Positions 1 through 64,000 of a stretch of 64,000 nucleotides of DNA are shown here, in pieces. Position 1 is the stretch's first letter, and each line of letters opens with the position of its first letter. Under the pieces are notes generated by a model. It was given only the letters and a program-made list of their open reading frames with translations, made no database searches and was not told the DNA's origin. The translations under genes were made by a program, and so were the position numbers. Origin of the DNA: Asterias rubens (taxonomy: Eukaryota); assembly GCF_902459465.1 (NCBI RefSeq), contig NC_047076.1, positions 9,176,001-9,240,000 of the forward strand, written 5' to 3'.

Positions 1-3000
1 TCACTTTGAATGTTTTTGTTCTACGTAAAAGGGGAGGTATACATGCACCTACTCCATGCTCAAGTTGAAGTTTTTTAGAAAACTGGAGAAGTATTTTACT
101 CTTCTTGTTTTAGTTCGCTTACTCTGAGCGATGCTGGGAGAACTGTGGACCAGTAGTTAGACTGTATGTATAACTTGCAATTAAAATAAAAGGTTGTGGG
201 TTCGAATCCTACCAAGCTACCATAACAACTAGAATAAACATTGTCATCTAGTCACTGAAACACAATTTTCTTGATTTGTGCAGTTCATAATCCCAGACTT
301 TAAACCAATGTTTGTATGAAAGACATTGGCTGTGTTGCAAGCTTGATGTTTATGTACCCTTGTGGAAGTTTATCGAGCTCACACCATTAAAAAAAAACAC
401 ATGCACAAAACAGAATGAAAAACAAGAAAAAGTACCCAAACAAACACCTTCATTGCCACAGTTTGCATGTTTTACATGAGCTTTGATAATATTAGCAAAC
501 CAAGGTATGAACGTATCCTGTTGCATCAGTCAAGCTGGCTGGGTTGAAAAAAGATCGCTGTACTTTCCGTATTACCCAATATTACCACTGATCACTGCTA
601 GGACATGTTGATTGATAAGGGGAGTAGGTGATAACTAACTGATTAGTATCAGGTGTATCACCTGTAACCACCCACTCACTATGGCAATGCATCCATGGAG
701 GCTGGGGGAAGGGGGGGGGGTTATCTGAGTCCCCATATCACCCCTTCCCTAGTAGAATTAATATAACACCTGTCTGCTGGTTCATTGGCCACCCAGCCCT
801 GAGGCTTATGACTCTCTCTGGATCCACCCATGAGCCATTTACAAGTTAGATTTGAATAGTGGTAATGTGTATGTGATTTCACAATATGGGGCACCAAGGC
901 AAAGACCAGGGCAACAGGCCATGTGACCTTGGTGTGTAATTCAAACCTGCAAAACTTGTGGTACAATTGACCTGCTTAGTCACAAGTTACCGCTTAAATA
1001 TGTATGAATTCCTCATCAGCGTTAGAGACAGTTGCTGTGTCAAATTGTGTCAGAACAAGCTTAGGCAAACTCCAGATAAACAAACCCTGGTACCATTATG
1101 TAATGAATGTTGGTCATCACTCAAATAACTTTGCAAAAAACTTACCTCGAATCATGTGGCATATCAACTGCTTGGATATTCTATGTTGAAGTTACAGAAT
1201 TGCTAGTAATCTGTTTCAGCTTAGCGCTACTTTTTAACGCCAAGCAAAGTTTTGTTTTGATGTTTGAAGATTTGCATGGTGTGGAAAATGAGAAGTAACT
1301 CTAACTAGTAAACTTTTCATGTGGTTTCACCGGCAAGTCCTAGACAATTTGTTGTACTTTGTTTGAATTGATTCACACATTTGGTAATGGTTCACACTCC
1401 GAAATCATGTACAGAAGGTGTGAAGCATGAACTTTCTTATGGATGGTGAGGTAGATCATAGAGAAAGGACAAAGAGTAGATCCAGGGTCACGCCACACAC
1501 TCTTCCTACGTACAAAATGGCAGCGAGTTCTGCCTACGTGCAGACATTCGTGTTTGATTATTATGGCTTTAAGTCAACTCTAAAAATATCTGTGTCGAAG
1601 CTGGCCAAGTGTCATGTATCAAACTTGCTGTGATGATTTGTTTTCCTTTCTCAAGCGTCTTAATAATTTTTTTGTGTGCTTCAAGTGTAAAATAACAAGA
1701 AGCCAGTGTGGAATTCAAGGGGTCAGGGGTCAAGCAGGCCTGGGGCTCCCCTTGCCCCCCCCCCTGTCTTTGTCTTGGTGCCCCGCCTTAAAAACTTCCC
1801 ACACAAGGCCTTTATTAGCTCTATCATGCCGTATAATAGTATTCTATGAATAAATAATTGAAGTGATCTTTTGTCTAGTATTTTATCTTGGAAGAAACAG
1901 GAATTACGAAAAAAAAAATTCAAAGAGCAATTCCTTGCTGTTTTGCAACAAAATAAAATGCACAGACAGGATTTGTGTTTTCCAAAGGGTTTGTTTGTTT
2001 GTTTGTTTGTTTAGATGATCTTCCTGGCAAGGGAACTCGGCAAACTCCCACAAGGGGATATTAACACCATGCTGGCATAGCCAATCTCTCCCACACGGTG
2101 ATTATGAAGTGCACAAATCAAGAGATTGTTGATTCAGTAACTAGATGACATTGACAAACAGAGATTGTGAAATCAGTGGCTAGCTTGGGGGATTCGAACC
2201 CAAAACCTTGTAATTGCAAGTCCCGCAGTCTCAACCATGATCCACGGTCTAATAGTCAGGTCTGCACTATCAATGCATGACTGAGTGGACATTTCATTTT
2301 CCTCTCTTCAATACATGTAAGTGAAGTTGGTCTCACTCCCCCGACCATTGTGAAACGATGAACCATTATCAACAAGGGTAAATATTCTAGCACCTGCTGC
2401 TTAAAGGGGCATTGTGAAGAGAAACCAGAGGAGAGACTGGGTGTCTTTACAGACTTTGTTTTTAAATTCTTATACCATTCACAAAATGTGGGCAGAGGGT
2501 ACTCCCTAATGTTCCTATACTTTTTCTTCATTACATTATAAACTGAATTATTCACAGACACTTTTTTTTATTTTTTTATCTTTTAAATAATTTAAAGTGC
2601 ACTATTCCTACCTCCATGTTCAAACCCAGTTCCCAGATTGTGGTTGAAGCCCATATTCAAAAGCTTCTTGTGTTAGTTTTGGAGCTCTAGTCATACTGAT
2701 CAATGAGTGATGACATACACTACAGTGTAAGAATACTTAAGACTGTTGATCTAGACAATCTTGAATGAACCTTCTAATCAAATAATAAAACCATTTTAAG
2801 TTAGATCCCTTTAAAGTGCTTCGGATCAGTCGGATTTACATGGCAGGAAATTGAAAGTGGATGTGAGGATTGCCGGCATCTTTTATTTCATATCCAGCGT
2901 GATTCTAATCTAGTGAATACAGATGACCAACACTAGAAGTGGTGGACCTATAATTGGCTTTGAGAAAGGCTTATGTACTAGCTTGGGAACAAATCAAGGA

Positions 3001-4597
3001 TTTTGTCTTTCTTGCTTTAGAGGAAATGATGGCTTTATACTTGTGATTTATTCTTCTCATTGTTTATCAGTTATACCAACTAACCTTTGCTAATATTTAC
3101 AAGTGCACAGGAAACCAACTTTGGTTCTCTGGATGCTAGCCATCTGTATACACAATTATACTGACTTGAAGTGCGTGCGGATATGATTGTACTGGCGAAG
3201 AGCCATGGCGAACAGCCAGTAAATGTATGTGCTAGACTCCATGGTTTGTTAATATTTTATTGCCACACTTCAGGGTTAAAAAACTAATCCATCTTTGCCT
3301 CAACAGTCTTCTTTAAGAACTTTCCATTGAGGGAAGAAGATGCTGACATGTTACATAGGCATGGAATAACACATAGGTCACATGGCCTCTGTTGCCTTGG
3401 TCTTTGACTTGGTGCCCCTTATAAAGTTTTCCTAAGCTAACCTTGAATAATAATAATAATATTGAAGTCTTATATAGCGTGTATATTTACTACTCAGGGT
3501 GCTTAGTTACATTTAATTAAGGTTAAGTGACCTTTGTAAAATTAAAATAGTCTGGCATTATCACAGCAGATAAAATTTCATGCCATGTTGTGCCGCCAAA
3601 CCTATATTTTGGATAAAGTAATGAAAGATAACAAATTTGACACCTTGGGTACGTTTCTAGGACTAAAAAAGTATCCACACACATTTTGATAAGGTTAGGA
3701 TTTATATACAATTTAAAAAGTGGTCCTCACTGCATCTGCAATGTAATCAAAGCCCTAATAGATTAACTGTGAATAAATTCCTGTAATAATTGATGACAGC
3801 CGACATTCTGGTTCTTCTCATTATCATCATAAAAGGAATGCACTCCACATTAATCTTCTTCATGCTCCTATTAAACTAACAAGACTTTCCATATGTACAC
3901 TGCGCTCCTCCAGAAAATATGCCAACCATTTTAAGCTCTTTCTGCACCACTTCAATGTCTGTTGATTTTGATGGCATTCAAATGCCTAATAGTACAGCGT
4001 ATGGTATACCACAGATAATCAACTGAACAATTGAAAGTATGATATGTACTCTTATTTCCCTAAATCCCCAAGCCAATACATACATGTATCACAGTTCCAT
4101 CTGTAACACCCGAGGAGGAGGTGAGGGCCCAAGGAGAGGGCATCAGTCTCGCAAGAACATCATCAGTGTCATGAGAATAGCAGAGAGAGTCGGAACGCTT
4201 TCATAACAACAAACATTTAACGACTCGTCCACAGTCTATAAAGTCTAAAACTAACCAAGATCCTGTAATATGGAGTGTTTAATCACACACACAAAATTGT
4301 GGCTTACTACTTTTTTTGAGATGCCTGCATAAGTCATCAAAACTAAATAGTGGTCTGAAATTCTAGTTGGTATGAGCATGGATGTAGAAATAGATATGGC
4401 ACTGCTCTAGAATTGCAAGGGTTGTGGGTTTCGAATCCCACCTGAGTAGTATGCCTATGATTTGTTCACAGAACTCGGGTAAGTACTAAGTAAACAGTGC
4501 TAACACACATCAGTGTGTATGGGTAAAAACCAAAATTAATATTCTTTATCCCTGATGCAAATTTAACATCTATTAAATTAGGTCTGAAATTCCTTAC

Positions 4598-4732
4598 CTT
4601 GTCATGAGAAACTGGAATTCTTCTGTCTTTTGATAGTTCAGCCATGACCTGAATGTTACTCCTTAGATCCATCTTGCAACCAACGAGGATGATAGGACAG
4701 TTTGGACAATGCTTACGTACCTCTGTGTACCA
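4598..4732 (-). CDS. RND: Rnd GTPase coding exon 4 (WYTEVRKHCPNCPIILVGCKMDLRSNIQVMAELSKDRRIPVSHDK), 135 nt
   Basis: Acceptor TTGTTACACAG, donor AAG|GTAAGG; G4 motif GCKxDLR; the terminal CAAX exon was not found in 1-4597 and probably lies outside the window. Confidence 0.92.
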
Positions 4733-4989
4733 CTGTGTAACAACAAAAAATTAGTCAAAGACTAGAACATTATATTTGTGCAAATTTGCTTAGCATGAAG
4801 TTTCTTCCTTGATAAAAACAGGATTACCAACCAAATTTCAATTTGTTGCATCATTCTTATAAAAATTATAATTATAATTTTGGGGGGCTAATCATCCTTA
4901 CTCGCAGTTAAGAGCTGAATTGCGAAGGACGCGGCTACAACATGTTCGAGAAGCAGGCATGCAAGGGCGCCTATGGCTGCCAGCCACAT

Positions 4990-5195
4990 CAACCCATTAT
5001 GACCACGGAGCACAGCCAAGATCGAAAGTGTTTGATTTTTCCCGAGGGAGAAAAACCGGATGTTCTGGAAAACCCTCGAGGCACAGCAGAGAACCAGCGC
5101 ACAACTCAACTCACATATGGCCACGTCCGGGAATGGAACCGGGGTCACCTTGGTGAGAGGCGAGCGCTTTACGCACACGCCAACCATGCCACCAA
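4990..5195 (-). mobile_element. tRNA-derived SINE with a Meta/Deu-like core
   Basis: Minus strand reads GGTGGCATGGTTGGCG..CTCGCCTCTCACCAAGGTGACCCCGGTTCCATTCCCGG..ATATGTGAGTTGAG..GAGGGTTTTCC..CCGGTTTTTCTCCCTC. Confidence 0.6.
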
Positions 5196-5531
5196 CCTTG
5201 TTACTGGTATACAGCTGTAATTTGCTAAATCCTGAAAATCACGTGGAATTTTGGTTGGTAATCCTGTTTTTATCATGGTAAAAATTTCATGTTAAGCAAA
5301 TTGTTGTGCTTAGCAGCCCTGTGAAATTGGGCAAATGAAGCCCCTTGTGTACACTTTGTCAAAGTTATCAAATAATAAACTACAACATGTACAAGGGTAA
5401 TTGACTCGGTTAAGGTTTACACGATTTGGCACTGAACAAAGAACAATATTGATTATAGTGGGATTTGAACCAACGATCTCCTGATTAACATGCTGGTGCT
5501 CAACCCTCATAGATGTTGGTGGTCTAATATA

Positions 5532-5764
5532 GGGTGCGTTCGTTTAGCTACCCTGGGTCAGCCCCGGTCTGCCCCTAGTGCATTCGAATAGCTTTGACGT
5601 CATTGCGGGGGCTCACCTGCTTGTGGAGTGGGTCACTTGGGGGTGACTCGATATGCATGGCGTCACCACGAGAGGGCGAGAATGATCGTTCGATTAGCTC
5701 TTGTCAGGGGCTCACACGAGTGAGCACCAAGGGGTCGACCCAGGGAAGATAATCGAACGCACCC
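5532..5764. mobile_element. Harbinger-like MITE
   Basis: TIR GGGTGCGTTCG..CCCTGGGTC / GACCCAGGG..CGAACGCACCC. Confidence 0.7.
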
Positions 5765-7039
5765 ACTGGGAGATCGTAGGGCTAGATCGCTATATAGACC
5801 ATGTAGACATTTATGACGGTGTGGCCATCTTGATCTAACTCCATTCCAACTCATTGTAGTAAACTGAGGCAGGACAAAATAAAAGTCTGGTGCCATGTTT
5901 GCGCAATGAATGTTAGCAATCATTTCTGTTATGGAAACAGGGAACATGACCAAGATGGTGACAGCGTGATAAAGGTCTATTGAATAACGCCTTTGTTGCT
6001 ATGAAAGTCGCCATCTTGTGGGGCAAACCATGCGCATCTAAACGCGTACATCAATGAAGCACGCAGCATTCCCGGATTGATTTCTATGGCACACGTACAT
6101 CCCCCCCCCCCACTTTGTGTATTCCAACATGTGCATTAAATATAAAATCTGTGAAAATTTTGTCTCAATTGGTCATCAAAGTTGCAAGAGAAAAAAAATA
6201 GTGAAAGAAAAAACACCCTTGTTGCACAAATGTGTGTACTTTCAGATGTTTACGAAAGGCTTCAGCCTGAAACAAATTATCAGATCGAAATATTTGAGTG
6301 AGAAACTATCTCTTTATGTTACTTTAGAGGAAGCCGTTTCCTCACAATGTTTTGTGCCAACAGCTCTCCATTGCTCATTAACAAGCAAACTTTTATGCTT
6401 ACAATTATTTAGTAGTTACCAATAGTGTCCAGTGTTATTAAACAAGACAGATGTGAAAATGTACTTCATTACACGCAACAGATCATTAGCTGGGACAAAT
6501 TTGTTTTAAAGAAAATATTGTTAATTTATTTCACTCTACAGTCGTCTCCAGATGAGACCCTGTCATCATTAACTGCTTGAATGGTCAGACAAATTTGTAG
6601 CACTTATTAATCTCATCCTTAATTCCACATATATAATAGATGCAGCCTGCCACAGATGGTATCCATGTTCCAACATGACAACATGTCCATGTTTTTAAAG
6701 ACACTGTACACTATTAGTAATTGTCAAAGACCAGTCTTCCCACTTAGTGTATCTCAACATATGCATAAAATATAGTTTCCCATAAACACCCTAAAATCAA
6801 CCTGAGAATTATAGGGTGCCTGCTGTTCATAGAACCCACAGGCTCATTCGAGTTGCGGCAATCAAAATAAGCAAAAGCAACAAATACATGTAGGAAGTAA
6901 ATGCTATTGCCCCAGTTTTTCAGATAGAAATATCTCTCTATAACTTTGTAATGAATGAGCTTTTGAAAGTTGAAGCTAATAATTAGGTAATCATATGTCT
7001 TTAGCAATGGAAATAAGCGAGACAAGTACTTGGAGAGCT

Positions 7040-7421
7040 TTAAAGGCAGTGGACACCATTGGTAATTACTCAAAATAATTATTAATAGCATAAAACCTTA
7101 CTTGGTAACAAGTAATGGGGAGAGGTTGATAGTATAAAACGTTGGGAGAAACGGCTCCCTCTAATGTGACGTAGTTTCGAGAAAGAAGTAATTTTCCACG
7201 AATTTGAGATATCAGAATAAGATTTTAAGGTCTTGAAATCAAGCATCTGAAAGTACACAACTTCATGTGACAAGGGTGCTTTTTCTTTCATAGTTATCTC
7301 GCAACTTCGATGACCAATCGAGCTCAAATTATCACAGGTTTGTTATTTTATGCATATGTTGAGATACACCAAGTGAGAAGACTGGTCTTTGACAATTACC
7401 AATAGTGTCCAGTGCCTTTAA
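7040..7421. mobile_element. Kolobok/T2-like MITE, family A
   Basis: TTAA-AGGCAGTGGACACCATTGGTAAT...ATTACCAATAGTGTCCAGTGCCT-TTAA. Confidence 0.85.
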
Positions 7422-7765
7422 ATATGCTATAATCTCAACTTTGACAGTTTTTCAGATTGAAATTTCTCTCTGGATGACTAGTATGCGTATGAACTTTGTA
7501 ATTATCAATGAGTTTCCTGAGATTGAAGCTAATTAACATTCGCACCCAATGTTACTTAGCAATCCTGTATTACTTTAGATTGCTTAATAACTATAAACTA
7601 TCGTGACGTTACTTATCGTGATGGATGAGTCATAGAGTCCTTGATATTGAAAATATCAGGGTTGTTCAAGGATGAATGAGATATCAGCGGTAACCGGTTC
7701 GCTTAAGGTTCAGGTTCGTCTCATATCAGCTATTTCATTAGCCTATCGTCAAGGTTTTTGTGGAC

Positions 7766-7900
7766 TGGACAGCTTCGTAAACAGCGGAGCGACTGAAACA
7801 GGAGACCACGCACGGGAGTCGAGTGCTGAATTTGCCACTCATGTATCATGTGGTCTTCCCTTTCAGTCGCATTGGGATCGCGGCTCTACGAAGCTGTCCA
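7766..7900. mobile_element. Small foldback element
   Basis: TGGACAGCTTCGTA / TACGAAGCTGTCCA outer arms; GCGACTGAAA / TTTCAGTCGC inner arms. Confidence 0.6.
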
Positions 7901-9083
7901 TGATGCCACAAAGGACTTGACAAATGGCTACTATTTCATCAATCGTGGTGCAAATAAGGATACACGGTTCCAAGTTTGTTGTTAATCTAATGTAATATCA
8001 GACTAAACTAGGTACATGGGTTAATTCTTGAATTTCATAGTGAGATGCCAGCCTGGATTTATGTAATGATTTTTTATTTGTGGACAGCTCAGAATACATA
8101 TATCTAATGTGAAAACAGAATTAATTATAAGTCATACTACGACATTGGTTAGAGTCTGTAATTTTGTAGCTTGTTTTGTTGGAAATCAGCAACATAACCC
8201 CTTTTTCTTTTGGATTTGGGAGAGGGCGTCTGCCATTGGTCTCTGAACATGACCTGCCCTATAAGGGTCCCTACCTGCTAGGGACTCCCTAGCACCCTGG
8301 AATAGTTCACATAGCATATCTATGTCTGAATGTCTCCCAGACTCTAGTACCATTCACTCGACACATGACGAGTTGAAATGTCAGGACAGGGGATTGTCCT
8401 GATGAATTAGATCGTTGGTTTAAAGGGAAGGAAACAAATCAGTGCACATTTTTTAATCTTCTTTAAAATTAGTAGAAATGTGCCACTCATATGGAGACAA
8501 TCGAGAAAAGAACAGAGGGTCTGCAACAATTCTAAGGCAACAAAAAGCTTTGCATATGGCAATACTTGAATGAAATGGGTGGGCATAATTTTGTCCTGCG
8601 ATTGCATGACTTCCATTCCACCTGTAGCATTCCTTTCCATGTGTAAAGGCAGAATCATGTGCAATGAGAATAACAAACAATTTCTCCAGGGCAATTTTTT
8701 CGCACTGACGAAAAAGCATTGATAAAGTAGCAAACTGCTTACCACCCAAAAGGACATATTTTTAAGATATAAATGCAAACAATTGGTTAATGGCATAATA
8801 TTTTGATTTACTCATAGGCAAAATGACAACACAGCACACTAAGGTTTTGAGACCGCTTTTTTGTCACTTTTAAAAACTTATACGAAGGAGCAGGTTACAA
8901 ACAATGATCATCACAAGGCATGTCTGGCTGATGACTTCTTTTTTTCACAACACAATACTCTACACCGGATTTGTTGATCTGTTCGGAGTATTGGAGATTT
9001 GGCGAATTGGGTCCAAGTTCCTTTATCTCAAACAAGGACTATAACACACATTTTGGAGTAGAATGACGTGTTATAATTCATAC

Positions 9084-9193
9084 CTTGTTAAGGACACTCT
9101 GTAGTGTGTGAGGCTGGCTGATATCATAACATATCAGAGTTGTTGTAATCTCTTGGTATGAGAGCGGTCGAACGCTGTCGTATTCAGGTTTAC
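9084..9193 (-). CDS. RND: Rnd GTPase coding exon 3 (GKPEYDSVRPLSYQEITTTLICYDISQPHTLQSVLNK), 110 nt
   Basis: Acceptor TTTCTTCACCAG, donor AAG|GTATGA; phase-1 entry matches exon 2; RPLSY motif. Confidence 0.92.
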
Positions 9194-12100
9194 CTGGTGA
9201 AGAAATAGCAGAAAGATAATGATAAATACTAAATATCTGTTGTTAAAGTTCAAACTATTGCAACACTTTTGTCAGTTCCACTCCATCCTCTGGCTTACAA
9301 TGGACTTTCCATTATATAAACCTGACCATAAACTGTGTAAAACAATCAATCAAACTTAGTGGTAGTGTTTTAGGAAAACAATTTTAAAAAAATAAGTTAT
9401 GTGTTTTTTAGGGATTTTGTGCATACTTTTGCTTATTTTGAATTGATTAATTTTTCAAATGAAAAGCAAATGTGACATAATATTTTATATTATTGAATGC
9501 CAAACCACACGTGTTATGAGATGCTATCGACAGGGTGTTGACCCGATCAGGTATCAACCTAATCGACTCTGTAAACACTTTGAAAGAAATATCAAACGAC
9601 AGTCTCTAACCACCCTTGAAAAGAAGCACAGTCAAAGTGGATAATGCTACCATTTCCTGTAGGCCAGTAAACTTGTGGATAAGTCTTAATGGTCCCACGC
9701 AGTGAGATAGTCGAGTTGTGGCGGTGCTATGGCGAGATCGCGAACTGCTGGTTGCCGACTTCTACTCCATGTCGGGTAACCAGCAGTTCGCGCAGAAGCA
9801 GTGATCTCGTGTTATAAAAAAAACTACGTAAGAACAGATCTATTGAGAGGAAATCTAGGTCAAAAGGAAAATCAGCAGTTGAAATGTCAAGGATATGCGC
9901 ATTGTGGCACCTCAGCTTTTTAAGCCAAAAACCCTGAAATAATCCACGGGACAGGAAGTTGGTGATGATAATCAGTCTGACTCATTAACAAGTCTGTACA
10001 TCAATTAAAATAGCTTCACATGGCATACTGTTTATCTAACGCTGAAAGTACAAACTTTATTTTCCTATATCTGAAGATTTAGCAAAACAGCGCTCAGAAC
10101 ATCAGAAGAAATGTCAATTGTAAAATTAGTTCTACCCAGGATAAAACCACCTCTCTAATTTGCACCTGTTGATAGACTGGAAAGTAAACCAATCATGTTT
10201 AAATAACAGGTCTACACAACAGTCTCAACATTTTCATCAGGGCCCAATTTCAATGTTGCTAGCTGTTCTGACATGCTAAGCAATATTTTCTACTTAACCA
10301 GCTCTTTGAAATTGAGGCACTCAATCAAAAGGATAGGCTAATTGTTTGACTGCATATTGTGATCTCAAAAGCATGTCAAACAAGGGAAGTCCAGACTACA
10401 TGTCTACTTACACATCTTCTATCAATGATACAGTGTTCACAAATACAGTTTAATCAAAGGATTCATGGATTTATGAAACAGCTACGAGTCTTCTAGGAAT
10501 TGCTCTCTCCACCAATCCTTTGTGCCTTTTACTTATATACCTTGATTGATAGACAGTCTTGGCTTTCACTCAGCTGAATTAAGACTAAGATGATTCGGTG
10601 ATGACAACTTAAGAAAAACACTATGGATGCCACAATAATCCCCTTTATCTGTGGTCTCAGGTCTGTATGGTCTGAGTAGCTTTGTGTAGCGATAAAGAGA
10701 TTCTGTGAAATCCAATCTCATTCAAAGAGAGTGTTTGGCTTTCATGGTGTATAGGGATCATCACAGTTTTTAATGTGACATTCCAGTGGTTAGTATCATG
10801 CAAAAGCTGACAATCAACTTAATCTGCCAAGCAGTAAGCAATACATGGCATCCAGTTTACTATCCATGAAATTCTTCCTACTTAAGTCTGATTTCCGATT
10901 ATTGGGCCCTTGGAAATTTTAGAACACCTGAAAATGTTGCCACAAATACATGGTGGTCAGCTCTTGTTCTCAATACAATATTGCCATACTTGATAAGACT
11001 AATATCATGCCTGCATCCAGTATAGAGGGTTTAATTCTGGTAATGTTTGTTGCTCTGTTTCAAACTCAGATGCTACTTGTTAACATTATATTGAAAGTGG
11101 ATGATCTTTTTCCTAAATGTCCGCAAATGACGACCTGATTCAAAAATGCTTAGCACAGACAAATATTGCTTAACACCACTACCACACCAGCCAAAATACC
11201 ACGTTACATGTATGTTTAACTATTTTTAGTGACTACCTGCAAAATTGTGCTAATCAGCAAAACTTTTCAAGAACCATTTTCTGCTGTACAGTTATATTTG
11301 GCTTTGATCCTGGCTAATTAAAATAATCATTCCACCCCTATATAATTTCTGTTCATCACATTTTTAACATAATGCTTGTCTGCTTTGTGGAATTATGCAA
11401 AAAAAAAGAAGTTAATTGCCTGACCTCATATGGAATTATGGATTCTAATATGGACTCAATTATGCTCAAAACCTTTTCTATTCATAGTAAACATATACTA
11501 GCAGTGGCAATGCTGGCCCTCAGTCCACAGGTTATCACATTAACATAACAATAGCCTTGCGGTTTTAGCAGCCTAAACAAATTAGAGGAGTTGAGAGCTC
11601 CATTAAGACCACCTCATTGTTGTTCTGTCATTGAACTGGGAGCTAATTAAAGGATTAGGTATTGACTGTGAGAATTCTGGCAGGTACATAACTTGATGCC
11701 TGGGGCTTGGTTTATTATTAGTGGATTACTCCCAGGTTCTTGCTGCAACTGTTTCTTTTTCCAAACACCCTGACAGGATGAACGCTTTTTATAAGGGGAA
11801 GTCTGATGCCGGAAGTGGCTTGAATTCAAAAAAATTCAACTGGTTAATATGTTTCCATACCCATTGTTAAGTTTGTAATTGTGTAGCTTGGTGGTGTGTG
11901 TTTGTTGTTTGAACTCGTAAACAGAACACCCCTTTTTTATTGATGATATTGATAAATTTATAAGTTTTGAGTTGAACTATTAAAGTCCATTTTTCTTGTG
12001 GAATATTACTTAGTAATTTAAGAAGAGGTGATTTCCTATTTTTGTAGCCCATCGTGGTCCTCTGGTTAACGACAGTTTAATGTCAACAGTATTAGAGGTT

Positions 12101-13790
12101 AATGTCTTCTACTAAATAGTGCCCCCCCCCCCACAAATATTTTTTTTTTAAAGGGGACATCAGAACCTCCATGAACTGATGCAATAGGTTGGTATAGGTA
12201 TAGCTCAGTTGGTAGAGTACTGGCATGTGAATTCAGACATTTCCCGGTGCAAATCCTGCTCTTGTCCAACTAAATTTGTAAAAACAAAGTAAATAGGCTT
12301 TGAGGTACACAAGTTATAAATCAATCTTCCACCAGGGTCTAACTAATCAAGCTGGTTAGCAGAAATGAGGGATTTGAAAGGAAACCAGTCAGCAGTTCAA
12401 TAAGCAAATTTATGTGCTTAGCAGCTTTATGAAATTGGGCCTAGCTATTCTTCAGGGAAGTCACACCTTTCAAAAGTTCAGTTCTCAATCCCAATCATAA
12501 ATCAAAGATGCACACTTTGTTATTGCCTCGTATAATAGAATTATTCTACTTGACGCCAAGTCTGAATGGTGAGGCTTATTGTATATCACATGTACAAATG
12601 TCAATGACATTTGTAACAGCGGTGTACTCAGACAGTTAATTAATTGTAATTAAATGCCATTGACATTTCCCCCCTGTATGCAGAAATCACACTGGCTCTC
12701 TGAACATTGTTTATGTTGGCAGAGAAATATTGTAATCTCTACTGACGTTAGTATTGTAATGAGATATTATCAAATTGTTCTTGGACTTGGTATTGCCAAT
12801 GTTTGCTCTGGGTGTTTTCACAAGTTTGATCAAAAACGCAATTTGACCACGCATTCATCATAGCCATGTCAATGTGCACAACTTCTGTTAATAAGCTGTC
12901 TCTACTTTGTCATGTACGATGTACTCGATTGCAATAATAAACGATTAATATTAGTTTATAAAGAGGTATCTGTTTCTAAGAATGTCTCAGCTTGCAGCCT
13001 TACTGTACATTGTAAGCTCCTTCGGTAATTTGAAAATGTACACTTTCGGAGCAGATGGTCGATAGACGAAGCTTTAATAAGCAATGGTTTCTATACAAGG
13101 GGTGCCGGTTTCAGGCCATTTACTTTCTTTCCCCAAATTAACCATTGGAAATGGCCACAGTGCAAGCTGCAAGCGTCAAACCAGAGCTGCCAATTTTCCC
13201 TGATTCAGCAGAAAGTTCCTTGAAATTGAAACCAATCTTTCAATGTTTTGGTGAGCAAATTTTAAAATCTTCCTGAATCCTGATTATGGAAGAAAAAAAT
13301 CTGATTATGTTGAATGTAATTCCAAATATCTCCTTACATTGTACAAAACCTGCAAGATGCAAATGTTGGCAGCTCTGCTAACAGATGTTAGAAATTTGTT
13401 CACAAGTATTATATTAATTGCACTTGAATATGGAGCGTGCAGGTCTGGAATAAAATTGGATTTGTACTTCTATTGTCCACCCAAAGGGTCATGGCCAAAA
13501 GAGTGCAGTGAAGTAACAGTGTCCTTGGGTTGGCGTTTAATATGTTGTAAAGATCTCCAAGTGTTGAGATGCTGGTGGTGTGATGGCTTAGTTTTCATAA
13601 AGTACGAGATTTTTATGGCTTTCCAGATGAGAGATTTTGAGGCATGTGGAAATGTTGAGTATTATGTCTTACCACCAGTATAATTTGTCAAGCATAGATT
13701 TCTATTCAGTTCTAAGTAATTATTTTTATGAGTGTGTTGTATTTTTAACGAGGATTTGTTTATCTTGAGTATTTCTTTCCACCAGAAATT

Positions 13791-13895
13791 TTGTGTATGA
13801 CAATTGAACCAACCATTGGAATCCATTGATAATTGAAGGGGGTGTGTATGACAATTCAACCAACCATTGGAATCCATTGATAATTGAAGGGGGTG
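13791..13895 (+). repeat. 51-bp tandem duplication
   Basis: TGTGTATGACAATT(G/C)AACCAACCATTGGAATCCATTGATAATTGAAGGGGG x2. Confidence 0.9.
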
Positions 13896-15189
13896 TAGTG
13901 CTCATTAAATATGGATATTTATTTTGCATTCATTGACCTTACATGTATTTGATTTCAAATTCCGTGGAACCATATGAAAATAAATCACTAAGAAATGATT
14001 GTATAAAACCTAAGTTTTGAGTTAGTGTGAACGCATCTCTTGATTTTCAATTAAATTAAAATATGGATGTATTTACAGACGCCTTAGCTCAGATTGTCGG
14101 GTTAGTTCTTTAATGTCATGCTAAATTGTCTCTCAGTTCAACAAATTAATTTAATTTGATCGATGACTCAAAGGACCTTCAAAAGCCTCTTGACTGGCAA
14201 GTTTACGTCAACACTGATTATTAAATACCTTGTATTTATGGTCCATGGTGACTTCCCATCTAGCATGTCTAGGATCAAGTAACCTCTATTACCCTAATAC
14301 AACACCCCCCCCCCCCCTTTAAGTAAATACAAAACCAGTTGTGCTTTTGGCAGTCCAGCCTACCAGCCTTAACTTGTAAGGTTTCGTCAATCCCACTTGG
14401 TCAAATAATGCAAATTAATTCTGCAGTGAACCTAAATTCCGCAAACAACTGCAGCAAACACAACATGTGGCCCTGGTACAAAAGACTTGAGCACACATTG
14501 GAGGACAAGAGATTCAATTGAAATAGCATATAGGATTAAGGTCAGTATGGTTAATATAATAATGCCAAAGCAATGGGACTTAAAATGGGTTTTCATTGTG
14601 ACTGGAGGGAGAGGGCAGACAAACTGAGGTTAACATTTCCTTTTAGTTGAGCAGGTGGCTTGAAAAGATAGGCGTTTTACGGATTGTAGCTTATTTTTTT
14701 ATCAGTAATTATTTCGCGAGAAAGTAGAATTAGATGTTGCAAACTGTTTACCAATCAAAAGGACCAATGATATCAATTAAAAAAAAGTTATTGGCCTGAC
14801 GTTTTGACCCTAGCAGAGACTCAAATAATTAGTCAAGTAATAGGCCCATAGTTACATTGACTGCCTAGTTAATCAAATTAATTGTATGATTGAAATAAAT
14901 ACATTTGTAGGCATATCGTTGGAAGTCTTTCGGGTATGCGTTAGTTTCTTCTAGAAAGTCCATGAGAATTGTTTTGGCTCTGAAAAGAGCAGGTTTAATT
15001 TCATAGACAAGTGCCTAAAGATTATCTGCTTAGCAAAAACAAGTCAGAAACCAGTCACACATGGCATGCCATTTTGGCTGGTAACTTTAATCTGGTAAGC
15101 TCAGATGTTTCAGGTGGATATTCAATTAAATTGTTTTTATACATCCATGGATTATTCTTTACATCTATCTGCATGAAAAACAACTCCAG

Positions 15190-15567
15190 TTAAAGGAAAG
15201 GTACACGTTTGGTAATTACTCCAAACAAATATTTAACTTAAAAACTGACTTGGTAACAAGAAATGGAGAGCTGTCGATAGTATAAAACATTGTGGAAAAC
15301 AACTCCTTCTGAAGTAACATAGTTTTTGAGAAAGAGGTAATTTCTCACTAAAATAATAAGAGACTTCTAGCCAGAAGTCTTTTACTCCTATCTGAAAGCA
15401 CACAGATTCGTCCAACAAGGGTGTTTTTTTCTTTCATCATTTTCTCGCAACTTCGATGACCAATTGAGCCCAAGTTTTCACAGGCTTGTTATTTTATGCT
15501 TATGAGGGGATACACCAAGTGAAGACACTGGTCTTTGACAATTACCAAAAAGGTACAGTGCCTTTAA
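15190..15567. mobile_element. Kolobok/T2-like MITE, family A variant
   Basis: TTAA-AGGAAAGGTACAC...GTACAGTGCCT-TTAA; internal sequence shared with family A. Confidence 0.8.
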
Positions 15568-16015
15568 ATATCGTCTCTGATATTCTGAAATAATATCGAT
15601 TGGTTTGAAAATATAAAACAAAAACAAGGATGTAATAAAACGAACTCTATGAATATTGATTGAAAGAAACAATGAAATGACACTATGAGTCACACCTATA
15701 ATATAGCTATCACTGGTTGCTGGTAGAACAGGCTTTGCTTGCATTATTATGCAAATCGTTAGATTTTATTGTCTGTCACATTTAATGACTCAACCTATTT
15801 ATTGTTGAGTAATTAATTTTAGCAGGAAGCTTTAGGAGGCTGATTAATAAAGATGGTGGTATCTTATATCCTGTATGGTCGGTGGTGACATTAGCAAAAA
15901 CAAGAATGAGGGATGAATGACTACAAGATTTATGGTCAGAGAAATGAGTTGCAAACTTCTGTTTTGTGAGGTTTTCATGGCATGGAAGTATTTTCCAGAG
16001 TTGAGCTTGGGCCTT

Positions 16016-16393
16016 TTAAAGCCAGTGGACACTATTGGTAAATGTCAAATACCAGTCTTCTCACTTGGTGTACCTCAACATATGCATAAAATAACAAACC
16101 AGTGAAAATTTGAGCTCGATTGGTCATCAGAGTTGCGAGATAACTATGAAAGAAAAACCCATTGTCACATGAAGTTGTGTGCGTTTAGATGGTTGATTTC
16201 GAGACCTCAAATTCTAAACTTGAGGTCTCGAAATCAAATTCGTGGAAAATTACTTCTTTTTCGAAAACTACTCCACTTCAGAAGGAGCAGTTTCTCACAA
16301 TGTTTTATACCAACCTCTCCCCATTACTCGCTACCAAGTAAGGTTTTATTATAATTATTTTGAGTAATTACCAATAGTGTCCACTGCCTTTCA
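16016..16393. mobile_element. Kolobok/T2-like MITE, family A
   Basis: TIRs GCCAGTGGACACTATTGGTAA / TTACCAATAGTGTCCACTGC. Confidence 0.85.
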
Positions 16394-19300
16394 AGTGCAC
16401 GTACATTCAACTCATTGCCAAATTACAAAATTTGCAGCTAACCTGTGTGGCTACCTAGGCATGATTTTGTGTACACTTAGGTCTATTAAAGTTTTATGAT
16501 TACATCAAATTGGACCCAGATGGCACTTTCCTAAAATATTAATTTTGGCGATCACCTCTTAGGTGAACCCAGTAATATTAGTCCTTGCCAGGATTGGCGT
16601 CAATGTCTACACCAGCATGCTTCCCATTCAAGCAGACATTTGAGGCATTTTGAGAGGTTTAAGACTTGGCGACGGCGCTAGGGAGAATTTGGAGCTAGCG
16701 AGAATTTGATGATTGGCAAGAATTTGACACTGGAAGTGGTGTGTCCAACCTTCTGGTTGGAGACTCTGTCATCAATTTGTATAGTGCTGTGGCTGGCTTT
16801 AAAAGTTGAAACAGATGTGATCAAGTGATCTTTTCATCAGCTTTTATGCTTTAAAGGGTGAGAAATTTTATGTGTGAAGACAACTTGAGACCTATTTGAG
16901 ATTCAACCATATGGTCCTTTTTGAGCAATGCGTTCCTAGCACCTGTACTTTTAAAACTTAACAAGGTACTCTTTGCTTCTGCTAAGCAGCATTTTTGGTG
17001 TTAAGCAATATGCTAAGTGCAGAAAACTGTTGCAAAATGTACACTCCCAATATCCTGTTCAATGAGGGGAGAGGGAATTGCAAATTAGAAACTTCTGATT
17101 TTCAGAGAAAATCGGATCTATAAATAAAGCAAAACTTGTGAGGACAGTTTTTTTTATCAAAGGGAAATGGAATCACCACAGAGGACTGCCATGAATGATG
17201 GAAATTCGGGTGAAATTTGACTTTCCTAAAAATAGAACTGATGTCTCATGACATGTGATGCAATGTTCAAACATGCCATGAGGGAATTTCCCTTTTGTTT
17301 TGCGCATGAGAAATTGGCACCATCTACTGAGAATTTCTGTTTTCTTCAAGATTCTGCTTGGGTTTGCCCCTTTAATTAAATATTTGTTTCTTCATAATTT
17401 TAACATCTAAGCTTTGAGTATGCAAGTTTACATTTGATGCAATTTCATAAAAAAAAATTTTTTTTATTGATTTGTGTTGATCATAACTTGTCTGTCAACA
17501 AATACATGTAGCACTGAAATAGTCATCTATTGAAAAATAAAAAATATTTTGTCTTAGGAAAAAAGTGCATTGATTTGGTGTATAAAAATTATAATGATTG
17601 TAAGCTACAACTGTTTTAAAATAGTTGATTTTAAAAACACCCCACCTTGTTGACTCAGCCATTGTAGTTTTTAATAGTTTATGAGATTGTCTGAAAAAGG
17701 TTTCAACTATTTAGACAGCATTTATAAATGAATAACCTCCGTCTGATGTTATTGGATTCAGCCTGTGTTATTATGATTGCATACAGGGGAATCCCATGTT
17801 TATACCATGATTCATGATTCATCATCGACTGTAATGAAACAACAGAGAACTGGCCCGAGACCGCTACCGTGCGAAACACATGTCCAGCTTGTCCTGACCG
17901 CTGGGTCGTGGTCTCACGCAGCACTTGTCCCTCGGACAGAAACTGAGCAATTACCACTGATATTTGAGTTTCAATGTTATCATTAGCTCACTGTGGGATG
18001 TCATTTTCACTCAAAAGTATTGGTTTTTTTTATGGTTGACACTTGTAACAGTGTAGGGTTGTTTTTATAAAGGAATATAATAGCTGTTTTATAGAACATC
18101 AAGGTATTTTTCAAATGACTCAAGGATTAAATTAGTGAGGGAGTGGGAATGTCACAAGTATTTTTTATTTTTTTTTTTTTTGTGTGAGAATTTTCCTTTT
18201 TTTATTACTTCTAAAAGAGGGTTTGTTTAAGCTGAGTTTCAACTTGGAACTTGGAACAAACATTCAAAATTGTTGAATAAAAAAGGTTACCACAGTTTTG
18301 CACCTAAAGACTTACTTGTAAGGGGAGAAATTTTGTTTTTTCCCGGTTACAATGCTATTGACAAATCTGGTTTTACCCCTCCAAAATAGTCAATAACTAT
18401 TCAGCCCCCTTGGGTCCTGAGGTTTTTAAACCCAAAACCAAATCAAAACTTACAAATTACGAACTCTGTGGGAGCTTTTTCATATTGGCCTCATTTCCAA
18501 ATGTGGGATTCACCCTGGAGGCACATATGACTCAGAATGCCAATAAAAACCTGCCATGTCTTCTAAAAATATAGATTTTGCCTCAAGCTTGAAAAGGGTA
18601 CACTCTACAAATAATTTATGGAAAGTAAAACCCATAATAAAGGACCTTAGGGTTCAAAGGGCACATGATATGTTTTAAGATGATGTCAAGTTGAAACTCT
18701 CTCATATCAATCACCACAACAGTTGTGAATAATAAAGCTATCCAATCTGTGCAGGTCATAATGTCAGCTTATAGGGAGACAGAATTCTGTGAAGTTAAGA
18801 ATTTTGTCTTGTATGTAATTATTTTCAATCACACATTTTAAAAGAGCAAATGTGGTGTTTTTTTACAAGGAAACAACCATGATAAATCAGCTTCATTTAC
18901 AAAACTTGCACCAATTGTTAAATTTTTTAAAACCAGGTAGTTTTATGTAGATGGCGAAATACAATTTTACCATAATACCAGGAAAAGCAGGTATTTCGGC
19001 CCTATATATGTATTTACGAGTCTCTAAAAATCATTACCTCCTCATATATCAATGAAGAGTTATACATCCTATATTTTCATTAAAAATTTGCAGAACAGTT
19101 ACCCAACACTTTTATATTTTAAGTTTATTTTCTTTAATTTTGTTGTTCTCCCAAGTTTGTAAATTACTTCAAATGCTCTGGAAAACAAACATACATGTAT
19201 TTTTGTTTTACAGCAGTGTTGTCAAATCTGCCAGTGGTTACAAATTGAGTTTTCCCAAGTTATAAATTGAAGAAACAGAATAACACTGTGCACGATTTAC

Positions 19301-20822
19301 CACAGACTTACAGACTTTCCCATGTGTGAAATGTAACATGAACCAGAATCCAACAGTAAATATTCCACCCTTATAATTCTCTGGATTAGTTTTCAACCAT
19401 GCAAAGAATGTGACACTTTGGCATTCCATTACAATCCAAACACAATTTTGTTTTTGTTCATAACTTCCTGAAAGACCCCCACACAATATTGTTTGAACAG
19501 TCCTTTTTCCAGGGGCTTAAATTTTAGGGATGATTTTTTTTCTGCTTTTCTTATAAGCTCCAGATGTTCTTTTGTATAGAACTAGCATCGGATATGGATC
19601 AGGCAGCTTTCAAAAGAACAAGTCTAGGTTGGCCATAAAAGTGGCATTCGTGGATATTGAGTTGCATTGGTACAGCATTTGTTTATTTGACAAAAAAATT
19701 AATTTAAAGAAACATGTTGCCCTGTGATAAAGTATGTCTGAGATTTTACATGCTGAAAATTTTAAAGAAGAAATTTAACCTCCTATCAAAGACATTCAGA
19801 GCATCTGATGATAAAAAAGTTTAGTTGTTAGTCTACACCAAAGCATGCTCTATTAAGAACCAACACAACCTAAAGAGAGATTTCAATTATACACAGGTAC
19901 CACAACAAGGTAGTGCATGTCTGCACCATCGAAATTCTACGTACTGCTCTGTAGTTTTTATGACATTCAATTTTATGTGGCTTATTTTTATGTGGGTGTG
20001 TTTTTGGAGATGTTGTTTGTTTTGCTTTCTTGTGGATAAGTTGGGTGGAGGTAATCTCTTGAAACCACTATTTACAAATCTCTCAAAATATGGGCTTGAA
20101 GGTGACCTTTACCCCCCTCTGCTGCCCAGGGAAAACAACTATCTCTTGACAGAGCACTTTCTCTGATGGCAATGTCAATGAAATACTGTGTACCAACCTG
20201 TTAATCTTTCACCCAGCAGAAATCATCAAGTCATTAATAATCTTGTTCAAAATGAAGTGGTTTAAAATCACTGTCTGATCAAAGTGCAAAATCCACATAC
20301 TCAGGTGCAGCTCCACCTAGTCTCTGCTCAAGTATTAAAAAGGAAAACAGGTTTTTTCCCCTGTCATGTTTACTTTCAGTCCAACCACTCCACAAAAAAA
20401 AGCTTCATAATTAAAATGTATAGTATTTCTTTTAATTAACCCCAAACTATCATCTGTGATTATACTGGGATCCTTCAGCACTCTCAAAACAATCCAATAG
20501 CTTGTGGCTATTCTGTCTTGTAATGGAAAACGTGATGGGCAAATACTACTGGAATTTTTCAAGTCAATTCAATCCCACAGACATAACAATTTTTGGGTCA
20601 AGAGCATCCAGTATCAGTAGTCTTAGTAAATTCTTGGCTCAGCTGCCAACATTTGACTACATGCTGATATATAGGGAGACATGATCTGTACCTTTACAGT
20701 CAACAACACCCACCAAGGTTTTGATTTATTCCCCTTCATGGTTGGAGTAATAAGAGAAGTTGTGAAACTGAAAGTCTGTAACCTACACACTGGTTGGTTT
20801 CTCGCAGACATTTCGATTGGCG

Positions 20823-21059
20823 TTAAAGACAGTGGACACTATTGGTAATTGTCAAAGACCAGTCTTCTCACTTGGTGTATCTCAACATATGCATAAAATA
20901 ACAAAACTGTGAAAATTTAAGCTCAATCGGTCATCAAAGTTGGGAGATAATAATGAAATAAAAAACAACCTATCAACCTCTCCCCATTACTCGCTACCAA
21001 GTAAGGTTTTGTGCTAATAATAATTTTGAGTAATTACCAATAGTGTCCACTGCTTTTAA
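20823..21059. mobile_element. Kolobok/T2-like MITE, family A, internally deleted
   Basis: Both TIRs and TTAA flanks present. Confidence 0.85.
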
Positions 21060-22131
21060 GGTAGCCAGACTGCAATGATAACACTGGTTTCCTACTTTAA
21101 TTTTTCAGCAGCTCTTTGAAATGAGAGCCACTGGAGAGTAAACTCAGAACTTAATCTAGAAATTTATTTTCTTATATGTATTTTGCCTTTAATAATGATA
21201 ATAATAATATTTTGCTTTATTTTTTGTTTGGTTTACCTTGATTTAAATTTTGAGGTTCAATCATTCAAGTCACTTCTGTAAGTCAATCAAAAAATGCCTC
21301 CCTTTAATTTTGTTTTACCTCTGAATTCATTTAGGAGAAAACATCCTTTGTTTCAATTGTACTAATCAAAAAATTACTATATATAGATCTCCAGCAGACT
21401 TGACCACAGGGCAAACAATGCCAAAAATGTACACATATGTCCATGGGGTCTGAGGTGGTTGGGGGAGTCCACAAACACATGGGGCGTTAGAGCTGTATTT
21501 GTGTAAGGGTGACCAAATGACACTCAAAACATTCCATGGAAAGGGATCAGTGATTGCATTCCTCCTTAATGAACAACATAATTATTTTTTCCTAAACAGA
21601 GCTCTGGGCAAAGTTATCCACGAAACTGAATGAAAATGAATACGAGTTCTGACAGAATACTTAAATACCAATTAAAATTCTTTTAGATTTTGGGGACCTG
21701 GGTTCAGCTGGAGCAATACTAGAACACCTGGCCAATGTAGGCTGCCCTCTGACAAAATATGAAATGACGGGTCACTTTTCTGTTGGTGTGCACAGTAAGT
21801 CAGCAAGGATCATGGCTACACATTTTTGGAGTCCATTTTAAGAAAACTTGAAAACCACTGACATAGCAGTTATTTCATTGTTATTTATATATCAATTAAT
21901 AATTGCTGTTTCAAGGTAAAAAAAGTGCTGAGTTTGTCAAATACAAGATAAATCCTGCAAAGAGTTACTCAATGTTTGTATCATGTTTATTATTGTTGGT
22001 CTCTTTTTAACAGAAAGTGTACCCATGACTGTGGCTGGGCACACATTACTTATTATGTAATTTACAGAGTTTGGGTATACCTCAGGGGATTGAACTCATT
22101 ATCACCCCCTTGTTTTGGATATGTGACTTAC

Positions 22132-22219
22132 CTGATGTGTCCCAGATAGTCAGATCTATTCTATATTTGTTTATTTCCATTGTTGACGAGTAACTCTCAA
22201 AGGTGGTTGGAGAGTAGAT
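22132..22219 (-). CDS. RND: Rnd GTPase coding exon 2 (IYSPTTFESYSSTMEINKYRIDLTIWDTS-G), 88 nt
   Basis: Translated by hand; acceptor TTTTCCTCACAG, donor G|GTAAGT; switch I and WDTSG motif typical of Rnd proteins. Confidence 0.92.
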
Positions 22220-24038
22220 CTGTGAGGAAAAGCAAAAAAATTGGAAAACAAACATTTTAAAAAGTGTACAAGTTGTGTAAGTTCAGAAAATAACTACAAA
22301 TACAGTTCCAACAGTTCCAAGGGGAAACAGTTGTTCACTTCAGATTTTATTATCGCTAAGCACCTTTATAAAAATTAAGCATCATACAATTTCTGTTGCA
22401 TTTAGACTGTATACTGCTATAGGGCTTCCAGAACCCACATGACACAGTTCTGTGGTTACAGCTATTTTAGCCACAGAGGATGGGTTTTGATGTTTATACA
22501 CCTTTTTGTCACTAGCACTGAAATAAAAAATTGCAGGTTGTACACCCTTTTCATAATCTGATTCAAATTATTAGGTCAAATGTATTTGAGTTGCTTAAAC
22601 AAAAGAAAAATACACATGGTGTTACCGCAAACCAAATATACATTTCCATGCAATTCCTCAAATCCTTCGAAAGAAACAAGCTTAGCAAAAAAAAAACTTC
22701 AACTACTAATATTGTTTTTCTTTGGTTGTTTTTGCACTAACAGTAACACTGATGATGTGTTTTAACACATTGTGTATATTGTGTAATATACATCAATGTA
22801 AGGTCAACAACCAAATATTGATCTTCATCCCTGATGCCAAATTAACACAAACCATCAAATTCTGCTAACTGTTAGTGGTAATTCGCATACTAGTAAAATC
22901 TACCAGCTAAATAACCAGGTCACGTGTACTGTTGACTGTTTTTGGTTTAGGTTTTGGGTTTTGGGGTTTCATGATCATTATTCTGAAATGAGACAGAGTT
23001 TATGATTGCATTGCCCTTGGGTTCATCCGGGCTGACATTGGGTTATGATGACCCATCAGACTGGTGGACTCATTTCCCTTGTTCCATACCGCTATCTCTT
23101 GACACCATGGCGCGTTTCCTATCAACAAAAACCTTAAAGGGATGGAACAACTTAGTTAAAAAAATTTTGTGTTGTTCCTAATCATTTCCATCATACAGTT
23201 AGCCAGAGGTGTGTCTGGGTGTCGTTTGGACACCCTGTTTTCTGTTTTGATACCCTATTCGGTCTTTACTCTTTTATGTAAAATGTATTGTAAGTGTATG
23301 GTTTGGAAACTCAGTTTGGAAATTGACTGGCAAATTTGGAGAGCCTGTTACCTATAATATATTTTATAAGCCTTTTACTAAATTCCAAAACGGTTATTTT
23401 CATTACATCAATGTTTTAAAGACACTGGACACCTTTGGTAATTGTCAAAGACCAGTCTTCTCACTTTGCTGTATCTCAACATATGTACAAAATAACAAAC
23501 CTGTGAAAATTTTATCCACTTATCTGATGAGTGAGAATCCTGTAATTTTAACATTGACAATTGGCGAAATATTGCCAATAGTAGCACCTCCAACCAAACA
23601 AGTCCTGCAGTCATGTACTTTTTTAATATAATATTCAGAAATTTTTTTTACTGCGATAGATTAAACTTTGCTGTCTATTTAAAAAGTAAATTTCAGCCTT
23701 TCATTTTACTTTGGAAGAAAAGTTACAAAGACATTCGTAAAAACCAAATTATGAACTTTTTCACAAATTTGAAAGAGCGAAACTTTTAAATAACAGACAT
23801 TATTGGCTTACATCCGAGAGTGGAATACAGAAATGTTCACCGAACTATTTCTACACAGCAACCTGAAATACATTGATAATGCACGTCGACATTGGATACA
23901 ATTTCGATACCAAAACATTATTCTCTCTGGTAGAGGCTATACAAACAATAATTTAACCTCAATAAATCGATGGAGCCTTATAAAAAAATGCCACAAGACA
24001 ACAACACTTAAATATTGTTACAGAAATTCAATACTTAC

Positions 24039-24164
24039 GTCTGTGAACTTGTGACCCAGAAATGTGTTGAGCAACGCAGACTTTCCACAGCCTGTGTCCC
24101 CGACAACAACGAGTTTATTCCGGACAACTTCATTCAAAACCATCATAGAACGTTGCCGACGCAT
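24039..24164 (-). CDS. RND: Rnd-family atypical Rho GTPase, coding exon 1 (MRRQRSMMVLNEVVRNKLVVVGDTGCGKSALLNTFLGHKFTD)
   Basis: P-loop GDTGCGKS in a Rho-type context (KLVVVG); ends at a phase-0 GAC|GTAAGT donor; the start could also be the ATG at 24146. Confidence 0.9.
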
Positions 24165-24834
24165 TTTGGCAAAGTTTGTCTGTTTCCAAATTGTAAAATA
24201 AAGCCTAGAATTAAGTTCGCTGTACCAGCTCTCACACAAAATATTTTCCCGATGAACTGCAATGTTTTGGTAGTAGCTGACTGGTTGAGCAGACGATAAC
24301 TTGCGTTGTTTCTCTCTGTGGCTTGCTGGCTGTTATGAGACGTGAGTGACAGGTTGACAACTCCAGCGTCACGTGTCTATTTTAAGTATTCATTTATGCG
24401 TAAATGCTTGACCAATCAAATGCCGGTATAAGTCTATGGATAATCATTGGCCGACTCGTCCCCGCTTTACTCCATTGACCAATCATTTAACTCGAATGAG
24501 ACACACCTCCATCACACCCCTGAGTGTAAATTATGATTATGACGACTGAGGGCGCTAGACTATTATTTTTGGTGTCCAGCGAGCGAAAATGTCAGGGGAA
24601 AATAATTTGCCCATAAAATAAGGTCCGACATAAATGAAGCATACAAATTATCTCCATAAAGAAAAATAAGTACGACAAATCCCTTGTCTATCCCCCCATC
24701 ACCAGCATTGTTTTGTTCACTACGAGCAAAATGCAAAAGATTTGTTTTGACTGCTTAACGCATTTGTTCGGATACGATTCATTGTCGTTGTACAAGCGCG
24801 TTAAAAACGATCCGACAAACTATCAACACCAACA
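24165..24834. promoter_or_regulatory. Putative bidirectional promoter (670 bp) between RND and the Crypton/Harbinger-derived gene
   Basis: Divergent start codons at 24164 (-) and 24835 (+); CCAAT/ATTGG boxes at 24412, 24446 and 24479; GTCACGTG at 24368. Confidence 0.6.
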
Positions 24835-27485
24835 ATGGCGGCTAGTTCGGAAGAAACTCCAGGGTTCGCCTCGGCGCAATATCCCGATTCGAAAGACTTA
24901 CTCCACGTTGAGGACTCTAAAAACACAGTCAAGCAAATTAAATATGCGACAAGCAGACTGGAAGCTTACACAAGAACTGTAGGTACGACCATGGCGTCTG
25001 TGGAGTCTCTAACAATCGGTGAACTCGACGATTTTCTTTGTCAATTTTACACAAGTTTACGGAAAGGTGACGGCCAAGCATACACAAGAAAATCGATGCT
25101 TGCAATTCGGTTTGGCCTGCAGAGACACTTCCAATCCTTGCACAGCTGGAAACTCTGTAAGAATGCCTTATTTGCTGGAAGTAATAAGGTATTTCAGGGA
25201 ATGTTGGTCAACTTGAATTGGAAAGGAAAGAATAATAAAGTGATACACAAGGAGGGTCCGATCTCCGTGGCGGATATGAACAAAATTCAAACATCCAATG
25301 CGTTGGATTTGAGTTCCCCGACTGGGCTACAGAATAAGGTGTTCATCGACATCACAGTATATTTTGGGATTGTCGGATGTGAAAAAATGCGTGACATGAA
25401 GCCGAATGATTTTACGTTTTCAAGAACTGGAGATAACATTCGTTATGTAATTGTAACAAACTGCAGTCAAAAGACATGTCAAAGTCGTGACATCATTAGT
25501 GAGAGCTCATGTGAGGGTGTTATGTATGAAATCCCAGGCTATGACAGATGCCCCGTAGCGTCCTTGGAGAAATACTTATCAAAATTGAATCCCAAACGCC
25601 CTGATATACTTTGGCAAAAACCAATCCCACATGTACCAGACAATGGACCCTGGTACTTTAGTCGCCCAACACCACTGCACACACTCGGCTCCAAAATGAA
25701 AACGATCTCAGCAAATGCGGGTTGTCGTAAATTGTACACAAACTATTGTCTTAAGGCGACTCCTGTTGGTATTTTACGCATTGCAAGCTCGCTGAGACAG
25801 GCTGCTGACAGGGATATCTCAAACAAGGATGGATTGGAAATCTTATGTAGGTCACGGGAAAACACTCAAGACTTTGCATCGGAAGAGATTCTTTCCGATG
25901 TTTCTTTATCGCTGCTCAAGGATGAGAACAGTAACAAGAGTGCATCTGCTTCTCAACAATTACAAGAGGACCACCCTCACTCTCAAATTGAACAACCTAA
26001 ACAACCCAAGCCTTCAGATCTAGCCACAGCAGAAACTTCAGAAGATCTTCCCTCGTTCTCTTTTCTGTCATCCATAAATCTTAAAGATCTGATGAAAGTG
26101 GAAGATTCTAAGAGCACGAACAGACAGCTCAGATATGCATTGACAAGGTTGGAGGTGTTTGCCAAGCATCTTGGTTCATCGATACCCTTGGTTGAAGCTA
26201 TGTCAATGAGAGAATTAGATGAGTTTCTTTGTCGATTCTATGCCAACTTGCGTAAGTTTGATGGGCAAATGTACACTAAGAAATCAATGCAAGGGATCAG
26301 GTATGGATTGCAGAGATACTTTCAAACATTGCATAACTGGGACATTTGCAAAAAGAGTGCTGAATTCAAAGGGAGCAATAAAGTCTTTAAAGAGATTCTC
26401 ATAAGCATACGGAAAGGAGGTAAAGTGGTAATCAAACACAAAACTCCAATCTCAGCAGCCGATATGGACAAAATTCAATCTTCCCCGGAGTTGGATATGA
26501 AATCTCCAAGGGGACTCCAGAATAAAGTCTTTTTTGACATTATGGTTTATTTGGGCAAATCAAACCAATACCGCATGCAAGAGATGAAGCCGAGCGATTT
26601 CACGGTTGCCAGAGACAGCAATTATAATCAGTATGTCTCAAAATGTGGCCATAGCTTCAGTGAAGATGATCATGAATTTACCAAGGGTGCTATGTTCGAG
26701 ATTTCAAACTCTGACAAATGTCCTGTGAGGTCATTTCAAAAGTACTTGTCAAAGTTGAATCCAAACCGCCCGGATTTGTTTTGGCAACGACCTAGAGAAA
26801 CAGCACCAAAGACTGGTCCATGGTACATTGATGCCCCTGTAGGACTTCATTCCCTCAGTGACAAAGTGAAAATAATTTCAACTAATGCTGAATGTAGGAA
26901 AGTCTACACCAATGACTGTCTCAGAATTACCCCTGTGGCTGTTCTACGTAGCAAGGGGATGATGAAAGACTATCACAGTAGATCAAGCGACACTGAAAGT
27001 TATTCGAATTCAGACAACAGCCTCTTAGAAGACTGGACGCACAATGATGACAATCCTCAAACTTCATGGCAGCGCCAGAGTACACCTCCAATTTCTGCAG
27101 CTTCTTCAGACATGCAGGCATCACGAACAGACTCCCAACACCAGTCCAAGAACAAGGACAACAACCAAGATACACTTCAGGCCGAGCACTCGGGGCAAAC
27201 GCTCCAAGAGAAAAACCCAACTCTTTTCCCGGTCAAACGAAAACGTGCCCCAGGCGGGGGCAGAAAGCGACTCCCACAAGCAGAGAAGAAAAAAGCCATC
27301 AAAGCTGCTCAAAAGAAGTACAGAATGTCGCATAGCCGCGAGCCTGACAATCGGCTGAAGCTATCGCCTAGCATCAGTACCCTGTGGCTTCCCCTGTCGT
27401 ATAAACTTGGACTTGACAAGAATCAGCTCGCAATAAAGCTTCTGGAACTCTATCACGCATCTCAAGGATCAACTGATGTTAACTT
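24835..27485 (+). CDS. Exon 1 of a chimeric transposon-derived gene: two tandem Crypton tyrosine-recombinase-derived (DUF3504 / KCTD1-N / ZMYM-C-like) domains, a basic NLS/AT-hook-like segment and a ZNF653/692-like helical module
   Basis: Motifs ELDxFLCxFYxxLRKxDGQxYTxKSM, GLQNKVFxDI, CPVxSxxKYLSKLNP, WYxxxP and YTNxCL each occur twice (about 24895-25780 and 26086-26960); the ORF ends AAC TT|GTAAGT, so the TAA is part of a splice donor. Confidence 0.88.
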
Positions 27486-27962
27486 GTAAGTTTGAAATGG
27501 TTGGTGCAGGCTTGATACTACATCAGGTGGGATTGCCTTCATGTTCCTGGCACTTGCCTTGGTGCCCCCTGGAGAAATACTGCTTGGCAAGTTTCTTTGC
27601 TTAGAAGCAAAAGTTGAGTGAGATACCAGCCACAATACAGCAAACTTAATGTAAATTTGGCTGGTAACCTATTTCTGCTAGTGCTAAGCAATACTTTCTT
27701 TGCATAGCAAGTTTTAGTGCTTACAGGCTTTATGAAATTTGGCCCTGATACTTCACAGAGGGTAATGGAGGCAAAATTATCTCCTTGCCCACGGGTAAAA
27801 CGACCCCAATTTGATTGAGCTGCTATTGCCTAACAATTTTCTGCTAAGCATAAATGAGCGGGATACTAGTCTCAAATCGTACATGACGAATGTTATACAG
27901 ACTGGTTGGTAATCTTGTTCCGATTTTTAGCATAATAAGCTGTGCTATATGTAAGCTCCTGC

Positions 27963-28324
27963 TTAAAGGGTCTATGTAACTTTTGTAGGACAAAAAACAC
28001 AATGTCCACAGATTTACACTAAACTTACACAGTTTGAAGATAATCATAGTAGAAAGCTTCCCTGAAAATATTATGTGCTGAGGTGCTGTAGTTTTGGGGA
28101 AATGAGTAAAACAATGTCATGAAAACAATTTTCGTCTCATGAGACAAAAATTATTTTAATCATTTACAAACATATTTTAATGACATTGTTTTACTCATTT
28201 CTCAAAAACTACAGCACCTCAGTAAGTAATATTTGAAGGGAAGCTTTCCACTATCATTATCTTTAACCCCTGTAAGTTTAATGTAAACCTATGGACATTT
28301 TGAAAAGGTACCCAAATCCTTTAA
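27963..28324. mobile_element. Kolobok-like MITE, family C, in the intron of the chimeric gene
   Basis: TTAAAGGG...CCTTTAA termini; internal inverted symmetry. Confidence 0.7.
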
Positions 28325-29148
28325 GTGCTTTAAGCAGCTAGATGAAATTGGGCTCTGGTCATTGCCTTGGTGTCCCTTTAAATGTTTCAGTACAAATACA
28401 TCACTGATTGAGGTGCCCTTTTACTCAGGAAAATCCACCTTGCCCTTAGAAGAGTGTATTATCTGGTATGTTGGTGGTATCAACCATGAAACTTTATAGT
28501 ACAATAATGGTGGTATTAGCAGCCCTGGTTCGTGTTTCATAGAGCTGTTTTAAAAGCAGAAAATATTGCTTGAACATTTTCTGCTAAGCAAAAATATGCT
28601 CGATACCAGTCACAGATTGTACATGTGGCGTTTGACTGGCTGCCGACCTTATTCTGGTAAACATAATTTAATTGTGCTTATATGTAGCTACTTTGGTGCT
28701 TAAGCAGCTCTTTGAAATTGGACCCTGGAAGTAGGTCATTGGGCTTGTGACCTTAACTGCTGACCTGGGAGAAAAATCATCATCGATTGGATACAACCAG
28801 ACTAAAGATCCCATTTCTCTTGCTAAACAAGGAATAGGGATTTTTCTTCTTCTGATAAAACAACTCGTAAAGTATTACTTTTTCATATAATATTTTCTTT
28901 GAATAACAAGCTTGATATCTTTTGCAAGTGTTAAACGACCAATTTTTTTTTCAGATGTTGTGCCATCACCGATTTCACATCAGTGTAACTTTTAAGAAGA
29001 CATTTTACTTAGGTGAACTAGACTTTGAGAAATGGCTTTTTAAGATCTAATGGCCAGATACTTTACAAACAAAGGCTTCTACATGTATGTAATTTATAGA
29101 GTCGTGATTTTTAACAAAACGTTTCAATTTTTCTATTTACCTGTACAG

Positions 29149-30046
29149 CTTTGGTGAAAAATCGACCCCCCTGAGAAGTTGCATCGGATTTCACGGCTGG
29201 AAAGATGTGCGTTACTCGGACAGCCTGGTCATGGAAATCACTGGTGTCTCCTTAAAGACGTTTCATATCCTCCTTGAGCAGCTTCCAGATCCCCTACCCA
29301 TACTTGGAGGTCTGACCACTGAGAATGGGCTTCTCATGTTCCTGATGAAGCTACGGATGGACCCACCGTATAAGTACCTCGCAGCTCAGTTCAGTGTGGC
29401 CCAGGCGACCATTGAGCAAACCTTCCTCTGCATCTTAGTCTACCTTGTGGAGCTGTCTTCTGCTTGCATTCAATGGCCACTTAAGGAGACAGTGCTCAGC
29501 AAGATGCCACCGTGCATCAAGAGAAGCTACCCTAAGTGTAGACTCGTCTTGGACTGTCTTCAGATTGAAGTGGAGGCACCGGAGCAACTGCGGGATCAGC
29601 TACCAATGCTCTCAAGACTGGACAGCACCTTCAAGGCGAAGGCTCTCATCGGGTTGACTCCGAACGGTTGCATCTGCTTTATCTCCAAGTTCTTCTCAGG
29701 GGAGATCCTACAAAGTAAACTGTCGAAGCTAAGCTCTGTCTACTATGCCCTTCATGTCGGCGATCAGGTACTCTCGTTACAGCCCGATAGTTTCATAAGC
29801 AGCATGCAAGGAGTCTCCATCTTCCAAGCTCCAATTTTGCCTCGAATAATCACACAGACGAACCCTATTTACAAAGAGGAGTCCGTCCTCTTGAACAAGC
29901 ACGTTGACATGCTGAAACAGCGGCTACGATCTTTTGGAATCTTGAGATCCAAGTTGCCATGCGACATGTTGCCGCACATTGAAATGTTGGTCCATATATG
30001 CGCTGTTCTGGCAAACTTTGAAACTGCTGCACAGGGAGATAAATGA
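29149..30046 (+). CDS. Exon 2 of the chimeric gene: PIF/Harbinger (ISL2EU-type) transposase-derived HTH plus degenerate DDE domain
   Basis: Acceptor TTTTCTATTTACCTGTACAG|C; frame open from 29150 to TGA 30046; motifs LLMFLMKLR..LAAQFSVAQAT, RLVLDC, LIGLTPNGCICFISKFFSG; phase 2 matches the donor at 27485 (TT+C = Phe). Confidence 0.85.
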
Positions 30047-30977
30047 GTGTCTTTGCTTGTATGTTAAAAATAGCCTACATGTACATGTACATAGGCCTGT
30101 GCAACTTTTGGTTGTTTTCTAACAAATCAGGCTACAGAGTTCATATGATTTACTTTAGAAATCTAGGATGAGATTCACAGAGCTGCTTTTAAGTGCAAAA
30201 ACAAGCCAAGCTCATAACAATATTCTTACCAGAATAAGGTTACCAGATTAGTCTTTAAATAGTTTCCCGTTTAGTTTCGCTTAGCAGAAGAGTGTCAAAG
30301 GAACACCTTGCCTTGGATCGGTCGAGTTGGTCTTTGAACATTGAAAAGCGTTTGTAACCGTTTGTTGTAAAATGCATTTGATTAGAAAGATATTTTGAAA
30401 GTAGAATATAATGGTCCACACGAGTATTACTCGAAATTGCGTGGTTTTCCTTTTACCTCGTCGACAGTCGAGGTAAAAATTTTGACTCCCATACATGGCC
30501 AACCGTGTTAGTACGCACAGTAAAAAGAACACCATTCAATTTCGAGGCAAATTTGTACTTTAAAACATCTCTCCAACCATAATATGCATTTTAAACAAAA
30601 AAGGTTCCAAACGCTTGTTTTAGACCAACGAACAACTCGACCGATCCAAGACAACTTAAGCAGGAACGTGTTTGAAGGTAATAATAATAAATAAATTATA
30701 TTTATATAGCGCATAATATGAATTAACATCTCTATGCGCAAAGTAGGTAGGGTCATACTTTGGAAATGACCCGACCCCAAATAGAAGTTGTCTATTTTTT
30801 AATTTTTTTTTAGAAAGCCTGCTGGTTATAACAAGTTTGTAATCTGTACATGTACATGTATAGTACTAAGCATCATGTGAAAGTATTTCCTCTGAAGTGA
30901 ATGATGGCTAGAAATCAATAGAAATTATGTCAACATAAATGAATCTCCAAAGAGTGCCTTTCAAATCTATGGTTGTC

Positions 30978-31359
30978 CAATAAGCCACTTGCCAGTTAGA
31001 TTTAAATAATGTCTGGTACAATGACTCGCTTGGTTACAATCAGCTGGTTACAATGCACTGTTTACATTTGAATTCCTCAGACTATCAAGACAGTTGCTAC
31101 GCCGTGTGATTAGGGGCAAGCTTTTGCGTAGTTATGTAAGAGACGGTGAACACCCATATACAATTCTGAATGGATGTGTATGACACAATGGTACCATGGT
31201 CTGCTCATCCTGAAAGTTGCTACGCAAAAGCTAGCCCCTAATCACGTGCCGTAGCAACTGTCTCAATAGTCTGAGGAATTCAAATGTAAAGGGTGCTTTG
31301 TAACTAAGCAAGTCATTGTACCAGACGATATTCAAATTTAACTCGCGAATGGCTTATTG
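30978..31359. mobile_element. Foldback MITE with about 150-bp imperfect arms
   Basis: CAATAAGCCA..ATTTGAATTCCTCAGACTAT..GCTACG mirrored by CGTAGC..ATAGTCTGAGGAATTCAAAT..TGGCTTATTG. Confidence 0.75.
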
Positions 31360-31711
31360 AATGCTGCTCTCAATATGGCACAGTTGCGGTTGGTACCCTG
31401 TGTCACCTCGTTAGTATTGGTGGATTTGACATTATTGGTGAACATTAGCTGCTATACAAATTGGAGCTCCCACTTATGACGTAAAATGAATAATGATATA
31501 ACAGAGCTTTTCACAAATTTTTCTGAAAAGCACTTGATAAGGATAGTCGAAATGAATGTTTTTTGAACACAATTAAAATCTATTAATAGTCATACGAATA
31601 GATTTTCTTATTGATTGAAAACATTTCAAATGAAATTCAGCAAAGATCACAGCTTGGCTTTTTTCACTCGAGTACAGTGTACCTGTTTAACAGATTTTTG
31701 AAATTGGGCCC

Positions 31712-31830
31712 TGGCTAGCTCGTTGGTCTAGTGTTAAGACAAGTACTCTAGCAACATAAAGGTCATGGGTTCGAATCCCTCCTGAGAACTTGATTTGCCT
31801 GTGGAATAAAATAACAGAACTCAGGAAAAT
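31712..31830 (+). mobile_element. tRNA-derived SINE head (similar fragments near 150-215, 2170-2250, 4360-4450, 5450-5510 and 12200-12270)
   Basis: A-box-like TAGCTC/TTGGTCTAGTG and B-box GGTTCGAATCC, no complete cloverleaf. Confidence 0.55.
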
Positions 31831-32373
31831 ACTGGATTTACAGTGCTTTTCCACATGAGTGTTTGTGTACAAAAAACTGAATGCAAAATTAACTTTCGGG
31901 TGTGTAACTAAGCAACAAGGTGAAGCATCTTGTGGAGCCTTCTTGTTTTTCTTTAATCTTAATTATTGTAACCAAAGTAAGGCCGTGTCTGAAACGGCAA
32001 CATAGGTTGGCTTATTCTTCAACACTGATCTAGCCGTAGCTGTAGCCGAAGTTGCCTTTTCAGACACAGCCCGAGAATGGGAGAGAAAAATAGTTTTGTT
32101 GGTGTGCTGACTCTTAGTATCAATGCTTGTGATTGCCCATAGGAACCAGACGTGCCAAGATGGTGGTATAAAAATCACTAATTGACTTGCAATGAGGTAA
32201 ATAGTGAAAACATCTATTCCCCTGAGGCACTTTGAGTGGCCAGTAGAGCGACCTATTTCTCAACGCCGAAGGCCGAGGAAAATAGGTCCCTCCTCAGTTG
32301 TCACTCAGTGGCCCAAGGGGGAATAGATGTGGAATATGCCAGTCCACACATGTATTTATAAAACACCTCTGTC

Positions 32374-32752
32374 TTAAAGGCAGTGGATACTACATGTATT
32401 GGTAATTACTCAAAAAACCTTTCTTGATTACGAGTAATGGGGAGAGGTTGATAGTATATAAAACATTGTGAGAAACAGCTCCCTCTGAAGTGACGTAGTT
32501 TTCGAGAAAGAAGTAATTTTCCACGAATTTGATTTCAAGACCTCAGATTTAGAATTTGAGGTCTAGAAATCAAGCATCTGAAAGCACACAGCTTTGACCA
32601 TGGTGCGGCAAGGGTGTTTTTTCTTTCATTAATATCTCGCAACTTTGACGACCGATTAAGCTCAAATTTTCACAGGTTATATGCATATGTTGAGATACAC
32701 CAATTGTGAAGACTAGTCTTTGACAATTACCAATAGTGTCCAGTGTCTTTAA
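32374..32752. mobile_element. Kolobok/T2-like MITE, family A
   Basis: TTAA flanks and TIRs. Confidence 0.85.
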
Positions 32753-34889
32753 ACATGAAATACAAGACTCTTGGAAAAGAGCGGAACGCATTTAATTTCA
32801 GCGGATGCTGTTCACGGTTCAGGTCAAGAGAGGGCGCTGTAACCAGTAAAACATTAAAAGATTAGTGCCTGCTCGGGCCCGCTAGATAAGTTGACCCCTC
32901 ATGACCATGTTTCAGCCATCCAGGGGTCGATTTCACAAAGCAATAAAATCCAAATTGTCAAACCACTCAGAATAAATTTATTCATTGAGTGGTTTTATCC
33001 GTTAAATACATTAAATTTATTCAAAACTATTTGCTGATTAGTGGTTCCAGCATTTTTTTTAGCAGCAGATTGGTGGTCATGCATATTTATGATTATGTTG
33101 TGTATTGTGACTCATTGTGTATTTTTTAAACAAGAAAACTTCTTTCCCGATGGACCAATGGAAGAGGAAATGATTTGTATACAGCTCATGAATATTTCAG
33201 TTTGATTTGCTCGTCATTAGTCAATTAACATTTGCCTTTTATAATCAAGTTGTACACTCTTACAGTGGCTGTGTTGTCTTGATCAAAGCAGGCCTTTGGC
33301 TGTACATGGAATTCACAACCCTCACTCAGTTATTGAATGCCACCACCTTTTATTTATAATAAAACAGAATTTGACATTTATAATGCGCACAAATCTGCAA
33401 AAAAAAAAAAAAATGCTCATAGATCAAACAAAAGCAACAATAACAGTTACCTGGTACTTGCTCTATGCTGGTACATAATAAGATGCAATCATATGATTTA
33501 TCATTGGCAAAACAGAATGAGCATTTACACGATCCTGACCATAAGCAGAGTGTGTTTTCAGCCTGTTTGCGAAAGTCTCAAGTGATGGAGAAGCCTAATT
33601 ATACATGATTGGGAAGTGAGTTCCATAACCGGGAGCTGTGACAGAGAGAGAGAGCTGTCGCCCCAGTACCTACTGGTATATAGCAGGCCTTTATGCTTCA
33701 TTTTTGAAAGGGCTAGGGCACCAAGGCATTTTCTCCTTGGTAAAGGGCACCCTATGGGGAAATTGTAAATTTCTACTGGAGCATTTCAAGGGCACCAAGG
33801 CACTGACCAGGGGCATGGAGGCAATCGCCTTCGTTGCCTCTCTGAAGTATCAGACCTGATATAGGCCTAATTTAGGTTCTGCTATAGACGCATTTTGCAG
33901 CTGATCGCAAACAATTGGGCATATACAAATTGTTTCTTTTTGATTAGTCACCATTGCTTGTTATTTTGGATCACACAAAGTGCAGATATTTGTCTTTGGC
34001 AATTAAAAATCTCGTCCACATCAAACATTATGTACATTGTTTATAAATGCTGATGAAATGCTTGACAGTGTTGTGTTCATTTAATGTTGTCATATCAATT
34101 TAAGCTGTAATAAATGGTTGAAGCTTTTACAATATCCATTGTGTACATTTATCTGTCAGTCTGGTAGTCTTTTTCCCCATTAGAATTCCCTAGATTTTTT
34201 TTTGATTCTCACTTCCATTCATTTTCTTTCAATTTTGAAAAGCTCTTAAAGCCATTGGACCCTTTCGGTACAGAAAAAAATTTCACATATTTACAAATAA
34301 CTTGCAGGGTTTACAGAAGGTAGTGTGAAAGACTTCTCTTGAAATATTATTCCATGAAATGCTTATGACACGGCGAAATGCGCGGATACAAGGGTTTTTC
34401 CCGTTATTTTCTTCCGACTCCGATGACCGATTGAGCCTAAATTTTCACAGGTTTATTATTTTGATACAGCAGTTGTGATACACGAAGTGTGGGCCTTGGA
34501 TAATACTGTTTACCAAAAGGGTACAATGTCAAAAGACTGCAGAGGTTTAGTACAAATAAGGTTTTTATTTTGATTGAGTCACTATCTTGTCAAGTTATTG
34601 TTTTATTAATTCAGACCAGGGCGGAGATGGGTGGAGGAAGTACAGTAACTTGGCAATGCTAAGAGACAGGACTGGTTCTAAGTTAGGACCAGTAACTGAC
34701 TGATTAATTAATTTTCAATTAGTAACCCAATCATCTTGGTCTTGGATTTATATGACAATGTTACACATTGAATTGAACAGTTTGTTCGTACAACAAACAA
34801 TGGGGAATATTTTCATGAGCAAGCTGTTGTTTCACACACAGAGGGCGCTGTTTTAAAAGTGTAGAGAAAAAAAGGTGACTGGCGAAAAA

Positions 34890-35212
34890 AACATGTGACA
34901 CGAACAAATATTAACCACGTGATCCCAGGCACCTTGGCCTTTTGACAGTGAGTCACGTGCGCTCCAGTACAGTGTATATCGCTGGTGGCCTTGTCCATCA
35001 GACTGTGTGTGTTCGACGTGCGTACCGGCGAAATTGTGTGTTGTTCATGCAGCTCATTGTTTGCTAGCTTGAATTGTATGTGTTCGACGTTCATTGTCCA
35101 CAACAAGCAATTTTCAACCCCCTTCTTTTCAGCTTTGGAAAGTGGTCTGCAAAAACCCCGTGTCTTTTTAGGACCAACACCAAAATAAGCATCTACAAAG
35201 CACTTAACACCG
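34890..35212 (+). promoter_or_regulatory. Candidate progranulin promoter and non-coding first exon with a CLEAR-like E-box cluster
   Basis: CATGTGAC at 34892, CACGTGAT at 34916, GTCACGTG at 34952, then a CCG|GTAAGC donor at 35212/35213; the ATG exon at 43383 begins with an acceptor, so an upstream UTR exon is required. Confidence 0.45.
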
Positions 35213-35919
35213 GTAAGCATAATAATCGTATTGTCACGAAAACGTATTCAACATATCATTTTATTAAATTTGTTATTTAAATTATACTAGAATAAACAAT
35301 TATTGTTATTTTATTCAGAATATTACTATTTACTTTATAAATTATAATACATAAAATAAATAGGCTATTAGTACTACTACTGAGAGTAGTACTAAGTACA
35401 GAGATGCCAAGTCCAGAGGCCAGCTATGCGCGAGATTTTTCAAAGCTCTGTTTGTACGGCAGCTCAAATTGATGAATCTGATAAACTGCGTGCAATCTGA
35501 AGATTGTGCAAACATTGTAGATTGCGTTTATGTACACACGAGCGCGATTTGGCAATGCATTGTCGTTAATTTTTTTTTTTTTTCCGGTCTGGCCCCAACC
35601 CAATGCTTGATAAAATGGTTGCTGTGCGTGTGAGCGTGTCTCACGCCTAATGCGCGAGACTTGGTAGGTCTGTAAGTGCTTGTTATCACTGGTTAAGGAC
35701 AGAGGGCTAGGCCTTGGGGTTATCCCAAACAAATTAATAATGTTCACGTCATCGACAATGACTGACACACTGACAGTGACAGTGACACTAGAGTTAAATT
35801 AGTTAAGTTTTGAAGCAAAGTGACCAGGTGACAGATAAAGATTTAGTAGTGTCACTGTCAGTGAATTGAATAGATACTAAGAAAAGAAGAATAAACATGA
35901 TTAGATGGGTCCAATCATG

Positions 35920-36390
35920 CCAATCATTCATAGAAAAAGTTTCCAACAAAGCACACAGAATGCTGGGCCTCCTACGCTGCAACCTAAGATGCTGTTCAAG
36001 AAAAATCTGTGAGAAAGCATACATAGGCCTCGTCAGACCACACCTAGAATACTGCAGCACAGTTTGGGACCCCCACAGCAAAAAAGACATCACCAGAGTG
36101 GAGAGTGTTCAAAGACGTGCTGCCAGATTTGTCCTCCAGAGGTACCAACGAAGAGACAGTGTTTTCTCCATTCTACAAGAGCTTGAGTGGAAGTCACTTG
36201 AATGGAGAAGACAGGCCGCCAGTCTGTCATTGCTCTACAAGATACAGCACAACATCGTCGTCATCAATGCCTCCCATTACCTGTCTCCAATGATTCCTTC
36301 CAACATTAAATCATACCACCCTTGCAAACTCCTGACCATCACTAGCCGCACTCAGCTATATGGTAGTTCCTACTTTCCAAGAACAGTCAA
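35920..36390 (+). mobile_element. 5'-truncated CR1/L2-group LINE fragment (C-terminal RT/thumb region)
   Basis: ORF 35897-36409 contains KAHRMLGLL, AYIGLVRPHLEYCSTVWDP, ESVQRRAARFV and SYFPRT. Confidence 0.85.
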
Positions 36391-36776
36391 ACTCTCGAGA
36401 GGAGGGTGATAATCGCAACTATGCCTGAGGCCAGTGATTTTAGCATGGGGACAGTAAATTTATGATTTCGCAAAATCCGGCAGTCTAATGATTTTCAATT
36501 CAATATCACAATACCTCACTTTGTAATATCTTGAACAGCTAATACTGTTTCAATTCTATTGAGTAATGAAAGATAATTTTAATCATGACGACAAATGAGA
36601 TCAATCTTCCCTTACATTTCATCAAGCTTATTCAAATAAAAACAGTCAAAATGCATGCATCAATTAAACTTTTGTAGGAAGTATATATTTCAAATTTTTT
36701 AAAACTATTTCTGGTCCTGTGAACTTTTTGAGATACAAGTCCTGTGGTCTTATGGATTTGTTTTCAAAACTTGAGC

Positions 36777-37043
36777 CCTGGGGTGGATTTCACAAAGGTA
36801 GTCCTAACTTAGGACTAGTCCTGGGCAATGCTAAGAGATAGGCTATATGTACATGTAGGACCAGGGGTGGATTTCACAAAGGTAGTCCTAATTTACATGT
36901 AGGACTAGTCCTAAGCAATGCTTAGAGATAGGACTGGTCCTAAGTTAGGACCAGTAACTCATCCTAACTTAGGACTGGTCCTATCTCTTAGCATTGCCTA
37001 GGACTAGTCCTAAGTTAGGACTACCTTTGTGAAATCCACCCCA
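36777..37043. mobile_element. Palindromic MITE (GGGGTGGATTTCACAAAG termini) with a duplicated left end
   Basis: Near-perfect foldback at about 36865-37043; related remnant at 34650-34700. Confidence 0.8.
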
Positions 37044-37388
37044 GTCCTAAGTTAGGATGTTTGTCCTGCTGCGGGGTGTGACAAAGGGGTGCAAAACAAT
37101 ATCATTAGGAAATGGGTTTTGAACGGATGACACAAAAATAGCTCAACCTTGAAGTCCTGTTCAATCAGGAAGGCATTTTTATGTTTCCTTCCTACATGTA
37201 AATGATCACAAGTTAAAACTTACTACAATAATAATAATGAAAGTTGGTGGAGTTCTCGTGTATTGGTGCTCAGTCACGAGAAACGTTGTCATCGAATAAT
37301 TCTTTCTTCTTTGTCATCTGACCATGTGTCCTTGGGTTGCTCAAAGAATTAAAATCTCTCGGCTTACTGGGCTGATCCAATCAAGTTC

Positions 37389-37966
37389 TTAAAGTCACCT
37401 GGAAGTGGTATTTTTTCAAAATAAAGCTTTTGTCACTAATATATGTGTTTTGATGAGTGGAATGTGAATTAACAGTTAACTAAGGTTTTAAAAAATCAGT
37501 TCTTATGTTCTTTACAAATTTAAGAGTAGACCCCGACCCGAGAGGGCGCTGTTCGTGACGTCAATCGATGCAGACTTTGCCTGTAATGCGTAGAGTAAAC
37601 ACAATTGAAAAGTACATGTACAGACCAAGTCGTGAGTTTGTACGTTTCAAAAAAAAAAATTTTTTGTTTTTTTCCGACCAGGTGTATTGCTGCTGAATGC
37701 AGAAAAACACTTTTTGAAATGTACCAACTCACGACTTGGACGTACATGTACTTTGCACGTGTGTTTACTATACGCATTGCAGGCAAAGTCTGCCTCAATT
37801 GACGTCACAAAAGGGGTAGGCGGAGTCAGCCCCCCAAACAACTTTATATATTTTTTTAAACATATAAATCGTGACAAACAATTACTAAAAAAATTGTTTT
37901 ATTGTTCGTAAGCATATATACTCTTATGTTTGAAAGAAAAAAAATTATATTTCCAGGTGACTTTAA
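37389..37966. mobile_element. Kolobok-like MITE, family D
   Basis: TTAA-AGTCACCTGGAA...TTCCAGGTGACT-TTAA. Confidence 0.8.
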
Positions 37967-38748
37967 ACCCTGACTGGGAGTGCACTAAAATCCCCTTTTT
38001 TTAATAAGCAACAGTTTGAGATAATTTCAAGCATATAGGGCCTAATTCAATTCAATTTTATTTTTTTTTTCATCACAGACTACAAGTAAAAAGTGAAAAT
38101 TGTTTTCCCTGTGTGCACTAAAAAGATTCAAATTTGATACTTTTAGAAAAACAAAAAATTATTACATTTTAAAAACACAGAATTAATTACAAAAATTTAG
38201 TTTAAGCAATAAATAGGCTAGTTCAAGTTTTTCAAAGAGAGAAACGGTATCAAAATCTTACCATTACTGATTGAAATGGAAAAACAACAACAACTACTAC
38301 TGTGTGACCCTGCTGCATAAAAAAGACTATTGGTAAAGGTTGTAGGACTTTGTTACACTACATGTAGCTACTTAGTTTTGACATCCCATTCTCTTGTTTG
38401 CATTTGGATGATCAGGTTCTTCTATCTTCCCTCAATGTCCACTTCTCGGATATCTGGGACTATGGGTTTTCAGTCCCTACCTGATTACGTGGGTTTTTCC
38501 TTGAATAATTAACTTGGGTTTTCCTCCCACATCTAAAAACTGAAACTTTTTTCTTTGTCTTCTCTCATGTATCTCTCCGTGGGATTGTAATCTAGGCTAG
38601 TGTAGTGAGTAGATTTGCTTTTCAGAGAGTCCTTGCGGTTTCACAACCAGAATTAAATAAATAACATGTGAAGTTTACAGCACAGATTATAAGTAGCCCT
38701 GGCGACTTTACACTTTCATATTATACTACAGTGATGCCTGGATATCAG

Positions 38749-38900
38749 GGTCCATTTCTGGGGCGGATCATTTTCTAAACTCGTAACTTACCTGCAAGAA
38801 GCCACTGCAGAAAAATGTGAATCTGTTGAGATCAGTGGCTTCTTGCCGGTAAGATTTAAATTATGAAGCTTTGAAAATTTTCCGCCCCATAAATGGAGCC
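38749..38900. mobile_element. Small palindromic MITE
   Basis: GGGTCCATTTCTGGGGCGGA / TCCGCCCCATAAATGGAGCC with an inner GCAAGAAGCCACTG / CAGTGGCTTCTTGC. Confidence 0.65.
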
Positions 38901-39942
38901 TAATAGTTAGGACTCTGTATCTGTGTACAGAGGAAGAGTCCTATATAGGGCTAGGATTATAAGGAACTTGAAGTGCACCAGGAACTCCCTAGCAAACTGG
39001 GAAGATACTGGTGCTTTTAGCAGGTTAACTACCCAGTGCCAAGGCTGGGTGGCATAAACCTGGCTATTCATGCTGTATTTTGATGTATCAGGTTTTTCAT
39101 TTTAACTCTGTTGCATTTTGCTGCATGTAGCATGAGCAGGACGCATAGAAAAACATGCATCTAGGGATAAACTTAGTCATAAATGCATCGGATGTATTTG
39201 TCAAAAGAATTGTCAAAGAAAGTGCTGCAGCACATAGGACATGTATGTGGAAACTGGACCAATGAGCAACCTCCTTTGACCTCGAGGTGAGGGCGTCCTC
39301 CTGCATGCTATGACATATATTTTGATTGAATAAAATTTGAAAATAATAATGCATTGATAATTGCGAACATCCTTGATACATTTACAATGTTCTTTGTTGT
39401 AAACCAGAATTGTTTTTGTATATAATCGTTGATTTGCAATGATCAGCTCAGTGAGACGTTTCTACCCATAAAAATAACTTAGGATTATTATTATTTTTCC
39501 ATTTGGACTCCGTTACATAAGGTCTAGACTTCATGAGGATGCATGTACTTCCTTTGCAACTGACCAGTAGGCCAAGACATGTGATATTGCAAATGACGGT
39601 TCGTCATCTGTAATTAAAGTTGAAACAATGAACGGTATTTTTTGTTGGAAGTGGTCAGGCTGTGGTGTCAATTATAACTGGCTACCAGTTGAGAGGAAAA
39701 CTTTACGTTTCCTGGTTTCTATTGTGAGGTCAATAATCCATTAACTCTTTATGACGATTCTTGAACCTTGTAAAGATGACTTCAAGTTACAAGTTTTGTA
39801 ATTTGGTACAAAGTCATGGAAACTGTTAACTCACAAATGCCTGGAACTTCATTTTAGAAAGGCTTACATTTCATCCATTGGAAAATCTTATTTCCAGTGG
39901 AAACTTTTGGAGAGGCACCAAGACCAGGGGCAATGGAGGCCA

Positions 39943-39999
39943 TATAGGCCTGTTGTGATGAATAGGCCTGTTGTGATGAATAGGCCTGTTGTGATGAAT
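39943..39999 (+). repeat. 18-bp minisatellite x3
   Basis: AATAGGCCTGTTGTGATG repeated. Confidence 0.9.
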
Positions 40000-40379
40000 A
40001 TCCATTTTGGAATAACTAAAGGGATCGTGTTGGTTTTTTGGAACTGTGAGAAATGTAAAATACAATAAAACTAAACAAATCCCTGAAATATTTTATGTCA
40101 AAAGTGGCATTTTCTCATCTAGTCTAACTTTGTAACCTTAATTTTTGGTTTCTACAGTGTAACCCCAAGGAGATAGGATTTCTCCCAAAAGAAACAAGAA
40201 GTTGGAATCTGTTATTGTAAAAAACAGGAAATCAAAGTAACGCTTTCATTGTTGATAGAAAACGATTAAGATCTAATGAACGGAACCCTTCAAAAGGAGA
40301 CTTCTCTAATCTCTTTCTCACACAAGCTTTTGTTTTCTGTATGGTGGTCATATTGGAAAGTGAAATAAAATATAAAGTT

Positions 40380-41480
40380 TCTTGGCCTATTTATGCTTGG
40401 TTGAATTAATGTGTTCTTTAAAAACAGAGTCTAATCCATCGAAAGTTCTTTAATCGTGAGGAAGAAATCTTCCTTATTATTTCCCCCGAGTTCTTCCGAA
40501 TGTGTGTAGGCTACTGAGGGTAAAACCTATTAGTGTAATGCATTAGTTAGTTATTTATTTATTTATTTATTTTAAATCTTCAGACATACACAATCTTCAG
40601 ACATACACAACAAGTTGGACAGGGGCTGTCAAGGTTAAACAAAAGTATAGCAACTGTCATCAAGAGATGTGTAAAACCAGACCCCTGCCAACGATACAAA
40701 TATAACTATTATAATAAGGAGATTGCACTGAAACATTTACAAATCACACATCAGAAAACATTAAAACAAAAGCTAATCCAGATTATTAAAAAAAAGCACC
40801 CACAACAAAACACCGTAACAACAGGAGGCAGGGACAACAATTATAATTCTTGTCAATATGTCTGTTTCACTAACTTTCCACTTTAGTGTAGATTCATAAC
40901 AAAGTGTAGATTTGTAAAAAATAATCTACACTTTCAACAATTGAGTGACGTCACAGAAATAGTTTAAGTCCATTTCACGGTACTATGTTCTTTAAAAACA
41001 GATTCTAGCCCATAAGATCTTTAAATGTGAAAAAGAGACTTCCTTGTTTCCTTGAGTTCTTCCCAATGAGTGTACGTAGGCTACTTAGGGTTAAACCCAT
41101 AGTGTAGTGCAGGAGTAATTTCCTTTTTCATTGTGCTTGTTTCACTGACTGTATTCTATAAAAACAGATTCTAACCCATCCATGAAAAAGTTATTCTTTC
41201 CCAAAGTGTGCACTGAGTGTATTTAAAAACCTATAGTATAGTGCAGGAGTTATGATTCTCTTTTTCACAAAGCTTCTGTTTCCTATTGTTATTATATTTT
41301 TATTGGAAAGTGAAATCAAATGTAAAGTTTCACTACGCCTATTTCACTTACTGTATTTTATAAAAACAGATTCTAAACTATCCAAAGTTCTTTAATCTTG
41401 AGAAAGAAAACTTCTCCTTTCGTCCCAAGAGTTCTATCTAATAGTGTAAATGCAGAATATCTCTTTCATCATCTGAAAGT
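40380..41480 (+). repeat. Degenerate dispersed-tandem repeat (about 4 copies)
   Basis: AAAAACAGA(G/T)TCTA..GTTCTTTAATC..GAGTTCT..AGTGTA motif recurs near 40420, 40995, 41160 and 41365. Confidence 0.5.
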
Positions 41481-41607
41481 TTCAGCTGAATACAGTGTCT
41501 ATTTGTTGAAAAAACTGGGGGAAAACTGTTATAGTATTTTCATAAATAGAATGTTGAATTCAGCCAAGTTTAGCAATGTGACAGTGGGTACCAACTTCAT
41601 CTCTGGC

Positions 41608-42009
41608 TTAAAGAAACACGTTGCCTTGGATCGGTCGAGTTGGTCTTTGTAAAGCGTTTTGTGACTGTTTGTTATAAAATGCATATATGGTTAGAAAGAT
41701 GATGTAAAAGTAGAATACAATGATCCACACAAATATGCCTCGAAATTGTGTGGTTTTCTTTTTACCTCTTCCAATAACACGGTCGGCCATTTATTGGCAA
41801 AAATTTTGACTCCCATAAATGGCCGACCGTGATAGTTCGCGACGTAAAAAGAAAACCGTGCAACTTTGAGCAATACTTGTGTGGATCATTATATTCTACT
41901 TTTAAAACATCTTTCTAACCATATACATTGTGTATACATTTCATAACAAACTGTTTCAAACGCTTTTTATAGACCAACTCGTCCGATCCGAGGCAACGTG
42001 TTCCTTTAA
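41608..42009. mobile_element. Kolobok-like MITE, family B (second copy at about 30295-30660)
   Basis: TTAA-AGAAACACGTTGCCTTGGATCGGTCGAGTTGGTC...GACCAACTCGTCCGATCCGAGGCAACGTGTTCCT-TTAA. Confidence 0.85.
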
Positions 42010-43400
42010 GCATGAATTAATGGAGGGTAGCATTACCTAAATGGACACCAGGGAAAGTTGAATTGCCAAAATATGCCTGGTGCCAATTGTAAAAGATTTA
42101 TCATTGTTCAACATAGTCCTATTGATATTTTAATCAACACTCAACAGGGGCACTTGCGCATCCAAGCATCGATGGTTGGTTCGATACTTCTTTGTCCTGT
42201 TTGCATTTTCCTTTCCATTTTCTACTGTAACAAATTTTGACACATTTTTTATTAATAAGTGATCAGCTTTGAAAGCATACATATTAAGTTAATATGCTGG
42301 TAACTTTTTTCACGCGCAGACAATAGTTGTAACACAAAAACTTCAAATGGGGGGGGGGTGAGCGTTGAAAAATCTCACGCAAAGCTGGCGTCTGGACTTT
42401 GCATCTCTGTAATGTGTCCATATGATCAATTTATCACTAAAATAAATGGTGCTTAAAAAGGGTTAAGGACATGAAATAGTTGTAGATAATTCTTAAAAAG
42501 AAAAAGTATTTTCACAACAGAACAATTGAACCATGGAATCCATGAAGATTTATTCATGAAGGTAGAAATGAATATTTAAGCAGATTAAATTTATCTTTTC
42601 TAAAACAAACTGAAAGGTGGATTTAATCTTTGGTATAAATGCCTAGACTTTTGACCCTAGCAGGGTCTCTCAAAGGTTGAACTGAAAAAACAACAATCAA
42701 TAGAAAACTGCTCTCATTTTTGTTCACATCCTTGTGCATGAAATAGTCGTAAAGTGTCTGCCTATAGGGGAACAGGTCATTGCTCATGTGCTTCAGTTGT
42801 CATTGCCCACACGTGAACCTTTGTGGTTTTGATCACAATCATCACAGTAGGCTCAGGATATTTACACAAAGCTTTGTAATTGATAATATAAAGTATGATC
42901 ACATGATGCTTTTAGTTTAGCTGTGCACCTGAACTCACTAAGGGGAGTAACCTTGTCCTACAGCACTTCATTTTCATTTCCTCATTCAAAGGCAGAGCAC
43001 TGTTTTGGTTTGTGGGAGAGTCTTGGTATTTGCGTGTAGCATTTGGTGTAAGTTTTGAATGTGTCTTTTTGTTCCATAGTCTACACTAGTTTTTTTACAA
43101 GCTGGGAACTGTACAACTAAATTGTGTATCACAGCAACTATATTTTAACAAGTATTTTTACTTATGTCTTGTGTGTACCAACTTATTTATAAGGCTGTTT
43201 TTAGTTTATTATTTAACAATTTTGATAGCTAGTTCAAACTGTAAGCAGGTGCCTATTTGAACAATAATGTGCATATGAATTTTTTTTTTTCTTTTTTTTT
43301 TTCACTTTTACCTTGATCATTTTGTACTGGTTTGATCAGGTCTGGTCAGTAATGGTGTATTTTTTTGATTGCCTTCTTTCAGATACCACCCGGATTCAAG

Positions 43401-43463
43401 ATGAAGACTGCCGTGCTAGCTGGTGTCCTGCTGGTGCTGGTACACGCTGCATACAGCCAAGAG
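43401..43463 (+). CDS. GRN: Progranulin signal-peptide exon (MKTAVLAGVLLVLVHAAYSQE)
   Basis: Acceptor at 43381-43382, 18-nt UTR, ATG at 43401, hydrophobic core, phase-0 donor GAG|GTACAT. Confidence 0.85.
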
Positions 43464-43879
43464 GTACATGTTCAAACACTTTCTTACCCCCCCCCCCCCC
43501 CTTTATCAAGAAGAAGATGCCTTCGTGCCCTTACCCTTTCAAAAAGCGTACAAGCCTGTACTTCAATTTCTTTTCCAAAATTTTAAATTCTTTCTAGACT
43601 TACCCTCGTAGCTGCAGCCCACCTGCCCTCAAACCTCCTCCCTTTAATATTAATACCCCCTTCCCCCAGTCCTAAAAAATGCGCAAGGTTTGCCCTTTAC
43701 TTTTTTGCAGTGACTGCCCAACAGGGCAGCCTGTCCACTTACTCAAATGAAATAGTTTTTTTTTTCAACACTGAACTAGCCAGCTGGAGACTGCTTGGGG
43801 TGAATTGTAAACTTGTCCTTGCTTCTTGGCCAGCGGACCACTGTCCCCCTGACCATTAATTCTTGTCATTTTGTACCAG

Positions 43880-43981
43880 GTTAAAAATGTTATCTGCCCT
43901 GGTAGTGCAAGCCAGTGTCCTGATGGAAACACCTGCTGCAAGCTAGCGTCTGGTGAGTGGGGTTGCTGCCCCATCCCAAAT
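43880..43981 (+). CDS. GRN: Granulin module 1, N-half exon (VKNVICPGSASQCPDGNTCCKLASGEWGCCPIPN)
   Basis: C-C-CC-CC pattern, AG/GT borders, 102 nt, phase 0. Confidence 0.95.
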
Positions 43982-44707
43982 GTGAGTGTGAAAGACCATT
44001 TCCTCTAATAATATTAATGTTGGGGTGATCATAAATAAGTGTGGAGAATGGGATTTGAACTGGTGACCTCCAGATTAACAGGCTAGTCTTGTAAAGATTA
44101 ATCTTGTCCAATTTACATTTTGAGTTCCCCCAAATTCGACCCCTTATCCTGGTTCTAGTGAGTTTGGGAATATTTTTATAGCCCTGCATAATGTCTAACA
44201 CCATGATAACTTTACACCAAAACTGCTGGACTCTGATTATGGTATGCCTGATTCCATGTACATTGTACATGTACATGTAAAGCATGATCAGATTCGTACG
44301 TACATGTAGTCTAGTGCAGTCTTCAATCCAGCAGAATCAAACAGAACATCCCGTTTGATGTTGATGGATTGCGTTTTTTTCTTTCTTTTCTTTGGGCACT
44401 AACCCCCCCCCCCCCACCAAAAAAAAAGAAAAGATTGCAAGACAATCACGAAAAAGGAAAATAAATGATATGTTTTGGATATGGGTAAGAAAACTTAGCT
44501 GAAAATACCCCAATGAAATTTCCGTTAGAGAAATTTTCCTCAAGAGAAACTTCAATTTACTGTTTCATTTCAGTTTTAGGGTTTTTTGTTGTGCAGTTGA
44601 TCCTGATCGCATTAGAGAAAACCTGTGTGCCAACCATTTTTTGGGAAATAATTGTATTCACTCGAGTAACAGGCAACTCTAATGACTGTACTTTTGGCTT
44701 TTTTTAG

Positions 44708-44836
44708 GCGGTGTGCTGCAGTGACCACACCCACTGCTGTCCCAACGGCTACACCTGTGACACTTCACAAGGAACCTGCACCAAAGGAGATATGACCCTC
44801 CCATGGGAGACAAAGAACGTCGCCCAACCAATCAAG
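44708..44836 (+). CDS. GRN: Granulin module 1, C-half exon ([43 protein letters not shown])
   Basis: CC-CC-C-C pattern, 129 nt, phase 0. Confidence 0.95.
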
Positions 44837-45309
44837 GTAAAACTTACAACTCTTTCAAGATGCTGTCCAAAGCATTTTTTTTCTTCAGCCAATGCTCTTC
44901 AACCATTGGTTCTTTTCGGAACCATCACTACTCAAAAGAAATTAACCCATGGTGCTACCGCAAACCTCACCTAAAACAATGTTCTTCTGTTTCAAGCTTC
45001 CAACTTTTCAGCAGATGTCCACCTTGTTCTTGAATATTTGTTAGGGTCATAGAGAACTGGAAAACATTAGAGTGTGGTTATCCACTTCCGTTGTGCAGAT
45101 AGAAAGCTTTCCACTTTGTTCTATGCTGTACCTACCGACAGACTTCTCTACCCCCTCCTCTCCCCCGTCACACCCCACTCCTACCCCAGATGTTCCAGAC
45201 AAACATCCAAGTAAATGGGTTTTTGCCCAGAACTTTCGCATTGTGAAGCACCAACAGTTTAGAGTTCTTCTTTTTTAATTCTGTTTATATTTTAATCAAT
45301 ATCTTCCAG

Positions 45310-45411
45310 GTTGAAGCTGTTATCTGCCCTGGTGGTACAAGCCAGTGTCCAACTGGTACTACCTGCTGCAAGCTAGCGTCTGGTGCCTGGGGTTGCTGCC
45401 CTTTCCCTAGG
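45310..45411 (+). CDS. GRN: Granulin module 2, N-half exon (VEAVICPGGTSQCPTGTTCCKLASGAWGCCPFPR)
   Basis: 102 nt, CAG|...|GTAAGT. Confidence 0.93.
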
Positions 45412-45615
45412 GTAAGTTACCGTTTACAGGATTCGAACCCTCCCATGTATGTAATTGTGAGTGAAAGCAAGTCAAAATCTCAGTTTGTATTGTTTATTTG
45501 TTTATTTGTTTGTTGTTTAGGGTCCTCGTTTGTTAAATACACAGGATGAATCAAAAGTTTTGTAGTAATTTGTCCTGGGTATTGAAGTTGCCTTTGGTTT
45601 ATTTGTATCATAAAG

Positions 45616-45744
45616 GCGGTATGCTGCAGTGACCACACCCATTGCTGTCAAAGAGGCTACATCTGCAACGTCGCACAAGGAACCTGCACCAAAGGAGCCT
45701 TGACCCTCCCATGGGAGACAAAGAACGTCGCTCGACCAATTGAG
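45616..45744 (+). CDS. GRN: Granulin module 2, C-half exon ([43 protein letters not shown])
   Basis: 129 nt, AAG|...|GTAAAT. Confidence 0.93.
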
Positions 45745-46171
45745 GTAAATCAATCGAAAGTCTTAAGTTGCATACATTCTAATTAATTTTGTCACAGTGT
45801 TTTCTACATGTATGTCAGTCACAGCATTATTTGTTTGATTGTGAAACATCAAAAGTTAGGAAGAAGTTAGGAAGAAGTTTTTTAACAGATTGTTACGACG
45901 TCCACTCCTTTTGAACACAGTTTCAGCCCGTCCCGCTTATATATTTTTTTTTCAGAACAAAGTGAGCCATGTTTGGTGTGATGGGCTTGAATTAAGTTCT
46001 AAATCAGAGTTTGAGAATCTTTTGTTTTCTTACTGTCTCTGTAACTGGTCTCGATAGGGTGACATACTGCCCAGAACTTTTGTTTCACTTTGTGAAGCAT
46101 CCACACGTCAGAGTTCTCCCAAAACTCCTGTTTTTTTTAATTGTGTTTATGTTTTAATCAATGTCTTCCAG

Positions 46172-46273
46172 GTTGAAGCTGTTATCTGCCCTGGTGGTAC
46201 AAGCCAGTGTCCAACTGGTACTACCTGCTGCAAGCTAGCGTCTGGTGCCTGGGGTTGCTGCCCTTTCCCTAGG
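46172..46273 (+). CDS. GRN: Granulin module 3, N-half exon
   Basis: Copy of 45310-45411 at an 862-bp period. Confidence 0.92.
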
Positions 46274-46477
46274 GTAAGTTACCGTTTACAGGATTCGAAC
46301 CCTCCCATGTATGTAATTGTGAGTGGAGGCAAGTCAAAATCTCAGTTTGTATTGTTTATTTGTTTATTTGTTTGTTGTTTAGGGTCCTCGTTTGTTAAAT
46401 ACACAGGATGAATCAAAAGTTTTGTAGTAATTTGTCCTGGGTATTGAAGTTGCCTTTGGTTTATTTGTATCATAAAG

Positions 46478-46606
46478 GCGGTATGCTGCAGTGACCACAC
46501 CCATTGCTGTCAAAGAGGCTACATCTGCAACGTCGCACAAGGAACCTGCACCAAAGGAGCCTTGACCCTCCCATGGGAGACAAAGAACGTCGCTCGACCA
46601 ATTGAG
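46478..46606 (+). CDS. GRN: Granulin module 3, C-half exon
   Basis: Copy of 45616-45744. Confidence 0.92.
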
Positions 46607-47045
46607 GTAAATCAATCGAAGTTCTTAAGTTGCATACATTCTAATTAATTTTGTCACAGTGTTTTCTACACGTATGTCAGTCACAGCATTATTTGTTTGA
46701 TTGTGAAACATCAAAAAGTTAGGAAGAAGTTAGAAAGAAGTTTTTTAACAGATTGTTGACAGTTGCTACGACGTCCACTCCTTTTGAACACAGTTTCAGC
46801 CCGTCCCGCTTATATATTTTTTTTTCAGAACAAAGTGAGCCATGTTTGGTGTGATGGGCTTTAATTAAGTTACAAATCAGAGTTTGAGAATCTTTTGTTT
46901 TCTTACTGTCTCTGTAACTGGTGTCGATAGGGTGACATACTGCCCAGAACTTTTTGTTTCACTTTGTGAAGCATCCACACTTCAGAGTTCTCCCAAAACT
47001 CCTGTTTTTTTTTATTGTGTTTATGTTTTAATCAATATCTTCCAG

Positions 47046-47147
47046 GTTGAAGCTGTTATCTGCCCTGGTGGTACAAGCCAGTGTCCAACTGGTACTACCT
47101 GCTGCAAGCTAGCGTCTGGTGCCTGGGGTTGCTGCCCTTTCCCTAAG
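47046..47147 (+). CDS. GRN: Granulin module 4, N-half exon (ends PFPK)
   Basis: 102 nt, intact splice sites. Confidence 0.92.
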
Positions 47148-47329
47148 GTAAGTTACCGTTTACAGGATTCGAACCCTCCCATGATTTTTGAGTGGAGGCT
47201 AGTCAAAATCTCAGTTTGTATTGTTTATTTGTTTATTTGTTTGTTGTTTAGGGTCCTCGTTTGTTAAAGACACATTGATGAAGCAAATTTTTTGATTGAA
47301 GTTACCTTTGGTTTATTTGTATCATAAAG

Positions 47330-47458
47330 GCGGTATGCTGCAGTGACCACACCCATTGCTGTCAAAATGGCTACATCTGCAACGTCGCACAAGGAACCTG
47401 CACCAAAGGAGCCTTGACCCTCCCATGGGAGACAAAGAACGTCGCTCGACCAATTGAG
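47330..47458 (+). CDS. GRN: Granulin module 4, C-half exon (CCQNGY variant)
   Basis: 129 nt, intact splice sites. Confidence 0.92.
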
Positions 47459-47847
47459 GTAAATCAATTGAAGTTCTTAAGTTGCATACATTCTAATTAA
47501 TTTTGTCACAGTGTTTTCTACATGTATGTCAGTCACAGCATTATTTGTTTGATTGTGAAACATTAAAATGATAGGAAGAAGTTAGGAAGAAGTTTTTTAA
47601 CAGATTGTTGACAGTTGCTACGACGTCCACTCCTTTTGAACACAGTTTCAGTCCTCCCGCTTATTTATTTTTTTTCAGAACAAAGTGAGCCATGTTTGGT
47701 GTGATGGGCTTGAATTAAGTTACAAATTAGAGTTTGAGAATCTTTTGTTTTCCTACTGTTTCTATAAGTGGTCTCGATAGGGTGAAAAAAGTTAGGAAGA
47801 AGTTAGGAAGAAGTTTTTTAACAGATTGTTGACAGTGGCTACGACGT

Positions 47848-48252
47848 TAATCGGCGATATCACGATATTATCGAATATCGCGGGTTTAATTTGGAAACGA
47901 TTTCTATATCGGATGGATTTGGTTTTAATCGAAATATCGATATGTCGCGATATATCACGATAATCGCGATATATCGCGATATATCACGATAATCGCGATA
48001 TATCGCGATATCGATTAAATATCGCGATGTATTTGCTAGCTGAGACATCTTGCACCCCAAAGGTTTGGAGTAAAACCAGAAGAATAGGTCAATAGAACAC
48101 CTCTCTTATGCTATGACTGTCTCTTCTACAACTTTCACTTGGAGTTTGAAAACTGATGATGTCAAATTTAATTAATCGCGATTATATCGAATATCGCGAT
48201 ATATTGTCGGCGATATATCGTGAATAAAATAAATCGATATCGCCGAAGCTTA
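47848..48252. mobile_element. 405-bp MITE with TIR (TAAGC)TTCGGCGATATC and internal CGATAT-rich repeats
   Basis: Absent from sister intron copies (empty site ...CTACGACGTCCACTCC); flanks ACGT (47844) and ACGC (48253). Confidence 0.8.
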
Positions 48253-48479
48253 ACGCCCACTCCTTTTGAACACAGTTTCAGCCCGTCCCGCTTATTTATT
48301 ATTTTTCAGAACAAAGTGAGCCATGTTTGGTGTGATGGGCTTGAATTAAGTTACAAATCAGAGTTTGAGAATCTTTTGTTTTCTTACTGTCTCTGTAACT
48401 GGTCTCTATAGGGTGACATACTGCCCAGAACTTTTGTTTCGCTTTGTGAAGCACCCACACTTCAGAGTTCTCCCAAAAC

Positions 48480-50052
48480 CAGGCCTCGACCTCTACAGCG
48501 GCCACCAGCGGCCATTGCCGCGATTGCCGCGATGCCCCAGCGAATTGCCGTGAAGCCCTTTTACAAATCACGTACCCTTTTCCATTGATTCCATAAAATT
48601 ATTTATTCGAAAATGTTATTTAATGTTAACATTGTGACCCATTTAATTTATATGGAGGTACAATTCGGAACATACGACGATCCCGCACACTACTAGTTTT
48701 CACAATGCTGCTTCTGTGCAATAAAAAATGTGTCGAGAACGTGGCATGGTAACCATATCAAACGTAGTTGAGCTGTTTACTACTAATAACGCAGCACCAG
48801 ACTACTCCAATGTATAAACTCGCTACAAGTCCCTACGCTAAATTACTCATTTTCGCACTGATTTTGTCTACTGAGATCTGTATTTGTAGCGGATGGGGCG
48901 GGGGAGGCGTGCGGCCAGGGGCTGGATACAGTCTATGTTTTTCCCCATGCTACTTCGCTGGTGTCCAAGGCTTGTACTGGATTCTTGTTTGAGACCCACC
49001 ACTACCAGTGATCTGCCTGCCTTGCTTGCGACTTTGTTTTTCATTGCCAAACACATGTTTGTGTACACACAACAAGCGTGGAATTGTAAAACGTCAAAAT
49101 CGGATTATATGGAGGTAACGGCAGAGCCCTAATTTTGAAAATCTTCATACTCCATCAAGTTCATTATTGATTAATCAGCTTGCCATCCCACAAAAGATGC
49201 AAAAATAAGAAGGAAGGCGAAAGGGCTGGAGTGGCAGCAAAGTGCCAACTTTAGAAGCATTTTTTAATTAGGTGCGTTTGTTTACATTTTTATAGTATTT
49301 ATTTAGCGCAGTCTAGACTCTAGCGTGGCATAAACGCGCATGCATAATACAACTTACAAGTTTAGCTAAATGCAAGGCCAATTATTTTGTGCTAAGGGGT
49401 TGGGGGTTTCGCTTTTAATTTTCATAATCATATTTATATAAAAAAAAGAAGGAAACAAAAAGAAACAAATATTTTTCCAAATCATCGGATTTAGCTGAGC
49501 CTCCGGGTTGTTGGTGGGTTGTTGGCGTGGGGTGGGTGGGGCTCGTTTGTCTCGCAGAGTTGGGGTAGTGGTGAGCCAGAGACTTATTGACCTTTTTTCT
49601 TTAGATTAGCACGCAGGGAATTAATTTTCTGTATGATTTTTTTTAAACAATTCTTTGTACTGGAGCAATGATATGTTTTCAGATGAGCAGAAGGAAGTTA
49701 AATTAAGTCGAAGAAAAAGGGGAGGGGGGTAAAATGGGGTAAGTTAATTACTGGGGTAATAGTTTTCAATTCGAGTGCTGCAAAAAAACTGTAAATAATT
49801 CAGAAACAAATATTTTAAAACTTTTATTCAATTTCAGTTGCACAGCATGTTAACAGCGACAATGAAATAAATATGGGTTGGAAAGTTGACCACCATCTTG
49901 TAATCAGTGGAAAGTATAATAACATAATCATCAACAAATAAAGGATTGAAAATGGCCTTGGTGCCCTTTCAGATGGCCTTGGTGCCCCTTTCCTTTTTAG
50001 AGCTTTTGAGGCCAAGTGGGCTTGCCCCTCTGAAGCTAAAGGTTGAGGCCTG
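48480..50052. mobile_element. 1573-bp non-autonomous hAT-like DNA transposon
   Basis: TIR CAGGCCTC(G/A)ACCT(C/T)TA; CAAAAC duplicated at 48474-48479 and 50053-50058; the empty site is visible in sister units; no transposase ORF. Confidence 0.8.
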
Positions 50053-50102
50053 CAAAACTCCTGTTTTTTAATTCGGTTTATATTTTAATCAATATCTTCC
50101 AG

Positions 50103-50204
50103 GTTGAAGCTGTTATCTGCCCTGGTGGTACAAGCCAGTGTCCAACTGGTACTACCTGCTGCAAGCTAGCGTCTGGTGCCTGGGGTTGCTGCCCTTTCCC
50201 TAGG
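50103..50204 (+). CDS. GRN: Granulin module 5, N-half exon (ends PFPR)
   Basis: 102 nt, intact splice sites. Confidence 0.92.
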
Positions 50205-50391
50205 GTAAGTTACCGTTTACAGGATTCGAACCCTCCCATGTATGTAATTGTGAGTGGAGGCAAGTCAAAATCTCAGTTTGTATTGTTTATTTGTTTATTT
50301 GTTTGTTGTTTAGGGTCCTCGTTTGTCAAAGACACATTGATGAAGCAAATTTTTTTATTGAAGTAACCTTTGGTTTATTTGTATCATAAAG

Positions 50392-50520
50392 GCGGTATGC
50401 TGCAGTGACCACACCCATTGCTGTCAAAATGGCTACATCTGCAACGTTGCACAAGGAACCTGCACCAAAGGAGCCTTGACCCTCCCATGGGAGACAAAGA
50501 ACGTCGCTCGACCAATTGAG
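50392..50520 (+). CDS. GRN: Granulin module 5, C-half exon (CCQNGY variant)
   Basis: 129 nt, intact splice sites. Confidence 0.92.
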
Positions 50521-50959
50521 GTAAATCAATCGAAGTTCTTAAGTTGCATACATTCTAATTAATTTTGTCACAGTGTTTTCTACATGTATGTCAGTCACAG
50601 CATTATTTGTTTGATTGTGAAACATTAAAAAGATAGGAAGAAGTTGGGAAGAATTTGTTTAACAGATTGTTGACAGTTGCTACGACGTCCACTCCTTTTG
50701 AACACAGTTTCAGCCCGTCCCGCTTATTATTTTTTTTTTCAGAACAAAGTGAGCCATGTTTGGTGTGATTGGCTTGAATTAAGTTCTTAATCAGAGTTTG
50801 AGAATCTTTTGTTTTCCTACTGTCTCTGTTACTGATCTCGATAGGGTGACATACTGCCCAGAACTTGTTGCTTCGCTTTGTGAAGCATCCACACGTCAGA
50901 GTTCTCCCAAAACTCCTGTTTTTTTTAATTGTGTTTATGTTTTAATCAATGTCTTCCAG

Positions 50960-51061
50960 GTTGAAGCTGTTATCTGCCCTGGTGGTACAAGCCAGTGTCC
51001 AACTGGTACTACCTGCTGCAAGCTAGCGTCTGGTGCCTGGGGTTGCTGCCCTTTCCCTAAG
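50960..51061 (+). CDS. GRN: Granulin module 6, N-half exon (ends PFPK)
   Basis: 102 nt, intact splice sites. Confidence 0.92.
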
Positions 51062-51338
51062 GTAAGTTACCGTTTACAGGATTCGAACCCTTCCATGTAT
51101 GTTATTGTGAGTGGAGGTAAAAATCTCAGTTTGTATTGTTGATTTGTTTGTTTTGTTTGGTTGGTTGGTTGGTTGGTTGTAAGTTGTTTGTTTGTGTGTT
51201 TGTTTGTTTGTTTGTTTGTTTAGGGTCCTCGTTTGTTGAAGAAACTTTAGAATGAAGCAAAAGTTTTGTAGTAACTTGTCTTTTGTGAAATGATGTCACG
51301 GTTATTGAAGTTACCTTTGGTTTATTTGTATCATAAAG

Positions 51339-51467
51339 GCGGTATGCTGCAGTGACCACACCCATTGCTGTCAAAGAGGCTACATCTGCAACGTCGCTCA
51401 AGGAACCTGCACCAAAGGAGCCCTGACCCTACCATGGGCATCAAAGAGTGTCGCTCGACCAATTGAG
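51339..51467 (+). CDS. GRN: Granulin module 6, C-half exon (CCQRGY...LPWASKSVARPIE)
   Basis: 129 nt, intact splice sites. Confidence 0.92.
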
Positions 51468-51950
51468 GTAAATTATTCAACTGTTTTTGCGTACATGCTC
51501 ATTATTCGGCTTTCAGTGTTTTCTATGTCAGTGAGAGCATTAATTTGTTTGGTTGTGATAACCAACATTAAGAAGGTTTAAGTTAGGAGGTAGTGCATTC
51601 TGCTCTACCAGCTAGGCTTCTAGTGGAAGATACTCATGCCTACATCCTTCATGTCTTAATGGATTGTGAAGGGGGTGTTCCCTTTTGCAGCCCTAGGATA
51701 AGGTTGCGCCATATCGCTGGTGGCAGGTGATTTGGGTCGACAGCCAATAAGCTAAGTGTAGTGCTCACTTTGTGATGTAAGTCGATATCTTAGACAGTTA
51801 GAAAAAAAATACATACAACAAATCTTGGGAGTACCATGTATGCGAGCTATCAAACATCGCAGGTTCTTACAATTACTATTGTTGAGAAAATAGAATTAGC
51901 TGTTGCAAACAACTTACCAACCAAATGGACCGAGAGTATAAATGCAAAAA

Positions 51951-52578
51951 ATAGTTAATGGCCTGACGTTTCGACCCTAGCAGAGTCTTTCTCGAAGGCT
52001 AAATGACAACACAACAAACATGAACAGGTAACTAAGTGAAACATAAGCAGTGAAGTGGAAATACATGAATGGGGTTAGAAAGCATACATAAAAAAGCAGG
52101 GGGTAAACAATAAATAGGGGGACAAAAAAGGGGGGGGGGTGAAGGGAAGGGGCTGGCTTGACCACAAGCAAGAATATGGAAACACAAAGGACAACATCGA
52201 GGGTGGTGAGGTTGGGTAAAAAGTAATTTATATTAGTGAATGAGGCTCAGGCTAAAAGGCTATGGGGAAAAAAGGAGACGGCAAAACAAAAGGTTTATTA
52301 GTCGTAATAGTCGTAAACCTCACCACCCTCGATGTTGTCCTTTGTGTTTCCATATTCTTGCTTGTGGTCAAGCCAGCCCCTTCCCTTCACCCCCCCCCTT
52401 TTTTTGTCCCCCTATTCATTGTTTACCCCCTGCTTTTTTATGTATGCTTTCTAACCCCATTCATGTATTTCCACTTCACTGCTTATGTTTCACTTAGTTA
52501 CCTGTTCATGTTTGTTGTGTTGTCATTTAGCCTTCGAGAAAGACTCTGCTAGGGTCGAAACGTCAGGCCAATTACTAT
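51951..52578. mobile_element. Penelope-like inverted pseudo-LTR remnant: about 262-bp inverted arms with a 103-bp spacer and hammerhead-like motifs
   Basis: 51951-52212 is the reverse complement of 52316-52578; CCTTCGAGAAAGACTCTGCTAGGGTCGAAACGTCAGGC motif; related copies near 14700-14820 and 42645-42680. Confidence 0.6.
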
Positions 52579-52796
52579 TGTTGTAAGGTCGGTAGTATTG
52601 GATCTTACCTAAATCTCAGGCCGAGTCCCGTTGGGCCTGTCGTTATACTGGAGAGCTAGAATATAGACTACTACACAGGATGACTGGTGGGCAACGGACT
52701 GCCGATGGCCAGGCCACGGGGTGCTGCCCAGCCACCGGTCACGCCCGACTGGTTTATTGCTCAATCAATAACATCATCAATAACATCATCACAACA
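52579..52796 (-). repeat. 3' LTR (218 bp)
   Basis: Direct repeat of 61686-61903; AATAAA on the minus strand at 52752-52757. Confidence 0.97.
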
Positions 52797-52805
52797 CTCT
52801 TCTCC
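52797..52805 (-). other. Polypurine tract (GGAGAAGAG)
   Basis: Purine run abutting the 3' LTR on the minus strand. Confidence 0.75.
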
Positions 52806-53198
52806 GTTTTTTTTTTTTTGTTTTTTTTTTTTGACAAAGGCATCTGTTATATTCAAAATAAACCTCGAACTTTTTACTTCAGGTTCGGCTTCACTTTATT
52901 TTTTAAACAAAAATAGCCAATCAATTGGTGAGAAAAAAAAAGTTGGATTACACCAATATATCAAAATTGCTGTCAAAATATTCCACTTAGCAACTACACT
53001 AATTTAGGAAGTTTTTAGAAACTAATGCAAACAAAACAAAAAAACAAACATCATAAAATACTCCTATCACATTTAGGTAAAAATCAAGAAGTTATAGAGG
53101 TCCAATTGTACATGTAATAGTTGTGTGAATATTGCCTACCAAAATTCAGTCTGAAAATTGTTACTGACAGTAATGCTTCTGAGATTCATGTTAAATCT

Positions 53199-54028
53199 TT
53201 AAATGTGAACTGAGTACATCCGCCTCGTGTTACTTAGACAGTGAAGCAAAACTTCGTCGACGACGACACCACGAACCTTTGCTACCTCGTAGGCAACATG
53301 AATGGCCATTGTAGGGTTGCTGACAAGGGTCGCCCTGGGAAAACCTCTCGGCACAAAGTAGGGGGCGTCGGTCTCCAGGAGGAGTCGCTCAAGAGGGATG
53401 TTCTTGGCGACACTTCCTGGACCTTGACTCCCCCAGGTGACAAGTGGTGTTAACCCGACGTATAAATTTGGGAAGGTAGAACACCACTTGCTTGCCGACT
53501 GCCATCCCCGGGTGAAACAATGTAAATGTATCTTCCAGTACCGGGGAAGGCAGTCAGAGACTATCTCGAAGCAATCGTCGTCAGCATCCCTACAGTGGAT
53601 TATTACTGGTTTGTTTGCTTCCCTTGCAGTAGTAAGGAGTTGTCGCAGAGTGGCTTTCTGGGCTTTACTATGCTTACGGTGGCATCCCGAGTAGTCGAGC
53701 CCGACTTCCCCCAGGGCACACACTTAGGGTGTTCCAGCAAACGCAGAATCACCTGGTGTATGTCCTGGGAGAATTCGCTCGCTTTCTTGGGATGCAACCC
53801 TACTGCTGCATAGATTAAAGGGTCTGCAATTAGGCGCAGCCACCGTGGGGTGTCGCAGTACACCTCTGGGTCGCAAAAATTGGCAATGCAACCCAGAAAA
53901 CCACTCTGCCCGCCTACTGCCTCCTGGCGACTGTGGAGATACCCGCTCAGAGTGCCAGAATATTTTACACGGTTGAACAGGCGGTCTACATGACAATGGG
54001 AGTCGATAAATGCTCCCTTGGGCTCCAT
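53199..54028 (-). CDS. TatD-family (TATDN2-like) nuclease encoded inside the retrotransposon, about 276 aa, with one 1-nt frameshift near 53717
   Basis: FIDSHCH, VGLHP, (A)LGEVGLDYS, IIHCRDA, LHCF and LLLETDAPYF; intronless; lies between the pol stop and the PPT; frame stays open upstream to 54361. Confidence 0.93.
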
Positions 54029-54410
54029 CACAGGGGAGCCCCAGGACAGTAGACGCTGGAGTGTTCTCCAGTGGAAGATTGAGGAGATGCGTTTGGGCTC
54101 CACCAGATCTCGATCCACCACTGGAGACAGGCCAACGAACACATCATACGAGTCCCAGACTGCCTGTTCTTCCTGCTGGAACGACGAGCGGGCATCCCCA
54201 AGACGTTGTTTGCAAATAAAGCTAAGTAACTCCGATGGCGATGTAACTCCCGTGGTGTCACGAACCCTTTTACCAAAAATACCAGCTGGGGCAGGTGTCG
54301 GCCTGCGTGGAAGGGGCCGTGTGTTCTTACATGGGTAGCTATTTCTATTGACTTTATATATTCACACACATATTTTTGTGTTATGGTTTTTACATTCATT
54401 TGTTTAGGGC

Positions 54411-57400
54411 CTACTGATCACGGAATCGCCGTGGTTGTTTTACCACCCTCCCACTTCTTGTGGTGTATGTCTGTGTGTCGGTGGGACCCTGGTGATTGGA
54501 GGATTTGTCACCCTGGCAAATCTGATTGGGTTGTTCTAGTGGCACATGTGCGTTTGGGACGAACTTTCCCTCCCCAAAAAGACGATTTCGAGCTCTACGC
54601 AACCAAAGGGGGATTTCCCTATCCTCACACCTTTTGAGCAGGTCATGATGGAGGACTTGTGACTTTTTCCTCCCTTGTACTTGATACAATATTGGGGAGA
54701 GAACTTTGGTCACCAAAAGGGGTCCCTGCCAGGTGGGTTGTAGTTTTCGGGACTGTCCAACCTTGAACGACTTGATTAATTTGTATACCAAATCCCCCTC
54801 ATTGAAAGGCAAATGGCGAATGTTGCGATCAAAGTAGTTCTTCTGCTGTGTTTGAGTTGAGCCAATGTTTTCCCGTGCAATAGAATGTATTCTACACATT
54901 CGTTTTCTTAGGTCCCTTACATAGGCATTCGGTTCGTTCTCTTCTGGACTACTAGGTGGTATATTGAAAACTAGATCAACTGGTTGCCTAACCTCCCTAC
55001 CCAACATCATAGGTTAGGGGTCATGCCCGTTTGTCGATTTGGAAGACAGCGAATGGCTGCCGTTAATATAGGTAAATCTTCATCCCATGTCAGAACCTTT
55101 CCCTTAATGTGGCATCTCATAACCTGTAGAAGTGTTCTGTTATAGCGTTCCACTTGCCCATTTGAACAGGGTCGATAAGGGGTTGTTCGTGTTTTGGTTA
55201 TGTCAAGCAAATCACAGACAGCTTGAAATAGAGAGCTCGTAAAGTTTCTACCTTGATCTGTGTGTATTTGCGTGGGGCAACATAACCGAGATATAAAGTT
55301 ATCTATAACGGCTTTTGCCACGGATTGTGCAGTTTGATCAGGGAGCGGGTACGCTTCTAACCATTTGGTAAACCGACAGACCAACATAAGAATGTATTTA
55401 TTGCCTGATGATGATGGGGTAAACGGGCCAAGAATATCAATATGTATCCGTTCAGTAGGAGCCCCGCATGATACTTTGTCATTGGTGCTTTTGCCAAGCG
55501 TGAGGGTTTTTTATATACATTGGTTTCCCTGCATGATTTAACGTGTAAGGAGACATCTTCAGACATCTTGTACCAATACGAAGTCTGTTGCACCTTTTTC
55601 AGGGTTCTAGTGATTCCTGGGTGACCGGCCATCTTGGAATTGTGACAAAGGTTGAGGATTTCTAGTTTTAAGCCTGCTGGAACCAACAATAGATATCTAC
55701 TTGAACATTCGTCGACCCACTTGTAATAAAGTACACCATCTAACAACTGTATGAGTGGGGCATTCGACCATAAGTATTTAACTGCCCTTGACTGGATTTG
55801 AAATTCGTTTGGTTGAGGTGTGAACTCGTTGTTTGTAGCTATTGACTGTTCTTTCCACTTATGCAATTGTTTAAGGTCTGGGTCTTTGAGCTGTAAATCC
55901 CTTAGCTGGCGATGTGTGTATTTGTTGGCTATTGATAATTCTTCATCCCGTATGTGTTGGTTACTGGTGTTTAATCCCTCATCATTTACGACCGTGGAGG
56001 CCATTCCCCCATCCAGTAAAAACTGGTTGGTCGGGTCCGGACCTTCACGGTAGTCCGAGTTGGTATCCGGGGCCGTCCCCCCTTCCAGCACAGGCTGGTT
56101 GTAAGAGTCAGGACCCCGGTTGTAGTCAACTAGTTCACTTTGTTCGTTATTTGTGAGCACGTGTTCTTCCCCCTCATCCAGTAAAAACTGGTTGTTGGGG
56201 TCAGGGTCCACGTGATCACACCCCCCAGTTATTAGCTGTGTTGGAATTGGTCCGCTAGATGTTTTTGACCGCGTTGTGATCTCGCGAACGGCTAGGGGGA
56301 TGACGTCGTCAACGTCATCCTCGAACCGTTGCCATTGTACGTGGACACGTGAACAGTGTTTGCAACCGCCGCATGGGAGACTTTCAACGTCACAACCGGC
56401 GTAATAGCAGCTGCAACTTGCAATATCGCTGGGAATACGAGAAAGAGAGTCTGCATTGGTATGATGTGAGCCCTTTCTGTGCAAAATGATCATGTCATAC
56501 TGACTCAGTTCTTCCATCCACCTAGCTAACATACCAGATAAGTTCTTAAAGCGCATCAACCATACGAGACTACTATGGTCGGTACGAACGTAAAATCTAC
56601 GACCGAGTATGTAGTGGCGAAACTGGCGTGTAAATCGCACTACTGCAAGGAGCTCCCTGCGAGTAGTGCAGTACTTTCTTTGCGCTGGGGATAAAATGTA
56701 ACTACCGTAGCCAAGCACTCGTTCAACTCCATCTTGGATTTGGAGCAATTCCGCCCCAATAGCAAATTCTGAGGCATCAGTGTCCATTACAAAAGGCTCG
56801 TCCGTATTGTTCCTTGGGAACGAAAGTACTGGGCTACTAGTGAGTGCTTGCTTCAATTGTTGGAATGCTTGCTCATGTTCGGTTTGCCACACAAATTTTG
56901 CTCGTTTGGTGGTAAGGTCATACAATGGTTTCGCTATACTTGCAAAATTTCTTACATGGGTTCTGTGGTAATTTGCCAGACCCATGAATTTCTCCACGTC
57001 TTTGCTAGAGGTTGGTGTCGGCCATTTTTGAACGGTTTTGACGCTGCTAGAGTTGGGTGAAATTCCTTTGTCGCTGACTAGTTTCCCCAGGAAGATCACT
57101 TCTTTCTGGAGCAAGTGACATTTTTTTGATTTTAGCTTGATGTTATGTGTTCGGAATCTTCCCAAGACACTTTTTGAACGGTTTTGACGCTGCTAGAGTT
57201 GGGTGAAATTCCTTTGTCGCTGACTAGTTTCCCCAGGAAGATCACTTCTTTCTGGAGCAAGTGACATTTTTTTGATTTTAGCTTGATGTTATGTGTTCGG
57301 AATCTTCCCAAGACACTTATGAGGTTCCGTACCGAATCCTCAAAGCCTTTCCCAAGAATAATAATGTCGTCTAGATAGGCGAGCACCTCGTTCCAATGCA

Positions 57401-58931
57401 GACCTCTGAGTATGAGTGTCATTGCGCGCTGGAATGTGGCCGGGGCGTTGCATAACCCGAACGGCATGCGTTGATACTCGAATAGTCCATATTTGGTGAT
57501 GAACGCAGTTTTGTGCATATCGCTCTCACCAAGCTCAATCTGGTAATAGCCACTGCTCATATCTAAAGTGCTAAAAAATGTTGTATCTTCGAGTACATCT
57601 AAGCATTCTTCAATGTTAGGTAAAGGAAATGCGTCTTTGATCGTTACGCTGTTTAAGGCTCTATAATCAATACAATAGCGGACCCTTCCATCTTTCTTTC
57701 TAATTAACACAGGGGGAGAGGCCCAGTCTGAAGAAGATGGTTTAATCACCCCTGATGCTAACAAGGCATCCAGGTGGCTCTTCTCTTCTGCCTCAAACCC
57801 AAGGGGCGTTCTTCTCATTTTTTGTCTGACTGGCCTGGCATTCCCAGTGTCAATTGAATGTTTAATTGAGGAGAACCTCCCTAGATCCATATTGTCCCTT
57901 GAAAATACGTCACTAAATTCAGTCAGGACATTGGCTAATATGGTGGATTGATCAGAAGATAAGTTTTTACTGGAATTCTGCCAGAGTTCAGCAATGTGTG
58001 TAGGCAATGTCTGCACCTGTTGCACAGTAGCTGCCTTATGCATGTTTTCTGACTTAGATCCCCTGTATTCATCAAGGTCTGGTAGGTCAGCTATTGAATG
58101 ATCACTAACTGGTATAATTTCGTCAACTTCTTCGGCTCTACCGATCACGTGTCCCCTTTTTAGGTGTATATAGCGATCACTATCGTTCCGCACTGTTATA
58201 AACAGACCCGTTCTAGCCGCCTGTACGGGGTTCGTGTTGCTCTTTAAAGAAACCAAACTATAAGGTATGCTCAAACCTTTGTGGTCATGTTCAGGAGCGT
58301 GTATCATGTACATCTTGTCTGTATTGTGAGTGAATTTGACTTCTGCAGTGACTACTGAGTTTGGGGGAACAACAAATTTCCGTCCTAGTTCTACTCTTTG
58401 CGTTGAGTACAGTTTGTGTTGGTTTTTCCTCATATCTGCATAAATTCTATTGCCGTTGATAGTGACGACATCACCTTTCAAGTCAATTTTGGCATTATTC
58501 GCTTTCAGAAAATCAAGCCCGAGTATGAACTCATCCGAAATCGGAGCAATTAGGATATCCCATGAGTATTTACTGCCTCCTATTTCGAGTGGTATGTTTG
58601 GAACTCTGTTAGCAACCATGTTACTAGACTTTTGCGCCCCTCTAAGTAAGACCTTTTCTATTGAAATGAGGGGTGGTTTTATTCGTTTTGCCAATCCCTC
58701 ACTGATTATTGAAACTTGTGCGGCAGTGTCAATTGTGGCGTGAGCAGGGACACCTTGGATTTTGAGAGGTATAACCAGACTAATTCCATCATAGTTAGAT
58801 GATACCTGCACCTCTCTTAGTCTGATTCCGAGGTTGCTTTGGTTGGACCTATTTGTTTTGAAAGTTTCATTGAAATGACCGTCACTTACAGCCGAACAGT
58901 GGTCAATGCGCCCGGCTTCTAGTAGTTTAAA
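54411..58931 (-). pseudogene. pol: Pol (protease, RT, RNase H, integrase), disrupted as assembled by a 146-bp duplication and two 1-nt deletions
   Basis: IDTAA (PR); YCIDYRALN, LDMSSGYYQI, MPFGLCNAPATFQR, YLDD (RT); DTDAS, RRELLAVV, RTDH (RH); HIDILGP, HTDQGRNF, NGQVERYN, WQGP (IN); frameshifts near 57170, 55463 and 55010. Confidence 0.93.
58876..58931 (-). promoter_or_regulatory. -1 programmed ribosomal frameshift signal: U UUA AAC slippery heptamer plus H-type pseudoknot
   Basis: Heptamer at 58931-58925 in gag frame; a -1 shift enters the open pol frame; 7-nt spacer; stem 1 AGCCGGG/TTCGGCT, stem 2 TGACC/GGTCA. Confidence 0.8.
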
Positions 58932-60826
58932 TGTCGCGCTTTACTCGCTGGGGACGGTGATCGCGATCTTGTTCTCCTACTTGGGCAATCGCGAGCAAAG
59001 TGACCTATCTGATTACACTCAAAGCCTTTATATTGCTGTGGTAGTCTAGAGGTCTGCCCAGATGGACTTGAGCCACGTGTTGGCGAGTTCGAGACTCTAG
59101 GTGGTGTAGGGGGTGTGGGTCTTGACATAGCGAAGGGTTTGGGTTTGGTCAAAGTATCACCAGTAGTCTCATGTGAGGAAACTGACTTAGGGTTTACCGA
59201 GCGGTTGGCTTGGGGGTTTCTAACATAAGATAGAATTTCACGCATGTTTTGGTTTATTTCAGACCAGTCCAAGTTTACATTGATCTTATCTTCGCCCATT
59301 TGGTTTATTTGTACTCGTCTGATCGATGGCAATGGATCATCATCAACGAATGACACATTTCGAACCCTGGGCCTTCCGGGGCGGGACAAAAGTTTGTGGT
59401 TGTGTGCCGCCGTTTGCGTAAATTGCACCGCTTCATTGAGTGTCTTTGGGTCTCTATGAAGTGCCAATTCGGCAGAATCAACGTCACTGCAGCCTTTTAG
59501 GAACGCCTCTCTAGCTAGGGTTTCAAACAAATCTATGCTAGCAGTTGGGTAGGCGCGACTGGCTATTTGACGCACGCGCTGCCCATACTCCTCTAGAGAC
59601 TCGTCTTCCCTTTGTCGGATTGCCGCAAGCTCTGCCCTTTGTATTATAGGGTCCCTCATTTTCCCAAACATTTTCATAAGTTGATCTTTGGTTTTGATAT
59701 AGCTGCGCCTGGTTTCTGGTTTCTGCCAGGCATAACAATCTAGAGCTTTTCCAATGAGTGCCCCAACTAGTTGCAAAAGTTTCGAGTGCTCATCCCATTG
59801 ATAACAATCAGCCATCACTTCAAACTTAATTATGAAAGCGTGGAAGTCACTTTTTCCGTCATAAGGGGGAAGCTTGGGCAATGCCAGTGACGGTGTCTTA
59901 ACAGTACATGTATTGTGGTTTAACTGAGTCCCAATTGCAGGTGGATTTGCGATTGTAGTTCTAGCTATTGTACCATACTCCGGAATGTTATTTGTTAGTT
60001 GTTCATACCCTGAAAGCCCGTGTGTTTTTTTAGCATACCCCGGAGGAATTACTGTGACTTGTTCCGCGGGCAATGGCTTTTGTGCGGCGTATTGGGGCAT
60101 TGTGGGGAGTGGCTTTTGTTGGCTCCCACTGGCCTGCCCAGAAGGGATGAATGGTTTTTGTTCAGTTGACAATGGCTTTTGTTGAGTTTGCTGGAGCTCA
60201 GTCAGGTTTGGCTTTTGTTCGCTATTGTCGTCTAACCCGTTATGCACTAATCCCATAATGTGGCTTGGAATTGGAGGGGCTTTATCCCGGATAACCTTAA
60301 GTGTGGCGTCTATTATGTGGTCGCCAGTGATCTGTGCAGTGGCGGGAATATGTTTTTGTTTTGAATCCACCATTAATGGCTCGTGGCCCTCCCCCTTTAA
60401 CATGCTTGTTATTTTGCTTTCGAAGCCCATGCTTTGAACGCACATTTTCCCAACAGCTTCGGTTATGGCTCCCATGTTTGATTTCAATGAACTAGTGACT
60501 GGTACAGTGTTTTCCTCCACAACCTTGGTTAGAATACTAATGTGCTTAGTTAGAACGTCCAGGCTGTGAATTATGTTATCTAGCTTATTGTTTTCTTGTT
60601 CTGGTTGTTCAGGCGAAATCAAGGTTTCGGTGTGTTCGAAAGAAACTAACTTCTTCTCGCTTAAATGTAGTTCGTGTAGTTTAGTTTGCAAAGCAGGTGT
60701 TTCGTGGAAATCATCTATTACTATCGTCCCTTTGAGTTCTTTCATGGAGACAATAGTTTGCGCATATTTTGTTCCAATGCCTGGCAAAGTTGTCAATTCC
60801 TTAAGGGATGCCTTATTTATGTTCAT
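58919..60826 (-). CDS. gag: Gag (635 aa) with an N-terminal ComEA-like helix-hairpin-helix motif, capsid-like region and mutated zinc knuckle
   Basis: MNINKASLKELTTLPGIGTKYAQTIV; LPPYDGKSDFHAFIIKFE..W; knuckle GFECNQIGHFARDC with the first Cys read as Gly (GGC). Confidence 0.9.
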   Translation of the reverse strand: MNINKASLKELTTLPGIGTKYAQTIVSMKELKGTIVIDDFHETPALQTKLHELHLSEKKLVSFEHTETLISPEQPEQENNKLDNIIHSLDVLTKHISILTKVVEENTVPVTSSLKSNMGAITEAVGKMCVQSMGFESKITSMLKGEGHEPLMVDSKQKHIPATAQITGDHIIDATLKVIRDKAPPIPSHIMGLVHNGLDDNSEQKPNLTELQQTQQKPLSTEQKPFIPSGQASGSQQKPLPTMPQYAAQKPLPAEQVTVIPPGYAKKTHGLSGYEQLTNNIPEYGTIARTTIANPPAIGTQLNHNTCTVKTPSLALPKLPPYDGKSDFHAFIIKFEVMADCYQWDEHSKLLQLVGALIGKALDCYAWQKPETRRSYIKTKDQLMKMFGKMRDPIIQRAELAAIRQREDESLEEYGQRVRQIASRAYPTASIDLFETLAREAFLKGCSDVDSAELALHRDPKTLNEAVQFTQTAAHNHKLLSRPGRPRVRNVSFVDDDPLPSIRRVQINQMGEDKINVNLDWSEINQNMREILSYVRNPQANRSVNPKSVSSHETTGDTLTKPKPFAMSRPTPPTPPRVSNSPTRGSSPSGQTSRLPQQYKGFECNQIGHFARDCPSRRTRSRSPSPASKARHLNY

Positions 60827-61673
60827 GATTATATTTGGTGTACAATAATCCTTGGGGAAATAGGTAGGGCCTAATACAATTATGTAACAAGAAAAGTTGG
60901 TATTCAAAGTATGGCTATATTGCCCGTCATTAAGCTATACTGCCAACGCTCCTGTCGCAATGACGCACAACAGGTTGACCTGATTGACAGTATTTTAACT
61001 TTGGTGTTTATTTTTTTTTTTTTTTTAACACGTATCGCCAAATTTTTATAAATGAAAGCTGACAATTTTTGTTTCGCTGTTCAAAATTAAAAGTACGTAC
61101 CACGCATGCAGGAATACCAACTTTATATTAATACAGTGTACATGTAAATGCAAAAATACAAGACGGAGATATATTGTGACTATAGGCTACAACAATTCCG
61201 GCAAAAGCTGAAAATGTTGAAAGCTATAACATACTAAAATTGAGCAGTATACAAGTATATACAAACATAAAATTCATTGATATTCCTAAGGTCTGTATGA
61301 ATGCATAAATACTTCAACAATTTCGGCGAAAGCTGATTATGTTAAAGGCTACATGTATATACTAGTTAAATTCAATGACGTACACAGACTACAAAAATTT
61401 CGGCGAACGCTGATTTTCTTGAAGAATATATACTTAAATTCAGTGAGATAATTGTGGTGCTTAACCATCGACAGCTTTCACCAAAAAGTAGATTTTTGTC
61501 GATGTAACTAATGATTTAATGTGCTATTAATAAGAAAAACCCCAAATTGCACAACTCCAAATGTTTTGCACTTGGGAAATAAATTAGTCCCGTGAATTCC
61601 TCACAGGGACTTATAATTTAATAATTTAACTACTGATAAATAAATCGCACGCAACTATTTACGCAACAATTTA

Positions 61674-61684
61674 CCTCGTCGCCA
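61674..61684 (-). other. Primer-binding site TGGCGACGAGG, complementary to the 3' end of tRNA-Ser(GCT)
   Basis: 1 nt downstream of the 5' LTR; metazoan tRNA-Ser(GCT) ends CCTCGTCG-CCA (recalled). Confidence 0.85.
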
Positions 61685-61685
61685 A

Positions 61686-61903
61686 TGTTGTAAGGTCGGT
61701 AGTATTGGATCTTACCTAAATCTCAGGCCGAGTCCCGTTGGGCCTGTCGTTATACTGAAGAGCTAGACTATAGACTACTACACAGGATGACTGGTGGGCA
61801 ACGGACTGCCGATGGCCAGGCCACGGGGTGCTGCCCAGCCACCGGTCACGCCCGACTGGTTTATTGCTCAATCAATAACATCATCAATAACATCATCACA
61901 ACA
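61686..61903 (-). repeat. 5' LTR (218 bp)
   Basis: Direct repeat of 52579-52796 with TGTTGT/ACAACA termini. Confidence 0.97.
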
Positions 61904-62601
61904 CTATCAAATTATATATCCACTTTAAGAATTAAATTAACAATGGAAGTCTATTGCCGTCTAGTGTCTTAAGGCATCCACTTTCTCCTTCATTTTTTTC
62001 AGCAACCTTGGTCCCATGGGTGCATCATATGAAATCCTCACCTCACTAACAACACGGTGGGATTCAGTGATTCACAATTCCGATTGGCTCCATAAAGTGA
62101 CTGATAATTTAACCCTTTGGTGCACAAGGCGGTCACTAGCGACCACCAAAAACACGTCAAATTGGACTTTTATTAGCAGTGTTAACTTAAAAACTACAAA
62201 CTTAAAAACACCCTATATATATCGCCCTCAATCGGTCGTTTAGAGTGAGTGTTGAGCTTTCGTTTGGTGTGATGTTCAACAGGGGGTGCTATTGGAAAAA
62301 TTCAGAACTGTATTCCTATATTCAGCGGTGTGATTTCTCCAACCCCCCCCCCCCAGAAATTTTTTTTGATTTAAATAAATTACTCATGAAAACATGAAGC
62401 TAGAAACCATATAGAAACCATATACTGCAGACGGACGTTTAAAAACCAAAGACAAATGTATGTAAACAGGCTTCGCGCTTGCAAGCTTTCACGTTTTGCA
62501 CTCACAGTTCATGATTTTTCAACAGCCTATCCAATCCATGTATAATGTTTAGTTAATACCTGGATGGTTGCCATGGTAACTCAGTAGCATTTTTGTTTCA
62601 G

Positions 62602-62715
62602 GATCCACAGGTCGAGACTGGAATAAAATGTAACAACCGTTACATGTGTAAATCGAACTTCACGTGCTGTATGACCACGACAGTGGGGAAGTTTGCGTGC
62701 TGTCCGTTGCCAAAG
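62602..62715 (+). CDS. GRN: Divergent granulin module 7, N-half exon (DPQVETGIKCNNRYMCKSNFTCCMTTTVGKFACCPLPK); the gene continues beyond the window
   Basis: Acceptor TTTTGTTTCAG, C-C-CC-CC pattern, phase-0 donor AAG|GT; an alternative acceptor at 62610 is possible. Confidence 0.85.
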
Positions 62716-62804
62716 GTTCTAATCAGTTTCTTTCAATAAATTTGGTTGGGAAGCAGTATTTCATTAGGATGAAAAGAAATTTAGTTCCCTATTTCGTAAT
62801 GCTG

Positions 62805-63158
62805 TTAAAGACACTGGACACTATTGGTAATTGTCTAAGACCAGTCTTCTCACTTGGTGTATCTCAACATATGCATAAAATAAAAAACCTGTGAAAACTT
62901 GAGCTCAATTGGTTGTCGAAGTTGCGAGATAGTAATGAAAGAAAAAACACCCATGTCACACAAAGTTGTGTACTTTCAGATGCTTGATTTTGAGACCTCA
63001 AAATCTAATTGAGGTCTCGAAATCAAATTCGTCACTTCAGACGGAGCCGTTTCTCACAATGTTTTATATTATCAACAACTCTCCATTACTTGTTACCAAG
63101 TAAGGTTTTGTGCTGATAATTATTTTGAGTAATTACCAATAGTGTCCACTGCCTTTAA
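62805..63158. mobile_element. Kolobok/T2-like MITE, family A (partial copies also at about 6115-6440, 6695-6775, 23414-23520 and 34246-34530)
   Basis: TTAA flanks and TIRs. Confidence 0.85.
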
Positions 63159-64000
63159 TAAGAAAAAAAGGATGGTATACCTTTGTTGATAAGTCCACAA
63201 ATTAATGACAATAAAAATGTTTCTTGGTAAGAAGCGCTGCAGCTGTTGATAATGTGTAATATTTTGAGAAACACTTCCCTTCAAAGGAATGTGGTTTTAG
63301 AGATGGAGATGAACATAAACTTCAATTTGAGAAACGTTTCTGCATGAAATTTTTCTCAGATTGTGTATTTCAGTTATGGATCAGTCTTCCTGCATGGACA
63401 GAACCGCTCCATATTTTTGTCCATATGAAAACACTGCCACCTTTTGAAATGAAATATCAACAGGGTAGGTTTGTTGCATATTTATTTTAACTGTAGGATC
63501 AAAAAAATTGAACAGATCCATAATAAAAAAAGTAAACTTATACTTGTCCTTTGGTTTAAAGCTAAAAGTTTCTTTGGAAGCCATTTAGAGAAATCAGTGT
63601 TTGGAATTTTACGAAAAAATGTTTAGCAAAGTCTTAAAAACCATTAATTACTTCTCAAAAAGCAAGTTTGAGGTAAATATTTTTTAATGTAAGTAGGTAG
63701 ATATTCTCTGGGTACTGTAGCTGGGGTGAGCTTAAAAGTTTTGTTTTTGTGGGGAAATATTTTATCAAATTAAGAAATGCACTACTCTATCATGTCTATC
63801 GATTTGTCACAATGCTACAATTTTCCTCGAATGGAAATTTCAGGCTGTTTGTTGCAACGACCAAGTACATTGCTGCCCCAATGGTCACGTATGCAATGAC
63901 GCTACAAAAAAATGTGACAAGAAAATGGAGTCACTGCCGTGGAGTGAAAAACTGGATGCAGAAGAATCGACCACAGAGGTTTCAATCATTTTTTGTTGTT

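Follow-up and report, generated by a model that had tools for sequence, protein, structure and literature searches.

That single transposon enzymes can be domesticated is well established, and the question raised by this locus of the sea star Asterias rubens is whether enzymes from two mechanistically unrelated transposons have been joined here in one host protein. In the window, i.e., the whole 64,000-nucleotide stretch analysed, the ORF track contained an 884-aa ORF beginning with ATG (24835..27489, plus strand) and a separate open frame ending at 30046. The sequence-only reading had proposed a hidden gene in which the two are spliced at 27485|29149 without a frameshift. The analysis confirmed the splice as an in-frame GT-AG junction. 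Positions 27481-27491 read AAC TT|GTAAGT, with the TAA stop (27487-27489) falling within the consensus donor, and a pyrimidine-rich acceptor (...TTTCTATTTACCTGTACAG|C) ends at 29148. Coding exon 1 (24835..27485, plus strand, 2651 nt) comprises two Crypton-derived units, linkers and a basic helical tail module, and ends in phase 2; it is followed by a phase-2 intron (27486..29148, plus strand, GTAAGT...ACAG) and by coding exon 2 (29149..30046, plus strand, 898 nt including the stop at 30044-30046), which encodes a Harbinger transposase-derived core. Joined in frame, 2651 + 898 = 3549 nt afford a protein of 1182 aa plus stop.

The join turned out not to be hidden, as RefSeq already models it as an uncharacterized protein, identically in A. 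rubens and in A. amurensis. XP_033639392.1 (P0021, 1130 aa; A. rubens LOC117299909) matched both pieces with 0 mismatches and shows the predicted junction ...STDVN-F-FGEK, and both splice sites are kept in the collinear A. amurensis locus. This model begins at Met53 of the ORF, while the sequence-only reading took the ATG at 24835 as the start. The upstream ATG is retained in A. amurensis, and unit 2 and the Acanthaster unit share a conserved N-terminus with which the 52 extra residues can be aligned; therefore, as judged from these alignments, the full-length protein is more likely to be 1182 aa than 1130 aa. Exon 2 has an in-frame stop just upstream (29105-29107) and its first Met only after the conserved GFHGW motif, so its translation requires an upstream exon. 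The Logan and ENA contigs carrying the pieces were genomic, and from the gene models, conservation and frame logic we infer that the spliced join is expressed in vivo; an intron-retaining mRNA would yield the 884-aa protein alone.

Pfam searches with the two pieces placed DUF3504, QRICH1, HTH_Tnp_4 and DDE_Tnp_4 all above their curated cut-offs. In the exon 1 piece, DUF3504 (PF12012) scored 67 bits (cut-off 29.7) and QRICH1 (PF25561) 34.1 bits (cut-off 30.8), each over two stretches. Pfam and alignment supported unit 1 (24835..25839, plus strand, aa 1-335), which consists of a QRICH1-type core-binding part and a DUF3504 catalytic-like part, and these together with an AlphaFold model supported unit 2 (26020..26994, plus strand, aa about 396-720). 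In alignment with intact Crypton relatives, which carry NRG...HCLR...GH...Y, the box I Arg of unit 1 is changed to Val, its HxxR motif reads YCLK (H to Y, R to K) and the Tyr region is missing, and in unit 2 the box I Arg is changed to Ser, HxxR reads DCLR (H to D) and the segment with the conserved GH motif is deleted. Each Asterias unit is without at least two of the R-H-R-Y catalytic residues, in agreement with the earlier description of two dead Crypton tyrosine recombinases; neither holds the intact tetrad of an active Crypton, and purifying selection acts on the locus, which occupies orthologous positions in two species. The model of unit 2 (pLDDT 86.8, pTM 0.76) took up a fold like those of Cre and QRICH1, with 9hjt_H (QRICH1 in the Zincore-ZFP91-DNA structure) as the top Foldseek match, ahead of more than 20 Cre-loxP chains with E < 1e-3. 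The Crypton units retain the Cre-like two-domain clamp fold and have lost the DNA-cleavage residues. Toward its end, exon 1 carries the basic module (27235..27453, plus strand), a KRKR...GGGRKR...AQKKYR stretch with predicted helices after it (a three-helix prediction of low confidence). No Pfam match was found for it, and it shares 41% identity over 76 aa with the alternative first exon of Patiria miniata LOC119745688 isoform X1, an exon that joins the Harbinger exon through one small exon. The module is likely a nuclear-localisation or DNA-contact segment.

In exon 2, an HTH_Tnp_4 helix-turn-helix (PF13613; 29312..29449, plus strand, residues 55-100 of the exon-2 piece) scored 34.7 bits against a cut-off of 27, and a DDE_Tnp_4 RNase H-like domain (PF13359; 29549..30016, plus strand) scored 45.6 bits against 24.8. 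The model of the DDE domain had a pLDDT of 70-90, and its matches to integrase/transposase RNase H-like folds were weak (best E = 8e-4). The closest canonical relatives, the THAP-Harbinger proteins P0163 and P0127, are about 30% identical to the Harbinger part. Compared with them, the first Asp of the DDE triad is kept, the second (in ADKGF) is replaced by Leu and the Glu (in VER) by Asp, and this altered triad is common to Asterias, A. planci and P. miniata. The description of the Harbinger transposase as dead thus stands as likely rather than proven: two of the three residues are replaced, but the first Asp remains, another Asp sits 3 residues after the lost second one and the Glu has become Asp, leaving some room for residual metal binding. 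A second, Myb-like ORF, which active Harbinger elements have along with terminal inverted repeats and a 3-bp target duplication, was not seen in the ORF list of the window or in the Pfam results.

The orthologs expected of a host gene were found next to a conserved neighbour. The first coding exon of a Ras/Roc-family GTPase gene (24021..24332, minus strand), whose translation has a GDTGCGKS P-loop, lies head-to-head with the fusion gene, with about 500 bp (24333-24834) between the two start regions. It matches the Ras/Roc gene adjoining the A. planci ortholog, and such a gene is adjacent in each of the four species compared (both Asterias, A. planci and P. miniata). The Harbinger part is 54% identical to that of A. 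planci LOC110973579 and 52% identical to that of P. miniata LOC119745688, the intron has the same position and phase 2 in both species (12 residues before the GFHGW motif), and the sequences form a sea-star clade in the Harbinger tree with support of 98/99. These results indicate that the old core of the gene is its Harbinger exon, which was established as a single-copy gene prior to the Forcipulatida-Valvatida split, and that the Crypton units were added later.

The N-terminal part differs by genus: Patiria has a THAP finger, Acanthaster one Crypton unit and Asterias two; the N-terminal exons of A. planci and P. miniata are known as automatic gene models only. Isoform X2 of the Patiria ortholog is THAP-HTH-DDE_Tnp_4, whereas isoform X1 starts with the basic-module exon. 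In A. planci, the Crypton ORF runs in frame into the equivalent donor, and its Crypton unit precedes a homolog of the Patiria small exon, the basic module being absent; in Asterias, the Crypton units precede the basic module. This turnover bears on the possibility that the locus gives two separate products, the 884-aa ORF on its own and a Harbinger exon belonging to another transcript, with the RefSeq join as an artefact. Such an arrangement would fit Patiria, where the Harbinger exon joins exons 9-25 kb upstream and the 46-kb locus has no Crypton unit, and would fit the complete ORF given by intron retention; moreover, the join is known from gene models and sequence logic. On the other hand, exon 1 ends in the basic module, whose Patiria homolog is an exon leading into the Harbinger exon, the donor overlapping the stop fits the conserved phase-2 acceptor and both sites are kept in A. 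amurensis, A. planci independently has a Crypton ORF in frame into the same donor, and neither a THAP nor any other upstream exon was found in the A. rubens window (nor a THAP exon in the Asterias or A. planci locus). We therefore consider two separate products very unlikely, and a real two-exon host gene, built from two inactivated Crypton YR copies and an inactivated Harbinger transposase and kept by selection, highly probable.

Selection was examined against A. amurensis. The dN/dS of exon 1 was 0.26 (binomial P = 1.5e-6), with 0.41 for unit 1 and 0.086 for unit 2, and exon 2 showed 0 nonsynonymous and 11 synonymous differences (P = 8e-8; dN/dS 0). Identity was 96.0% in the intron and 97.8-98.8% in the exons, and the exons differ by one indel (3 nt), the intron by 7 and the 5' intergenic region by 6. 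A palindromic MITE-like insertion (27966..28321, no strand assigned; arms 27998-28132 and 28168-28302) lies inside the intron, outside the gene product, and is missing in A. amurensis (358-nt gap). No TIR pair bounding the gene was found within the window. The sole inverted repeat flanking the gene there is one of at least 9 copies of a dispersed 350-bp repeat, and the window holds no further copy of the gene. With orthologs in a conserved neighbourhood of four species, dN/dS well below 1 and purifying selection in both exons, very strong in exon 2, the locus has the features of a domesticated gene, as the proposal of a selected host gene without TIRs had anticipated.

The further claim that no known protein joins YR- and DDE-derived domains did not hold. 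Crypton-Harbinger fusion proteins were found at three other places (A. amurensis XP_071784608.1, A. planci LOC110986150 and Mytilus californianus LOC127721820), all distant from this gene in both the Crypton and Harbinger trees. In addition, MarCry-1_FO of Fusarium oxysporum is a composite transposon of Crypton YR and Mariner DDE, multicopy and mobile, with 16-bp TIRs and TA duplications (PMC3212892). Like the starfish gene, it has a Crypton YR and a DDE transposase in one genetic unit, but the starfish locus is immobile, its enzymes are dead and its DDE partner is Harbinger instead of Mariner. That the locus is itself a mobile or recently mobile composite of this kind might be suggested by the existence of MarCry-1_FO, by the recurrence of the combination at other loci and in a mussel, and by solo Cryptons with intact catalytic motifs annotated in Asterias (P0033). 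We consider it extremely improbable, given the orthologous position beside a conserved neighbour, the lack of TIRs, the loss of catalytic residues in both enzyme types, the strong purifying selection, the distance of the other fusions and an exhaustive phmmer search that gave no additional close Harbinger paralog cluster; a multicopy mobile unit with DDE TIRs and target duplications was not seen in the window.

The origin of the Crypton units within this host gene was traced in a Crypton tree, where the two Asterias units pair together, their next sister being a further Crypton-derived exon of A. rubens, and the unit of A. planci falls with sequences from Holothuria and Paramuricea. An AU test rejected a single clade of Asterias and Acanthaster units (p = 0.006, log-likelihood difference 59.9; the tested group was named post hoc, after the tree had been seen). 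Independent captures from different Crypton lineages thus seem to lie behind the Asterias and Acanthaster units, although the same pattern could arise from gene conversion or from rapid evolution of the dead domains. Alternatively, there was a single ancient Crypton fusion, with loss in Patiria and duplication in Asterias, and rate differences or gene conversion with genomic Cryptons produced the tree signal. The post hoc choice of group leaves room for this reading, and a unit stands N-terminal to the same acceptor in both genera and all units fall within one 18-row part of the tree with modest support. Against it are the AU test itself, the different nearest relatives, the unlike junction contexts (basic module in Asterias, homolog of the Patiria small exon in A. 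planci) and the catalytic residues, as the A. planci unit retains R, H and R and the two Asterias units have lost different ones. We regard one ancient fusion as unlikely and independent capture as the reading to be preferred.

Domesticated PIF/Harbinger genes include vertebrate HARBI1 with NAIF1, plant ALP1 with ALP2 and the Drosophila DPLG genes, and the catalytic residues of ALP1 are reported to be replaced. The starfish gene resembles them in being single-copy and without TIRs, in combining HTH_Tnp_4 with DDE_Tnp_4, in being under purifying selection and, as in ALP1, in having replaced catalytic residues. In contrast to the HARBI1/ALP1 type, it comes from the THAP-type Harbinger lineage, and its DNA-binding partner is a dead recombinase fused in cis instead of a separate Myb-like protein. 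Host-transposase fusion genes, of which SETMAR and PGBD3-ERCC6 are examples, were reportedly described by Cosby et al. in 2021 as formed by exon capture and alternative splicing. The starfish gene likewise has a transposase exon with a strong acceptor spliced to upstream exons, and the partners vary by lineage, but here both partners are transposon-derived and mechanistically unrelated (tyrosine recombinase and DDE). THAP + DDE_Tnp_4 proteins have been noted in Hydra and Crassostrea (PMC10027918); this architecture is present in Patiria isoform X2 and in the canonical relative P0163, whereas Asterias and A. planci have a Crypton-derived exon at the N-terminus. Crypton-derived DUF3504 host genes comprise KCTD1 isoform b, KIAA1958, ZMYM2/3/4, QRICH1 and WOC (Kojima and Jurka 2011, PMC3212892). 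As in these, a tetrad-depleted Crypton YR domain has been retained in a host protein that is conserved. KCTD1 isoform b shares a further feature with the starfish gene, in that one N-terminal exon contains the Crypton part and is spliced to a C-terminal domain of unrelated origin, and the fold match to 9hjt links the starfish gene to QRICH1. The differences are that the starfish partner is a transposase relic, that there are two tandem units, that the gene is confined to sea stars and that, according to the tree, the units come from echinoderm Crypton lineages, unlike the vertebrate families.

Based on these comparisons, we propose that the conserved phase-2 acceptor of the Harbinger exon has acted as a docking point for differing upstream exons, namely THAP zinc-finger or basic-module exons in Patiria, one Crypton unit in Acanthaster and, in Asterias, a single 2.65-kb exon with two tandemly duplicated Crypton units followed by the basic module. 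The protein would neither cut nor join DNA, and presumably binds DNA or chromatin in a non-catalytic role. Recognition of DNA or DNA-bound factors and nuclear import might fall to the basic module together with the dead recombinase clamps, which possibly act as a single-chain 'dimer'; these parts would then take the role of THAP in Patiria and of the Myb-like partner of Harbinger transposases. The dead transposase domain may serve as a conserved effector or assembly module, comparable to plant ALP1 or to the QRICH1 domain in Zincore. A bolder idea, which we hold as rather doubtful, is that dead Crypton clamps and Harbinger domains have a real functional affinity, with at least four independent joinings (Asterias and Acanthaster at this locus, a second sea-star locus or loci, and Mytilus), and that the clamp replaced the THAP finger as the targeting module here. 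If true, there would be a recurrent modular class of 'transposon-on-transposon' regulators, possibly host factors by which Crypton or Harbinger ends are recognised and then silenced or tethered.

A selected, conserved protein made of two mechanistically unrelated and both inactivated transposon enzymes was not found in the literature searched. What is new here is the old Harbinger core with genus-specific N-termini, the separate Crypton captures indicated by the tree and the AU test, and the three further fusion proteins; the RefSeq model itself was known. With the same Harbinger exon carrying a THAP finger, one Crypton unit or two units in three sea stars, the locus offers a natural series for studying how a domesticated transposase changes its DNA-targeting module, and Patiria and Asterias are experimental models in which the predictions are testable. 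The locus also widens the range of Crypton-derived domains, known from KCTD1, ZMYM and QRICH1 of vertebrates, by recent captures specific to echinoderm lineages. Among these captures are Crypton exons on a fumarase gene and on an oxidoreductase gene, which suggests that Cryptons are frequent donors of N-terminal exons.

The first of two open frames in the window spans 884 codons (24835-27489), and the second ends at 30046. The sequence-only reading had proposed that they are the two exons of one gene, which joins two dead Crypton recombinases to a dead Harbinger transposase, and all the sequence features that it noted are present. The first frame ends in AAC TTG TAA GT; its stop sits within the consensus donor TT/GTAAGT, which would place the exon boundary after 27485. 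The acceptor TTTCTATTTACCTGTACAG/C has its last nucleotide at 29148, and the exon lengths of 2651 and 898 nt keep the frame. When the two pieces were scanned separately against Pfam, the first matched DUF3504 (67 bits) and the QRICH1 domain (34 bits), in two stretches each, and the second matched HTH_Tnp_4 (34.7 bits) and DDE_Tnp_4 (45.6 bits), all above the Pfam cut-offs. The 884-aa query retrieved a 1129-aa Asterias amurensis protein carrying all four families, whose 90% cluster includes XP_033639392.1, the 1130-aa "uncharacterized protein LOC117299909 [Asterias rubens]". This protein matches the two pieces with no mismatch across the junction STDVN-F-FGEK, so the proposed splice is the annotated RefSeq splice and the gene model itself was already known. 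In RefSeq, the model begins at Met53. Upstream of it, the ATG at 24835 follows an in-frame stop with no other ATG between and is kept in A. amurensis, and the 52 residues before Met53 align to the conserved start of both the second Crypton unit (unit 2) and the Acanthaster unit; the proposed 1182 aa is therefore probably a better length than that in RefSeq.

In the second reading frame, a stop codon occupies 29105-29107, just upstream of exon 2, and the first Met of exon 2 falls past the GFHGW motif, which is kept from canonical transposases through all sea-star orthologs. Judged on these features, exon 2 cannot be translated without an upstream exon, irrespective of gene models. Logan and ENA contigs containing the 884-aa and 271-aa pieces were considered as transcript evidence and rejected as genomic because they include the intron sequence (100% and 99.97% identical to the window).

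To assess selection, A. rubens was compared with the A. amurensis locus (L001), which aligns collinearly with 15.4-37.1 kb of the window (about 95% identity) and keeps both splice sites. Exon 1, counted from Met53, has 28 synonymous and 28 nonsynonymous differences (dN/dS 0.26; binomial P = 1.5e-6, the chance of a nonsynonymous count this low under neutrality). The corresponding values are 9 and 14 for unit 1 (dN/dS 0.41, P = 0.038), 11 and 4 for unit 2 (0.086, P = 1.1e-5), and 11 and 0 for exon 2 (0, P = 8e-8). Identity is 97.8% in exon 1 with one 3-nt indel, 98.8% in exon 2 without indels, 96.0% in the intron with 7 indels, and 94.9% in the 5′ intergenic region with 6 indels. In line with the sequence-only reading, no TIRs bound the gene, and within the window neither exon has a further copy apart from the internal duplication. 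With its low dN/dS, collinear A. amurensis locus and lack of TIRs, the locus is a host gene under selection and not a mobile element, in agreement with the earlier proposal. The sole flanking inverted pair, 9.2 kb in extent (23415-23512 and 32664-32753), was rejected as TIRs; its two arms are oppositely oriented copies of a dispersed, SINE-like repeat of about 350 bp that mimic TIRs. At least nine full or partial copies of this family occur in the window, including those at 7089-7426, 15240-15571, 16015-16376, 20823-20971, 23415-23512, 32403-32753 and 62805-63112.

The catalytic residues were then examined by alignment. Intact Cryptons among the matches carry an NRG..E motif with its Arg, H-x-x-R, G-H and the Tyr nucleophile. 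In unit 1, Val replaces the first Arg, YCLK replaces HxxR, and the Tyr region is absent; in unit 2, Ser replaces the first Arg, DCLR replaces HxxR, and the GH-motif segment is gone. Both recombinase units are thus dead, as the sequence-only reading had it. Modelled with AlphaFold from a 72-sequence alignment (pLDDT 86.8), unit 2 matched best to QRICH1 in the Zincore-ZFP91-DNA complex (9hjt_H), followed by many Cre-loxP chains; by this prediction, the Crypton fold is retained despite the residue losses. For the Harbinger part, the alignment was to canonical THAP-Harbinger transposases with DDE_Tnp_4 scores of 144-145 bits. Of the triad, the first Asp is retained, the second (ADKGF) is Leu directly past a predicted strand, and the Glu (VER) is Asp. 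Since these substitutions are identical in Asterias, Acanthaster and Patiria, the loss of Harbinger activity is likely and old, but an Asp three residues past the second position precludes a firm statement, and the description of the transposase as dead holds only to that extent.

Searches with the Harbinger part yielded only two further close relatives, both syntenic orthologs: Acanthaster planci LOC110973579 (702 aa, 54% identical to the Asterias Harbinger part) and Patiria miniata LOC119745688 (426 or 422 aa, 52% identical). The final intron has phase 2 in each of these genera and lies exactly 12 residues upstream of GFHGW. A Ras/Roc-family GTPase gene adjoins in each as well; it is head-to-head in both Asterias and Patiria, and in A. 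planci it is inverted. Its first coding exon in Asterias (24021-24332, minus strand) lies about 500 bp from the fusion gene, and this arrangement suggests that the two share a bidirectional promoter. The Patiria model of the orthologous transposase-derived gene extends across the entire GTPase gene. The Harbinger tree recovered a sea-star clade (support 98/99), with a metagenomic protein (P0166) as sister, and then canonical THAP-Harbinger transposases. P0166, from a 40-kb ENA metagenome contig, has 621 aa, the GFHGW motif and a low-complexity N-terminus without Crypton or THAP.

The N-terminal parts of the three proteins differ. The Asterias protein (about 1182 aa) has two Crypton units and a basic module. 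The A. planci protein has one Crypton unit, which retains R, H and R and has lost the GH-motif His and the Tyr nucleophile. No Crypton unit was found in 46 kb of the Patiria locus, where the 5′ options are an alternative first exon with the basic module followed by a small exon (X1), or two THAP exons (X2). Over 76 aa, the Patiria module and the end of Asterias exon 1 (27235-27453) share 41% identity, which ties exon 1 to the Harbinger exon without relying on the Asterias gene model. The module had no Pfam match at E up to 1, its ESM Atlas leads all stayed below 0.9 (e.g., small ribbon-helix-helix proteins), and its AlphaFold confidence is low. In Asterias and A. planci, three THAP domains used as tblastn queries (E up to 5) had matches at chance level only. 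On these comparisons, the Harbinger exon is an ancient core with an interchangeable N-terminal part.

In a Crypton tree of 102 rows, the two Asterias units are sisters (96); with an amino-acid identity of about 50%, this points to a tandem duplication that predates the species split. Next to the pair comes the Crypton-derived N-terminal exon found in an A. rubens fumarate-hydratase isoform (97). The unit of A. planci clusters with a Holothuria protein (a Crypton unit with a GFO/IDH/MocA oxidoreductase) and a Paramuricea sequence (98). A single ancient Crypton-Harbinger fusion at the locus would require the Asterias and A. planci units to belong together; forcing this costs 59.9 log-likelihood units (AU p = 0.006, for a group named post hoc from the tree), and the junction contexts of the two species are also unlike, which makes such a fusion improbable. 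Two separate captures at one locus are the better reading. The N-terminal extensions of the fumarase (P0002, isoform X1) and the Holothuria leucospilota oxidoreductase (P0005/P0179) suggest that Cryptons are frequent 5′ exon donors in echinoderms, or that gene models were merged. The Paramuricea clavata sequence (CAB4037784.1, P0028) comes from an octocoral assembly, shares 61-63% identity with the A. planci unit and has HxxR, GH and Tyr intact; it may point to a horizontal spread of this lineage of Cryptons or to assembly contamination.

The sequence-only reading knew of no protein joining a tyrosine recombinase to a DDE transposase. Three further Crypton-Harbinger proteins were found. The queries contained both domains, a bias toward such fusions, and the frequency of the pairing should therefore not be over-read. 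A. amurensis XP_071784608.1 combines Crypton, THAP, HTH_Tnp_4 and a partial DDE. A. planci LOC110986150 (6001-10388 of its locus) combines Crypton, HTH_Tnp_4 and DDE_Tnp_4 in four coding exons, with one intron within the Crypton unit, and is located between unrelated host genes. Mytilus californianus LOC127721820 (10001-16477 of its locus) has the same domains in three coding exons; its ORF is uninterrupted in a 3072-nt Logan contig, which therefore looks like a spliced transcript. All three occupy positions unrelated to LOC117299909 and are far from it in the Crypton and Harbinger trees; they are thus separate events, and a single ancestral fusion family was rejected. The Mytilus protein was also rejected as an ortholog, given different intron positions and an identity of only 19-23% in the Harbinger part.

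Domesticated Harbinger genes are established. So are Crypton-derived host genes and tetrad loss, including KCTD1 with its Crypton-derived part in an N-terminal single-exon arrangement, and MarCry is a mobile composite of Crypton and Mariner (PMC3212892); THAP and DDE_Tnp_4 proteins are recorded in invertebrates (PMC10027918). Full-text searches found no paper linking DUF3504/Crypton to Harbinger in one protein, and none naming these loci. LOC117299909 is a real chimera, kept by selection, that unites two dead transposon enzymes at a locus whose module-swapping history is unusually easy to read.

The gene is spliceable, selected and immobile. Its product has two Cre-like clamps that lack catalytic residues, a basic helical module, and an HTH joined to an RNase H-like domain whose triad is broken. 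Harbinger transposases obtain targeting and nuclear import from a separate Myb-like protein. We propose that the conserved acceptor of the Harbinger exon repeatedly took new 5′ exons through exon capture, and that THAP, or the Crypton clamps with the basic stretch, would supply targeting and nuclear import. Because paired half-sites are bound by dimers of tyrosine recombinases (PMC3212892), a single chain with both units could form a built-in dimer, and the dead transposase domain may be the part that stays constant, in an effector or assembly role. The target could equally be a DNA-bound partner rather than bare DNA, since the dead Crypton domain of QRICH1 can grip a DNA-bound zinc-finger factor in the solved structure 9hjt (Bianchi et al., 2025, as cited in PMC13383152).

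A palindromic MITE-like element in the A. rubens intron (27966-28321; 135-nt arms, 84% complementary) is missing from the orthologous A. amurensis intron, and is thus a recent insertion or deletion difference. In A. amurensis, and not in A. rubens, a 178-bp exon 1 fragment from the end of Crypton unit 1 (L001 7366-7543, equivalent to window 25689-25866) has a duplicate some 2.4 kb upstream of the gene.

Follow-up and report, generated by a model that had tools for sequence, protein, structure and literature searches.

The locus described here, from the sea star Asterias rubens, raises the question of whether a nuclease of the TatD type, found at the place of an envelope gene in a Gypsy retrotransposon, belongs to the permanent equipment of that element or was picked up by accident, and what such an enzyme could do for a transposon. 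Few accessory enzymes are known from LTR retrotransposons, and their roles are little understood; chromodomains, DnaQ-like exonucleases and helicases are among the accessory domains named in the literature (PMC6338049). The sequence under study, hereafter the window, is the whole 64,000-nucleotide stretch of contig NC_047076.1 (assembly GCF_902459465.1, positions 9,176,001 to 9,240,000, forward strand).

The window element (52579-61903, minus strand) is a Ty3/Gypsy LTR retrotransposon, characterized by a complete pair of direct LTRs, a target-site duplication, a gag gene followed by protease, RT, RNase H and integrase in the Gypsy order, a primer-binding site and a polypurine tract (Table 1). 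The LTRs, with TGTTGT...ACAACA (TG...CA) termini, differ at 2 of 218 nt and are flanked by a CTAT duplication; the former count, already given in a preliminary description made from the sequence alone, was reproduced. A TTTAAAC heptamer occurs within the gag/pol overlap, and 37 pattern matches for tRNA-Ser(GCT) genes, one of them confirmed by ARAGORN, were found in the genome. According to the Pfam domain order the TatD sequence comes last, bounded by the integrase stop (54411) and the polypurine tract, which is the env position previously assigned to it.

Table 1. Features of the Gypsy element in the window (positions of the window; strand as given).
Feature	Position	Strand	Remarks
Target-site duplication CTAT, left copy	52575..52578	.	
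3' LTR, 218 nt	52579..52796	-	2 mismatches vs 5' LTR
Polypurine tract, adjoining the 3' LTR	52797..52807	-	comparable tracts in other family copies
ORF3, C-terminal part of TatD (GE, HCR, HCF, ETD motifs)	53199..53723	-	PF01026 E 1.7e-38
TatD motif ETDAP	53375-53361	-	
TatD motif HLHCF	53528-53514	-	
TatD motif IHCR	53600-53589	-	
TatD motif LGEVG	53714-53700	-	
ORF3 remnant, end of Cys/His-helical domain and N-terminal TatD (HxH, GLHP)	53724..54347	-	PF01026 E 2.4e-7 for the N-terminal TatD half; frame different from the C-terminal part; start and most of the N-domain missing
TatD motif GLHP	53800-53789	-	
TatD motif DSHCH	54004-53990	-	
pol (protease, RT, RNase H, integrase)	54411..58940	-	four frames in the window copy
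Perfect 146-nt tandem duplication breaking pol	57025..57316	.	
gag (N-terminal helix-hairpin-helix, capsid-like region, zinc knuckle)	58919..60826	-	PF12836 E 3.8e-7, PF03732, PF00098
Helix-hairpin-helix of Gag	60722-60826	-	PF12836
Structured leader element, two-stem hairpin, candidate pseudoknot	60925..60992	-	conserved across family copies
Primer-binding site, 11 nt complementary to the tRNA-Ser(GCT) 3' end	61674..61684	-	similar site in 7 copies
5' LTR, 218 nt	61686..61903	-	
Target-site duplication CTAT, right copy	61904..61907	.	

The element lies antisense between granulin-like exons, inside one intron of a host gene (43900-63900, plus strand) built of tandem granulin-like exon pairs, whose whole exon-intron units are duplicated at a spacing of about 860 nt. 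The insertion point coincides with the end of a MITE-like hairpin element (51947-52582) with 267-nt arms, 98% complementary, that shows a very high depth in all four read runs. Introns of the window also contain an insertion that is palindromic and rich in ATATCGCG, together with a second inverted-repeat element, likewise nested (47850-48240 and 41606-42011).

The intronless TatD ORF previously reported retains its position and its orientation on the element strand, but does not form a single ORF. The reading frame shifts near 53724, leaving the HxH half and the GE/HCR/HCF/ETD half in separate frames, so that all the metal-ligand motifs are present as announced, though split over two frames. 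The best term of comparison is a sister copy, C72, 99% identical to the window element (76 mismatches over 8010 aligned bases), which possesses an open pol of 1460 aa and a TatD domain readable in one frame but is 5'-truncated and carries a frameshift further upstream within ORF3. Compared to C72, the window element lacks 450 bp at about 54347, a loss that takes away the start codon and the greater part of the N-terminal domain of ORF3, and shows further small indels in ORF3 near 54261 and 54188; its pol is broken by the 146-nt duplication and by frameshifts near 55465 and 55011. Contigs assembled from two DNA runs, X2 and X3, either of which may be the source sample of the assembly, align gap-free across the site of the 450-bp deletion, and the X3 contig matches the window at 53338-53940, TatD frameshift included, with 0 differences and 0 gaps. 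Since these contigs agree with the window there, both the deletion and the TatD frameshift are present in the DNA. The 146-nt duplication, absent from C72 and skipped by the X2 contig, may be either private to the window copy or an assembly artefact. Among five close LTR matches examined, three are solo LTRs, 98.6-100% identical, each with its own 4-bp target duplication. The family has thus moved recently, while the window copy is dead and cannot make the enzyme. It is also a low-copy family, the window copy having in the genome a single near-identical sister besides a few solo LTRs. Three LTR-like repeats opened in addition (L196-L198), drawn from about 20 dispersed repeats with 80-85% LTR identity and a common boundary, resemble a separate repeat family.

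At the scale of the genome, at least 32 matches to the PF01026 profile were found, 6 of them located in two host loci that look spliced and 24 distributed over 15 intronless regions; the other 2 are weak and could not be placed. Ten of these regions lie behind gag or pol remains on the same strand, the Gypsy context that had been proposed as a check, whereas two show a family LTR and three are bare fragments. The origin of C2a as a retrocopy of a spliced message was considered and rejected on account of the sequence upstream of the acceptor that is retained in C2a. A pol tree was built from elements of this genome, with 150 of 391 integrase candidates scored; their identities fall either at 71-99% or at 50% and below, and 12 Gypsy elements picked from the lower set served as the outgroup. 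Nine family members form a 100/100 clade, and TatD follows the integrase in seven of them; the C6 member possesses a decayed TatD remnant, recognised by eye, and the C15d member the N-terminal domain of ORF3 only. TatD is found in none of the 12 outgroup stretches, six of which contain in its place an ORF3 of C2H2-like fingers. The C19d copy, like C15d, keeps the N-terminal domain without TatD, and it is also devoid of RT and integrase; because its LTRs are 97.8% identical, it corresponds to a recent insertion of a non-autonomous derivative lacking TatD. The ORF3 groups correspond to the LTR groups and define seven lineages; branch by branch, the pol and ORF3 trees are both largely unresolved between lineages. 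TatD is accordingly a clade-wide cargo in env position, as had been supposed, and other copies carry it as well.

Between lineages, the silent sites of TatD are saturated (pS 0.69-0.94) while pN remains at 0.19-0.54 among the comparisons listed; the corresponding pN of RNase H and integrase is 0.12-0.43, also among the comparisons listed, and the constraint on TatD is thus weaker than that on pol. Close copies behave differently: their TatD dN/dS, 0.3-1.6 and based on few changes, does not depart from neutrality, and integrase gives 0.76, which is the expectation for decay after insertion. The dN/dS survey foreseen at the outset therefore yielded constraint between lineages and near-neutral values among close copies; taken together, these two results indicate that TatD was under constraint during the active life of the lineages. 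Of 14 copies, 5 retain all ten of the active-site positions scored, and the others are truncated or substituted. Among the best 150 profile matches, 65 remote relatives have room for TatD behind the N-terminal domain; TatD is present in 62 of the 65, and all five motifs, under a strict pattern, in 33. Most catalytic motifs are lost in P0183, P0185, P0195, P0204, P0205, P0212 and P0280.

A neutral, one-off capture of a TATDN2 retrocopy from the host would account for the broken state of the window copy and for its TatD differences from C72, five of which change an amino acid and one of which is silent. This explanation has a negligible probability and was rejected, on the grounds that TatD occurs in seven lineages whose silent sites are saturated and whose amino acids are constrained, that it is fused to a domain which a scan of host-type TATDN2 proteins did not reveal, and that the mobile TatD does not group with the host gene in the trees. 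The host TATDN2 is a separate spliced locus on C2. In a FastTree of 166 rows, a single branch (98) unites the 107 rows that carry the domain or come from elements and separates them from the host-type TATDN2s; in an IQ-TREE of 30 rows, the mobile clade (100/99) and the echinoderm host TATDN2 clade (100/99) are distinct, and their union is rejected with p-AU 0.003. The TATDN2-like affinity noticed from the motifs is confirmed by these trees, as is the separateness of the mobile clade that they had been intended to probe. The capture therefore predates the radiation of the elements; it is old and is not derived from the TATDN2 of this host.

Members of the mobile clade were named in Patiria miniata, Asterias amurensis, Saccostrea, Crassostrea/Magallana, Ruditapes and Dreissena; the link to Gypsy elements is established in the A. 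rubens genome, and the other members are known from proteins. Those of P. miniata, A. amurensis and Saccostrea cucullata are annotated as 'putative deoxyribonuclease TATDN2', which bears out the suspicion that TATDN2-like gene counts are inflated: the counts in sea stars, and possibly in oysters, include transposon genes. The sole remote member available as DNA, a 2.6 kb contig (L190), shows no gag or pol within the 670 bp present upstream, a short stretch. This contig (L190:1-2624) is filed in a Sedimenticola MAG; as the protein it encodes belongs to the animal clade, it is probably host DNA rather than Sedimenticola. A 24-nt hairpin-like motif occurs three times around the gene. In a metagenome scan with 576 matches, the alignments of the best 80 were confined to the TatD domain (27-36% identity), and these matches served as a tree outgroup. 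Among the viral scans, one gave a prophage-like region with a bacterial TatD, another five weak matches, and the others nothing.

The full-length ORF3, visible in sister copies, begins with its own AUG; a disordered, acidic stretch is followed by a basic patch, then by a helical domain of 150 aa rich in Cys and His, and finally by the TatD domain. The N-terminal domain is thus the part of the gene that extends beyond the TatD ORF first noticed. The protein opens with a motif M-E/D-E-x-x-F-x-P-D-Y in 7 copies, preceded in most of them by a T/C-rich stretch and an AG. In 60 of 87 proteins, the 18 residues that precede the first Cys include at least four K/R, against a 15% background. A hydrophobic 19-mer above 1.9 was found in only 3 of 87 ORF3 relatives, and the glycoprotein with signal peptide and transmembrane anchor that typifies the env of errantiviruses is not recognised in ORF3, which is a TatD protein. 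With a threshold of E<=0.1, four full-length members match only PF01026, plus a weak PF04909.

According to its motifs (HxH, then GE, HCR, HCF and ETD), the nuclease would belong to TatD class II, of the TATDN2/TATDN3/YcfH type, and its TatD domain is predicted to fold as a TIM barrel (model of P0005 against 6L25: Foldseek E 6.6e-18, TM 0.92 by target). The 150-aa Cys/His domain is modelled with a pLDDT of 93.8 and displays invariant Cys/His positions. It has no Pfam match and no match among the viral structures of BFVD at E<=0.001; comparison with PDB folds gave no clear match (best VIA Z 2.7, rmsd 4.4, 91 aligned), and the scores against Atlas structures are all under 0.8. Its profile gathers 364 clusters at 50% identity, and this well-modelled unit has no family name. 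In another group of proteins (P0179, P0186, P0200, P0216, P0238, P0260 and P0292), which are long and possess ankyrin or B-box domains, the same domain occurs in 3-6 copies with no TatD.

Two further features distinguish the 5' part of these elements. In 7 copies the leader contains, some 100 nt upstream of the gag AUG, a two-stem structure whose internal loop is almost invariant, with 8 of the 20 pairs changed on both sides. In 6 of these copies, a pairing of 5-7 bp joins the terminal loop to the sequence immediately downstream, with co-changes, the shuffle P being 0.005-0.10 in windows chosen after seeing the data. This structure is a candidate pseudoknot that might serve packaging or translation; a search of Rfam returned only chance-level matches. 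The helix-hairpin-helix which opens Gag occurs in 8 family copies and was not detected in the 12 outgroup stretches, some of which may not reach the gag start; no literature description of such a Gag was found. The helix-hairpin-helix is a DNA-binding motif.

As to function, the analysis gives an even chance to the proposal that ORF3 combines a Cys/His domain with a TATDN2-type nuclease working in the nucleus on the RNA of the element itself. ORF3 would have a message to itself, in all probability a spliced one, and would not be produced as part of Gag-Pol, since ORF3s of retrotransposons are reported to be typically expressed from spliced messages (PMC5408684); two runs presumed to be RNA gave a patchy coverage of the element without a splice joint, and a strong conserved splice donor was not found in four leaders. 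The protein would then be carried into the nucleus by its NLS-like basic patch, a location made likely by the excess of this patch over background. There, the 150-aa domain, putatively metal-binding, would replace the long disordered N-terminus on which human TATDN2 relies for R-loop binding, and the enzyme could remove R-loop RNA or trim structured RNA 3' ends at transcribed copies, thereby keeping full-length transcription of the element going. The window copy would have been served, if at all, in trans. Against this reading stand the recent insertion of C19d without TatD and the retention of the N-terminal domain alone in C15d, the loss of most catalytic motifs in some remote relatives, the near-neutral dN/dS of close copies, and the sister elements that transpose without TatD. 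A nuclear R-loop or RNA enzyme is favoured because human TATDN2, according to PMC10711561, degrades the RNA of R-loops, with its N-terminal region required for binding, and shows minimal activity on plain RNA-DNA duplexes, very weak AP-endonuclease activity and little DNA nuclease activity, although it nicks catenated DNA.

By analogy with other TatD enzymes, the substrate of ORF3 could instead be DNA, and the nuclease might process the DNA of the element inside the particle or during integration, by 3' trimming, cutting of abasic cDNA or nicking of the target. TATDN1, TATDN3 and E. coli paralogues are reported as DNA 3' exonucleases and AP endonucleases (PMC10085689), and the nicking of catenated DNA by TATDN2 together with the helix-hairpin-helix on the Gag of the same clade point the same way; such a role is nonetheless unlikely, considering that ORF3 is separate with its own AUG (no pol-TatD fusion among 31 longer annotated matches, a weak test), that the element already owns an ordinary RNase H and integrase, and that the human enzyme has the limited DNA and duplex activities just cited. 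Given the minimal duplex and very weak AP-endonuclease activities of the human enzyme, and the basic NLS-like patch on a separate ORF, the processing of RNA:DNA intermediates or damaged cDNA suggested earlier fits poorly. Somewhat more doubtful still is an anti-silencing factor that would destroy small RNAs directed against the element, or the hybrids that they guide: a family with so few copies does not suggest an effective escape.

That the nuclease is kept for the benefit of the host, or is under domestication with the elements as mere carriers, is very improbable. Five of the 15 TatD regions have no gag or pol nearby, the C18a region has an open frame of 448 aa, and the N-terminal domain is also found in the repeated arrays with ankyrin or B-box domains, but C18a is followed by a family LTR and shares 98-99% identity with C15b, an element in decay, the ORF3 groups correspond to LTR groups, and the host already owns a spliced TATDN2. 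Nor is the enzyme necessary to Gypsy elements at large: TatD is dispensable for their transposition in general, because six sister elements with a zinc-finger ORF3 have near-identical LTRs and no TatD. Returning to the nuclear RNA enzyme, a broader view, held tentatively and at rather less than even confidence, would see in these proteins an old, animal-wide mobile TATDN2-like lineage, defined by its undescribed, putatively metal-binding domain, an R-loop- or RNA-clearing enzyme in the service of LTR retrotransposons that counters host silencing and of which dozens of divergent members, from echinoderms and molluscs, are filed as host genes. The cargo would tie transposon biology to R-loop metabolism, the reported field of TATDN2, a protein needed in fish germ cells (PMC12709183). 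Human TATDN2 was left out of the tests of one study for solubility reasons (PMC10085689), and the compact natural ORF3 proteins could be easier objects of study.

No description of TatD in a retroelement was found in the literature, although Repbase/Dfam or supplement annotations could already mention it, and the word 'tatd' occurs 0 times in PMC5408684 and PMC6238403; TatD is a real and selected nuclease cargo of a Gypsy clade, apparently undescribed so far, which adds a nuclease class to the list of accessory enzymes.

The closest parallel is offered by Juno and Vesta, LTR retrotransposons of bdelloid rotifers, which likewise carry in env position a nuclease ORF3, a DEDDy 3'-5' exonuclease, with catalytic residues kept and function predicted in both cases (PMC5408684). 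The two systems differ in their fold, DnaQ-like there and a TIM-barrel TatD here, in which DEDD motifs were not found, and also in the fusion of TatD to an unclassified Cys/His domain, in the spread of the TatD type over echinoderm elements and, by protein only, bivalves, and in the long-term constraint visible between its lineages. With animal TATDN2, alongside which it nests in the trees, the ORF3 TatD shares the HxH of class II, the other metal-ligand motifs and a barrel model that matches TatD structures such as 6L25; it differs by being intronless, inside LTRs and in a clade of its own, with a compact folded N-terminal domain in place of a long disordered one. The sister Gypsy elements of A. 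rubens also possess a separate ORF3 after the integrase that starts with paired Cys/His fingers, but theirs are canonical C2H2 fingers without TatD, and a kinship with the TatD-linked domain is not implied. In these young elements, which form a sister clade, the ORF3 (L173:1889-2806, L174:7402-8364, L175:7307-8158, L176:1870-2943, L177:1914-2729 and L183:1993-2697) consists of two C2H2-like fingers and a conserved C-terminal stretch, without TatD. Finally, the element resembles the other Ty3/Gypsy elements (Metaviridae) in its LTRs, primer-binding site, polypurine tract, target-site duplication, gag and PR-RT-RH-INT order, and departs from them by a Gag that opens with a helix-hairpin-helix and by an ORF3 that is a nuclease instead of an envelope.
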